Assembly: GCA_038087875.1 (NCBI GenBank)
Contig: JAXLNO010005534.1
Coordinates: forward strand, 1 to 64,000
From: Malacoraja senta
Taxonomy: Eukaryota
DNA length: 64,000 bases
Direction: 5' to 3'
A program made the position numbers and the translations under genes. Numbering within the stretch: the first letter of the stretch is position 1; every line of letters begins with the position of its first letter. Shown piece by piece: positions 1 to 64,000 of this stretch. The notes under the pieces are model-generated. The model was given only the letters and a program-made list of their open reading frames with translations, did not search any database and was not told where the DNA came from.

Positions 1-290
1 TTCAAGAGTTCTCCCGAGTTTCCCCTGATTCGAACTCGGAGAATTACGGTAATAGCCGCTCGTAGGTACTTGGGGCTCTCGTGGACTTTTTTCAACATGT
101 TGAAAAATCTTCACGAGTCTTCACGAGCTTACCGCGTTTCCCGAGTACCTGCCGTTAGCGTTACGAGCCGCTAGGAAACGTCCCGAGCTCCGACGTACCC
201 GCTACGTACATTCTACATGCTTACCACGAGTTTAATTTTTTTTTAAACTCGGGAGAGCTCTTGAATTACCTCGTACAGTGGGACAGGCTT
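1..290. mobile_element. Right end of a non-autonomous DNA transposon (MITE) with a GGGCCTGTCCCACT-type terminus
   Basis: AGTGGGACAGGC at 277-288 is the reverse complement of the GGGCCTGTCCCACT end seen at 62383-62396. The CpG-rich interior has internal repeats and no coding capacity. Superfamily (possibly PIF/Harbinger) not established. Confidence 0.45.
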
Positions 291-533
291 TGAATTTTCT
301 TTTTAAAACGCAGTACATTGAGGCAACTGGCAGAATTGATGCCCCTCTGCTACAGCAACTTGGATTCAATCCTGATCTCGGGTACAACGTGTATCATTTT
401 CTTGTTCTCCGTATGACACGTGGATTTCCACCAAATGCTCCGTTCCTCCTATATCTCAAAGACATGCGAGTTGGTTGGTTAATTGCATTTTGTAAATTGC
501 CCAGTGTGTGATTGGATGACAGATGTTGTCTAT

Positions 534-845
534 GTTTAGTTTAGTTTAGAGATACAGTGAGGAAACAGACCCTACAGCCCACCGTGTCTGCACCGACCAG
601 CGATCCCCGCATTTTAACGCTACCCTACACACACTAGGGGTAATTTTACCTTTTATACAAAGCCAATTAACGTACAAACCTGTACGTCTTTGGAGTGTGG
701 GAGGAAACCGAAGATCTTGGAGAAAACCTACGCAGGTCACGGGGAGAACGTACAAACTCCATATAGAAAAGCACTTGTAGATGGGACTGAACCCATGTCT
801 CTGGCACTGTAAAGCAGTAGCCTTATGACTATGCCACCATGCCAT
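534..845 (-). mobile_element. tRNA-derived V-SINE (HE1-like)
   Basis: The minus strand shows a tRNA-like head, the central ...TTCGGTTTCCTCCCACACTCCAAAGACGTACAGG... domain and a (TAAAC)n tail. Same family as the copies at 17.7, 18.7, 21.0, 31.7, 32.0, 33.5, 36.4 and 48.4 kb. Confidence 0.75.
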
Positions 846-1084
846 CCTTCAGCAAGGCCCCACATGGGTGGCTGGTCCATTAGGTTGGAAAACATGGGAC
901 CCAGGGTGAGCTAGTCAATTGGACACAAAGTTGGCTTGGTGGTAGGAGGCAGAGAATGGTAGTGCAGGCTTGTTGTTTTTACATAGGAAGTCTGTGACCA
1001 GTGGTATGCCTCAGGGACTGATGCTCTGATGTCATTCAGTCACACACAGTGCTCTCAGACTGATTAATGATTTCAATTTGCAGA

Positions 1085-1220
1085 AATGAAAGAGATGAAG
1101 GAAAGAGAGATAGAGCTGAGGGATGAGAGATGGAGAGATAAATAGATGGAGAGAGATAGGGAGATAGAGAGAGAGAGATATATAGTGAGATGGAGAGAGA
1201 TGATAGATAGAGAGAGGGAT
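1085..1220. repeat. GA-rich low-complexity / (GA)n-(GATA)n microsatellite
   Basis: Runs of gagagagaga and gatagataga read directly. Confidence 0.8.
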
Positions 1221-1384
1221 AATGTGATTGATACTTGTTGAAAGCAGAGCTGAAAATAGGTGAGGTGCCCTTGGGAAACAGTGTGGACACAGGATGTCTG
1301 GGGATGGCCAGTTTATAAATGGACTACACTATGAAGGAAAATAGATCAATGTTAAGAGTTCTCAAACCAGATAAGCAAAACTAA

Positions 1385-2870
1385 GGTACACAAAAATGCT
1401 GGAGAAACTCAGCGGGTGCAGCAGCATCTATGGAGCGAAGGAAATAGGCAATGTTTCGGGCCGAAACCCTTCTTCAGACTGATAGGGGGTGGGGAGAAGA
1501 AAGGAAAAAAGGCAGAGGAGGAGCCCGAGGGCTGGGGGAGGGGAGGAGACAACCATAGGGCTGATGAAGGGGATGGGGACAGCAAGGGCTAGCAGAATTG
1601 GGAGAATTCAATGTTCAAGCCCCCAGGATATAGACTGCCCAAGCGGAATATGAGGTGCATTTCCTCCAATTTCCGGTGTTGCTCGCTGTGGCCATGGAGG
1701 AGACCCAGGACAGAGAGGTCAGATACGGAATGGGAGGGGGAGTTGAAGTGCTGAGCCACCGGGAGGTCAGGATGGTTATTGCAGACCGACCGGAGGTGTT
1801 CGGCGAAACGATCGCCAAGCCTCCGCTTGGTCTCACCGATGTAGATCAGCTGGCATCTAGAGCAGCGGATGCAATAGATGAGGTTGGAGGAGATGCAGGT
1901 GAACCTCTGTCGCACCTGGAACGACTGCTTAGGTCCTTGAATGGAGTCGAGGGGGGAGGTGAAGGGACAAGTGTTGCATCTCTTGCGGTTGCAAGGGAAA
2001 TTACCCGGGGAGGGGGTGGTACGGGAGGGAAGGGAAGAATTGACAAGGGAGTTACGGAGGGAGCGGTCTTTGCGGAAGGCAGACATGGAGGGAGATGGGA
2101 AGATGTGGCGAGTGGTGGGGTCACGTTGGAGGTGGCGAAACTGATGGAGGATCACTTGTTGTATGTGACGGCTGGTGGGGTGAAAGGTGAGGACTAGGGG
2201 GACTCTGCCCTTGTTGTGAGTGGGGGGATGGGGAGAGAGAGCAGTGTTGCGAGGTATGGCAGCGACCCTGGTGCGAGCCTCATCTATGGTGGAGGAGGGG
2301 AACCCCCGTTCCCTGAAGAATGAGGACATTTCGGATGCCCTGGTGTGGAACGCCTCATCCTGGGAGCAGATGCGGTGTAGACGGAGGAATTGGGAGTGGG
2401 GGATGGAGTCCTTACAGGAAGCAGGGTGGGAAGAAGTGTAGTCCAGATAGCCATGGGAGTCGGTAGGTTTGTAGTGGATGTCGGTAAGGAGTCTATCACC
2501 TGCGATGGAGATAGTGAGGTCAAGGAATGGTAGGGAAGTGTCGGAAATGGTCCAGGTGTATTTGAGTGCCGGATGGAAGTTGGTGGTGAAGCGGATGAAA
2601 TCAGTCAGTTGTGTGTGGGTCCAGGAGGTGGCACCAAAGCAATCATCGATGTAGCGGAGGTAGAGGTCGGGGATGGGGCCCCGGTACGCATTGAACAAGG
2701 ATTGTTCTACGTACCCGACAAAGAGGCAGGCGTAGCTGGGGCCAATGCGTGTGCCCATAGCTACGCCTTGTATTTGGAGGAAATGGGAGGAGTCAAATGA
2801 GAAGTTATTGAGGGTAAGGACCAGCTCCGCTAGGCGGAGGAGGGTGTCAGTGGCCGGGTATAGGTTGCAG
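1385..2870 (-). mobile_element. 5'-truncated Penelope-like retroelement (EN+ PLE) with 3' terminal repeat
   Basis: Contains the 389-aa RT + GIY-YIG ORF, followed by the CTGAAGAAGGG...CCCGAAAC motif and the GATGCTGC...CCAGCAT hairpin repeat at 1385-1480. Confidence 0.9.
1589..2758 (-). CDS. PLE reverse transcriptase C-terminal half plus GIY-YIG endonuclease (partial)
   Basis: RT motifs MGTRIGPSYACLF, YLRYIDDCFG and LPFLDL. C-terminal GIY-YIG NLIYCIRCSRCQLIYIGETKRRLGDRFAEH, the architecture typical of Penelope/Poseidon PLEs. Confidence 0.9.
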   Translation of the reverse strand: MGTRIGPSYACLFVGYVEQSLFNAYRGPIPDLYLRYIDDCFGATSWTHTQLTDFIRFTTNFHPALKYTWTISDTSLPFLDLTISIAGDRLLTDIHYKPTDSHGYLDYTSSHPASCKDSIPHSQFLRLHRICSQDEAFHTRASEMSSFFRERGFPSSTIDEARTRVAAIPRNTALSPHPPTHNKGRVPLVLTFHPTSRHIQQVILHQFRHLQRDPTTRHIFPSPSMSAFRKDRSLRNSLVNSSLPSRTTPSPGNFPCNRKRCNTCPFTSPLDSIQGPKQSFQVRQRFTCISSNLIYCIRCSRCQLIYIGETKRRLGDRFAEHLRSVCNNHPDLPVAQHFNSPSHSVSDLSVLGLLHGHSEQHRKLEEMHLIFRLGSLYPGGLNIEFSQFC

Positions 2871-4289
2871 TCCCTGGATGAGTGGCAACTTGAATTTCTT
2901 GATTTTCTTTTCAGAGTTCAGACCTTGGATTAGAGTCTATTGTGCAACAAATCAGCTGAGCCCCTGGACAGATTAATGGTTGCCTGTTCAACATTCTGTA
3001 CAACTGTAACATGACACCCCAACCCTAGTCCTCAGTACCATGGCTGAGGAAACAAGGCACAACATATACTCTGTGACGGAATGAACAGCAGATGCTAATT
3101 TAAACCGAAGATAGACACAAAAAGCTAGAGACTCAGCGGCAATATTTCTGGAGAGAAGGAATGGGTGACCTTTTGGGTTGAGACGATTCTTTAGACATAT
3201 ATTCCCTTCACTACCCTATCAAACTATGATGCCATTTTCAGGGAACTATGTAATTGTACACCAAGGTACAGCTCCATTTACAATCCTGCAATAACCCGGT
3301 GGGGGGAGAGGGCAGGGGGTGTGGCACCCGGCAGCTTGAGAGCCCATCGTGATTGGTGCACTGGAGGGGGGTGGGGAGGGGGGAGGGAGGGTTGGAGCAC
3401 TGGGGTGCCCATCCCTCCTGGAGTGGCCCTGTCCTGCCTTGCGAGTGCATTGTGAAGTCACTCGGATTTTGTTTCCAAAATGGAAGAGTTTGAAGAAATC
3501 AGACTGTTTAAATTTTTTTTTCGATTAATAACTTCGGAAATATAGGGGGAAATGTGACGGGAAGATGTTTATCGCCACCATGGGGAAAAATGTGAGTAAG
3601 ATGTGTGAAAATGAGAAAGCTGTGGCCTAGCATTAGGAAGAAGATAGGAATTAACCAGATTGACACACACAGAGACACATCGTGGGCACAAACAAGCCAA
3701 AGACTTTTAGTTATATAGAGATGTCCTAGATAGAACAATGACATTCTTACTTGCAGCAGCACAACAGAATATGTAAACATAGTACACTGTAAACAATATA
3801 AGAAACAAGAAATATAAATATCTGGGTGTGTATATATATACATACTCACAAATACACATATATACAGATCATATTCGTATATATATATATACACACACAC
3901 ACTCATATGTACACACAAAAAACAAACAATAATGGTGCAACAATAACAATAATAGTCTATTTAGTTAAGAGCTTGTTTAAGGCTGTAGTGTTTAATAGCC
4001 TAAAGGATGTAGGGTAGAAGTTATTCCTGAACCTAACGTTACAGTTTTAAGGCTCCTGTACCTTCTACCCTATGGCAGGGGTGAAATAAGTGTGTGGCCA
4101 GGGTGGTGTGGGTCTCTGATGATGCTTGCTGCCTTTTTGAGCTTCCTTCGATGGTAGGAAGATCAGAACCCGTGATGGACTGGGCAGTGTTCACAAGTTT
4201 TTACAGTCTTCTTCGCTCCTATATTAAATGAATGAGGGTAACTTGATAAAGAATAAATCCACTCAGAAAATAAAAGCTGTCATCTCTGT

Positions 4290-5210
4290 GAGGAGCTGCA
4301 TGAGATGAGCAAGATCTTCAATGAGTATTTCTCCCCTGTTTTTACTGTGGAGAAAGATTTGAAGATGAGGGAGCTTGCAACAGGTAATGGAGATGTCTGG
4401 AGGTCAGTCCGTGTTATGGCCGATGATGTGCTGGAAATCCTAAGACATATGAAAGTAGATAATTCACCCAGACCTGATCACATATATCTGAGGACAATGT
4501 GGGGAGCTAGAGAAGAAATTGCAAGCGCCCTGACTGAGAGATATGAATCATTGTTAGACATGGGTGAGGTGCCGGATAACTAGAGGTTGGCAAATGTGGT
4601 GCATCTATTTAAGAAGGACTACGGGGCAAAACCTAGAAACTATAAATCAGTGGGCCTACAATCTGCGGTAGGTAAGTTACTGGAGAGGATTCAGAGAGAG
4701 AAGATAAATATGCATTTGTAGAGACAAGGGCTGGTCAGTGTGGTTTTGGACGTGGGACATCATGCCTCACCAATCTGGTAGTTTTTGGAAAAAGTAACCA
4801 AGAAGGTTGATGATGATAAGGTCATAGACATTGTACATATGGTCTTTAGCAAGGCCTTTGATAAGTTTCTGCATGGTAGGCTGCCTTTGATGATTAGAGC
4901 TCATGGCATTCAGGGAGAACTAGCTGCCTAACCAATGAATTAGGTTCATGGAAGGAAGCATAGGGTGATAGTGGAAGTGCTTTTCACACAGGAGGCCTGT
5001 GACTAGAGGTGTCCCTCAGGGATCAGTGCTGGGCCCATTGCTGATTGTGGTTTATATGAGCAACTAAGATGAAAATGTGCAGCATGATTAGAAACTTTGC
5101 AGATGACATTGACATAGTTGGTATCATAAACAGTGAACATAGTTATCAAACATTACAGCTGGATCTTGATCAGTGAGACAAGTGGGCTGAAGAATAGTTA
5201 ATGGAGCTTC
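4290..5210 (+). mobile_element. Old, degenerate CR1-clade LINE fragment
   Basis: Remnant motifs IFNEYFSPVFT, FSKAFD and GVPQGSVLGP, with stops and frameshifts. Confidence 0.75.
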
Positions 5211-5426
5211 CAGGCCTGACCTACTGACACTGTTGCCGATGCCACCATTGGCCCACAAAGCTTCCAGGCCATGTTTGCCTCCAACCTTCACCTGTACTCT
5301 AGCCCCTCGTGGGCCCATTGACTCCGCCGATCCTCGCCTTGTCACCGGCCACCAGCCGGCCAAAGACATCAACTCACATGGTTTGCAGTCCCAGTTTCGG
5401 CCATTGGCTGTTGGCCCCTACAATGT

Positions 5427-5745
5427 ATGGTAGAGCTGTCTGGGATCCTCCCCCCCCCCGCCCCGCGACTTCCTTCTGATACAGAACAGTCAGTCTTCAA
5501 CAGAGGCCTTACCTTTGTATCCCTACACCCCCACCTCAACGAGTTCAGGGCTTACCATGATGTAGAGCTCTTCTTCAGTTGCCTCCGCTTCCGAGCCTTT
5601 TTCTACGGGAAGGAGTCCTCACCTCCCAGTGAAAACACCGTCCTCCGTATCCAACATTCCCCCTCCTCTATGACCCCCTGTGCCGGCCTTCTACCCTCTC
5701 CCGACCTGTTTATTTTGAACTGCCAGCATGACATATCTCTAAACC
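5427..5745 (+). mobile_element. Penelope-like element N-terminal fragment
   Basis: The ORF segment SDTEQSVFNRGLTFVSLHPHLNEFRAYHDVELFFSCLRFRAFF resembles the L.KGL.F.P...N region upstream of PLE RTs. Confidence 0.6.
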
Positions 5746-6266
5746 AAACTCAATTATGAACAAATGGTGATTCAATTCTAAGTCAGGATGGATCCCAGGT
5801 CAGGTTCCCACACATCTGCTGACCTTGTTGTTATTGTGCTTGAGATGTTGAGTTTGGAATGTTCTGATGGGCTAGACGACTCATATCTGCAGTGTGTTTT
5901 GTCGCTGGTTAAAGCTTGTGGTGCAGTGAATAAACGAGGAAATGAAATTGAGCATTGTGCATTCAACAACAGACAATCACTTTTGACCTTATAATGGAAG
6001 GAAGGAAGGAAGGTCACTAAAGTCCCAGATCTTGATTAGTGAGTACTCTACATTTTCCAGGCACCTAACATTGATTTACCTTGGGTACACAAAAATGCTG
6101 GAGAAACTCAGCGGGTGCAGCAGCATCTATGGAGCGAAGGAAATTGGTAACGTTAGAAATTATTAATATTGATTTACCTTGATTGGGTTACTTGGTATCT
6201 GCATAAGGAATGGGAACAGCTTCAAACAATCTACTTGATTGTCGTTAATTAGTTTTATTAATAATA

Positions 6267-6590
6267 TCATAGAGTCATAGAGTGATACAGTTTGGAAACA
6301 GGTCCTTCGGCCCAACTCGCCCACACCGGCCAACAATGTCCCAGCTACACTGGTCCCACTTGCCTGCGATTGGTCCATATCCCCCCCAAACCTGTCCTAT
6401 CCATGTACCTGTCCAACTGTTTCTTAAACAATAGCATAGTCCCAGACTCAACTCCCTCCTCTGGCAGCTTGTTCCATAAACCCACCACCCTTTGTGTGAA
6501 AAAGTTACCCCTCGGATACCTATTAAATCTTTTCACCTTCACCTTGAACCTATGTCCTCTGGTCCTCGATTCCCCTACTCTGGGCAAAGT
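6267..6590 (-). mobile_element. CR1-clade LINE 3' end fragment
   Basis: ESRTRGHRFKVK...FFTQRVVGLWNKLP C-terminus, 3' GGGCCGAAGGACCTGTTTCC and (ACTCTATG)n tail. Confidence 0.8.
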
Positions 6591-7816
6591 AATCTATGCA
6601 TTGAATAACAGTTGATTGCGTTATCATTTCAATGTGTGATGATCTTTCAGGAAACGTTCCAAGTCAATCCATGTTCATCACACTCATAGTCACTTTGAGG
6701 TGACATTGGCTGGGCAGGTTGTCATCTTGATAAGGAATGTCAGGCCAAGTGTACAATGCTCAATTATTTCATAAAGTCAGATTCAAGTTAGGGCCGTGGA
6801 CCAGTGTCTGTTCCATGCAAGATTAATCCTGATATTGTGAACTTTACACTAATACCAAATAATGTGGGCTAAACCCTGCAGCTCCAAACCAATGCTGCCA
6901 CCAAAGCAATAGGTTATAAGGTCAAGTTAAATCTCTACATTGTTTACAACTTTGGAGTTTTGAGTTATGCAAAATGTTAGTGGAAATGTGGTAACTCTTG
7001 TGTATTGTCTCAATGTAATCTATATTTCCTGTAGTCTTGTACTAAAGTATGATTGTCCTTGTGTATTGTAAATGTTTGACAGAACTGTAGGCAATAAGGA
7101 ATTTCACTGAACCCAGGTATATGCGACAATAAAGTACCATTGAACCATTGAATCAATGCACCCACTGTCACTTGAATACATAAGCAGGTTATAGTCAAGA
7201 ATGATTTTAAAATTCATTTGCCCAGGTTTATGCACAGGTATGAAGTATTAATAGTCTCAGTTCAGTTTAGTTTATTGTGAAACAGTGAAAGCTGTTTACA
7301 GTGAAAAGCTTTTGTTGCGTGCTAACCAGTCAGCAGAAAGTCAATACATGATTGTAATCGATCTGAAGATAGACACAAAAAGCTGGAGTAACTCAGCAGG
7401 ACAGGCAGCATCTCTGGAGAGAAGGAATGGGTGATGTTTCGGGTTGAGACCCTTCTTCAATTCTTCTCCCCAGAGATGCTGCCTGCCCCGCTGAGTTACT
7501 CAAGCTTTTTTATGTCTACCTTCAGTTTAAACCAGTATCTGCAGTTCCTTCGTACACATTACAATCGATCCATTTACAATGTATCACAGCAGCTGGAGAA
7601 CGAATCTCATCCTTTAATCCCATTTTTTCCCTCAGTCCAACACACTGAACACAATGGAAATTAGCTGACTGACCGGAGATGTGTTCTCCATGACTTTGCA
7701 CAACTCAAGCTGTGGAAGCTCTACAGAGCTGTAGATGTTGTGTACATGGATTTCAGAAAGGTATTCGAAAAGGCTCCGCATGGTAGGCTATTCTGGAAGA
7801 TTTGATCACATGAGAT

Positions 7817-10060
7817 TCAGAAACAAAGGTTCTGAACTTAAAGAAAGGTAACTTTGAGGGTATGAGACGTGAATTGGCCAAGATTGACTGGCAATTAGTT
7901 CTAAAAGGGTTGACGGTGGATATGCAATGGAAGGCATTTAAAGACTGCATGGATGAACTACAAAAATTGTTCATCCCAGTTTGGCAAAAGAATAAATCAG
8001 GGAAGGTAGTGCATCCGTGGATAACAAGGGAAATCAGGGATAGTATCAAAGCAAAAGATGATGCGTACAAATTAGCCAGAAAAAGCAGCATACCAGAGGA
8101 CTGGGAGAAATTCAGAGACCAGCAGAGGAGGACAAAGGGCTTAATTAGGAAAGGGAAAATAGATTATGAAAGCAAACTGGCAGGGAACATAAAAACTGAC
8201 TGCAAAAGTTTTTATAGATATGTGAAGAGAAAGAGATTAGTTAAAACAAATGTAGGTCCCTTGCAGTCAGAAACAGGTGAATTGATCATGGGGAACAAGG
8301 ATATGGCGGACCAATTGAATAACTACTTTGGTTCCGTCTTCACTAAGGAAGACATAAATAATCTGCCGGAAATAGCAGGGGGCCGCGGGTCAAAGGAGAT
8401 GGGGGAACTGAGTGAAATCCAGGTTAGTCGGGAAGTGGTGTTGGGTAAATTGAATGGATTAAAGGCCGATAAATCACCAGGGCCAGATAGGCTGCATCCC
8501 AGAGTACTTAAGGAAGTAGCTCCAGAAATAGTGGATGCATTAGTGCTAATTTTTCAAAACTCTTTAGATTCTGGAGTAGTTCCTGAGGATTGGAGGGTAG
8601 CAAACGTAACCCCACTTTTTAAGAAGGGAGGGAGAGAGAAAACGGGGAATTACAGACCAGTTAGTCTAACATCGGTAGTGGGGAAACTGCTAGAGTCAGT
8701 TATTAAAGATGGGATAGCAGCACATTTGGAAAGTGGTGAAATCATTGGACAAAGTCAGCATGGATTTACGAAAGGTAAATCGTGTCTGACGAATCTTATA
8801 GAATTTTTCGAGGATGTAACTAGTAGAGTGGATAGGGGAGAACCAGTGGATGTGTTGTATCTGGACTTTCAGAAGGCTTTCGACAAGGTACCACATAAGA
8901 GATTAGGATACAAACTTAAATCACACGGTATTGGGGGTTCAGTATTGATGTGGATAGAGAACTGGCTGGCAAACAGGAAGCAAAGAGTAGGAGTAAACGG
9001 GTCCTTTTCACAATGGCAGGCAGTGACTAGTGGGGTACCGCAAGGCTCAGTGCTGGGACCCCAGCTATTTACAATTTATATTAATGATCTGGACGAGGGA
9101 ATTGAAAGCAACATCTCCAAGTTTGCGGATGACACTAAGCTGGGGGGCAGTGTTAGCTGTGAGGAGGATGCTAGGAGACTGCAAGGTGACTTGGATAGGC
9201 TGGGTGAGTGGGCAAATGTTTGGCAGATGCAGTATAATGTGGATAAATGTGAGGTTATCCACTTTGGTGGCAAGAACGGGAAGGCAGACTATTATCTAAA
9301 TGGTGGCCGATTAGGAAATGGGGAGATGCAGCGAGACCTGGGTGTCATGGTACACCAGTCATTGAAAGTAGGCATGCAGGTGCAGCAGGCAGTGAAGAAA
9401 GCGAATGGTATGTTGGCCTTCATAGCAAGAGGATTTGAGTATAGGAGCAGGGAGGTTCTACTGCAGTTGTACAGGGTCTTGGTGAGACCACACCTGGAGT
9501 ATTGCGTACAGTTTTGGTCTCCAAATCTGAGGAAGGACATTATAGCCATAGAGGGAGTGCAGAGAAGGTTCACCAGACTGATTCCTGGGATGTCAGGACT
9601 TTCATATGAAGAAAGACTGGATAGACTTGGCTTATACTCGCTAGAATTTAGGAGATTGAGAGGGGATCTTATAGAAACGTACAAAATTCTTATGGGGTTG
9701 GACAGGCTAGATGCAGGAAGATTTTTCCCGATGTTGGGGAAGTCCAGGACAAGGGGTCACAGCTTAAGGATAAGGGGGAAATCCTTTAAGACCGAGATGA
9801 GGAAAAACGTTTTCACACAGAGAGTGGTGAATCCCTGGAACTCTCTGCCACAGAGGGTAGTTGAGGCCAGTTCATTGGCTATATTTAAGAGGGAGTTAGA
9901 TGTGGCCCTTGTGGCTAAGGGGATCAGGGGGTATGGAGAGAAGGCAGGTACGGGATACTGAGTTGGATGATCAGCCATGATCATATTGAATGGCGGTGCA
10001 GGCTCGAAGGGCCGAATGGCCTACTCCTGCACCTATTTTCTATGTTTCTATGTTTCTATG
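7817..10060 (+). mobile_element. Young 5'-truncated CR1-clade LINE (HER1-like) nested in an older CR1
   Basis: Uninterrupted 699-aa ORF2 part and (TTTCTATG)n tail. Flanking duplication ATGAGAT at 7810-7816 and 10058-10064. The older CR1 reading frame resumes after the tail. Confidence 0.92.
7862..9961 (+). CDS. CR1 LINE ORF2 reverse transcriptase (no endonuclease domain; 5' truncated)
   Basis: Motifs KSPGPD, NYRPVSLTS, YLDFQKAFDKVPH, GVPQGSVLGP, SKFADDTKL and LVRPHLEYCVQFWSP. Confidence 0.93.
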   Translation: MRRELAKIDWQLVLKGLTVDMQWKAFKDCMDELQKLFIPVWQKNKSGKVVHPWITREIRDSIKAKDDAYKLARKSSIPEDWEKFRDQQRRTKGLIRKGKIDYESKLAGNIKTDCKSFYRYVKRKRLVKTNVGPLQSETGELIMGNKDMADQLNNYFGSVFTKEDINNLPEIAGGRGSKEMGELSEIQVSREVVLGKLNGLKADKSPGPDRLHPRVLKEVAPEIVDALVLIFQNSLDSGVVPEDWRVANVTPLFKKGGREKTGNYRPVSLTSVVGKLLESVIKDGIAAHLESGEIIGQSQHGFTKGKSCLTNLIEFFEDVTSRVDRGEPVDVLYLDFQKAFDKVPHKRLGYKLKSHGIGGSVLMWIENWLANRKQRVGVNGSFSQWQAVTSGVPQGSVLGPQLFTIYINDLDEGIESNISKFADDTKLGGSVSCEEDARRLQGDLDRLGEWANVWQMQYNVDKCEVIHFGGKNGKADYYLNGGRLGNGEMQRDLGVMVHQSLKVGMQVQQAVKKANGMLAFIARGFEYRSREVLLQLYRVLVRPHLEYCVQFWSPNLRKDIIAIEGVQRRFTRLIPGMSGLSYEERLDRLGLYSLEFRRLRGDLIETYKILMGLDRLDAGRFFPMLGKSRTRGHSLRIRGKSFKTEMRKNVFTQRVVNPWNSLPQRVVEASSLAIFKRELDVALVAKGIRGYGEKAGTGY

Positions 10061-11160
10061 AGATCCAAGGAGAGATAGCTGAATGGATAGCAAATGGCTC
10101 CATGGAAGGAAGCAGAGGGTGATGGTGGAAGGTTGCTTCACTGATTGGAGGCGTGTGACTAGTGGTGTGACTCAGGGTTCGGTGCTGGGCCCGTTACTGT
10201 TTGTCACCTACATAATTGATTTGGATGATATAATTATCCAAGATTAGCGAGTTTGCTGATGATACACAAGTGAGTGGTTTTGCAGATAGTGAAGATGGTT
10301 GTGAACGATTGCAGGTAGACAATGGTTGTGAACGATTGCAGCAGGGTCTGGATCGATTAGCCAGTGGGCCGAGGAATGGTTGATGGAATTTAATACAGAG
10401 AAGTGTGATGTGTTGCTTTTTGGGACACAGTAAATGGTCGGTCTCTGGGGAGTGTTGAGAGCAGAGGGATCTAGGGGTACAAGTGCAAGGTTCCTTAAAG
10501 GTCGAGTCACAGGTAGATAAGGTGGTCAAAAAGGCTTTTGGCACATTGTCCTTCATCAGTCAGAATAATGAGTACAGAGGTTGGGAGGTCATGTTGCAGT
10601 CGGATAAGACGTTGGTGAGACCGCATTTAGAATTTTGTGTTCAGTTCTGGGCACCATGTTATAGGAAATATATTGTCAAGCTTGAAACTGGTCAGAAAAT
10701 ATTTACAAGGATGTTGCCAGGACTAGAGGGTGTGAGTTATAGGGAGAGGTTGAGTAGGCTGGGTCTCTATTCCTTGGAGCGCAGGAGGATGAGGGGTGAT
10801 CTTGTAAGAGGTGTACAAAACCATGAGAGGAATAGTTCGGGTAGATGCACAGAGTCCTTTGCCCAGAGTAGGGGAATCGAGGACCAGATGACTTTCCAGG
10901 TTAAAGGTCAAAGATTTAATAGGAATCCGAAGGGTAACTTTTTCACACAAAGTGTGGTGGGTGTATGGAACAAGCTCCCAGAGGAGGTAATTGAGGCTGG
11001 GACTATCCCCTCGTTTAAGAAACAGTTAGACAGGTACATTAATATGACAGGTTTGGAGGGATATGGACCAAAGGCAGGCAGGTGGGACTAGTGTAGCTGG
11101 GACATGTTGGCCGGTGTGGACAAGTTGGGCCGAAGGGCCTGTTCCCAAACTGTATCACTC
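10061..11160 (+). mobile_element. Older CR1 LINE 3' half (continuation of the fragment at about 7700-7816)
   Basis: Degenerate GSVLGP, FADDT and LVRPHLEFCVQFWAP motifs; ORF 10483-11091. Confidence 0.8.
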
Positions 11161-11171
11161 TATACCTCCAT

Positions 11172-11485
11172 AACTAAACCAGGGGCCACAGTCTTAGAAT
11201 AAAGGGGTGGTCATTTAAGACTGAGGTGAGAAAAATCTTTTTCACCCAGAGAGTTGTGAATTTATGGAATTCCCTCCCACAGAGGGCAGTGGAGGCCAAA
11301 TCACTGGATGGATTTAAGAGAGAGTTAGATAGAGCTCTAGGGGCTAGTGGAGTCAAGGGATATGGGGAGAAGGCAGGCACGGGTTATTGATAGGGGACGA
11401 TCAGCCATGATCATAATGAATGGCGGTGCTGGCTCGAAGGGCCAAATGGCCTCCTCCTGCACCTATTTTCTATGTTTCTATGTTT
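11172..11485 (+). mobile_element. CR1 LINE 3' end fragment
   Basis: RGHSLRIKG...FFTQRVVNLWNSLP region and (TTTCTATG)n tail. Confidence 0.8.
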
Positions 11486-12033
11486 AAAAGTCATGGAAGG
11501 AAGGAGATGTTTTTCATTGGAGATGGGTTGTATGATGTGAAAGTGTTCATCAAATGTAACATTTCTGTTTGCATTCGAGTAGGTCAGTTTATCTTGGCAT
11601 TACATTTGGCATATACATTGTGGGCCAAAGGGTGAGTTCCTGATCTGTAATATTCTGTATTTGATAGTCTACAAAGCACACATTCACCCTGCCTCTGTTC
11701 CTGTACCTCTTCTGACTGATCTGTTGGGCTGAAACTCCAGCCCCAACCTCTTACACAATGTGAGATTTGTGGAATGACAAATACATTTCCATCACTTAGT
11801 GACTGGAGCACCTCGGGCACTGGGCCAAGTGTTTGCTGATAAACTGTCCACTATTGCCTGGGTTCTTGAGTGAACAAGGCACTATTTCAATACCTTCTCA
11901 ACTATCTAAAAGATCAAGTAACAGGGTGGAACGTAATTAATTCAATTTGAAGTTCATATTTATGTTATAAAATTAGATATGATAAATATAGATTAATTGC
12001 ATAAATGTATCTGTCATTGATAAGCTTGATCTG

Positions 12034-12190
12034 TTCACACCATTTTGAATCACATGCCCCGTTCAAAAATTCCTCCATTCACACCATTCTGAATCACATA
12101 CCCCATTCAAAAATGTATCCACCAACACCATTCTGAAGAACATCCCCATTCAAAAAAGTATCCATTCACACAATACTGATTCACATACCA
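12034..12190. repeat. Degenerate ~44-bp tandem repeat, ~3.6 copies
   Basis: Unit TTCACACCATTCTGAATCACATACCCCATTCAAAAATGTATCCA starts at about 12034, 12078, 12122 and 12165. Confidence 0.75.
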
Positions 12191-13609
12191 AATGTGTAGG
12201 AAGGAACTGCAGATGCCAGTTTACACGGGAGACAGACACAAAATGCTGGAGTAACTCACAGGCAGCATCTTTGGAGAGAAGGAATGGGTGAAATTGTGGG
12301 TCGAGACCCTACTTCAGACCAAGATGTGTTCAGATCCAATAGACTACTTTTAAATTCTGTGCATTCACATTTCCATCCAAATCCCACTGACTCACATTTC
12401 AGTCAACATCTCCATTCTCATTGACATGCGATTTACACATAGGCCAGGATGATTTTTCCCCAAAGGATCTCAACCCAAAACATCACCTATTCCTTCCATC
12501 CAGAGCTGCTGCCTGTGTCTCTGAGTTACTACAACATTTTGTGTCTATCTTCGGCTTAAACCAGCATCTGCAGTTCCTTTGTTTACATTAAGAATGTTTT
12601 GGACTTGTTTAGCATGGTTTGAACTCATTGTTTGAAAGCAGAATTCATTAACATTGTCCAATAGGGAGAGTGAGTATTTCTTGAAGTAAATGCCACAATT
12701 TGTTTGCTTTTCCTCGTGAAAGACTGTGTTTGGTATTGGGTTTCCTGAATTCAACTGTAATCAATATCAGACTGACAGTCAAAAAGCCTTGATCTCACCA
12801 TTAACTATGGAGTAGCATGCAGTCTAGTTCAGGCTAGGCTGTGATGTCTCCCGGTAAATGGAAATAGCTCTCAAACATACCATGTGCAAACTGATCCTCA
12901 AAGTTCGGTCGTGTGAGAAAGGTATTGTAGAGAGTGTGTCTACTTACAGCTAAAGCAGAACAAGAGGTCAGTGCACTTGTATCAGAGAAATTGATTAAAA
13001 CATTTTTAAATAACCTACAGAGAATGCCATCTTGTAACAAAAGGCCTGTTATCAATAGATTATGAGAGGTGGCTGTCGATTGAATTGAATTGAATACTTT
13101 ATTGTCACATGAGACAAGTCTCAGTGACATTCTTTGCCTGCACACACAAGGTATGGAAATAGTTGCCCATAAAGGGCGCTTACAAAGTTACAAATTCCCG
13201 TCCCCCACACCGGGTCCTCCTTTGTTCCTTCCCTCAGCAGCGGCGTCCTCAATTCCATGAGTCCGTTCTCGTCCATCAGTCGGCGCCATCATCGACCGCC
13301 ACACTGGCCTTTTCATTAGCGCTGCCGGGTCCTCTCCGGACGCCTTCGTGGCACTGGCCCAGGCCCCAGCTGCGGGCTCCATTCACTCAGGCAAGAAGTA
13401 ACTGAGTTATGTGCAAAGCTATTTTTTTTTTCATATCTCCATTCTCAGTCAGAGAGCCATGGGTCAATATCCCACCAAAGAAACATCAGTGGAATCTAGT
13501 GCTATACAGGGCGTTCTGCAGAGTTTGTGATGCAATTTTACTACCACATGTTAAACCAAAATACTACCAGGCCGGCACAATGGCACAACTGGCAGAGCTT
13601 CTCCCTCAG

Positions 13610-14160
13610 TGCTAGAGAATATTGTGAGCAATTTTGGGCACTATATCTGAGAAAGGATGTGCTGGCTCTGGAGAGGGTCCAGAGGAGGTTTACAACAATG
13701 ATCCCAGAAATGAGTAGGTTAACCTATCATGAACATTTGTTAGCACTGGGCCTGTACTCTTTGGAGTTTAGAAGAATGAGGGGAGACCTCGTCAAAACCT
13801 ACAGAATAGTGAATGGTTTGGATAGAGTGGATGTGGAGAGGATGTATCCACTAGTGAGAGAGTCTAGGACTGGAGGTCATAGCCTCAGAATTAAAGGACG
13901 TTCTTTTAGGAAGATGAGGAGAAATTTCTTAAGGCAGAGGGTGGCAAATCCATGGAATTCGTTGCCACATAAGGCTGTGGAAGCCGTCAGTGGATATTTT
14001 AAAGTTGAAGATAGATAGATTCTTGATTGGTACAAGTGTCCGAGGTTACGGGGAGAAGACATGAGAATGGGGTGAGGAGGGAGAGATAGATCAGTAATGA
14101 TTGAATGGTGGAGTGGACTAGATGGGCCGAATGGCCTAATTCTACACCCATCCCTTATGA
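13610..14160 (+). mobile_element. CR1 LINE 3' fragment
   Basis: EYCEQFWALYLRKDVLALERVQRRFT...RGDL...RVANPWNSLP. Confidence 0.8.
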
Positions 14161-16773
14161 CCTGGCCTTGATCCTGCCCGCAAGTACTGTCCGTGTGGAG
14201 TTTGCACCTTCCCCCTGTGACTGCGCTGGCTACCTCCAGGTGCACCAGCTTCCTCGTACACCACATGCTGGCTTGTTGCTTAGTCGGCCTCCGTGAAGTC
14301 AAAATGTGATGCATAAATGTGATAACACTGAACTGGTGTGAACGGATGGTCAATGACTGGTGTGGATCCGGTGGGCTGAATGGCCTGATATATATTTCAG
14401 CCCTCTAAAAAATAATCCCAAAACGTTATTTAAGGAATACAGGTTAATCCCAGAATCCTCATTGATATTTATCTTGCAGTTGATACCACCGAAGAACACA
14501 GATCATCTGTCGCTCATCACATTTCCCTTTGAATGAAATTTGAAAGCAGTGTTTGAGAGTGTCAGCTGTGAGGACAGGTTGGACAAACTTAGATCATTTG
14601 CTCTTGTGGAGTTGGAATATGAGGGGGGTGGGGGACACCTGATGGAAGTATATATAATTATGAGAGACACAGAGTAGAGAGGAGTAAATCTTAAATGATT
14701 TTTTACACAGAGAGTGGTGGGTGCTTGGAGCGTGCTGTCAGAGGAAGTAGTGGAAACAGATATGATAGCAATGTTTAAAGGCATTTAAACAGGCATGTAT
14801 GTGGTACTGCTCTATGTTTTATGTTAACTAATAAATTGATTTTGTCTGTCGCGCCACACAGTGGCTCTTTTATTTTTAATTTTGATTATTATCTTTTTTA
14901 TCCATTTATACTCTGTTTATGGGCCTGTTAGGCTGCTGCATGTAATATTGTAATTGTTCTGTTGTTGGAACATTTAATTAGACATTTCATTAAAGAAGCT
15001 TAACTCTCTTGTCTCTCTTGGGTCGTGACATGTGAACAGAGAGGAAATGAAGGGGTGTGTGGAAAGGAACAGCAGATGCTGGTTTAAACCAAAGGTAGAC
15101 ACAAAAATCTTGAGTAACTCAGCGGGAAAGGCAGCATCTCAGGAGAGAAGGACTGGGTGATGTTTTGGGTCGATGCCCTTCTTCAGTCTGGATAGACCAT
15201 GTGCAGGAAGATGGGATTAGTTTGTAAAGGCAACATAGCCAGCACAGACATTGTGATGCTAGGGCTTATCCCTGTGTCATCCTGCTCAATGTTCTTTGTT
15301 TATTCATTCAATAGTGTTTACATTTCAAGAAATACTCAGTGGTTCTAAATGTTTTTGAAATGTTGTGAAAGGTTTTGCAAGAATGAATCTATATATTTTA
15401 CTTTTTTCTCCGTTTTTCATATTCTGATTTACATTGTAAAGAATCTCATTGCGTATGCACACAGAAACCAACCAAACAGTATCATACTTCAAGGCCAGAG
15501 TTTATGTTGCACTTGAACCTGCAAACACCCTTGTTGGTATAACTTTATCAGTGTAACCATCTGTTGGCTTGTTACTTATTTGTTTATCGAAGCAGCTTGC
15601 TGTTAAATAAAGGTGTTATATTTACCACAGCTTCTCACTATGTAGCAGATCCCCCCCTTGTCAAACCTTTCCCAGAGTTTCCCTTCTTTATCTCTGTTTG
15701 CTTTGTTGCTACATTTTCCTTGATCTCCATTCCCTTTGTCCTGTTTTCACATCTCACACATCCTTATCTATACACTTCCTTATCTATCGACCTCCCATTT
15801 TCCTGACATCAGTCTGAAGAAGGGTCTCGACCCAAAATGTCACCCATTCCTTCTCTTCAGAGATGCTGCCTGTCCCGACGAGTTACTCCAGCATTTTGTG
15901 TCTATGTTCTGATTGGATCTCTTGTTGTTTCCTTGCATTCTTATTTTGATTTTGTTTATCCATGTGTCATTAAAGTTGTTGGCCTTGCTTGTACTGGATC
16001 CCACCCCTGGCCCAAGACAAGCAACAAGACACAATGACATAAAAGTTAACATAAACATCCACCACGGCAGATTCCCACATTCCTCGCTGTGATGGAAGGC
16101 AATAAAGTCCAATCTTCTTTCTTTTTTTCTCCCGCGGTCGGGGCAGTAGAACCATTGTCGGGGTGATCGAAGCTCCTGCAGCGGGCGGTTGAAGCACCTG
16201 TGTCAGGGCGATTGAAGCTCCTGTGTTCGGGTGGTCAAAGCACCTGCGGCTTGGAGCTCCCGAGGTCGGACTCTGACCAGAGACCGCGAGCTCCATGATG
16301 TTAAGTCCGCAAGCACCCACGGTTGGAGTTCCGAGGTCGATCCCTGGCAAAGGGATCGTGAGCTGCGTGATGGTAACTCCGCAGGCTCCCGTGGTCGAGC
16401 TGTCAAAAGTCGGTCTCCACCAAAGGCCGCCAACTCCTGGATGTTAGGCTGCAGTGCGGACCGAGATACGATACAGAAAAAAATCGCATCTCCGTTGAGG
16501 TAAGATATTAGAAAAAGTTTCCCCCAACCCCACACCACCCCTCCCCACGTAAAACAAGCTAAAGAACACTTAAAACATAATTTAATAAAGGGATTGACAA
16601 CCTTGTTCTGCATAGGAGCCAGGACCCATGTCTGTGAGTGGATGGAGGGCCACATCTGTCACCATAGTTAATAATTAATCAATTATAGTTTTAAAAATCG
16701 CAACAAAAAGACAATTACCCCTGCGACAAATACGACTAAAGTGCAACACTGTGGCTGGAGCGGAATTACTCAC

Positions 16774-16980
16774 CGACCTCGCTGATGCTTTGTTTTCCTC
16801 CAGCCCGTCCGCCGCTGGGCTCCCGAAGAAACCGCTCCAGCACAGCCTTGTCGAAGCCGCTCTCATCCCGCTGCAGTTTCACACAAGCCGCAGCACCGAG
16901 GTGGGGGGGGCGCTTTCACTCCGGGTGGTCGGGAGGATGGAAGACGGGGTGGGAGGGTAGGGACGGAGAGAGAGAGTGTG
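16774..16980 (-). promoter_or_regulatory. CpG-rich promoter / first exon of a minus-strand gene extending to the left
   Basis: Local CpG enrichment at 16740-17130 and a strong donor GTCG|GTGAGT (last exonic base 16774). An ATG at 16866 gives 31 codons in phase 0. Downstream exons were not identified. Confidence 0.45.
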
Positions 16981-17744
16981 TCGGCAGGTGTTGTGATATG
17001 GAATTGGCTGTGTGTGTGTGTGTGTGTGAGAACTACTCTCGGGTAAGTGTTGTGTGTGTTTTGTGTTACGCCTGCGTGCCGGATGATTTCGGGTTACAGG
17101 CCGGATCCGGCCCGTGGGCCGTAGGTTGCAAACCCGTGATTTAACACATACTATTAAAACACAAAGAAGGAAGGGACAGACAGACTGTTGGAGAGGCAGC
17201 CATTGCTGGTGCCACCCAGTGGTTGGGTTGGTTAGTTAGTTTGCAGGCGCCACCAACATTGATGGAGTTGCGAACAGTGAAGAAGGCTGTAGTGTACAAT
17301 GGGAAATACATCAGATACAGAAATGGGCAGTAAATTGCAAATGGAGTTCATTTTGAGCAAGTATGTTACACTTTGAGTGGTCGAATGTAAAGGAAAAGTA
17401 TACAGTTATTGGCAAGACCCTTAACAGCATTAATCTACAGAGAGATCTTGGGGTTGAATCTTGGGTTTCTAGCGACAGGAAGTCATAATACAGTATTATA
17501 GGGCTGGGTAGTCCACATTTGGAGTATTATGTGCAGTTTTTGTTGACCCATTACATTAAGGATGTACAGGCATTGGAAAGGGTGTAGAGGTTTACAAGAA
17601 TGATGCCTTGACTAGGGTGTGTTGGCTACATGAAACATATGGACAGATATGGATTGCTTCCGCTAGAATGCCGGAGTTTGATGGGACACCTGATAGAAGT
17701 ACATAAAACTATGAGAGGTATAGATAGGATAGATAGTCAGAACA

Positions 17745-18070
17745 GGGGCAGTCACTGTGGCGCAGCGGTAGAGTTGCTGCTTTACAACGCTTGCAGCGTG
17801 GGAGACCCAGGTTCGATCCCGACCACGGATGCTGTATGTATGGAGTTTGTACATTCTCTCCGTGACAGCATGGGTTTCTCCGAGATCTTCGGTTTCCTCC
17901 CACACTCCAAAGATGTACAGGTATGTAGATTAATTGGCTTGGTGTATGTGTAAATTGTCCCTAGTGTGTGTAGGGTAGTGCTAATGCCCAGGGATCACTA
18001 GTCGGTGCGGACTCGGTGGGCCGAAGGGCCTGTTTCCGCGCTGTATCCCTAAACTAAAATAAACTAAACT
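17745..18070 (+). mobile_element. tRNA-derived V-SINE (HE1-like)
   Basis: A box TGGCGCAGCGG, B box GGTTCGATCC, central conserved domain, 3' GGGCCGAAGGGCCTGTTTCC and (TAAAC)n tail. Confidence 0.85.
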
Positions 18071-19085
18071 TAACATGGATGGAAACATTGAATACAAGAG
18101 GGCATAGCTTTAAGATGAGAGTTTAAAGGAAATGTGCAGGGCATGTTTTTTCACAGACAGTGATGAATGCCTTGATGACACTGTCTGAGGTGTGTTTGAT
18201 GCTGCACGTAAATATATTGTCTTGCCTTCAGAGGTGTTGGGTCAAAATCTTGCAAACCCCTCCAAAAAGTTTGTAACAGTCAGGTTTCTGCCTCATCTCA
18301 GTCCTTGCGAGGAATCTCACACCTAAGCAATAAATTCAGGGTCACCCAGATTGCAAACACTGATGGAAACAAGCCAATTGCCATTTGGTGTAACATTAAA
18401 CTCACAGTTAAATATTAACAGAAAATAAATATATCATTACCTCAATAAAGTTGATGTTTCACGCTGAATGGGGTGTTGGAATTAGATGGCTCGGGAGTGG
18501 AATTTAGTTTTGTCTAAATATTTAATGTACCTAGTAAATACACTTAAGATATCAGCAATCAAGTAATTATTATGTGTTTTCACAATCACCACAATAGATC
18601 AGTACAGCACAGGACAGGCCCTTTGGCCCACAATGTCTGTGTTGAACATGATGCCAAGACCAACTCCTATCTGCCTGCACATAATATACCTCCATTCCCT
18701 GCACATCCTACAACAATAAGGACAGCATGGTGATGCAGCACTGGAGTTGCTGCCTTAAGTGCCACACAGCCGGGTTTGATCTTGACTATGGGTATGTAGG
18801 TTAATTGGGTTGGTATAAATGTAAACCTGTTCCAAGTGTGTGTAGGATAGTGTTAGTGTGCGGGAATTGGTGCGGACCCTGTTTCCACCCTGTATCTCTA
18901 AACTAAACTAAACTAAATGTGCTAACCAGTCAGTGGAAAGACAATACATGATTACAATCGAGCCATCCATACTGTACAGATATATGATAAAGGGAATAAC
19001 GTGAATAACATTTGGTGCAAGATAATGGCAGTAAAGTCCGATTAAAGATTGCCCGAGGATCTCCAATGCAGGAGACAGTAGTTCA

Positions 19086-20240
19086 AGAGATTAGGATACA
19101 AACTTAAATCACACGGTATTGGGGGTTCAGTATTGATGTGGATAGAGAACTGGCTGGCAAACAGGAAGCAAAGAGTAGGAGTAAACGGGTCCTTTTCACA
19201 ATGGCAGGCAGTGACTAGTGGGGTACCGCAAGGCTCAGTGCTGGGACCCCAGCTATTTACAATTTATATTAATGATCTGGACGAGGGAATTGAAAGCAAC
19301 ATCTCCAAGTTTGCGGATGACACTAAGCTGGGGGGCAGTGTTAGCTGTGAGGAGGATGCTAGGAGACTGCAAGGTGACTTGGATAGGCTGGGTGAGTGGG
19401 CAAATGTTTGGCAGATGCAGTATAATGTGGATAAATGTGAGGTTATCCACTTTGGTGGCAAAAACGGGAAGGCAGACTATTATCTAAATGGTGGCCGATT
19501 AGGAAATGGGGAGGTGCAGCGAGACCTGGGTGTCATGGTACACCAGTCATTGAAAGTAGGCATGCAGGTGCAGCAGGCAGTGAAGAAAGCGAATGGTATG
19601 TTGGCCTTCATAGCAAGAGGATTTGAGTATAGGAGCAGGGAGGTTCTACTGCAGTTGTACAGGGTCTTGGTGAGACCACACCTGGAGTATTGCGTACAGT
19701 TTTGGTCTCCAAATCTGAGGAAGGACATTATAGCCATAGAGGGAGTGCAGAGAAGGTTCACCAGACTGATTCCTGGGATGTCAGGACTTTCATATGAAGA
19801 AAGACTGGATAGACTTGGCTTATACTCGCTAGAATTTAGGAGATTGAGAGGGGATCTTATAGAAACGTACAAAATTCTTATGGGGTTGGACAGGCTAGAT
19901 GCAGGAAGATTGTTCCCGATGTTGGGGAAGTCCAGGACAAGGGGTCACAGCTTAAGGACAAGGGGGAATTCCTTTAAGACCGAGATGAGGAAAAACTTTT
20001 TCACACAGAGAGTGGTGAATCTCTGGAACTCTCTGCCACAGAGGGTAGTTGAGGCCAGTTCATTGGCTATATTTAATAGGGAGTTAGATGTGGCCCTTGT
20101 GGCTAAAGGGATCAGGGGGTATGGAGAGAAGGCAGGTACGGGATACTGAGTTGGATGATCAGCCATGATCATATTGAATGGCGGTGCAGGCTCGAAGGGC
20201 CGAATGGCCTACTCCTGCACCTATTTTCTATGTATCTATG
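19086..20240 (+). mobile_element. Young 5'-truncated CR1 LINE, same subfamily as 7817-10060
   Basis: The intact 338-aa ORF 19133-20149 differs from the corresponding part of the 699-aa ORF at 7 residues by my count. Same 3' UTR and tail. Confidence 0.92.
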
Positions 20241-22532
20241 TAAGACTGCACCCTGGTTGTAGGTAGGATGGTTTCAGTTGCCTGATAACAATTGGGAAGA
20301 GACTGCCCCTGAATGTGGAGGTGTGAGTTTTGACAATTGGTTATATGAAGAGTAAAGTTGTTGTTATTCCACTCTGATGAGCGTTTGACGGCACTAGGCC
20401 TCTACTCACTGGAGTTTAGAAGGATGAGGGGGGGACCTCATTGAAACTTACCGAATAGTGAAAGGCCTGGATAGAGTGGATGTTGAGAGGATGTTTCCAC
20501 TAGTGGGAGCATCTCAGCAGAGGGAAAAGCCTCACAATTAAAGTACACTCCTTTAGGAAGGAGATGAGGAGGAATTTCTTTATTCAGAAGGTGGTGAATC
20601 TGTGGAATTCTGCCACTGAAGGCTGTGGAGGCTGTCAATGGATATTTTTTTAAGGCAGAGATAGATAGATTCTTGAATAGTATGGGTGTCAGGGGTTATG
20701 GAGAGAAGGCAGGAAAATGGGGTTTGGAGGATAGGATAGATCAGCCATGAATGATGGGATGAATGGCCTAATTCTGTTCCTATCACTTATGATCTTATGA
20801 TTGAGTAAATAGCTGTCTGCAGTATTAACAATGACAAAACAAGTATATAGCATGCTAACGTCTTGGTAAAACTCATTCAAAAGTATTTTATTAAATGCTC
20901 ATAATTCAGAAATGACACTGGTGGATATACAATGAAATTCTCGGTCTGTTACACATAAAACACTTCCACAGCTATTACACCACAGCTTTGATAATGAGTA
21001 TTGTTCCCAGTGCTCTGTCAGGTCAACAAAACACAGCCCCCATACGTTACCATGTTCCATAAATATTCACTGGACATGGTACTGGGATGTTGTCTATGTG
21101 GAGTTTGCATGTTCTCCCTGTGAGCACGTGGGATTTCTCCCGGTGCTCCGGTTTCCTCGCACATCTCAATGATGTACAGGTTTGTAGGTGAGTTGGCCTT
21201 TGTAAAATTGCCCTAGTGTATGGAAAGCGGATGTGAAAGAGGGATAACATAGAACTGGTGTGCAGGATGGATGGTATCAACTCGATGAGCTGAAGGCTCT
21301 GCATCCATGCTGTATAACTCAACTAAACTAAGCAATATTATCTAAGCTGTGGTGTAGAGCGTGGTTCGTATTGAAAACAAAGATCCTTGTTGACTGGCCC
21401 ATCAAATACTTGAAGCACTGAGTAAAGCATTAAATGCAAAGGCAATTACTTCTCCACTACACCATCAGGTATGTGAACAAGGAATGCAGGTTACAGTATG
21501 TGACAAAGAGAAGTGGCAAAATAACTAGGAACGAACTGCAGATGCAGGTTTAACCCGAAGATAGGCTCAAAAAGCTGAAGTGACTCAGCGGGTCAAACAG
21601 CATTTCTGGAGTCTGAACAAGGGTCTCATCCCGAAATGTCACCTATGCCTTGTATCCAGAGATGCTGTCTGATCCGGTGAGTTTCTCCAACTTTTTGTGT
21701 CTATCTCTGGCAAGATATGTATATGATGTTTGAGAGGCTTTTAGATCGACAAACTGACCTGCAGGAAATAGAGGGATATGGATCATGTTGCAGTTGGATG
21801 GGATCAGTTTAGCATCTCATCATGTTCACCACAGACATTGTGGGCCAAAGGGCCTCTTCCTGAGATGAATATTTTTATGTTTTTTATAAAATAAGATTAG
21901 TAATCAGCTGTAAGCCCCCTTGAACAGACTGCATCATTCAATAACATTATGTCCAATCTGATTTTGATCAGTTTACTGCATTATTCCTGCTACCTTTGAT
22001 TAATTTCTGATCTAAAATTCTCTATATCTCAACCTGGAAAATATTCATTCACCTTGTCTTCACAGCTGGAATAGAATGTTCAGGCAAATCATACACCTCC
22101 TGGAAAATAAATCTTCTTCGTAACTATTTTAAAGAGGGACCCAACATGGGAGGACAGCCGAGAACAAAGATAACAAAGTGGGTCCCGGGGTTGGGGGGGG
22201 AGGGGGCGCAGATAACACAGGTGAACCCAACATGGAGGGGCTGCCGAGAACAAAGAGGGACCATTGGAGACTGTAATGATTACTTTGTAACTGTGTCGGC
22301 ACCCTATACATGGTGACTCTTTCTATACCTTGTGTATGTTATGCAAAGCAAAGAATCTCACTGTGACATGTCACATGTGATAATAAAGTATCAATCAGTC
22401 AAATAGGCGACCTCTTATTCCAAAATGTGGCACAATGTATGACTTTGGAATCACTGGGTAACTGGTGAAGACAGCAGTTGAAAAATTAATGGCTGAATGT
22501 AAAGCCACCAGTCAGCATTGATACAATAAAGA

Positions 22533-23010
22533 GCATAGAACATAGAACAGTACAGCACAAGAACAGTCCCTTTGACCCACAATGTTTGTGCCGAACATGA
22601 TGCCAAGACCAATTGTTATCTGCTTGCACATAATCCATATCCATTCATTCCCTGCATATACATGTGCCTATCTAAAAGTCTCTTAAATGCCACTATCATA
22701 TCTGCTTCCACCACCACCCCCGGCAGCACATTCCAGTCACTCGCCACCCTTGGCGTAAAACACTTGACCTGCACATCTTTTTTAAACTTTGCCACTCATT
22801 GTAAAGCTATACCTGCTCTTATTTGATATTTCCTTCCTGGGTAAAAAGTCTGATGGTCTACACTATCTGTACTCCTCCCAGTTTGATATATTACTGTCAG
22901 GTCTCCCCTCAATCCCCGACATTCCAGAGAAAACAATCCAAGTCTGTCCAACTTCTCCCTGTGGCTAATACCCCACTAATCCAGACATCATTCCGGTAGA
23001 CCTCCTCTGC
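22533..23010 (-). mobile_element. Old CR1 3' fragment overlapping the last codons and 3' UTR of the MHC-like gene
   Basis: The minus strand reads CAG AGG AGG TCT ACC GGA ATG ATG TCT GGA TTA (QRRSTGMMSGL, compare CR1 QRRFTRMIPG), then GACAGACTTGGATTGTTTTCTCTGGAA, and ends in a (GTTCTAT)n tail. Confidence 0.75.
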
Positions 23011-23217
23011 TTCCCAACGGAAGCTGGTTGTGCTTCATGGTCACTGCAGTCCTCTCCTGGTCTCTGCTGTTGTCAGCTGGTCCCTGTTCATTGAGAATTT
23101 TTCTCCTTTTCCTCTTCTTCCAGCAACCAATTCCAAGGATGATCCCCAGGAGAATAAGAGGAACGATTACAGCTCCAGTCACGATCCTAATCTTTATATC
23201 TTCTTTTGCTGCCCTCT
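22988..23217 (-). CDS. MHC class I-like gene: connecting peptide / transmembrane / cytoplasmic exon
   Basis: Acceptor ctgccaacag|AG in phase 1, matching the alpha3 donor. Translation (E)RAAKEDIKIRIVTGAVIVPLILLGIILGIGCWKKRKRRK...GLPE* gives a hydrophobic helix plus a basic stop-transfer segment. Linking it to alpha3 across a 9.2-kb intron is inference. Confidence 0.72.
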
Positions 23218-23452
23218 CTGTTGGCAGATATAGGGCATTTTAAACATTTATTGATCAATAACGACATTGTAATGATTTTATTTTTTTGAATTTAATCTTT
23301 TTATTTGAATTTCACGGCAATTAACATACATACAATAATAACAGACAGTAATAATCAAGGCATAATTGTACAACAGTATGTAAGCGATCCTCAAAACCTT
23401 TACCCATACTCACCTTCAACCCACCCAAGTCAGGTCGGAGCCAAACGGGGAC

Positions 23453-23534
23453 AAACAACACTCACATACGTACACATCCACACACAAATGGTAGAATAGG
23501 CGAAACAAAATGTGCTATATAAAAGAAATAAAAA

Positions 23535-23596
<62 letters not shown>

Positions 23597-23678
23597 TTTT
23601 TATTTCTTTTATATAGCACATTTTGTTTCGTCTATTCTACCATTTGTGTGTGGATGTGTACGTATGTGAGTGTTGTTT
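23453..23678. repeat. 226-bp near-perfect palindrome centred on a (TA)n tract in the L1 3' UTR
   Basis: The left arm AAACAACACTCACATACG...AAAAGAAATAAAAAATAAAT is mirrored on the right. One mismatch was seen (GGCG vs GACG). Confidence 0.9.
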
Positions 23679-23816
23679 ATATATAAATATATAAAATAAA
23701 ATGAAAATTTTAAAAAAAAGTATATATATATACATATATATCTAAATAAACAATTGTAGGGAGGGGGGATTAAGGGGAAAGCAGCTGCTGTAGAACAAAA
23801 CGATGATGGAGAACAC

Positions 23817-26800
23817 TCAGTCCTCTTCCGAGTCCGGGGACAAGGTAAGAGAGTTAACCAGTTCAAAGAAAGGGTTCCATGTATCTAGGAATGTCTTGGT
23901 AGAGCCTTTGAGAGAGAACCTAAGTTTTTCAAGTTTCAGATTGTAAAGCACCTCCTTAATCCAACGGGCGTGTGTCGGGGGACAGGTGAGCCTCCAACTA
24001 AGCAAGATCAGTCTCCGGGCTAACAAGGTTGTAAAAGCTAGGACCCGTTTCACCGCAACAGAGAGGTTGGTATTGGGAGGGGTACCGAAAATGGCTGACA
24101 TTGGATTTGGAAGAATAGTCTGGTCGTAAGCTCTGCTTATCAATTCAAAAGCACTCCTCCAAAAGGCTGCTAGCTTAGGGCAAGACCAAAACATGTGGCT
24201 ATGGTTGGCAGGAGATTGACTACATCTGTTACAGGTGTCATTGACAGCTGGGTACATTCTAGCTAATCTTGCATTTGTATAGTGGACTTTGTAAAGGACT
24301 TTGCATTGGATTAGGCCATGACGAGCGCATATGGAAGAAGAGTGGATCAAATCCAAGGCAGAGTCCCATTGCTGGTCTGTTAATTGCGTATTCAGCTCTC
24401 CCTCCCACGCAGCTTTTAATGAGGTATGAGGTTTCAATAAAACCGACCCTAGCAAATTATACAAAATAGAGATGCATTTCTTCCGATTGGGGTCTAAAGC
24501 TAAGATGATACCAGTCAGGGTTTCAGGAGGGCGATTTGGGAAGTAGGGAAATGTCTTCCTCACAAAATCCCTAATCTGGAAAAACCGAAAAAGGTGGGAG
24601 TTTGGGAGGTTGTAGTTAGACGAGAGCGCCGCGAAAGATGAGAAGATACCATCCTTATATAGGTTTTTAATACTACTGATGCCATTACTATGCCAGGTTT
24701 TAAATGCGTGGTCTATACTTGAAGGTTTAAAAATGTGATTTTTAAGCAGTGGGGTCAAGATGGAAGGACCCTGTAAACCGGTTTTTCCTAAATTGACTCC
24801 ATATCTTGAGCGAAAGGGACACAATTGGGCCTGCACCCACAGATGTTATAGAAAGGGGGAGTTGGGAGCATAGGACAGACCGCAATGGGAGACGTGAACT
24901 CGCCTTTTCCATATATACCCAGATCGGTGGGTGCTCGCAATCATCATTCATCCAATACAGGAGTTTTTGCAAGTTAGCTGCCCAGTAGTATCGCCTAAAA
25001 TCAGGGAGGGCCAAACCGCCATCACTCTTAGGCGACTGCAGTATCGCCTTTCGGATTCTGACCGGTTTGCTACCCCATAAGAATTTAGATATTGTCCTTT
25101 CTAATTTGTCAAAAAAAGATTTGGTGATAAGTATGGGGACATGCTGGAAAAGATACAGGAATTTGGGTAGGACAACCATCTTAACCAGATTTATCCGGCC
25201 CACGAGGGATAGTGGTAAGACTGACCAGCGATCAAAATCTTTTTCGGCTTTCTCAACCAGAGGCAAAAAGTTTGTGCGGAACATATCAGATAAGGGTATT
25301 GTGATAAAAACGCCGACATAGCGAAACCCATCCTCTGCCCTTTTGAATGAGGTTAAAGAGCGAGGGAGCTGTTTAGCCGGTAAGTTAATCGGTAATAGCT
25401 CACTCTTTTGGTAGTTAAGTTTATAACCAGATTATGCACCAAACCGTTCTAAAATATTCATAATCACAGGGAGAGAACTGACTAGGTTCGAGATGTACAG
25501 GAGCAGGTCATCCGCATACAATGAGACTTTATGAGTTGTGTCAAACCGTGTAATACCTTTAAAGCCCTTCTCTGCGCGTAACCAGACCGCCAGGGGTTCT
25601 ATCGCGACATCAAACAAGAGTGGAGATAACGGGCAACCCTGTCTGGTACCTCTCTGAAGTGTGAAGTGGGGCGACAGTATGTCGTTTGTTTGTACTGAAG
25701 CCACCGGGGATGAATATAATAGGCTCACCCAGAGAATAAAACTGTTACCGAGGACAAACCTATCCATCGCTTCATATAGGTACCTCCACTCGACCCTGTC
25801 GAAGGCCTTTTCGGCATCGAGGGAGACCACCATCTCCGGGGTCTCATTACTCGAAGAGTGAATGATGTTAAGGAGACGCCTAGTATTATGGGAAGACTGT
25901 CGACCAGGTATAAACCCTGTTTGATCCAACGAGATAATAGAGGGCATCACTCGCTGAAGACGAAGCGCAAGGGCTTTAGAAAGGATTTTGAGGTCCACAT
26001 TCAGGAGTGAGATTGGTCTATAGCTACCACAAAGCAGGGGATCTTTCTCCTTTTTAAGAATTAGGGAGATGGTAGCCCACGACAAGGTGGGCGGTAGGCG
26101 ACGATTTAAAAACGCCTCGTTGTTCATGTCTCTCAGGACTGATGCAAGGAGGTCAGAGAAAGCTTTGTAATATTCTACAGAGAAGCCGTCAGGGCCGGGT
26201 GACTTTCCGCTTTGCAGCGATGTGATGGCTGCTTGGACCTCAGCTACAGTTATGGGACCACCCAAGTCTCTCATGGCTTCTTCGTCTATTCGGGGAAGCG
26301 TCATACTACTGAACATGTCACCTGCAGTGGGGGGACAGTCGGAAGTGTATAGTTCAGTGTAGAATTTAGCAAATGCTTCATTAATTCTGAGAGGATCAGT
26401 ATGAGTCTCCCCTGAGCTGGATCTAATGGCTGGAATTAACCGTGAAGGCGCCTCTGTTCTGGCCTGATGGGCCAAAAGCTTTTCAGCTTTATCCCCAGAT
26501 TCAAAAAAGTATTTGCCTAGATTTAAGCAGTCGTAGTTTGGCTTTATTAATGGATATGAGGTCAAAGTCTGTTTGTAGCCTAAGGCGTTCTCTATAGAGA
26601 TTAGGGTTTGGGTCAGATGCATATTTGTCATCAATGTCCTTTATTTTTTGTAACAGATCTGCCGTTTGGAACGTCTCCGTTCTTTTCAGGTTGGAGATAA
26701 AGGAAATGAGTTGGCCCCTAATATAGGCTTTTGAAGCTTCCCAAAGTATACCTCTTTCTATGTCCGGCGAGTCATTCAGCTCAAAATATAGGGTGATTTG

Positions 26801-27607
26801 GGAGTGCAAGAATTGCATGTAGTGAGCCTCTGCTAATAATGAGGAGTTGAACCTCCACTTAAAGGGGTTAGTTCGTTTACGAAAATGAAGATCAAGGGAG
26901 GTCGCAGCATGATCTGATATTACGATGCTATGGTACTCACTGGATTTGATTTTGGAAAGCAATCTATTATCTAAAAGAAAGAAGTCTATACGGGTAAACA
27001 TACGATGTACGTGGGAGAAAAATGAAAATAATTTAGTCGTGGGGAATATCAATCTCCATGGATCTGTGAGCCCCAGTTGTTTGGCGAGAACATGCAGAGT
27101 CTTACCGGATTTAGTTAAAGTAGAGGCTTTATTCGAAGATCTATCCAGTATAGGATCTTGGACCAGATTAAAATCTCCACCCACAATGACATGGTGATTT
27201 TCAATATTTGGGAGAGATGTAAAAAATTTAGTTATAAATGAGCTGTCATCCCAGTTGGGTCCATAAATGCATGCCAATATGACAGGTGTGTCTTGCAATT
27301 TGCCCGACACCATGACAAAGCGACCAGCAGGGTCTTCCACAGTTTTCTGTGGTTCGAACTTAATGTTCTTACGAATCAGGATAGCGGTGCCCCTGGCCCT
27401 ATTATTAAATTTCGAGTGAAATAGTTGACTAATCCAGCCTCTCTTAAGCCGTGTTACCTCTCTGTTGCGAAGGTGGGTCTCTTGGATAAAGAATATATCG
27501 CCTTTGAGCTGTTGCAAATGGGCCAAGATCCTATCAGTTTTGGTAGAACTTCCCATCCCTCTCACGTTCCACGAGACAAATCTAAAAGTATCGTTTGTGT
27601 TGGCCAT
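23817..27607 (-). pseudogene. L1 ORF2 (APE endonuclease + reverse transcriptase) with two frameshifts and one premature stop
   Basis: EN motifs VSWNVRG, IQETH, GGDFN and SDH. RT motifs KSPGPDG, YRPISLLN, SLDAEKAFD, RGTRQGCPLSP and LYADD. C-terminal CNRC...HMFWSC. In-frame TAA at 25434-25432; frame changes near 26.6 and 24.8 kb. Confidence 0.92.
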
Positions 27608-28840
27608 TTTTAGCTATATGGGTAATGCGCTGTAGTTCTGCAAAACGAGACGGAAGAGCGCATCGAAGCCAGCTGCCGAGAGTGGGGATGTGGAGGGGGA
27701 GGGGGGGGGGGGAATATATATATGTGAAGTAAAATAAAACAACAACAAAAACAAAAACAAAAACAAAAAACAAGAACAAAAACATACACACACGGCAAAC
27801 AAGTGGAACACATATCATTTAACCATCTTTCAAACCTGAGTCTCCAGACCAGAGATTCCCCCATGTCTCAACTGAACCTTAAGTGCCCCTTGCACCAAGG
27901 TGCGTTGTCCTCGCTTCCGCATGGAGATATCCGATCTTAACTCCCTATATCACAGCTTCCCAAAGCGACGGAGTCACTCAGTGTCGATAAGGTAACATGA
28001 AATAAAATAAGTATAGTAATAGTAATAATGACGGTGATGATAATAATTTGAAAAACAGAGTAGGAATAAAGTAAGATAAACATACATTGGTAAATGCAAG
28101 GTTAAAATAATAGCCATAATGGTTGCACTGCCAGTACCATTGCTAACACTAATAGTAATAATAGCAATGATGATAGTCACAATAAGACAAAGCCTATTAA
28201 CAAAATGGTGATACTAAATAAACCGGCTAACGTGTAAGTGGAGCCAGAATAACTTCCTTTGGTGTTGCATAGTATGTCTTAAAATCGACAAAGTATAAAG
28301 AGAGAGTTGGCGTTGGAAAAGTTAGCAAATTACAAACTGGGCTGTTGGATTAAAGCACAGCGCTAAAGGCATCAATTATGTTTTGTTAAACAAAAAAGGT
28401 ATAAGATAAGATTTGTATAACACCGCCCTGGCTGTAATGAGCTCTTATCAGCCCCAGACAGTTCGTTATGAAGATTAGTATAAGCAAACTAGCCAGGTGC
28501 TGACAGCGTTAGCGGCCAGCTGCTAAGAACAGGAAGGCAGAGACCAAATCACAAACCACAAAGTGGGTCCCTTAAGCCCAGCTTTATAGCATATGCTGGT
28601 GAGGGACCCCTCAAGCACGATTATGCATAGACAATATAAGAAAAAGTTGATATAAAACATTCACAATTCCTGGTGATTTCTTACCTGCCTCATACATTTC
28701 GAAACCGGGGTCTAGTATAATCAGCAATGCTGAACGCTAACCATAGCTAGTTATTAGGAACAGTCAGGCTAAAGTTAGTCCATGTAACCATAGATTAACC
28801 GGGCCCCTGTGCCACTCGAATATAGACGTACTGAACGAAG

Positions 28841-29662
28841 TCAGTCATCTGTGGGTCCCGGTCTGCGTCGATGGTGAGATGAGATGAAATCCCGAGCGTC
28901 CTCGGGAGATGTTAGTCGTCGCCTCTTTCCCTCCCCGGACATTATGAACAGCTTGGCTGGATAATGAAGGGAGGGTTTGAAACCCAGGTTATACAGCTCC
29001 TTCATAACGTCTCGGTACGCGAAGCGTTGTTCAACTATGTCGGGACAGTGGTCTTCGAAAATGTGGAACGGGGTATCTTTGTATTTCAGCTTACCCCTCT
29101 GCCTCCGAGCCTCACGTACCACGAACTCACGGGTCTGGTATCTATGAAAGCAGATCACAACTGCTCTGGGTTTCTCGCCAGGGCTTGGCTTGGCTGTTAG
29201 CGTACGGTGGGCTCGGTCTAGTTCCGGGGCTGATTCCAGTATGTGTTCGCCAAGAGTCTCGAGCAGAAGTTGAGAAAAAAACGCTGTTGTTTGGGAGCCC
29301 TCGATATTCTCGGGAAGACCCACTATCCTTATGTTATTTCGGCAACTCCTGCCTTCCAGGCTAATAAGCTTAGCCTTTACCTTGGCGTTCTCTTCGGTCA
29401 CCGTAGTTAACATTAACGTTATAGCTCGTATATCTTGGCTAGTGGTAGCGGCAAAAGACTCTAATGACGAGGGACGGTGTTGGTGGTCTAACATAGTGGT
29501 CTGGATATTGTCCAGCTTCGTTTCCAATTTGGTGAACGCAGTGTTAAATTCTGCCAGTAACAATACCTTATGTTCTGTTAACATGGCTGCTAGCGTGGCC
29601 ATACTGGCGCTGGTCGCCGGGTCTTCTGTCTTTTGCTCCGCTTTCTTTCCTTTGTTTGGCAT
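28841..29662 (-). CDS. L1 ORF1 RNA-binding protein (coiled coil + RRM + CTD), intact
   Basis: LEGRSCRNNIRIVGLPE, ELDRAHR, PRAVVICF and YPAKL motifs of the L1 ORF1p (Transposase_22) family. Confidence 0.9.
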   Translation of the reverse strand: MPNKGKKAEQKTEDPATSASMATLAAMLTEHKVLLLAEFNTAFTKLETKLDNIQTTMLDHQHRPSSLESFAATTSQDIRAITLMLTTVTEENAKVKAKLISLEGRSCRNNIRIVGLPENIEGSQTTAFFSQLLLETLGEHILESAPELDRAHRTLTAKPSPGEKPRAVVICFHRYQTREFVVREARRQRGKLKYKDTPFHIFEDHCPDIVEQRFAYRDVMKELYNLGFKPSLHYPAKLFIMSGEGKRRRLTSPEDARDFISSHHRRRPGPTDD

Positions 29663-30164
29663 CTTTACAGCATAGACAGGTACTCACAATGATGTTTAAA
29701 TGTTTGTGGGTGGTTAAAAAACTTAGACTGAGCTGTAATAAAAGTTGGAGGTGAAAAGGTCGGGAGCGTGGAAAAGTGCGACTACTCCAGCATGTCGCCC
29801 CCACCGGAAGTCCTGTAATGATTTTATTATCTACATTAAACTAGCATTGTTCACATCTAAATAAAAATAACAAAGTCTTAGATTTATGTAATTGTCCAGA
29901 CTATGGATGTTTAAATAGATCAATGAAAAATCTTTGAAGTTCATATTAGCGTTGAGATTTTATCTGCAGCATTTAATTATGAATTTAAAGAATCAAGCAT
30001 ATGTCAGAAATAGATGACTATATGCAGTGTAGAGGTCAACAAGGCTATTTTCTTATGTTGACCATTGTTATTTTAGCAAATAAAAGTGAACCCACTTATA
30101 GTTGATAAAACTTCAAAGGTTTTAAACTTTGCTGATATTTCAATATCTGAGAGTTTGATATTCT

Positions 30165-30280
30165 CACACACACACACACTCTCTTTCTCTCCCTCCCTCC
30201 CTCCCTCTCCCCCTCTCTCTGTCTCACACACATGAGCGCACACAAACACACACACGCGCGCGCACACACACACACATAGG
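30165..30280. repeat. Compound (CA)n/(CT)n/(CCCT)n microsatellite
   Basis: Direct reading. Confidence 0.85.
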
Positions 30281-31689
30281 CACACTCAGACATTAACACT
30301 ACTGTCTATTTGTAGTGACCAGCAATTTTAACCATGTCAGCTTGGCCCTGGTGTGAAGATATTTGCAGAGGTTTTGACTGGAACAAATAAGTCAGCTACA
30401 GAACAGGTGCTGCTACTTCAGACTGATAATGGGGTTGGATGTGGGACCACTATTGGCCTTTTGTGCAACTAGCTACTATAAAAAAATTAGCTAGATGCCC
30501 AAGAAATAAGATAAGAGACCTTGGCCAGGATCAGCCTATCTTGCTTCCTACATTTGGATCTGTGAGTTAAGGGTGACATAAGAATATTTTTTACCATTGG
30601 AGCAGAAGTAGGCCTTTCAGTCCATTGAGTCTACTCCACCATTCAGTCATGGCAGATCTATTTTTACCTCTGAATCCCATTCTCCAGCCTTCTCCCTGTA
30701 ACCTTTGGCAGCCATATTAATCAAGAACCTATCATTCTCTGCTTTAAAATATGCAATGACTTGACCCACACAGCTGTCTGTATCAATGAATTCCACAGAT
30801 TCACCACCCTGTGACTAATGAAATTCCTCCTCATCTCCATTTTGAAAGTACGTATTTTTATTGTGAGGCTGTGCTAGACTCTCCCATTACTGAAAACATC
30901 CTATCCACATCCACTAACTGGGACTTTCATTAACTGGTATGTTTCAGAGATTCCCCCCTCATCCTTCTAAATCCCACGAGCGCAGGCACAGAGACTTCAA
31001 ACATTCCTCATACGTTAAATCAATCATCCCCAGGACACACTTCCTCTGGACCCTCTCCAAAGCCAGCACATCCTTTCTAATATGGAGCCCAAAACTGCTC
31101 ACAATATTTCAAATGTATCCTCACCAGTGCCCGATAAATCCTCAGCATTATATCATTGTTTTTATCTTCTAGTCCCCCCGAAATGTCCCCCCTAAACTTC
31201 TAGTCCCCCCGAATTAAGGGACAGAAGTTTAGGGGTAACATGAGGGGGAACTTCTTTACTCAGAGAGTGGTGGCTGTGTGGAATGAGCTTCCAGTGAAGG
31301 TGGTGGAGGCAGGTTCGTTTTTATCGTTTAAAAATAAATTGGATAGTTATATGGACGGGAAAGGAATGGAGGGTTATGGTCTGAGCGCAGGTATATGGGA
31401 TTAGGGGAGAATACGTGTTCGGCACGGACTAGAAGGGTCGAGATGGCCTTTTTCCGTGCTGTAATTGTTATATGGTTATATGGTTAAATGAATGCTGGCA
31501 TTGCATTTGCCTTACTTACCACTGACTCAATCTGCAAATGAACTATTTGGGAATCCTGCACTAGTACTCCCACTTTGTAGCTCAGATTTCTGAATTCTCT
31601 CCCCATTTATTAAATAGTCTATGTCTTTATTCCGACTGCCAAAATGTAAAACCAGACACTTGCTACACTGTATTACATTTGGCTCTGCT

Positions 31690-32355
31690 TTGCCCACTCG
31701 GTGGAACTGCTGCCTTACAGCGCCAGAGACCCGGTTCAATTCTGACTACGGGTCCCGTCTGTACAGAGGTTTGTACCTTCTCCCCGGGACTTGCGTGGGT
31801 TTTACCCTGGATCTCCGGTTTCCTCCCTCAGTCCAAAGACATACAGGTTTGTAGGTTAATTGGCTTGGTATAATTGTAAATTGTCCCCTAATAAGTAAGA
31901 TAATGTAAGTGTGCAGGGATCGCTGGTTGACGCAGACTCGTGGGCCAAAGGGCCGGTTTCTGCGCTGTATCTCTTAAAGTAAAACCACATTCCATTGACT
32001 ATCAATAATTCTGGGCAATTAGATAACCACAAATTAATAATGGGTGGCACAGTGGCGTAGCGGTAGAGCTGCTGCCTTACTGCACCAGAGACCTGGGTTT
32101 GATCCTGACTACAGGTGCTGTCTGCAAGGACATTGTATGTTCTCCCTGTGACTGCGTGGGTTTTCTCCGGGTGCTCCGGTTTCCTCCCACACTCCAAAGG
32201 CATACAGGCTTGAAGGTTACTTGGCTTAGGTAAAATTGTAAATTGTCCCCAGTGTGTTGGTTAGTGTAAATGTACGGGATGATCACTGTTCAGCGAGGAC
32301 TCAGTGAGCTGTGGGGCCTGTATCTGCACCATATCTCTAAAGTCTAAAATCTAAA
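31690..32355 (+). mobile_element. Two adjacent V-SINE (HE1-like) copies
   Basis: Heads at about 31690 and 32043, each with a B-box-like motif and the conserved central domain. Confidence 0.75.
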
Positions 32356-32447
32356 TGCACAGTTTAGTTAAGAGTGTGTTGAGGCTGTTATCTCAGTCCA
32401 GGACGTTTATTGTCTCAAGTGATCAGCCTCATTGACTTGCCACTTAC

Positions 32448-32720
32448 CCTGTGGAACATTGACTCCCTGCAGCAGAGTTGCATGTTCGATGTAACAGGAG
32501 AATTTTGCCACATCTTCTCTACTCAGTTGAATTGTATTCTTCAGCTGGTAAGTCCCATCCCAATTGGGCAACAGATCACTGGATTCAGACTCGTGGTCTC
32601 CCTCACCATCTCTCAGCCACGTTACATCGATGCCCCGTGGGTAGAAGCCTGTGACAAGGCAGGAGAGTCTCAGTGATTGTGACTCATCACGTTTAATCCC
32701 AATAAACACCTCAGGGGTTT
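32448..32720 (-). CDS. MHC class I-like gene: alpha3 (Ig C1) exon
   Basis: Acceptor acacttgcag|AA, donor G|GTAAGT, 273 nt, phase 1/1. Motifs LSCLVTGFYP, VTWLRDG, LLPNWDGTYQ and FSCYIEH. Confidence 0.93.
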
Positions 32721-33534
32721 CTGCAAGTGTAGGAAGCGTCAGAATCAGTGAAGACATGAACAAAAGCCTTCAATTGTAAGATCACTGCAACTCACCTCTT
32801 TCCCAATCAGTTTTTTCTCCAGCTGAACAAAGTTTCCAGCCTAGACCCAAAATGCTGGAATAACTCAGCAGGTCAGGCAGCATCTCTGGAGAGAAGGAAT
32901 GCCCAGAGATGCTATCTGACCCACTGAGGTACTCCAACATCTTCTATCTTCGGTGTAAACCATCATCTGCAGTTCTATCTTGCACAAAGTTTACAGCCTT
33001 TTCTCTTTTCATTTTGCATTTCTGGCAAAACAACAAAACATTTAGTTTTAATATCACTGACATGCTCCTTATCTTAGCTCCAGACTTGAACTGACAGCGC
33101 AGATGAAAGGAGAATGCAGGGCCCAATGGAGGAGTATAACTCACCATTGGGATTGATACTGTAGACATGATTGCTTCTACTTGTTCATGAATCTCTGCTG
33201 AATAATAACACAAAATATTCCAAGAGGGAATGGGAGAAAGAAGTTCTTCAACCAGAGAACTGTTGGAAATTGGATGTCACCATCCCAAGGAGTAATAGAG
33301 GCAAATAGAGAATCTGATTGGGTTTCTGATCAGCACAGCAACAGACCCTTCAGGCCACAAAGTCAATGCTAAACATAAGACCAAGATACATATCCCTCCA
33401 TTTCTTGAATATCTATATGACTGTGGATAGAGGACGCTGGTACAATATTTATCTTTCACTTGCACTTCCTACCCACTGGCTCCATCTAAGAGGCACGTTG
33501 CCAGACAATTTACTGATACCCACGTTGTAGAACA

Positions 33535-33826
33535 GGGTGGCGAAGCAGTGGAGCTACTGCCTTACAGCGCCAGAGACCTGGGTTTGTTACTAACTACGGG
33601 TGCTTGTCTTTACGCAGTTTGTACGTTCTCCCTGTGACCTGCGTGGGTTTTATCCGAGATCTTTGGTTTCCCCTCACACTCGAAAGACGTACAAATTTGT
33701 AGGTTAATTGGATTGGTATAAATGCAAATTGTCCCTAGTGTGTGTAGGATAGTGTTAGTGTGCGGGCATGGCTGCTCGGTGCGGTGTCGGTGGGTTTCCG
33801 AGCTGTATCACTAAACTAAACTAAAT
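33535..33826 (+). mobile_element. V-SINE (HE1-like) in MHC-like intron
   Basis: Same head, central domain and (TAAAC)n tail as the other copies. Confidence 0.8.
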
Positions 33827-33924
33827 AATTACTCAAGTGACAGCCTGACGTGCATGATATTTCCCACCTGATCTATCCAGAGGATATCCTCTGGCCCATC
33901 AGTCAGAGTGCGTACGTCGTGTAC

Positions 33925-34200
33925 CTCTCCTCTGTAGTGCTTCTTGTCCACACTCCAGATATACCAGCAGCCATTTCACACAGTCCTTCTCCAGGAGATC
34001 TTTGAAATACTTGTTCATGAAGGTGTTGACGTTCCACCGATCTGCTAGCATCTGGAAATCTGGACGTAGTGCAATCCAGCGCATTCTGTCCTTGTCAAAA
34101 GCACAGGCATCCTCCCCATCATAACCCAGTCTGACAAACCCATCAGTGGAATTGTCACTGTCCACTTCACAGCCGCAGAAACCCTGGACAAAGAAAACAG
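33925..34200 (-). CDS. MHC class I-like gene: alpha2 exon
   Basis: Acceptor cagccccag|CT, donor G|GTACAC, 276 nt (the canonical alpha2 size), phase 1/1. Motifs VQGFCGCE, LGYDGED, RWIA, DRW and DCVKWLLVYLECG, with the C101/C164 pair. Confidence 0.93.
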
Positions 34201-35957
34201 CTGGGGCTGAGGTAGGGGTGGAGGATTTGTGTTGGGGAGAGTGGATGGAAGGGAGAGGCAATTTACAAATCAGTTCTCAGCATGGTACAAACAGGCATAA
34301 CAGTACACAACATAGAGCTGTACAGCACAGGAGCAGGTTTAGCTCAGAGATACAGTGCGGAAAGAGGCCCTTCGGCCCACCGAGTCCGCACTGACCAGTG
34401 ATCCCCGCATATTAACACTATCCCACACAGACTACTTTTCTTTCCAGCTTTCTCCACTCTACCCCATCACTCTAAATGGTCCTGGTCTCATATGTTTTCT
34501 GTCCATTTTTCCACAGCATGCTGCCTGACTCGTTGAGTTCCTCCTGTTTGTTTTAAATTCAGATTGGCAGCATCTGCAGTTTGCTGTGACTCCATCTTAG
34601 CACAATGGATGATCAGTGTGGATTCAGTGAGCAGAAGGGCCAGTTTCCATGCTGTGTGACGCAATGACTCAATGACCCATGGTTTATATACTGAGTGCAT
34701 GGACTAACCTCAAGTGTTGAGGGGGGAAGCTTTACTGTTGCGGATGTAACACTAAAGGAGTTCTGCTATGTCAGAAGGGTAGAACTCAGATTTCTGCACT
34801 GTCGTACATAAAGAACAGAGGAAGGAGTGCATTGTCAGATGGGCAATGCTACAGAGCCAACAGGTCAGTCTGAAGGTTAAGGCAATGCAGATGGGAAGTA
34901 CATCAAGGCTGTTGCACTGTGTGGGATTGCTACACCCTCTGTGGATTGTTGCCAATATTGAGGGAATGCTGGATTAACAGAATATTATTGTTGAGGGAAT
35001 ACATCATAGTCACCATCAACCAGCTTAAATCAAGGTCCCATCTCTAGGTGATCAGGCTATAAGTAAACTAATGGTTTCTCCCTCATTCCAGCCCAATAAA
35101 ACAGATGATCCAATCCATCCACTTATTACTGGTGTTGAATATCAAATGCTTAACCCATAAAGTGACTATCACCAGCCAACTGTTATCAATGGGTGTTCAG
35201 CAGTTAGGACACATTAAATATAGACGATGGGCCGTGTCTCTATCAAAATGTGATGGAGTAAATGTCTGAAACAGCATCAATGGTGCTGAAGTGAAAAAGG
35301 TTGAGAGCTTCTGGTTCACCTACTGCCTCAGGAGACTAAGGAAATGCGGCATCTCCAATGACTCTTACAAACTTCTACAAATGTGCCATAGAAAGCATAC
35401 TGACAGGTTGCATCACAACTTAGTTTGGAAAGAGTTCTGCCCAAGACCGCTGGAAATTGCAGAGAGGTGGAGATGTAGCACAGTCGATCACACAAACATG
35501 ATTCCCCACCAGTGAATCCATCTATATTTCAACTGGCTCAGGAAAGCAGACAACATAATCAAAGATTCATCCCGCTCTGGTCATTCCTTCTTCTTCCTGC
35601 AGAAGGTACGTAAGCATTAAAGCGTGCACCACCAGACTCAGTAACTGTTTCCTCCCCTATGTTATCAGGTTTCTGAACAGTCCTCCCTTATGCTAGGGTT
35701 CACCTCAACCCCATTGTAGACACTGGACTTTGTCTCTGGCACTGGTGCCTTACAAAGCTGAGAACTACATTCTGCACTCTTTGCTCTACCTATTGTACGA
35801 GTTTGGTTTGATTGTATTTATGAATAGTTTTCTTTGATGTGATTGACTAACATGCAAAAAAAGTGTATCAGAGAATCATGTGACAGCAACAAAACTAAAA
35901 CAAAATCCATTTGTGCCATCACTGGGTGTCTACCCCAGGTCCGCTCACGACACTTAC

Positions 35958-36218
35958 TCGAGATACCATGTTGCTGTTGGTAGACTATTTCAGCATTTCC
36001 TCTGACAATCCCATGAAAACCTGCAACTGTGATGGCCATTGAATCCCAGTGATCCTGCGGGAAAGACTGGGCCATCCATCGCTGTCTGGCAACAGCCCGC
36101 TCTAGTGTGCTGTCAAAATATGCTATCTGGAGGTCATCCAGCATTGCTACCATACTGTACTCAGGCAGCACACTCAATCCATGGTTCAACAGGTAGTAAA
36201 ATGCAAGATGGTGAAAAT
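35958..36218 (-). CDS. MHC class I-like gene: alpha1 exon
   Basis: Acceptor gcattgcag|AT, donor A|GTAAGT, 261 nt, phase 1/1. Translation (D)FHHLAFYYLLNHGLSVLPEYSMVAMLDDLQIAYFDS...RQRWM...DHWD. Confidence 0.92.
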
Positions 36219-36414
36219 CTGCAATGCATAAACAAAAATAAGTATGATTGTATCATTCACTGAAAATAACTAACAGTTATTAATGCTAAAACTGATAACA
36301 ATACAAGAACTTTGAATAAGGGAGTCACAAGGACCTGCAGATGCAAGTGCTGGAGGAACTCAGTGGGGCAGGCAGCATCAATGATCAGGTGACAATTTGT
36401 GTCAGGAGCCTTTA

Positions 36415-36725
36415 GTTTAGTTTCTAGCTTAGAGATACAGCATGGAAACAGGCCCTTCGGGCCACTGAGTCCACACTGACCAGCAACCCCCACACGCTAA
36501 CACTATCCTACACACACAAGGGACAATTTACATTCTACGCCAAGTCAATTAAACTACAAACCTGTACGTCATGGAATGTGGGAAGAATCTGAAGATCTCA
36601 GGAAAATCCCACCCGGTCAGGTGGAGAATGTACAAACTCCATACAGACAGGACCCGTAGTCAGGATCCAACCTGGGCATTGGTGCTGTAAGGGCGATAAG
36701 GCAGCATCTCTAATGCTGCACCATT
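36415..36725 (-). mobile_element. V-SINE (HE1-like)
   Basis: Reverse complement of the SINE consensus seen elsewhere in the window. Confidence 0.75.
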
Positions 36726-37327
36726 GAGCCTTCTTCAAGTGTTGGCTAGATGGGCTCTGATACTTATTCCACCAATTGTGGTCGAGGTATTGAATGATCC
36801 TATTGGATTGCTTCCCATCTTCAAAGATCTATTATTATCTATCATGTCGATACAGCCTACTAGTTACAATATTCCAAAATTCAAAGAATATTTTATTATA
36901 TTAAGAAAATGGACAACGTCAAGGAGATTTTATAAAATCATAGAGAGGTAAAGTCAAAGAGTCATACAGCAGGGAATCAGGACCTACGGCAATATGGCCT
37001 AATTCAATCATGGCTGCTCTATCTCGCCCTCTCAACCACATTCCCTGCTTTCGCCCCATAACCCTTGACACCCATACTGATCAAGAATCTGTCAATATCC
37101 ACCTGAGAAATATCCATTGACGTGGGCTCCAAGGCTGTCTGAGGAGGCCCATATCCTTCTAAACCTATCTATCCATGTACCAGATTAAATGTTTCTTAAA
37201 TGTTGCGATAGTACCTGCCTGAACTCCCTTCTCCGGCAGTTCATTCAGTACTCCCACCACAGCTATGCCTCTGGTTCTTATTAAATCTTTCCCCCCTCAT
37301 TTTAAACTTATGTATTCATTTTTTGCC

Positions 37328-39724
37328 CATTTTGGTTTCACCATGTAGAAATTACAGCTGTGTTTATACATAGTCCCCCCCATTTCAGGGCACAATAATG
37401 TTTGGGACATGGCTTCGCAGATGTATGTAATTGCTCAGGGGTATTTAAATGCCTCCTTAATGCAGGTATAAGAGAACTCAGCATCTAGTCTTTCCTCCAG
37501 TCTTTCAATCACCTTTGGAAACTTTTATTGCTGTTCATCAACAGGAGGACCTGAGTTGTGCCAATGAAAGTAAAAGAGACCATTATAATAATAATAACTT
37601 TATTTATACTTTAAAAACAACCACAGTTGCAACAAAGTGCTGTACATGACTAATCATGGACAAGAAATTATTACATAACAATAAAAATATTAAACGAAAG
37701 AGTAAAAACAATAAAATTAAAAACATTAAAAGCACTTAAAACAGGAGCAAAGTCTCAAGCAGTGTCAAAAGCCAAGGAATATAAATGTGTTTTAATACTG
37801 GTTTTGAAGATGGACAGTGAGTGGGCCTGTCTGATGTACAACGGCAGGGTGTTCTAGAGTGCTGGAGCAGCAACAGAGAAGGCTCTATCCCCTCTGAGCT
37901 TCCGCTTAGACCTCGGTACCTCCAGGAGCAGCTGATCAGCTGACCTGAGGCACCGGGCAGGAGCGTATGGGTGGAGCAGTTCAGAGAGGTAAGGCGGGGC
38001 GAGCCCATTTAGAGATTTAAAAACAAATAAAAGAATTTTAAAATGAACTCGAAAGTGCACCGGGAGCCAGTGTAGGCAGGCCAGAATTGGCGTTGTGTGC
38101 TCCCTCTTTCGAGTTCCAGATAAAAGGCGAGCAGCAGCATTTTTAACCAACTGGAGACGAGCCAGTGAAGATCGTGCAACTCCAAAATAGAGTGCGTTAC
38201 AGTAATCCAGCCTAGATGTAATAAAGGCATGGATTACTGTTTCAAAATGCTGCCGCTCGAGAATGGGCTTCACCTTTGCCAGCTTCCTTAGGTGAAAGAA
38301 GCTGGACTTAACCACCGCGCCTATTTGATGATCTAATTTAAAATCACTGTCCATCCTAAAACCTAGGTTCAAAACTGTTGACTTCACGTACCGTGCCAGT
38401 GGACCCAAGTCAACAAGGGGAGGTTCACGGCAGCCATTGGGGCCAAACAATATCACCTCTGTCTTCTTTATGAGACTGAGAAACAAGAATAAAACTGTTC
38501 GAGACATCAGCCAAACCTTAGGCTTACCAAAATCAAACTGTTTGGAACATCATTAAGAAGAAAGAGAGCACTGTGAGCTTACTAATCGCAAAGAGACTGG
38601 CAGGCCAAGGAACACCTCCACAGCTGATGACAGAAGACTACTCTCTATAATAAAGACAAAACCCCAATCCTTTACTAATCGCAAAGGGACTGACAGGTCA
38701 GAAACACTCATCAGGAGTCAGGTGTGGATTTGCCAATGACCACTGTCCGCAGAAGACTTCATGAACAGAAATACAGAGGCTGCACTGCAAGATGCAAACC
38801 ACTGTTTAGCCGCAAAAACAGGATGGCCGGGTTACAGTTTGCCAAGAAGTACTTAAAAGAGCAACCACAGTTCTGGAAAAAGGTCTTCTGGTCAGATGAT
38901 ACAAAGATTAACATATCAGAGTGATGGCAAGAGCAAAGTATGGAGGAGAGAAGGAACTGCCCTAGATCCAAAGCATACCACCTCATCTGTGAAACACGGT
39001 GGTGGGGGTGTTGTGGGCTGGGCATGTATGGCTGCTGAAGGTACTGGCTAACTTAGCTTTGTTGACCATTCAGCTACTGATGGTAGCAGCATAATGAATT
39101 CTGAAGTGTATAGACACATCCTATATGCTCAAGTTCAAACACATTGGCCTCAAAACACATTGCCCAGCGGTTCATACTACAGCAAGACAATGATCCCTAA
39201 AGCAACAAAGGAGTTTTTCAAAGCTAAAAAATTGTTAATTCTTGAGTGGCCAAGTCAATCACCCGATCTGAACACAACTGAGCATGCCTTTTATATGCCA
39301 AAGAGAAAACTGAAGGGGACTAGCCCCCAAAACAAGCACAGGCTGTAATACAGGCCTGGCAGAGCATCGCCAGAGAAGACACCCAGCAACTGGCGATGTC
39401 CATGAATCACAGACTTCAAGCAGTCATTGCATGCAAAGGATATGCAACAAAATACTAAGCATGACTACTTTCATTTACATGACATTGCTGTGTCCCAAAC
39501 ATTATGGTGCACTAAAATGGGGCAGACTGTGTATTTTGTCTAAATTGACTGCTGTAATTTCTACATGGTGAAACCAAAATGATTAAAAAATTGCCTTTTT
39601 AAAAATCTGACAATGTGCACTTTAACCACATGTGATTTTTTTCTATTACAAATCTCAAATTATGGAGTACAGAGGCAAATAAATAAATGATGGGTCTTTG
39701 TCCGAAACATTATGGAGGTCACAG
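37328..39724 (+). mobile_element. Tc1-family DNA transposon remnant, interrupted by an L2
   Basis: Inverted CATTTTGGTTTCACCATGTAGAAATTACAGC / GCTGTAATTTCTACATGGTGAAACCAAAATG. The right terminus is followed by TA (39725-39726). Transposase remnants include MKVKET.MRLRNKNK, RRRLHEQKYRG, FWKKVFWSDDTK and WPSQSPDLNTTEH. Confidence 0.85.
37587..38467 (-). mobile_element. 5'-truncated L2-clade LINE inserted at the start of the Tc1 transposase
   Basis: ORF KKTEVILFGP...VIHAFITSRLDYCNALY...LHWLPV...GLAPPYL...GDRAFSVAAP and an (ATT)n-type tail. A TTAT duplication flanks it and the Tc1 frame resumes on the far side. Confidence 0.88.
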
Positions 39725-40044
39725 TATGTACGATCAATTCACACTGGCCAATTTACCTCTCAGCCTCTCATCTTTGGAATATTGGGAGAAACTGGAATAA
39801 CCAGAGGAAGCACACATGGTTTCAGGGAAAGAATAAAAATGCCACACAGGTTGTAGTAGAGATCAGGATTGAGTCCAGGTCCTCATAAGCACCATCTCTA
39901 TGAGCTGCAACCCTGAAACGCCCATCTGGTGGGAAATCTCTGCATGGAATGGGACACTTCTGACTTATGAGGACATTGGGATTCTGTAAATCGGAGCAGT
40001 AAGTGTAAAGAAGACCTTACTTGTGAGTCCCGACTATCAAGGCT

Positions 40045-40100
40045 TGGGTGGGGTGGGGGGGGGTGGATGGGGGGGTGGGGGTGGGGGGGTGGTTGTGGGA
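40045..40100 (+). repeat. G-tract with G-quadruplex potential
   Basis: More than four G-runs of 3 or more nt with short loops. Confidence 0.6.
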
Positions 40101-40224
40101 GGGTGTCAATGTATGACTTGGTCTGGGAGGAGACTATAATAAACAGGGTCTAAACTGAAACTTGACACAACATACTGGAGTAACTCAGTGGGTCAGGCAG
40201 CATCTCCGGAGAAAAGGAAAAGGT

Positions 40225-40252
40225 GACGTTTCGGGTCGAGACCCTTCTTCAG
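40225..40252 (-). ncRNA. Minimal type I hammerhead-ribozyme core in a PLE-derived short repeat
   Basis: Reads CUGAAGA-A-GGGUC(UC)GACCC-GAAA-CG-UC. Both conserved core boxes are present, with helix II and a palindromic ACGU helix III. Helix I is only about 2 bp in this copy. Confidence 0.6.
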
Positions 40253-40840
40253 ACTGAGAATCAGGAGACAGGGAACCAAGCGATACGAAAAGGTACATAG
40301 AACAAATTAATAAAAGATATACCCCCGACTTTGTCTGAAGAAGTCCCTTGACCTGAAACGCCATCTATTCCTTTTCTCCAGCGATGCTGCCTGACTTCCT
40401 GATTTACTCCAGCTTTTTGTGTCTATCTTCAGTGTAAACCAGCATCTGCATCACCAGTCTGAAGAAGGGTCTAGACCCAAAACATCACCCATTTCGTCTC
40501 TCCAGAGATGCTGCCTGTCCCGCTGAGTTACTCCAGCTTTTTGTGTCTATCTTCGGTTTAAATCAGCATCTGCAGTTCCTTCTTACACATCTAAACTGAT
40601 GTCTAAACTGAAACATCACCTATCCATGTTGTCCCGACATACTGCCTGACCTGCTGAATTACTCCAGCATTTTATGTGTATTAACCAGCATCTGCATTTT
40701 CTTGTTTCTACATGAATAAGCAGTATTTGTTCTGTGATTAAGTTTACATGCAGCACACCAGACAGTGTCAAAGTTCAGTGTCAAAGTGAGGTGAGAAGGG
40801 GCCCCAAAGGGAGAGTTAGAAGTGTCTGTTTCAGTCTTAC

Positions 40841-40960
40841 CAGGAGAAACATAAGAAGGCTAGTGGAATACAGTAATGATAAAATCCATGTGACTTCCCA
40901 AAACAATCGACAGCCAAGGATTTTTGTTTTATATGTTATTATTTCAACAGGGGAATCGCC
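40841..40960 (-). other. Candidate MHC-like leader exon (40889-40841) with TATA box and kB-like site; contains an in-frame TAG
   Basis: ATG at 40889, 49 nt to the G|GTAAGA donor (phase 1, as alpha1 requires). TATAAAA at 40933-40927 and GGCGATTCCCC at 40960-40950. Codon 10 is TAG. Confidence 0.4.
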
Positions 40961-41379
40961 ATTATATTTACTGTCATCTGATAACAATGGGATTAAACTT
41001 TCAGGACGAGTAGGTTTGTAATCTCCAAGCCTTGACGATTGTCAGAACAGTTAGAAAGGAAGCATTGTGTGGGAAGAAATTGCTCATCAGATTCCCATTA
41101 AATCTTCCCCCCCCCCCCCTCAATTTAAACCTATGTCTTCTGGTTCTCGATTCTGTAATCTGTTGAATATGTTGCCCACATGAACATTTCCAGATTGAGA
41201 TTGATATATTTTTGTTCATTAAGGGTGTAATGGGTTAGAGCTGAGCCACAATGTCTGTGCCGAACATGATGTGAAGTTAAACTAAACTCTTCATGCTTGT
41301 ACATGATTCATATCCCTCAAGTCCCTACATATCCACGTGCCTATCCTCAAGCTTCTTAAATCTCATTATCGTCTTCTGG

Positions 41380-44244
41380 GGAAGTCGTGGATAGAGCATG
41401 GATTGACACCTGGAAGTATGATGTTGTGGCGATCAGTGAAACATGGTTGCAGGAGGGCTGTGATTGGAAACTAAATATTCCAGGATTTCGTTGCTTCAGG
41501 GGTGATAGAATTGGAGGGGCAAGAGATGGGGGTGTTGCATTGCTTGTCAAGGAAGATATTACAGCAGTGCTTTGGCAGGATAGAGTAGAGGGCTCGTCTA
41601 GGGAGGTTATTTGGGTGGAACTGAGAAATGGGAAAGGTGTAGCAACACGTATAGGGGTGTATTATAGACCACCAAAGGGGAGCGAGAATTGGAAGAGCAA
41701 ATATGTAAGGAGATAGCAGATATTAGTAGTAAGCACAAGGTAGTGATTGTGGGAGATTTCAATTTTCCACACTTAGACTGGGAAACACATTCTGTAAAAG
41801 GGCTGGATGGTTTGGAGTTGTAAAATGTGTGCAGGATAGTTGTTTGCAGCAATACATAGAGGTACCTACTAAAGAAGGGGCAGTGCTGGACCTCCTGTTA
41901 GGAAATGAGACAGGGCAGGTGGCGGAGGTAGGCGTTGGGGAGCACTTCGGGTCCAGTGATCACAATACCATTAGTTTCAATATAATTATGGAGAGGGTCA
42001 GAACTGGACCTAGGGTTAAGATTTTTGTTTGGAGAAAGGCTAACTTTGAGGAGATGCGAAAGGATTTAAAAGGAGTGAATTGGGACATGTTGTTTTATGG
42101 GAAGGATGTAGTAGAGAAATGGAGGTCATTTAAAGGTGACATTTTAAGAGTACAGAATCTTTATGTCCCTGTGCGGTTGAAAGGAAATAGTAAAAATTGG
42201 AAAGAACCATGGTTTTCAAGGGAAATTGGACAATTGGTTCGGAAAAAGAGAGACATCTACAATAATTATAGGCACCATGGAGTAAATGAGGTGCTTGAGG
42301 AGTATAAAGAATGTAAAAAGAATATTAAGAAATAAATTAGAAAAGCTAAAAGAAGATATGAGGTTGCTTTGGCAAGTAAGGTGAAAGTAAATCCAAAGGT
42401 TTCTACAGCTATATTAATAGCAAAAGGATAACAAGGAATAAAATCGGTCCAATTAGAGAGTCAGGGTGGACAGCTATCTGCAGAGCCAAAAGAGATGGGG
42501 GAGATATTGAACAATTTCTTTTCGTCGGTATTCACCAAGGAGAAGGATATGGAATTATGTGAGCTAAGGGAAACAAGCATAGCAATGGAAACTATGAGAT
42601 TCAAAGAAGAGGAGGTGCGGACACTTTTGAAAAATATGAAAATGTATGTCTCCAGGTCCTGACAGGATATTTTCTAGGACAGTGAGGGAAGTTAGTGTAG
42701 AAATAGCAGGGGCTATGACAGAAATATTTCAAATGTCATTAGAAACGGGAATAGTGCCGGAGGATTGGCGTACAGCGCATGTTGTTCAAAAAGGGTTGTG
42801 AGAGTAAACCTAGCAATTATAGACCTGTTAGTTTGACGTCAGTGGTGGGCAAATTAATGGAAAGGATACTTAGAGATAATATATATAAGCATCTGGATAA
42901 GCAGGGTCTGATTAGGAACAGTCAACATGGATTTGTGCCTGGAATGTCATGTTTGACTAATCTTCTTGAATTTTTCGAAGAGGTTACTAGGGAAATTGAT
43001 GAGGGTAAAGCAGTGGATGTTGTCTATATGGACTTCAGTAAAGCCTTTGACAATGTTCCTCATGGAAGGTTGGTTAAGAAGATTTAATTGTTGGGTATTA
43101 ATGGTGGAGTAGCAAGATGGATTCAAGAGTGGCTGAATGGGAGATGCCAGAGAGTAATGGTGGATGGCTGTTTGTCAGGTTGGAGGCCGGTGACCAGTGG
43201 GGTGCCTCAGGGGTCTGTGTTGGGTCTACTGTTGTTTGTCATGTACATCAATGATCTGGATGATGGTGTGGAAAATTGGATTAGTAAGTATGCAGATGAT
43301 ACTAAGATAGGTGGTGTTGTGGATAATCAAGTAGATTTTCAAAGTCTACAGAGAGATTTAGGCCATTTGGAAGAGTGGGCTGAAAGATGGCAGATGGAGT
43401 TTAATGCTGATAAAGGTGAGGTGCTACATCTCGCCAGGACAAATCAAAATAGGACATACATGGTAAATGGTAGCGAATTGAGGAATGCAGTTGAACAGAG
43501 GGATCTAGGAATAACTGTGCATAGTTCCCTGAAGGTGGAATCTCATGTAGATAGGGTGGTAAGAAAGTTTTTGGTTTGCTGGCCTTTATAAATCAGAGCA
43601 TTGAATATTGAATTTGGGATGTAATGTTAAAATTGTACAAGGCATTGGTGAGGCCAATTCTGGAGTATGGAGTACAATTTTGGTCGCCTAATTATAGGAA
43701 GGATGTCAACAAAATAGAGAGAGTACAGAGGAGATTTACTAGAATGTTGCCTGGGTTTCAACAACTAAGTTACAGAGAAGGGTTGAACAAGTTAGGTCTT
43801 TATTCTTTGGAGCGCAGAATGTTAAGGGGGGGCTTGATAGAGGTCTTTAAAATGATGAGCGGGTTAGACAGAGTTGACGTGGATAAGCTTTTCCCATTGA
43901 GAGTAGGGAAGATTCAAACAAGGGGACATGACTTGAGAATTAAGGGACAGAAGTTTAGGGGGAACATTAGGGGGAACTTCTTTACTCAGAGAGTGGTAGC
44001 TGTGTGGAATGAGCTTCCAGTGGAAGTGGTGGAGGCAGGTTCGATTTTATCCTTTAAAAATAGATTGGATGGGTATATGGACGAGAAAGGAATGGAAGGA
44101 TATGGTCTGAGTGCAGGTAGATGGGACTAGGGGGAAGTAAGAAGAAAGAAGGGGGAAGAAAAAAAAAGTGTTCGGCACGGACTTGAAGGGCCGAGATGGC
44201 CTCTTTCCGTGCTGTAATGGTTATATGGTTATATGGTTATATGG
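41380..44244 (+). mobile_element. Near-complete ORF2 of a second CR1 subfamily (EN + RT, disrupted)
   Basis: EN motifs YDVVAISETWL, IGVYYRPP, GDFN and SDH. RT motifs NYRPVSLTS, DFSKAFD, GVPQGSVLG and YADDT. Tail (GGTTATAT)n; the same tail is at about 31470-31487. Confidence 0.9.
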
Positions 44245-44946
44245 AAGTGGTGGTGGGGTAATGGATAGGGTCTGTAGGACAGGAAGCATGTAACAAACAA
44301 CAAGATGGCAACAACATTAACACAACATTGATTGGTCATTTAATGCAGGCTGAATTTTACCATCATGTGGCTGTCTAACACCAGCTGAGGAAATCTTGGA
44401 GAGGTGGAACACCTACTAATGCAGAAGTCACTTCTTTATTGAAAGTGCACATCGCCGGTTTACCTGAATTCTGTCTGAGGTATTAGTGCAAGAACAGATT
44501 GGACAAACATGGATTGTTTTCTCTTGTATACTGGAGGTTGAAGGGAGACCTGATGAAAGTGCACAACATGGTAAGAGGCACAGACAGAGTGGACAGCCAG
44601 AACCTTTTTCCCAGGGTGGAAATGTTGAAGACCAGAGAACATCACTTTAAGGTTGGAGAGGCAATGTTCAAAGGAGATGAGCGGAGCAAGTTGTTTTATG
44701 TGGAGGGTGGTGGACATCTGTAACGCGCTGCCAGTGGTGGTGATGGTGGTGGCAGATATAACAGTTACATTTCAGAGGCTTTTAGATAGGTACATAGATA
44801 GGCAGGGAATGGCCGGATACAGATCACATACAGGTAGAGGAGATTAGTTTATTTTGTTCGGCACAGACATTGTGGGCCGAAGGTAGACACAAAATGCTGG
44901 AGTAACTCAGCGGGGCAGGCAGCATCTCTGGAGAAAAGGAATAGGT

Positions 44947-44974
44947 GACGTTTCAGGTCGAGACCCTTCTTCAG
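44947..44974 (-). ncRNA. Second intact minimal hammerhead core
   Basis: Reads CUGAAGA-A-GGGUCUCGACCU-GAAA-CG-UC, with a G-U pair at the base of helix II. Confidence 0.55.
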
Positions 44975-47699
44975 ACTGAAGGACTGAAGGACCTGCTCCT
45001 ATGCTGTATTGTCCTATGTTCTATGTTCATTATTTCCCTGTATTCAGTTCCTCTGTTCAATGGATTGCCAAGGTAACCATAGTATATATAACTTCCCACA
45101 GGAGCTTTTACAACTCAGGAATGACCGTTACCCAAAATTATTAATACATTCAATTCAATCATTCAATTAATACATCCAAGACAATGTACCCAGGGCAAAC
45201 ACAGGTACTGTGCAACAGTAAATAGAATCAGTTTTGTTGTTTCCTCAAAGTTCACAAGTAGAAGGAGCATTGTTTACCAGAGGAGACAGTGGCCACACCG
45301 TAAGTGTTGAGTAAGGTAAAAAGAAGCATGTTTAACAGCCGCCCACAACAATATTTAACCAGCAGAGTAAATGCAGCAACAGTAACTTAATCTCTTGCAC
45401 TTTTTTAACAGAACTCTGGTGTGAAGCTAATTATTGGTCCATGTATACACAAACCTGATAACTAGATCCAATGGGAATGAGACCACTTGTTCTGGTCACT
45501 AATTGCCAGTGAATACAGTTTCAGGATCAGGTTTTATGGTAGGGATTATATTGGTGTTTTAAGGACAACAATTACAAAATCATATTTCACATAGCATCTT
45601 ACAACCGAATAGATGTTTCTCAAAGTATAACTATTTTACAATTCAGAATGCAGTCAATTCCACAAACTGCAGTTTTAGATAAACCAGATAGTCTACTTTC
45701 CTGTGTAGGAAGGAACTGCAGATGCTTGTTTTACTGTAGGCAGATGCAAAAAGCAGGAGTAACTCAGCGGGTCAGGCAGCATTTCTGGGGAAAAGGAATA
45801 GGTGACATTTCGGGAAGGGTCTCGACACAAATCGTCACCTTTTCCTTTTTCCCAGAAGTGCTGCCTGACCTGCTGAGTTACTCCAGCTTTTTAGAAGCAT
45901 AGAAAATAGGTGCAGGAGGAGGCCATTCTGCCCTTCGAGCCAGCACCGCCATTCATGGTGATCATGGCTGATCGTCCCCAATCAATGCCTGCCTTCTCCC
46001 CATATCCCTTGATTCCACCAGCCCCTAGAGCTCCATCTAACATTTTTGTGTCTCTCTTTAGTCCACTTTGTTATTGCTTAAGTAATAAAAATTGGACAAT
46101 GCATGTGTAATAATTTCCCAGCCCTTATTTGAGGTAATACCATGCGTCTTTTTTTTCAGCTGGGAGGAGAGACATGAGCTCAGTTTAAAGTTGTGTCTAG
46201 GTGTAAATGTGCAGCGCCGTCTCAACATCAGCGCAGAAATCTCTCATTGAGCCTTCTGTTAATACATGGCCCTTTACACCATATCCCACTCACCTGAAAG
46301 CTATGATCTCCATTACTTTATATTTACACCCTGTGGAAAAGGTTCTGACTCTCTATCCCATCTATGCCTCTCATAATTTTATATACTTGTATCAACCTCC
46401 AGTATTCTAGCGATTACAATCTAAGTCTGTCCAACCTCTCCTAGCTAATATCTAATCTGTGCATCATTCTGGCAAACCACCTCTGCACTAATTCCATGCT
46501 TCCAAATTCATCCTGCATTGGGGCAACCAGAAATGGCGATAATATTCTTATTGTGGCCTATCTGAAGTTCTATTCTCCGACCAATCTGACTGTCCCCCTG
46601 ATTAAACATTATCTATGTATGCTTCGTTCACACCTACTCCTAGCTAACAAGGATCTATTCTACATTTTCCTTGTACTACACCTCCTTTGATGTCATTCTT
46701 TCATACCTTACACTTCCTTATCTCCATGTCTCCCTTTCCTCTTCAGCCTGAAGGGACTCAACTAGAAATGTCAGCCATTCCTTCTATCCAGAGATGCTGC
46801 CTGTCCCACTGAGTTACTACAGCATTTTGTGTCTATCTTTGAAGTTCCATAAAGCAGCATATGACTTCCTGACTCTCACACTCAATGCTATGAATAGTGG
46901 CTTCTTTACCACTCTGGCTTTCAATTGATTGAAGGCGGAAAGGAGCCAAACAATTATACGGCAAAAAATCTCTGTGGTGGGACTGGAACAGAATTTTTTT
47001 TTAAAGCAATAAAATCAAGGATATTGTTCATAAAAAAGTAAAATATTTATTGTCCCAGTATGGCGGGACAAACATGTGATGAAAGAATGGACTGACTGGG
47101 CTTATATTCACTGGAATTTAGCATGACAGGGGATCTTATAGACGCACATAAAATTCTTTAGGGATTGGACAGTTAGATGCAGGAAAAATGTTCCCGATAT
47201 TGGGGGAGTCCAGAACCAGGGGTCACAGTTTATGAATTGGTCTCCACTGCCTTCTGTGGCAGTGGAGACCAATTAGGGCCAGTAGGCCATTTAGGACTGA
47301 GATGAGGAAAAACATGTTCACCCAGATTGTTGTGAATCTGTGGAATTCTCTGCCACAGAAGGCAGTGGAGGCCAATTCACTGGATGTATTCAAGAGAGAG
47401 TTAGATCTTAGGGCTACAGAATCAAGGAATATGGGGAGAAAGCAGGAACAGGGTACTGATTCTGGATGCTCAGCCATGATCATATTGAATGACGGTGCTG
47501 GCTTGAAGGGCCTAATGGTCTACTACTGCACCTGCTTTCTACGTTTCTAATCAGTGCTGCAGATGGATTGTTAAACGTCCATTCTTTTCAAAGTTCTGCC
47601 CCAGTGACTAAAATGCAACAGGTTGTTCATGCCGAGGAATTTGAAGTTCTTCACCATTCCCACTTCAGCACTCGCACTTCTACACTATTGATTCTGACT

Positions 47700-48350
47700 T
47701 CAATGTTTCAATGATTCTTTATTGTCACTTATGCACTGCACAGTGAAATTCTTGCTCCCGTCGCCATAATTTGGCAGTATTTACAAAAGAAAAAGAAAAA
47801 GTCCAATGTCCGGTCCGTATGTTGGATTTACTGGAGCGCCCCCGATCCAGGTTAGCTCAGTTAAACCCCAGGCTATTGCCAGGGGGGTCTCCTCCGTCAC
47901 CCTGGACCAGCTCGGCCAGCCAACAGACGTCCCTCTCCTCGCCCAACTGGCTCTGTGTCCCGGGAGGCAACTCCTCTCCTGCAGCCAACCTTGAAACCTC
48001 AGTCCCTCTCTTAGCGGCCCATTCCTTGCGCCCAGCGGCGGCAGCGGCTCCCTCCTCCACGACTCTCCGGGTTTCGGGGCCAAGCTCAGCAGCTTCCACC
48101 GGGTTGCTCTTCACACCGGCGAACCAAACCTGCCGGCACATATGGCTACAGGCGACCGGCCGAGTCTATCTTTGTTCTCGGCGGCCGCCTGGTCGATTCG
48201 TGTTGGGTTCCGTGGGGCGATCCGTGGTCATTTGCTTCTGCCGCTGCTGTGCATCCCAGAAGCTTATGGCTTGTACACCATCTTCCTTCCAACAGTCGAT
48301 AACTAGCTCCTTCAAATTCACCTTGCTGACATTGAGGGAGAGATTGGAGA
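47700..48350 (-). mobile_element. L2-like LINE remnant with a GC-rich interior
   Basis: The minus strand at about 48350 reads NLSLNVSK...KELVID, an L2 RT-thumb-like motif. It has an (ATTGAAAC)-like tail after AATAAAG. Confidence 0.5.
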
Positions 48351-50854
48351 TTCTGCAATAGAATAGTGAATATATTTAGGGGTGGCACAATGGCGCAGCG
48401 GTGGAGCTGCTGCCTTACAGCGCCAGAGACCCGGGTTCGATCCTGACAACGGGTGCTGTCAGTAAGGAGTTTGTACGTTGTCTCCGTGATCACATGGGAT
48501 TTCTCCGGGAGCTCTGATTTCCTCCCACACTCCAAAGCCATACAGGTATGTAAGTTATTGTCCTTCGGTAAAAACAATGGTAAATTGTCTCATCTGTGTC
48601 GGATGGTGCTGGTTTATGGGGATCGCTGGTCGGCACGGACTCAGTAGGATGAAGGGACTATTTCAGCGCTGTATCTCTAAAACTAAACAAAATGAAATTA
48701 AATTTAGAATAGAACAATATGGCACTTTGGCCCACAGTGTTTGTGCCAACATGATGCCAACTTAAACTGATCTTATCTGCCTGTACATGACCCATATCCC
48801 TCTATTCCCCGCACTTCCATGTGCCTATCTGAAAGTCTCTTAAATCCTACTATCATATCTGCACTACCACCACCCATACAGTGCGTTCCAGCCCCCCCCC
48901 CCGCCCAGCCCACTGTATGAAGAAACATGCCCTCTACTTCTCCATTAAACCTTCCCCCTTTCACTTTCTAGCTCTGGCCTCTAAAGTTGATCATTTCCAA
49001 ACTGGTGAAATGGTTCTGACTGTCTACGCCTCTCATAATGTGGAGCAACAAACAAACTGCTGGAGCCTAGGGGAACTCAGCGGTCGAGCAGCATCTGTGG
49101 GGAGGGAGGAAATTATTGACATTCCGGGATGAGACCCAGCATCAGTTTTGTTTGTTCCAAATTTGTATTAAAATATCTGTGGACAGCAACCTCCAGATTA
49201 CTGTAACTTTGACCACAAGAGGGCACCAGATGCTACAGGGGCAGTGACAACATTGTTATGCACCTCCAGAACAAAGGAGATATTTTACAAAAAGTTTTGC
49301 TTCCTGTCAGTTACGCATCAATTGTCGACATTGTTTAATCCCACTGCAGCATTCACATAATATTTATTAACCACCCTTTTGCAAGCTATAGCTTACACTG
49401 AAGATAGACACAAAAAGCTGGAGTAACTCACCGGGTCAGATAGCATCTCTGGAGAAAAGGTGACATTTTGGGTTGAGACCCTTCTTCAGACTGGGGAAAG
49501 GGAAACAGGAGATATAGACGGTGATGTAGAGAGATACAGAACAAATCAATGAAAGATATGCACAAAAGTAATGATGATAAAGAAAACAGGCCATTGTTAG
49601 CTGTTTGTTAGGTGAGAAGGGACTTTGAAGCTGGTACGACTTGGGTGGGGGAGGGATGGAGAGAGAGGGAATGCAGGGATTACGAAGTCAGAGAACTCAA
49701 TATTCATACCACTGGTTGTAAACTGCCCAAGTGAAATATGAGATGCTGTTCCTCTAATTTGCGTTTGGCCTCACTCTGACAAAAGAGGAGGCCCAGGACT
49801 GAAAGGTCAGTGTGGGAATGGGAAGGGGAAGTAAAGTGTTTGGGAACCGGGAGATCAGGTAGGTCCAGGCGGAATGAGTGAAGGTGTTCAGTGAAACGAT
49901 CGCCCAGGCTTATTCAAGTTTTCTGTTTTGGACGGCAGAATTTCTGCCTCACCTCTCTTTTCCCAGCTTTCTTCCCCCATACTACAATCCGTTTGAAGAA
50001 TAGTCCCAACTGAAAATGTTGTCTGTCCATTCCCTCCACAGATGCTGCCTGAACTGTTGAGTTTCTCCAGCATTCTTTGTTATGCAGTGATAGATCTGTC
50101 CCTATCAGTACACACTGCTGTGCCAGGACCAAACTGTACTCACCAGTACCATCTCCCAGTGCTACACAGTGGCTGATGACCTGTAAAGCACCAACATGCC
50201 TTCCTAACTCAGGCCCGTACAAAGCTTTTCAAAAAGGGGGGTGGCATGACAGGATCACAAAAAGATTGTAATGTGAAATAATGTGCGCGCTGTGCACATC
50301 ACGAGCGCGAAGTGTGAAGTCCCTCGATGCCGTGGTCCAGGGCCCTTTAGCGGGCCCTGGAAGCTCAGGGGTTTTAGATGCTCTCTGATGCATTCTGAGT
50401 CTTATTTTGGAGCATTTTCGCATCAAATTCATGACCAATATTTCAGAAATTAACAGGAATCTGAGAGGTAGCTTTTTCACACAAAGGGTGGTGGGTGTAC
50501 GGAACAAGCTGCCAGAGGAGGTAGTTAAGGCTGGGACTATCCTAATGTTTAAGAGACATTTGGACACGTACATGGATAGGACAGGTTTACATGGATATGG
50601 GCCAAACGCATGTGAGTGGGACTAGTGTAGATGGGACATGTTGGATGGTGTGGGCAAGTTGGGCTGAAGGGCCTGTTTCCACACTGCATCATTCTATGAC
50701 TAAAAAGGTAAGAAGAAAAATGCATGTAGATAAGTAGAGCAGATTTGAAAGAGGAGTGAAATGTAAAGGCAGAGAGAGGTTTATGGGTGGAAAGGAACAT
50801 AGGAAAGGAGGGGGGAGAGTGGACTTGGGCAGATGGGTGAAGGGAAAATAGACA

Positions 50855-51360
50855 CAAAGTGCTGGAGTAAGTCAGCGGGTCAGGCAGCAACTGTGGAGAA
50901 CATGGATAGGTGACGTTTCACAGAGTGCTGGAGTAACTCAGTGGGTCAGGCAGCATCTGTGGAGAACATGGATAGGTGACGTTTCACAGTGTGCTGGAGT
51001 AACTCAGTGGGTCAGGCAGCATCTGTGGAGAACATGGATAGGTGACGTTTCACAGAGTGCTGGAGTAACTCAGCGGGTCAGGCAGCATCTGTGGAGAACA
51101 TGGATAGGTGACGTTTCACAGAGTGCTGGAGTAACTCAGTGGGTCAGGCTGCATCTGTGGAGAACATGGATAGGTGACGTTTCACAGTGTGCTGGAGTAA
51201 CTCAGTGGGTCAGGCAGCATCTGTGGAGAACATGGATAGGTGACGTTTCACAGAGTGCTGGAGTAACTCAGCGGGTCAGGCAGCATCTGTGGAGAACATG
51301 GATAGGTGACGTTTCACAGAGTGATGGAGTAACTCAGCGGGTCAGGCAGCATTTCTGGAG
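50855..51360. repeat. 66-bp tandem array (~7.7 copies) derived from the PLE terminal repeat
   Basis: Unit CAGAGTGCTGGAGTAACTCAGTGGGTCAGGCAGCATCTGTGGAGAACATGGATAGGTGACGTTTCA starts at 50921, 50987, 51053, 51119, 51185, 51251 and 51317. Confidence 0.95.
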
Positions 51361-52669
51361 AAAAGGTATAGATTATATTTCGGGTCAAGATCCTTCTTCA
51401 GTAATATTCATGATGTGACATGCATAGACATTCCTGAATGTTACCCAAACCATCGTGAACTACTTTGTGACGGTGCTTGCCCTCTCCTATAACGTCTCTG
51501 CTGCCTTGGGTGATGCAGGACAGGACACAAGCTTTGGGACACGGTGTGAAGCTGTTGCCGTCTGTCCCAGTCTGGTAAAAACCTGGATGGAGTGGATGTG
51601 GAGAGGATGTTTCCACTAGTGGGAGAGTCTAGGACCAGTGGCCACAGCCTCAGAATTAAAATACATTCCTTTAGGAAGGAGATGAGCAGGAATTTCTTAA
51701 GTCAGAAGGTGAACTGTGGAATTCAGCTGTGGAGGTCGTCAATGGACATTTTTCAGGAGGAGATTGATAGATTCTTGATTGATGCAGGTGTCAGAGGTAA
51801 TGGGGAGAAGGCAGGAGAATGGGTTTGAGAGGGAAAGATAGATAGAGTCATAGAGAGATACAGTGTGGAAACAGGCCCTTCGGCCCAGCATGTCCCATTT
51901 ACACTAGTCCCTCCTGTCCACATTTGATCCATATCCCTCCAAACCTGTCCCATCCATATACCTGTCTAAGTGTTTCTTAAATTTTGCGATAGTCCCTGCC
52001 TGTACCTCCTCTGGCAGCTTGTTCCATACACCTACCACCCATTGTGTGAAAAATATACCCGTCAGATTCCTATTAAATCTTTTGCCCTTCACCTTAAACT
52101 TATGTCCTCTGCTCCCCGATTCACCTTCTCTGGGCAAAAGACTCAACCATAGTATTCAAATCATGATTTTATACACCTCTATTAGATCATCCCTCATCCT
52201 CCTGTGCTCCATGAAATAGAATCCCAGCCTACTCAACCTCTCCCTATAGCTCTGGCCCTCTAGTCCTGGCAACATCCTCGTAAACCTTCACTGTACCATT
52301 TCTAGTTTGATGACATCTTTCCTATAACATGGTGCCCAGAACTGAATACAATACTCTGAATGCGGCCTCATCAACTTCTTATACAACTGCAACATGACCT
52401 CCCAACTTCTGTACTCAGCCTGGCCCGCTGAGTTACTCCAGCACTCTGTGAAACATCACAGAACAGGGCAAGATTAGCAAGTTTGCTGATGATACAGAAG
52501 TGAGTGGATTTGCAAATAGTGAAGATGCTTGTGAAAGATTGCAGCAGGAACTCGATCAATTAGCCAGGTGGGCAGAGGAATGGTTGATGGTTGCATGGTT
52601 CCTTGAAGGTTGAGTCGCTGGTATATCAGGTGGTCAAAAAGTTTGTCCTTCATCAGTCAGAGTATTGAG

Positions 52670-55600
52670 TAAAGATGCTTAAAGATGTTAAGGGAAAAAG
52701 AGTAGCAAAGTCAAATGTGGGTCCCTTGAAGGCAGACATGGGTGAAATTGTTATGGGCAACAAGGAAATGGCAGAAGAGTTGAATAGGTACTTCGGATCT
52801 GTCTTCACTAAGGAAGACACAAACAATCTCCCAGATATACTGGAGGACAGAGGATCTAAGGGGGTAGAGGAACTGAAAGAAATTTTCATTAGGCGAGAAA
52901 TAGTATTGGGTAGGCTAATGGGACTGAAGGATGATAAATCCCCTGGACCTGATGGTCTGCATCCCAGGGTCCTCAGGGAGGTGGCTCTAGAAATAGTGGA
53001 CGCATTGGTGATCATTTTCCAATGTTCAATAGATTCAGGATCAGTTCCTGTGGATTGGAGGATAGCTAATGTTATCCCACTTTTCAAGAAAGGAGCGAGA
53101 GAGAAAACGGGGAATTACAGACCAGTTAGCCTGACTTCGGTGGTGGGAAAGATGCTGGAGTCAATTATTAAAGAGGTAATAATGGGGCATTTGGATAGCA
53201 GTAAAAGGATTAGTCCAAGTCAACATGGATTTATGAAAGGGAAATCATGCTTGACTAATCTTCTGGAATTTTTTGAGGATGTGACAAGTAAAATGGATGA
53301 AGGGGTGCCAGTGGATCTAGTGCACCTGGACTTTCAGAAAGCATTTGATAAGGTCCCGCACGGGACACTGGTGACAAAAATTAGAGCACATGTTATCGGG
53401 GGTAGGGTGTTGACATGGATAGAAAATTGGTTGGCAGACCGGAAGCAAAGAGTAGGAGTGAACGGGTCCTTTTCAGAATGGCAGGAAGTGGCGAGTGCAG
53501 TGCCGCAAGCAGTGGCGGACTGGGTCTAAAAATATTGGTTGCCAGGAGACAAACGGGGCCCACCCACAACTACAATGCTATCATTTAATTTTCATAACGA
53601 ATAAATAAATTTTCAAAAAATACATATGGAAAAAAGGGTACAATTTAAAATTGTTGTGAAAAAAATGGTTCCTAGTAATTACAGTGTACATGTACTGTAC
53701 ATATTACTGGCAGTGGATACCGAATGTAAATACAGAATGTTATAATTGATTTTTTTTTTAAATTTTAAGTAATTGGTTGATATTTTTAAATAGTTTACTG
53801 CACAATTTACACATTAACAGATAGTTCAAAAGCACAATAGAGCATTGCATGCAGTCCACTATATTAAGAGCAATCGTTCGTGTTCGCTAGATGATTGTGC
53901 CAATCTGCCAATAATTGCTTCTGCATCCAATTCATCTAACAATTCCTTTTCAATGGTTAGCAACATGTATGATTCCAAATTCTCCTCAGACAGCGAATTT
54001 CTTAACCTTGTCTTCATGATCTTTAGCTTTGAAAATGTCCTCTCACATTGGACTTGAGTAACTGATAGTGTGCAGATGACTTTATAAAGTTGATAAAGGT
54101 TATCATATGCCTTGTCATGAAGTCTGTTGGATGCCAGAATTTATAGTACACACGATGGGCAAGTGCTGCAAATTGTACAATTGTTGCAACTGGAATCCAT
54201 ATTCTCACCATCATTAAGCAATAGCTTTAATACATCAAAGTTTGAAGCAAAAGAAAACAATTCCAATATTACTTGATCTTTGCTGATTTGTGGAAACAGC
54301 TTAATAATACCTTCCAATGGTTCATCTTCAAGGCCCTTCTCTGCAATAGTTTTAAACTTTGCTGGGTCCAAGCAGGACAAATCTTTATACAACTGTTTGT
54401 GTTGTATAAAGCGTGATTCTAGTGACTGGACAATGCGATCCATTATTGGGTTAAACACATTTACTCAAAAATCAGCTAGAGAATCTGAGGAATTTCTTTC
54501 ATCATCAATAAGCTCATCTGCCATTCTTTTGTTCTTCCTCTGCCTCTTAACTAGCAATGCTGTTTCCAACGCATCAATTTCCAATGTTTGATTTTCATCC
54601 ATATTCATCTGTGAAATCCTGTCATTACATTTATTTACAAATTCCAAAGCCTTGCTGTGAAAGTTATTAAATGTTCTTGTCTGTTCCTTCAACTTTGTTG
54701 TAGCTGAATCTACCAAACTCCATGCAGTAAACACATCTAAACCACTTGTCCGTAGATAACTTGATAACGGGTTGTAGTTTCAAATATATACAAGTAAATA
54801 AATGCTGTCAATATGGTTTCAAACTTTAGAAGACTTTGAAGTAAAACATTTGCTTCATGTTTTGTTTTTGCATCAAACTTTTCTGAATCTTGTATCATTG
54901 ATAATCATGTCAATAGATTTACGAAAGTACTGGCAGCGGCATCATCAAAACGTCCAAATATAGTTGTTGCTGCATTGGATTTTCCTGACCATCTGGTCTC
55001 ACCAATTAGCTTTAATCGTTTCATTTTTTCTTGTCCTAGATGTTTTCCAACAACTTCTATCCATACAGCCATTCTCTTGTATGATGCTTTCACAAAAGTT
55101 GCTCTATTCTGGAGCAAATTGAAAAAAGAAACTGCAGGCTCACAACATTTTGTTGTTTCAGTTATCACCAAATTCAAGACATGGGCATAGCACCATTTCA
55201 CTTGCACTTTATGTGCAATGTGACGAATAAAACCGTATTGTATTGTATTGTATATGAACATGTTGATCAGCCACATCAGCAATTTTACTTTGCAAACCAT
55301 TACACTGGCCATAGTAGCTTGCAGCGCCATCTGTGCTATCAGATAAACATTTTTGGGGGTCAATTTTAAGATGCTCTAATGTTTCAATCAATAGATCAAA
55401 AAGTCCCTGTCCTGTACCATCATTACTTGGCACAACTGAAAGTAGTCGCTCACAGATAATACCTTTAAGCACATACCCAATAATAATTGTGGACGTTTTA
55501 TACATTTAGCATCAATGAGACTTCTGCTGCTGCATCGCTGATGACACATATTTTATATCCGGTTTATATTTGTTAACCTTGAGAGATATGCAAGCACTAC

Positions 55601-57545
55601 TAGTTCCACCCGTAAGGCTACTGCTATTACGATACTTAAAGTTCATCACTGAGAACAATGATTCACAAGAATATGTATATGAAAAAATCCTGAATATTGA
55701 TAATACCTCTCACATAGCTTTAACAATAACTTATGTTTAAGCACATATGCTGAAGAACAGGCTTCATTAACTTTTCATATAATATTTTCAATGCAGTCAC
55801 TGATAACCAGATAATTACTATGGATAACTGGAGCCTACCCTGGTGTAACAATTATGTTTTTCTAATATCTAAATTTGAACTCTCATGTAGCTGAATTTGG
55901 ATATTGTTTATCGATATTTTTTTTTAACGAAACTTGAAAAACTATATAAAAAGAATGGTAAAGGAGCCACGCCACGTCTGGCCGCCTGGTGAATGATGCA
56001 ACAAGAAGTTATATGCAACAATGATCTTTTATACATATACAAAAACTCAAAATAAAAACAATCTCTTCAATAAGAGCGGGGGGGTCAGGCTGAGGCTTTT
56101 CAAGTGTGTGTGACAAAAATACGGACAAATCTTTGATACAAAATTTTCTCACTTGCCAACCAAAATTTTTTGGGAGTATATTATTATTTGGTGTCTTTTA
56201 AGTATTGGGAGAACCTTTTCAAAGAATTAAAAATCACACTGGAGCGGTAAAATCTGAGAATATTGTAACTAATTATTATAAGATAAGTCCTGTGAGATTG
56301 AATGAATGTAAATTTTTGTGACTAATTTTAACTCAAAAGTAGTTCGTCCCTGTTGATACCGTGGATATTTTTTAAAATTAAATTTTCAGTGTAATTCTAG
56401 CTGCCAGATACATCTTATTCCTTTTCATTACTAAAACAGTTATCTGTGTTTGGTTCTACATTGCATTTTTATTTGATATGGGGGGGCCCACTTGCCATCG
56501 GGCAAGCTGACATCCTGGCCAGTCCGCCACTGGCCGCAAGGCTCGGTGTTGGGGCCGCAATTGTTTACCATATATATTAATGATTTGGAAGAGGGAATTA
56601 GGAGCAACACTAGCAAGTTTGCGGATGACACATAGCTGGGTGGCAGTGTGAACTGTGAAGAGGATGTTAGGAGGTTGCAGGGTGACCAGGACAGGTTGAG
56701 TGAGTGGGCAGATGCGTGGCAGATGCAGTATAATATAGATAAATGTGTGGTTATCCACTTGGACAGCAAAAACAAGGGGGCAGATTATTATCTCAATGGG
56801 GTTAGGTTAGGTAAGGGGGAGCTGCAGCGAGACCTGGGCGTCCTTGTACACCGGTCACTGAAAGTCGGCTTACAGGTACAACAGGCAGTGAAGAAAACTA
56901 ATGTAATGTTGGCCTTCATAACAAGAGGATTGCAGTATAGGAGTAGAGAGGTTCTTCTGCAGTTGTATAGGGCTCTGGTAAGACCACATCTGGAGTATTG
57001 TGTACAGTTTTGTTCTCCTAATTTGAGGAAGGACATCCTTGTGATTGAGGCAGTGCAGCGTAGGTTCAAGAGATTGATCCCTGGGATGGCGGGTTGTCAT
57101 ATGAGGAAAGATTGAAAAGACTAGGCTTGTATTCACTAGAGTTTAGAAGGATGAGGGGGAATCTTATAGAAACATATAAAATTATAAAAGGACTGGACAA
57201 GCAAGATGCAGGAAAAATATTCCCAATGTTGGGCGAGTCCAGAAACAGGGGCCACAGTCTTAGAATAAAGGGGAGGTCATTTAAGACTGAGGTGAGAAAA
57301 ACGTTTTCACCCAGAGAGTTGTGAATTTATGGAATTCCCTGCCACAGAGGGCAGTGGAGGCCAAGTCACTAGATTGATTTAAGAGAGAGTTAGATAGAGC
57401 TCTAGGGGCTAGTGGAGTCAAGGGATATGGGGAGAAGCCAGGCACGGGTTATTGATAGGGGACATGATCACAATGAATGGCGGTGCTGGCTCGAAGGACC
57501 GAATGGCCTCCTCCTGTACCTATTTTTGATGTTTCTATGTTTCTA
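52670..57545 (+). mobile_element. CR1 LINE split by a hAT insertion
   Basis: The RT frame runs to ...SAVPQ at 53509 and resumes as GSVLGPQLF at 56541. It ends with a 3' UTR and TTTCTATG tail at about 57545. Confidence 0.88.
53510..56532 (-). mobile_element. hAT-superfamily DNA transposon (3,023 bp, defective transposase)
   Basis: 14-bp TIRs CAGTGGCGGACTGG / CCAGTCCGCCACTG and 8-bp TSD GCCGCAAG (53502-53509, 56533-56540). Minus-strand remnants include DSTDGAASYYGQCNG, WCYAHVLNLVI, ETRWS and a C-terminal ERTFSKLK-like dimerisation motif (ZMYM1-like/Tip100-type by resemblance). Confidence 0.92.
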
Positions 57546-57546
57546 A

Positions 57547-58845
57547 CATTAGCAAATTTGCAGATGACACAAAGATGGGTGGCAGTGTGAACTGTGAGGA
57601 GGATTTTATGAGAATGCAGGGTGACTTAGACAGGTTGGGGGAGTGGGCAGATGCATGGCAGATTAAGTTTAATGCGGATAAATGTGAGGTTACCCACTTT
57701 GGTAGCAAAAACAGGAAAGCAGATTACTATCTAAATGGCGTCAAGTTGGGAAAAGGAAGTACAACCGGATCTGGGGGTCCTTGTACATCAGTCTATGAAA
57801 GTATGCATGCAGGTACAGCAGGCAGTGAAGAAAGCGAATGGCATGTTGGCCTTTATAACAAGAGGAATCGAATATAGGAGCAAAGAGGTCCTTCTCAGAT
57901 TCAGATTCAGATTCAGATTCAACTTAATTGTCATTGTGCAGTGTACAGTACAGAGACAACGAAATGCAGTTAGCATCTCCCTAGAAGAGCGACATAATTA
58001 TGAGCAGTAAATAAATAAATCTAATAAATCCTGGTGGGAGTAGTGTCTGGGGGGGGGGGGGTGATTGGCAGTCACCGAGGTACAGTGTTGAGTAATGTAA
58101 CCGCCGCAGGGAAGAAGCTGTTCCTGGACCTGCTGGTCCGGCAACGGAGAGACCTGTAGCGCCTCCCGGATGGTAGGAGGGTAAACAGTCTGTGGTTGGG
58201 GTGAGAACAGTCCTTGGCAATGCTGAACGCTCCTTGGCGATGCTGAGCGCTCAGCATTCTGCAGTTGTACAGAGCCCTAGTGAGACCACACCTGGAGTAT
58301 TGTGTGCAGTTTTGGTCCCCTAATTTGAGGAAGGACTTTCTTGCTTTTGAGGGAGTGCAGCGTTGGTTTACAAAGTTAATTCCCGGGATGGCCGGACTGT
58401 CATATGCTGAGAGAATGGAGCAGCTGGGCTTGTACACTCTGGAGTTTAGAAGGATGAGAGGGAATCTCATTGAAACATATAAGGGCTTGTTAAGGGCTTG
58501 GACATGCTAGAGGCAGGAAACATGTTCCCAATGTTGGGGGAGTCCAGAAGCCACAGTTTAAGAATAAGGAGTTAGCCATTTGAACGGAGACGAGGAAACA
58601 CTATTTCTCACAGAGTGGTGAGCCTGTGGAATTCTCTGACTCAGAGGGCGGTGGAGGCAGGTTCTCTGGATACTTTCAAGAGAGAGCTAGATAGGGTTTA
58701 AAGATAGCGGAGTCAGGGGATATGGGGAGAAGGCAGGAACGGTGTACTGATTGGGGATGATCAGCCATGATCACATTGAATGGCGGTGCTGGCTCGAAGG
58801 GCCAAATGGCCTACTCCTGCACCTATTGTCTCTTGTCTATTGTCT
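57547..58845 (+). mobile_element. CR1 3' half with an internal L2-type insertion (about 57897-58255, minus, (GATTCA)n tail)
   Basis: The CR1 frame ...KEVLL is broken by the insertion and resumes LQLYRALVRPHLEY. A TTCT duplication flanks the insertion. Confidence 0.8.
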
Positions 58846-58877
58846 TTAGCGTTTTGAAACCAAAGGCAGCTTTAGCG

Positions 58878-60327
58878 GGTTTTTTTATTTTTGAATTTCT
58901 TTTATTAGAAGCGATTGTACAAGGATAAGGCGATCGACATAACACTTATACAATTATTGTACAGCTTCATTTTTAACGTTAGAACCTAAATCGGAAAAAA
59001 AGAGAGAAAAAGGAAAGAATGACGAAAGAGAAGTAAAATAAGAACAAGCTAGAAAATAGACCCTAAGGTACCAAAGAAGTGCAAGAGAAAAGAAAAGAAA
59101 TAAGAAAAAAAAAGATGGAAATATACCTTCCCCCCTCACCTATCCCTGACATCAGGTTTAAATTTGTGTTTAACCATTCTGTTGTTGCAGAAATTCAGTA
59201 AAAGGGAACCATGTCTTAAGAAATTGATCTGCTTTTCCCGCCAAGAAAGCCTAATATTTTCCAAATGTAGTGTATCGGACTTATCAGTATTCCACATCTT
59301 CACTGTAGGGACTGTTATCTGTTTCCAGAATTTGAGTATTAATTTTTTCGCCGTTATTAGGCCATAGTTGAGGAAACGTCTTTGGAATATCGTTAATTTA
59401 GAGCAGGTATCTGACATACCTAAAGTGATCCGTTTTATATCTGGTTCCAATTTAATGTTAAGTATTTTGGAGAAGATATCAAATATTCCCCTCCAGAAGT
59501 TTTGTAACTTTATACAGGAGGCAAATGAATGGGTTATAGTCGCGTTTTGGAGGAGACATTTATCACAAATAGGAGAGACATTTGGGAAGATCTTGTTTAA
59601 TTTGGTCTTTGAATAGTAGAGTCTATGCAGTATTTTAAATTGTATCAGGGAGTGCCGAACATTGAGAGAGCAGTAGTGTATGTATAGAAGGCTTTCCTCC
59701 CAGCTATCTTTTGAAATTAATAAACCCAATTTGTCTTCCCATGTTCGCCTATGCCTCTAAGAAGATGGGATGTATGCAGTTAAAAGAGTATTGTAAATGT
59801 AGGATATTAACTTGCTTGTATCAACATGTCTTTTCATGCAGTCATCTAGTATATCTGGACCCAAAGAGTGACAGTCTTGTGTATATGTTTTCACATAGTC
59901 TCGGATTTGAAGATATCTGAAAGAATTACTTGCTTTCGTGATATTTCTCCTGTAATTCTTGAAACGAGAGGAAAACCCCCTTCTCGTAAAGATCTCCCAC
60001 CGTTTTAATTCCTGAGTTTTTCCATTGTGCAAACGCCTTATCTAAAGTAGACGGTTTAAACAAGGGTTTATTAGCGATTGGTAAAAGGAGAGAGACATTT
60101 CTCAGTTTGAGGTTTGATTTCAACTGTTTCCAAATGCGTAGGGTACTGTGTATTATCGGATTTTGCTCAAACATTGATTTATTCAGATGTGTTGGAGAAA
60201 GAAGAATTGCGCCTATATTAAAAGGCAAACAATCTTCCCTCTCCATTTTTAACCAGTTTACCTGTTGGCATGTGTCATCCATCCAGTAGATTAAGTTTTT
60301 GATATTAGTCGCCCAGTAATAGAAAAG
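58878..60327 (-). mobile_element. 5'-truncated L1 (ORF2 C-terminal region), a different subfamily from the 23-30 kb copy
   Basis: ORF pieces YYWAT, TLRIWKQL, FRYLQIRDYV, QFKILHRLY and CDKC...HSFASC. T-rich tail at 58880. 9-bp TSD GCTTTAGCG (58869-58877, 60328-60336). Confidence 0.85.
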
Positions 60328-60328
60328 G

Positions 60329-60690
60329 CTTTAGCGTTTCGAAACCAAAGGCAACTTTAGCATTTTCAAATCTTAGGCAACGATAGCGTTTTGGAACATT
60401 GCCCATTTCCTTCACTACATAGATGCTGCTGCACCCGCTGAGTTTCTCCAGCACTTTTGTCTACATAGCGTTTTCAAACCTTAGGCAACTTTAGCGTTTT
60501 CAAACCATAGGCAGCATTAGCGTGTTCAAACGAGACAGCTTTAGCGTTTTCAAACCAAAGGCAGCTTTAGCTGTTTTCAAACTAAAAGCGGCTTTAGCAT
60601 TTTCAAACCAAAGGCGGCTTAACGTTTTCAAACCAAAGGCAACTTTAGCGTTTTCAAACCAAAGGCGGCTTTAGCGTTTTCATACCAAAG
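60329..60690. repeat. ~26-bp minisatellite (CTTTAGCGTTTTCAAACCAAAGGCRG)n; further units at 58845-58877
   Basis: About ten units read directly. Interrupted by a PLE-repeat remnant at about 60395-60465 and by the L1. Confidence 0.85.
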
Positions 60691-61279
60691 CCGGAGCACC
60701 TGGAGAATGTCCACGCAGGTCACGGGGAGAATGTACAAACTCCGTACAGATAGCACCTGTAGTCGGGATCGAACCTGGGCCTCTGGTTCCACCATGCTGC
60801 CCCTCAGCTGCTCTGCCTTTCAGTCAGACCATTTATCTCGGCACCATTTAAGGCCATACTCTCAATTCCGTAATATTAAGGCCAGTCATCTCGGTGTTGA
60901 ACTGGTCTCAAGTCTGGTCTCCGTAGCCGCTTGGGCAGAGAATTCCCTGCATTTCCCATCCTCTGGGTGTTAAGCTGCTACAGTTCAGTGAAGTTTGCTT
61001 TCAATTGAATGGTGGATTCTGCGGGCAATTGATGGGAATTTGTGAGGAACTAGTTTCAAGGAGTATTTGTGAAGGACTGGGATTCTCTGAGAACTGGCAT
61101 TGATTTGATGGGCTGAAATGGCCTATGTCATAAGGAAATATGAAATATGGAAAAGTGACTTTTCTGCATTACATATTTGTAAATTTGACGTTTATGTTGT
61201 GAAATAAGTAGCTGCGAGTAGAATTAAAAAGCCTCCGAACTTAAAAATAAACTTGTGTGTTTCATTTCTATTCCTAGAT

Positions 61280-62232
61280 ACATAGAAACATAGAAAATAG
61301 GTACAGGAGTAGGCCATTCGGCCCTTCGAGCCTGCACCGCCATTCAATATGATCATGGCTGATCATCCAACTCAGTATCCCGTACCTGCCTTCTCTCCAT
61401 ACCACCTGATCCCTTTAGCCACAAGGGCCACATCTAACTCCCTCTTAAATACAGCCAATGAACTGGCCTCAACTACCCTCTGTGGCAGAGAGTTCCAGAG
61501 ATTCACCACTCTCTGTGTGAAAAAGTTTTTTCTCATCTCGGTCTTAAAGGATTTCCCCCTTATCCTTAAGCTGTGACCCCTTGAATTGAATTGAATTGAA
61601 TGCTGTTTATTGTCATTCAAGCCTAGGCTTGAACGAAATTTCATTCCTACAGTTTTGTTTTACATTACAAAAAATCACAAGACCCACACTTAACACAGTT
61701 TACATAAACATCCAAACATTGTCCTGGACTTCCCCAACATCGGGAACAATCTTCCTGCATCTAGCCTGTCCAACCCCATAAGAATTTTGTACGTTTCTAT
61801 AAGATCCCCTCTCAATCTCCTAAATTCTAGCGAGTACAAGCCGAGTCTATCCAGTCTTTCTTCATATGAAAGTCCTGACATCCCAGGAATCATTCTGGTG
61901 AACCTTCTCTGCACTCCCTCTATGGCTATAATGTCCTTCCTCAGATTTGGAGACCAAAACTGTACGCAATACTCCAGGTGTGGTCTCACCAAGACCCTGT
62001 ACAACTGCAGTAGAACCTCCCTGCTCCTATACTCAAATCCTTTTACTATGAAAGCTAACATACCATTCGCTTTCTTCACTGCCTGCTGCACCTGCATGCC
62101 TACTTTCAATGACTGGTGTACCATGACACCCAGGTCTCGCTGCATCTCTCCTTTTCCCAATCGGCCACCATTTAGATAATAGTCTGCTTTCCTCTTTTTG
62201 CCACCAAAGTGGATAACCTCACATTTATCCAC
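61280..62232 (-). mobile_element. Young CR1 LINE (same subfamily as 7817-10060) with a nested ~130-bp L2-type tail insertion
   Basis: Near-identical ORF piece 61690-62232 and 3' UTR. AGAT duplication at 61276-61279 and 62233-62236. (TTGAA)n-tailed insert at about 61583-61716. Confidence 0.9.
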
Positions 62233-62234
62233 AG

Positions 62235-62363
62235 ATGTTGCTGCAGAAGGTGAAGGAAATTGAATCTGCTGTGGAAATCAGTTGTGAGCAGCTGATGCAG
62301 TCTGGAAACTGCAGAGCTGCGCTGCAGCAGTTTCCAGACTGCATCAGCTGCTCACAACGATAG
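62235..62363 (+). pseudogene. Probable disrupted coding exon of an unidentified coiled-coil protein gene
   Basis: Reads MLLQKVKEIESAVEISCEQLMQSGNCRAALQQ, then runs into an inverted duplication and TAG. The original-looking acceptor tttctattcctag is displaced to 61277 by the LINE. Confidence 0.45.
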
Positions 62364-63091
62364 AGATAAATAACTCATTTAAGGGCCTGTCCCACTAGGC
62401 AATTTTTTCGGTGACTGCCGGCGTCATATCAGTGTCATCACGCCACAAATGTTTTGGTGTTGATGTTGTCGGCCACAATATCTGCAGATGCATCAAGATG
62501 CCCCTGGGGTGTGGCACAGCAGCAGGTTTGCCTGTGGCTGAGCTGTGTGCAGTATAACGCTGATGCTGTGTGTTTACAGCCATGAGTGGAGTAGCAGTAG
62601 ACCTGGGGAGGGGGGCTTCGTCGGTTGCTGCGTGAAACCGGTCAACGTTGTTTTTAGTTTAGAGGTACAGCGTGGAAACACGCCCTTCGGCCCACCGAGT
62701 CCGTGCAGACCAACGATCACCCTTACACCGGTAGTCAGGATTGAACCCGTGTCTCTGGCGCTGTAAGGCCGTAGCTCTACTCTGCACCACCATGCTGCCT
62801 CTGCTCCTGCACCCTGATGACTTGCTTTGTCCTGTATAGGACAGATTTTGTCTGGGCCACAGCCAGACATAAAAACAGTATTTTTCCACAAGCAGTAGCT
62901 CGACTCAACAGCCAAAAGTCTGTAGCCTCTTTTAATCTGGTACTTTATTTCCACATGTTTAAATTATAATGTTTTATTTTTAAATGTCCACTGTATATCT
63001 TGTTTTTATCCTTGCAAGCAAAGCATCAAGGCAAGTTCTTGTATGTATGCATACTTGGCTAATAAAATTATATTGATTATTATTATTATAG

Positions 63092-63248
63092 GTTGACAGA
63101 TGAGCAGAAGCAGCTACTGACTGCACTGGTGCTGCTGGAGGAGCAGTTTAGCCAGACACGGCTGGAGCTGCAGGCTGTACGTGCGGCACAGAAGGACATG
63201 GACTCCAGCATGCAAGCTTTGGAAAGCAGACTTAAAAGTATGACTGAT
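63092..63248 (+). CDS. Internal coding exon of an unidentified coiled-coil protein
   Basis: Acceptor tattattatag|G, donor GAT|GTAAGT, 157 nt with an open frame. Translation LTDEQKQLLTALVLLEEQFSQTRLELQAVRAAQKDMDSSMQALESRLKSMTD shows a heptad pattern and GC-rich codon usage. Confidence 0.72.
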
Positions 63249-64000
63249 GTAAGTTTTCCCAAATAGTTTTTTATTTAACTGTAAAAGGCCAAAATTTAGC
63301 ACTTCTTCTGCCTTGGAGATGATCAAAGAGATTGAGGTGAAGAGGAAAGTGTGGAAAGTATCTTGCCCTCTTTCCTCCCCTTCTTTAACACCCAACTCTC
63401 ACTCTCTCCCTCCCTCTCTACTGTGTTCTTCCCTTTCTCTCACTGTCTCTCCTTTCCCCCCTCTGCTCCTTTCCCTGTGTTCACGACGTGGTGTCCTCAA
63501 CATTGGAGATACCAAACAGGCACTGGGTTCAATCCAAGGGGCACTCCTGAGCTTCCTGTTATCTCATTCTGACTCTTGGATGTGGGAGTGACTGAACAGT
63601 CTGTGACTTCCTGCACTGTTGCAATGAGGCTCAAAGCAATCTTGAGGAATGGCATCTCACCTTCCATTTGGGCTCATCGCAGTCCTCTGGGCTTGAACGG
63701 AATTTGATAATCTTGGGTAACTTGATTCCTCTGTTAGTATCAGTTGTCCATTTGTGATAATTGCGTTGGTTTGTTTTTTTAAATCTCTATCCAAATGTGG
63801 AGGGCATGTCCATGCTGACCTGCCAGACATGTCTTGTCTGAAAAGCGTCTCCACCAGAAACGTCACCCATTCCTTCTCTCCAGAGATGCAGCCTGTCCCG
63901 TTGTCTATCTTCGGTTTAAACAGCATCTGCCATTCCTTCCTAGACATGTCTTCTTGCTCTGCATTTTGCAACTGCTACGATCTTTGTCTATTTGTCTCAT

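What the first reader, a model, noticed from the sequence alone, without database searches (positions are those of the whole stretch)
22988..36218. Spliced non-classical MHC class I-like gene with a remodelled, hydrophobic groove
Seen: four exons (261, 276, 273 and 230 nt) with canonical phase-1 junctions that splice into one open frame. By hand alignment to HLA-A2 numbering, the peptide-terminus anchors are mostly lost: Y7>F, Y59>H, Y/R84>Q, Y123>A, T143>L, Y159>L. K146>R, W147 and Y171 remain. The N86 glycan site is absent, with one new NST sequon in alpha2. The beta2m-contact residues Q96, D119, G120 and D122, the C101-C164 pair and an acidic alpha3 loop are kept. Established: loss of these anchors marks non-classical class I molecules, some of which bind lipids or metabolites (CD1, MR1), and cartilaginous fish have several non-classical lineages. 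Inference: this molecule may present a non-peptide ligand and may be a poorly described or new lineage. I cannot assign the lineage by eye.
Basis: partly seen in the sequence, partly recalled or inferred. Interest (0 to 1): 0.82.

Follow-up and report, generated by a model that had tools for sequence, protein, structure and literature searches.

The report
Intact skate UGA-sister class I gene
This is a complete, apparently working gene for a non-classical MHC class I molecule with a greasy groove that has lost the peptide anchors. It belongs to an old shark-and-ray lineage that sits beside, and is sister to, the lipid-binding-type gene UGA, and that has no name in the papers I could read.

Summary
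Four minus-strand exons (261, 276, 273 and 230 nt) with AG/GT phase-1 junctions splice into one open frame. I also found the missing leader exon 9 kb upstream (45278-45329), giving a 363-aa type I membrane protein.

The gene is the ortholog of a little skate RefSeq model labelled "MR1-like, partial" (92% identical). It belongs to a lineage with typically one gene per species in rays and sharks (54-72% identical), and every other class I is 36% identical or less.

PDB titles show that its nearest solved relative, 9ch4, is shark UGA (39% identity) and that 8gm8 is UFA. This lineage is neither. Trees place it as sister to UGA, and it lies about 42 kb upstream of UGA in the MHC-Ib cluster of skate and sawfish.

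Seven of nine peptide-terminus anchors are changed, and the MR1 ligand residues are absent. Its groove positions are the most hydrophobic of all lineages compared. α1 and α2 are under purifying selection and are better conserved than α3. A hydrophobic non-peptide ligand is the best inference, but it is untested.

The scan noted this same lineage earlier on two other pieces of this genome, as broken copies. The copy in this window is intact.

The parts
45433..45472 (-). Putative core promoter with two CCAAT-type boxes: ATTGG at 45468-45472 and CCAAT at 45433-45437, about 140 and 105 nt upstream of the ATG
   Evidence: Read directly from the sequence. No ISRE was seen. Function not tested.
45278..45329 (-). 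Exon 1: start codon and 17-aa signal peptide plus one base (phase 1), donor GTAAAC
   Evidence: Leader scan. The peptide is identical at L001:100-151 in little skate. G+AT makes Asp1 of the mature protein.
36219..45277 (-). Intron 1 (9.06 kb), repeat-rich
   Evidence: Collinear blocks with the little skate locus at 85-90% identity.
35958..36218 (-). Exon 2: α1 domain (261 nt)
   Evidence: Best solved relative is 9ch4 (UGA), E 4.9e-21. 95% identical to P0001.
33925..34200 (-). Exon 3: α2 domain (276 nt). Contains C96, C98, the N104-S-T sequon, C120, C161 and C171.
   Evidence: Pfam MHC_I 60 bits. The upstream of two possible AG acceptors is the one that keeps the frame and matches ortholog length.
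32448..32720 (-). Exon 4: α3 C1-set Ig domain (273 nt)
   Evidence: Pfam C1-set 55.7 bits.
23283..29813 (-). Sense-oriented L1-type LINE inserted in intron 4, ending 50 nt upstream of the last exon's acceptor. Flanked by the target-site duplication TAAAATCATTACA.
   Evidence: Absent from the little skate empty site. RT and endonuclease ORFs are split over several frames.
22988..23217 (-). Exon 5: connecting peptide, 22-aa transmembrane helix, basic KKRKRRK stop-transfer, 43-aa tail without tyrosine, TGA stop

Best explanation
What is shown. The window holds an intact five-exon gene (22988-45329, minus strand). It encodes a type I membrane, MHC class I-like heavy chain: signal peptide, α1-α2 platform, C1-set α3, transmembrane helix and a short tail. 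It is the skate ortholog of a low-copy non-classical lineage, typically one gene per species, that is present in both rays and sharks. That lineage is sister to the UGA lineage (PDB 9ch4) and lies head-to-tail upstream of UGA in the MHC-Ib cluster, so it most likely arose by a tandem duplication older than the shark-ray split.

What is inferred. The chain pairs with β2-microglobulin, because the contact residues and the canonical α2 disulfide are kept. Its groove has lost the residues that clamp peptide ends and is lined almost entirely by conserved hydrophobic residues, so it most likely holds a hydrophobic non-peptide ligand (lipid-like, as reported for UGA and UFA). It would display one conserved ligand class to a conserved receptor, such as an innate-like T-cell receptor or an NK-type receptor. 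It lacks the CD1/UGA-type tyrosine sorting tail, so it probably loads in the secretory pathway or at the cell surface rather than by endosomal recycling.
For: Gene structure and intactness. The same exons and splice sites give an open frame in little skate.

Selection between the two skates: dN/dS is 0.32 for α1 and 0.19 for α2; for α1+α2 versus neutrality, Fisher p=0.004.

Orthologous group: 54-72% identity in 12+ elasmobranch species, then a drop to 36% or less. The clade has 100/100 support and its branching follows the ray/shark split.

Relation to UGA: sister at 92/75 and 97/84 with more taxa.

Identity of solved relatives: 9ch4 is titled UGA and is the top VIA match (Z 27.6, 39% identity). 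8gm8 is titled UFA.

Synteny: X lies about 42 kb upstream of UGA on the same strand in little skate. In sawfish it is followed by three UGA-type genes, all tagged MHC-Ib, between TRIM39-like genes and COL11A2.

Fold: AF2 model of the 92%-identical ortholog has pLDDT 86 and a class I fold.

Groove, 42 pocket positions: mean Kyte-Doolittle 1.39, 70% hydrophobic, 5% charged. Compare UGA 0.85/58%/11%, UFA 1.28/62%/7%, classical-type 0.41/58%/18%. The α2-helix pocket residues W143, M149, Y152, F153, L156, L157 and D160, and the small floor residues G94 and A119, are shared with UGA.

Conservation, ray versus shark: α1 67%, α2 73%, α3 58%.

Literature: UFA and UGA are reported as CD1-like lipid binders (PMC12562908).
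Against: No transcript, ligand or experimental structure exists for this protein.

No Logan transcript contigs fell in its 90% cluster, whereas UGA has several.

The pocket-position mapping rests on a sequence alignment.

Groove positions are only slightly more conserved than the rest of α1-α2 (0.89 versus 0.82).

A 6.5-kb sense-oriented L1 sits 50 nt from the last acceptor in this species and could lower or truncate expression.

α3 evolves nearly neutrally between the two skates (dN/dS 0.79, not significant).

Lipid binding by UGA and UFA is known to me only from a review citing a personal communication.
Confidence: 0.6

Rival explanations
1. It presents a restricted set of specialised peptides or lipopeptides (N-acylated or otherwise modified), as chicken YF1*7.1, Mamu-B*098 or H2-M3 do, rather than free lipids.
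For: W147 and Y171 equivalents are kept and K146 is conservatively R. Chicken YF1*7.1 structures with N-acylated ligands are among the best structural matches (Z 26.4-27.0). The overall fold is indistinguishable from peptide-binding class I.
Against: Seven of nine terminus anchors are changed, including both ends of the groove. Charged pocket residues fall to 5%. All class I-like folds score almost equally, so the YF1 match is not specific.
Confidence: 0.15
2. It carries no ligand and acts only as a surface ligand for a receptor, like MIC, HFE, T10/T22 or FcRn-type molecules, with the groove residues conserved for fold or for receptor contact.
For: Helix residues are strongly conserved overall (27 of 44 α2-helix positions near-invariant), which would also fit receptor contact. 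There is no direct evidence of a cavity. HFE and ZAG are among the Swiss-Prot fold matches.
Against: Floor positions are small or hydrophobic (G94, C96, A119) and conserved, which makes space rather than filling it. The sister lineage UGA is reported to bind lipids (PMC12562908). β2m contact residues are kept, unlike MIC.
Confidence: 0.13
3. It is a fish MR1 equivalent that captures small metabolites, as the automatic 'MR1-like' names suggest.
For: MR1 is the best PDB sequence match for α2 (E 2e-16, same length pattern) and the best Swiss-Prot fold match. The lineage shows the MR1-like pattern of α1-α2 being more conserved than α3. An invariant cysteine (C96, at HLA position 99) points to the groove floor.
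Against: The MR1 ligand residues are not there: K43 is replaced by A/I/T, R9 by Y, R94 by G, Y62 by M, W69 by F and W156 by L; only Y152 is kept. Identity to MR1 is 27-31%, barely above chicken class I at 29%. α1 is far closer to UGA. The literature places MR1 in mammals only (PMC12562908).
Confidence: 0.05
4. In this species the gene is silenced or on its way to being a pseudogene, because of the L1 insertion next to the last exon, like the broken copies elsewhere in this genome.
For: A sense-oriented L1 lies 50 nt from the acceptor and is absent in little skate. Skates carry at least one partial duplicate (L002, with α2 and α3 only). Earlier scan notes report stop-codon copies on other scaffolds. 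No transcript evidence was found.
Against: All five exons, all splice sites and the frame are intact. The 50 nt left upstream of the acceptor leave room for the branch point and polypyrimidine tract. α1-α2 show purifying selection against the little skate ortholog.
Confidence: 0.07

Closest known systems
Shark/ray UGA non-classical class I (PDB 9ch4)
   Same: UGA is the sister clade in trees, the best solved match (Z 27.6) and the adjacent gene on the same strand. The two share α1 motifs (…LNHG…LPEYS…, AGFHGI.KG) and an α2-helix groove face (W, M, Y, F, L, L, D at HLA positions 147, 152, 155, 156, 159, 160, 163). They also share small floor residues G97 and A123 (HLA numbering). Both are found in sharks and rays.
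   Different: Identity is only 38-43% per domain, against 60-64% within UGA between rays and sharks. Both genes coexist in each species. This lineage lacks UGA's YxxΦ tail motif and the N86-type glycan site. It has C instead of F at HLA position 99 and a more hydrophobic α1-helix face (M61, V65, I78, V79 against polar residues in UGA).
Shark/ray UFA non-classical class I (PDB 8gm8)
   Same: Belongs to the same wider clade (80/72 and 91/88 support). It has a hydrophobic groove, is MHC-linked (PMC10751288) and is reported as CD1-like.
   Different: About 29% identity. UFA has a short tail-less hydrophobic end, whereas this protein has a transmembrane helix plus a 43-aa tail. UFA's α2 is highly divergent.
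Mammalian MR1
   Same: Best PDB sequence hit for α2, with the same indel pattern. Top Swiss-Prot fold hit. α1-α2 better conserved than α3. Low copy number and apparently monomorphic design.
   Different: K43, R9, R94, Y62, W69 and W156 are all replaced, mostly by hydrophobic or small residues. Identity is 27-31%. There is no orthology signal.
CD1 family
   Same: Non-peptide-type hydrophobic groove by composition, β2m-type design, and low copy number with conservation across species.
   Different: About 24% identity to a CD1b-like protein. In the quick tree the one CD1b-like row sat on a 2.4-unit branch outside the X+UGA+UFA group, a placement the tool flagged as unreliable. No tyrosine sorting motif. 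Depth of pockets unknown.
Classical class I (UAA type; nurse shark 6lup, P0149)
   Same: Same exon-domain plan, phase-1 introns, C101-C164 disulfide, β2m contact residues and α3 C1-set domain.
   Different: Only W147 and Y171 of the nine peptide-terminus anchors are unchanged. No N86 glycan. 30-34% identity.

Membership tests
MHC class I-like heavy chains (fold and domain plan) | α1-α2 platform followed by a C1-set Ig domain and a membrane anchor, encoded one domain per exon with phase-1 junctions | tested here: met
   Pfam MHC_I and C1-set. Exon structure. AF2 model of the 92%-identical ortholog matches class I structures at Z 25-27.6.
MHC class I-like heavy chains (fold and domain plan) | α2 disulfide (C101-C164) and β2m-contact residues Q96, D119, G120, D122 | tested here: met
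   C98/C161 and Q93, D115, G116, D118 are conserved in 10-15 of 15 lineage members (D115 lowest). Actual β2m pairing was not tested.
Classical peptide-presenting class I (UAA type) | Nine near-invariant residues that bind peptide termini (Y7, Y59, Y/R84, Y123, T143, K146, W147, Y159, Y171) | tested here: not met
   F, H, Q, A, L, R, W, L, Y in the columns where classical-type P0149 has Y, Y, R, F, T, K, W, Y, Y.
MR1 | Schiff-base lysine K43 plus R9, R94 and the aromatic cradle Y7, Y62, W69, W156 | tested here: not met
   From HMMER alignments to MR1 chains and the lineage alignment: A/I/T42, Y9, G94, F7, M61, F68, L156.
UGA lineage (9ch4) | Falls inside the UGA clade | tested here: not met
   The two clades are reciprocally monophyletic, each at 100/100, and both genes are present in the same species.
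UGA lineage (9ch4) | Cytoplasmic tail ending in a YxxΦ sorting motif | tested here: not met
   UGA tails end …YNVI, …YNAV, …YQNI. The window tail has no tyrosine, and no YxxΦ motif is visible in the complete ortholog tails printed, which I read by eye without running a search.
UFA lineage (8gm8) | Falls inside the UFA clade; tail-less hydrophobic C-terminus | tested here: not met
   UFA clade is separate at 100/100. 8gm8 is 52% identical to P0016. Identity of X to UFA is about 29%.
UEA-like multicopy shark lineage | Shark-only multicopy clade; in my sample it lacks C101-C164 | tested here: not met
   Separate clade at 100/100. X is present in rays and keeps the disulfide. The label 'UEA' for that clade is my inference from published descriptions, not from named sequences.
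UDA lineage | Keeps 8 of 9 peptide-terminus residues; present also in chimaeras (my recollection of Almeida et al. 2020, paper not held) | not testable with these tools
   No named UDA sequence was available. X keeps 2 of 9 anchors and has no chimaera member; Callorhinchus proteins form their own clade outside X+UGA+UFA.
UCA lineage (Squalus acanthias, Wang et al. 2003) | Clusters with the named dogfish sequence | not testable with these tools
   No Squalus or curated GenBank entry appeared among lineage members, even when the query was a squalomorph ortholog. That argues against identity but depends on database content.
CD1 | Deep A'/F' hydrophobic pockets holding lipid tails; CD1 sequence clade | tested here: inconclusive
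   Composition is hydrophobic, but pocket geometry could not be measured. The one CD1b-like sequence is 24% identical and does not group with X.

The most novel reading that the evidence does not exclude
This is a third ancient member, never described, of a hydrophobic-ligand-presenting class I module in cartilaginous fish (this lineage, UGA and UFA, with a related chimaera clade). It would have its own ligand class and trafficking route: no endosomal sorting tail, no N86 glycan, the most hydrophobic groove of the three, an invariant free cysteine on the groove floor (HLA position 99) that might even capture ligands covalently, and an MR1-like pattern of extreme α1-α2 conservation implying an invariant receptor.
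Probability: 0.2. Interest if true: 0.75.

Novelty: new member of a known kind. Interest (0 to 1): 0.55.

Why it matters
Whether lipid or metabolite presentation is as old as peptide presentation is an open question. UFA and UGA in sharks are the current evidence that it is.

A further conserved, low-copy lineage next to UGA, with an even greasier groove and no sorting motif, would mean the earliest jawed vertebrates already had several specialised non-peptide presenters. It would also give a concrete protein to express, load and crystallise.

Practically, the report supplies a corrected full-length gene model, with the leader exon and the right α2 donor, for a gene that RefSeq lists as partial in little skate. 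It also shows that this skate has an intact copy, not only the broken ones noted earlier.

Tried and rejected
- PDB codes. Searching the paper library for 9CH4 and 8GM8 gave only chance hits. The entry titles were obtained instead through fold searches.
- Key papers. The two J Immunol papers on UDA and UEA are not held, so their lineage definitions are quoted from memory and marked as such.
- Leader exon. A heuristic search (ATG, hydrophobic stretch, phase-1 GT) gave only false candidates. The real exon was found by similarity to shark leaders.
- Other genes in the window. There is no second class I exon in the window and no Rfam family. The rest is LINE and other repeat ORFs.
- A mislabel corrected. 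I first treated the large shark clade as 'classical-like'. Its columns showed no Y7 and no C101-C164, so I relabelled it UEA-like and used P0149 as the classical-type reference.
- Teleost 'MR1-like' proteins. Teleost and gadiform models that scored well with α1 are fused tandem genes, 26-34% identical per unit. They group with teleost lineages, not with this one.
- MR1 orthology was rejected on ligand residues.
- Alternative α2 acceptor. The AG at 34184, which has the better pyrimidine tract, was rejected because it gives a stop in frame.
- RefSeq insert. The 12-aa insert after α2 in the little skate model is a read-through of the donor. The window has a stop codon there, and no ortholog checked (13 of 14 models) has the insert; the Stegostoma model has a different, longer insert.
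- Groove geometry. Model coordinates are not exposed, so groove volume and cysteine distances could not be measured.

Full report
**1. The observation**

The gene lies on the minus strand. Reading the four stretches with their flanks and splicing them in a script gives these exons:
- α1: 35958-36218 (261 nt)
- α2: 33925-34200 (276 nt)
- α3: 32448-32720 (273 nt)
- connecting peptide, transmembrane, tail and stop: 22988-23217 (230 nt)

Each exon is preceded by AG, and the first three are followed by GT. All junctions are phase 1 and the joined frame is open.

For α2 there are two candidate acceptors. The downstream one (AG at 34184) has the better pyrimidine tract but runs into a stop. The upstream one keeps the frame and gives the 92-residue α2 seen in all orthologs.

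Pfam recognises MHC_I in α2 (60.2 bits) and weakly in α1 (21.6 bits, below the cut-off). It recognises C1-set in α3 (55.7 bits).

**2. The missing first exon**

Two shark orthologs start with a signal peptide, MLLVTLLNVYCVP.VSS. Scanning 28 kb upstream in three frames finds one clear match at 45329-45278. It reads MLLFTLLNTYGVATVSS, then one base G and the donor GTAAAC. Its score is 50 and the next best is 25. The identical peptide lies at the collinear place in little skate.

G+AT gives Asp as the first mature residue. The complete CDS is 1092 nt, encoding 363 aa. The gene spans 22988-45329, beyond the coordinates given.

Upstream of the ATG are an ATTGG box (about -140) and a CCAAT box (about -105). 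I saw no ISRE. This was not analysed further.

**3.

I checked these with an L-INS-i alignment of 70 cartilaginous-fish class I proteins. It includes a classical-type shark protein (P0149) that carries Y7, Y59, R84, T143, K146, W147, Y159 and Y171, and their columns fix the HLA numbering.

The other claims also hold:
- There is no N86 sequon, and there is one NST at mature position 104.
- The C101-C164 pair is present (C98-C161 here).
- The equivalents of Q96, D119, G120 and D122 are present.
- The α3 loop DGEGDHESESSD is acidic.

**4. What it belongs to**

*Closest relatives.* An exhaustive phmmer search of 1.84 billion representatives with α1 found one close relative. P0001 is 95% identical over α1 and is the little skate RefSeq model XP_055486430.1, named 'MR1-like, partial'. 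Re-splicing the little skate locus with the window's five exons gives an intact 363-aa protein that is 91.7% identical. Introns are 85-92% identical and collinear. The window therefore comes from another skate species closely related to Leucoraja.

*The orthologous group.* A search with P0001 gives one cluster in almost every species, at 54-72% identity:
- Rays: Pristis, Mobula, Hypanus, Hemitrygon.
- Sharks: Pristiophorus (two hits, one partial), Heptranchias, Scyliorhinus, Stegostoma, Hemiscyllium, Chiloscyllium, Mustelus, Cetorhinus, Carcharodon.

After these, identity drops sharply to 36% or less. All members are automatic predictions called 'MR1-like'. No curated entry and no Squalus entry is among them. 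I call this lineage X.

*Solved relatives.* By sequence, α1 is closest to 9ch4 (E 4.9e-21), α2 to MR1 (2e-16), and α3 to 9ch4 among single chains (6.4e-19). I modelled the ortholog (pLDDT 86) and used the fold searches to read the entry titles:
- 9ch4 is 'shark nonclassical MHC class I, UGA'. It is the top VIA match (Z 27.6, 39% identity).
- 8gm8 was reached through a model of a Cetorhinus relative. It is 'shark nonclassical MHC class I, UFA' (52% identity).

The proteins resembling 9ch4 form a second elasmobranch-wide lineage, UGA. Those resembling 8gm8 form a third, UFA.

*Trees.* Maximum-likelihood trees give X, UGA and UFA 100/100 each. X+UGA are sisters at 92/75 (44 rows) and 97/84 (57 rows). 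UFA joins them at 80/72 and 91/88. A Callorhinchus clade lies next outside. Within X the ray and shark sequences separate as the species do. Teleost proteins that NCBI also calls 'MR1-like' are 26-34% identical and group with teleost lineages.

*Other named lineages.*
- A large shark-only multicopy clade lacks Y7 and the α2 disulfide. It fits the published description of UEA, and X is not in it.
- UDA, as I recall its description (8 of 9 anchors kept, present in chimaeras), does not fit X.
- UCA could not be tested directly.

**5. Genomic setting**

In little skate, X lies about 42 kb upstream of a UGA gene on the same strand of one contig.

In the sawfish MHC map published with PMC10751288, the X ortholog (LOC127585976, tagged 'MHC-Ib') is followed 42 kb later by three UGA-type genes. 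They lie between TRIM39-like genes and COL11A2. This is the main MHC-Ib cluster of that paper.

The 64-kb window holds no other class I exon.

Little skate also has a partial duplicate with α2 and α3 only (L002). Earlier notes of this scan describe copies of the 'UGA-sister' lineage with stop codons on two other pieces of this genome. The copy in this window is intact.

**6. Function: what is shown and what is inferred**

*Shown:*
- The frame and splice sites are intact in two species.
- Between the two skates, dN/dS is 0.32 for α1 and 0.19 for α2 (α1+α2 against neutrality, p=0.004). α3 is near neutral at 0.79.
- Ray-versus-shark identity is 67% for α1, 73% for α2, 58% for α3 and 38% for the tail. 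The platform is better conserved than the Ig domain, the reverse of what I recall for classical class I (not tested here) and like the pattern I recall for MR1. For UGA the figures are 60%, 64%, 60% and 38%.
- At 42 pocket positions X has the highest mean hydropathy of all lineages compared:

| Lineage | Mean Kyte-Doolittle | Hydrophobic | Charged |
|---|---|---|---|
| X | 1.39 | 70% | 5% |
| UFA | 1.28 | 62% | 7% |
| UGA | 0.85 | 58% | 11% |
| UEA-like | 0.46 | 57% | 11% |
| Classical-type | 0.41 | 58% | 18% |

- X shares with UGA the α2-helix pocket residues W, M, Y, F, L, L, D and the small floor residues G (HLA 97) and A (HLA 123). Its α1-helix face is more hydrophobic than UGA's.
- Invariant features of X are C96 (HLA position 99), the NST sequon and the loss of the N86 site.
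- MR1's ligand residues K43, R9, R94, Y62, W69 and W156 are replaced by A/I/T, Y, G, M, F and L.
- The window tail has no tyrosine, and I saw no sorting motif in the ortholog tails by eye, whereas UGA tails end in YxxΦ.

*Inferred:*
- The chain pairs with β2m.
- It holds a conserved hydrophobic non-peptide ligand, by analogy with UGA and UFA. A review reports, from a personal communication, that those bind lipids like CD1d (PMC12562908).
- It is recognised by a conserved receptor.
- It loads outside the endosomal recycling route.

*Rivals.* The alternatives are specialised lipopeptides, no ligand at all, an MR1-type metabolite, or loss of function in this species.

**7. Caveats**

- There is no transcript evidence. 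Unlike UGA, X has no Logan transcript contigs in its cluster.
- A 6.5-kb L1 in sense orientation, with target-site duplication TAAAATCATTACA, lies 50 nt upstream of the last acceptor. It is absent from little skate and could reduce full-length mRNA.
- The pocket mapping is by alignment.
- The lineage names UEA, UDA and UCA are applied or excluded from descriptions, not from named sequences.

**8. Verdict**

The gene is a real, intact, non-classical class I gene with a hydrophobic groove lacking the peptide anchors. Its lineage is distinct from UFA, UGA, the UEA-like clade and classical-type genes. The accessible literature does not name it.

The lineage is already predicted in many RefSeq genomes and tagged MHC-Ib in one published table. 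It sits next to a structurally solved sister lineage and was already met by this scan. I rate it a new member of a known kind, of moderate interest.

Noticed in passing
window 23283-29813 (minus strand): An L1-type LINE about 6.5 kb long, in the same orientation as the gene, with an A-rich tail and the target-site duplication TAAAATCATTACA. It was inserted 50 nt upstream of the last exon's acceptor. The little skate ortholog has the empty site. The ORF2 region is split into at least four frames.
   Followed up: partly
L001 (little skate JAMYXN010000384.1), gene XP_055486430.1: The RefSeq model is marked partial because it lacks the leader exon, which lies 9.9 kb upstream (L001:100-151). It also carries a 12-aa insert after α2 that comes from reading past the true donor. 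Using the window's splice sites gives a clean 363-aa protein.
   Followed up: yes
L002 (little skate JAMYXN010000412.1), model XP_055486496.1: A second copy of the lineage in little skate, holding only the α2 and α3 region (86-90% identical to the window). No leader, α1 or TM exon lies within 10 kb. It is a partial duplicate or a haplotig with a deletion. Its α3 shares the segment …IHESESS… with the window (…DHESESS…), where the full copy in little skate has …VPGFESS…, which suggests gene conversion or a clustered change.
   Followed up: partly
UGA-lineage proteins P0234-P0246, P0119, P0121: Cytoplasmic tails of UGA proteins from sharks and rays end in a tyrosine motif (…YNVI, …YNAV, …DYQNIP…), like the endosomal sorting signal of CD1b, CD1c and CD1d.
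   Followed up: partly
proteins P0145-P0205 (shark-only multicopy clade): This large clade has V/I at the C101 position and L/F/Y at the C164 position, so it lacks the canonical α2 disulfide. It also has W at the position where X and UGA have G (HLA 97).
   Followed up: no
Callorhinchus proteins P0162, P0171, P0177 (49-kb contig): Three chimaera class I-like proteins, named 'MR1-like' or 'ZAG-like', form a long-branched clade just outside X+UGA+UFA (89/88 support). They may be the holocephalan counterpart of that whole group.
   Followed up: partly
window 1592-2917, 7814-9958, 19082-20146, 41360-44127, 52669-53526, 56636-57874, 59139-60330: The rest of the window is dense with reverse-transcriptase and LINE-type ORFs on both strands. 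Several are repeated within the window and in the little skate loci at 70-95% identity. No other cellular gene was seen.
   Followed up: no
window 45433-45472 (minus strand): An ATTGG box and a CCAAT box lie about 140 and 105 nt upstream of the start codon of the newly found leader exon. No ISRE-like element is seen in the 500 nt upstream.
   Followed up: no
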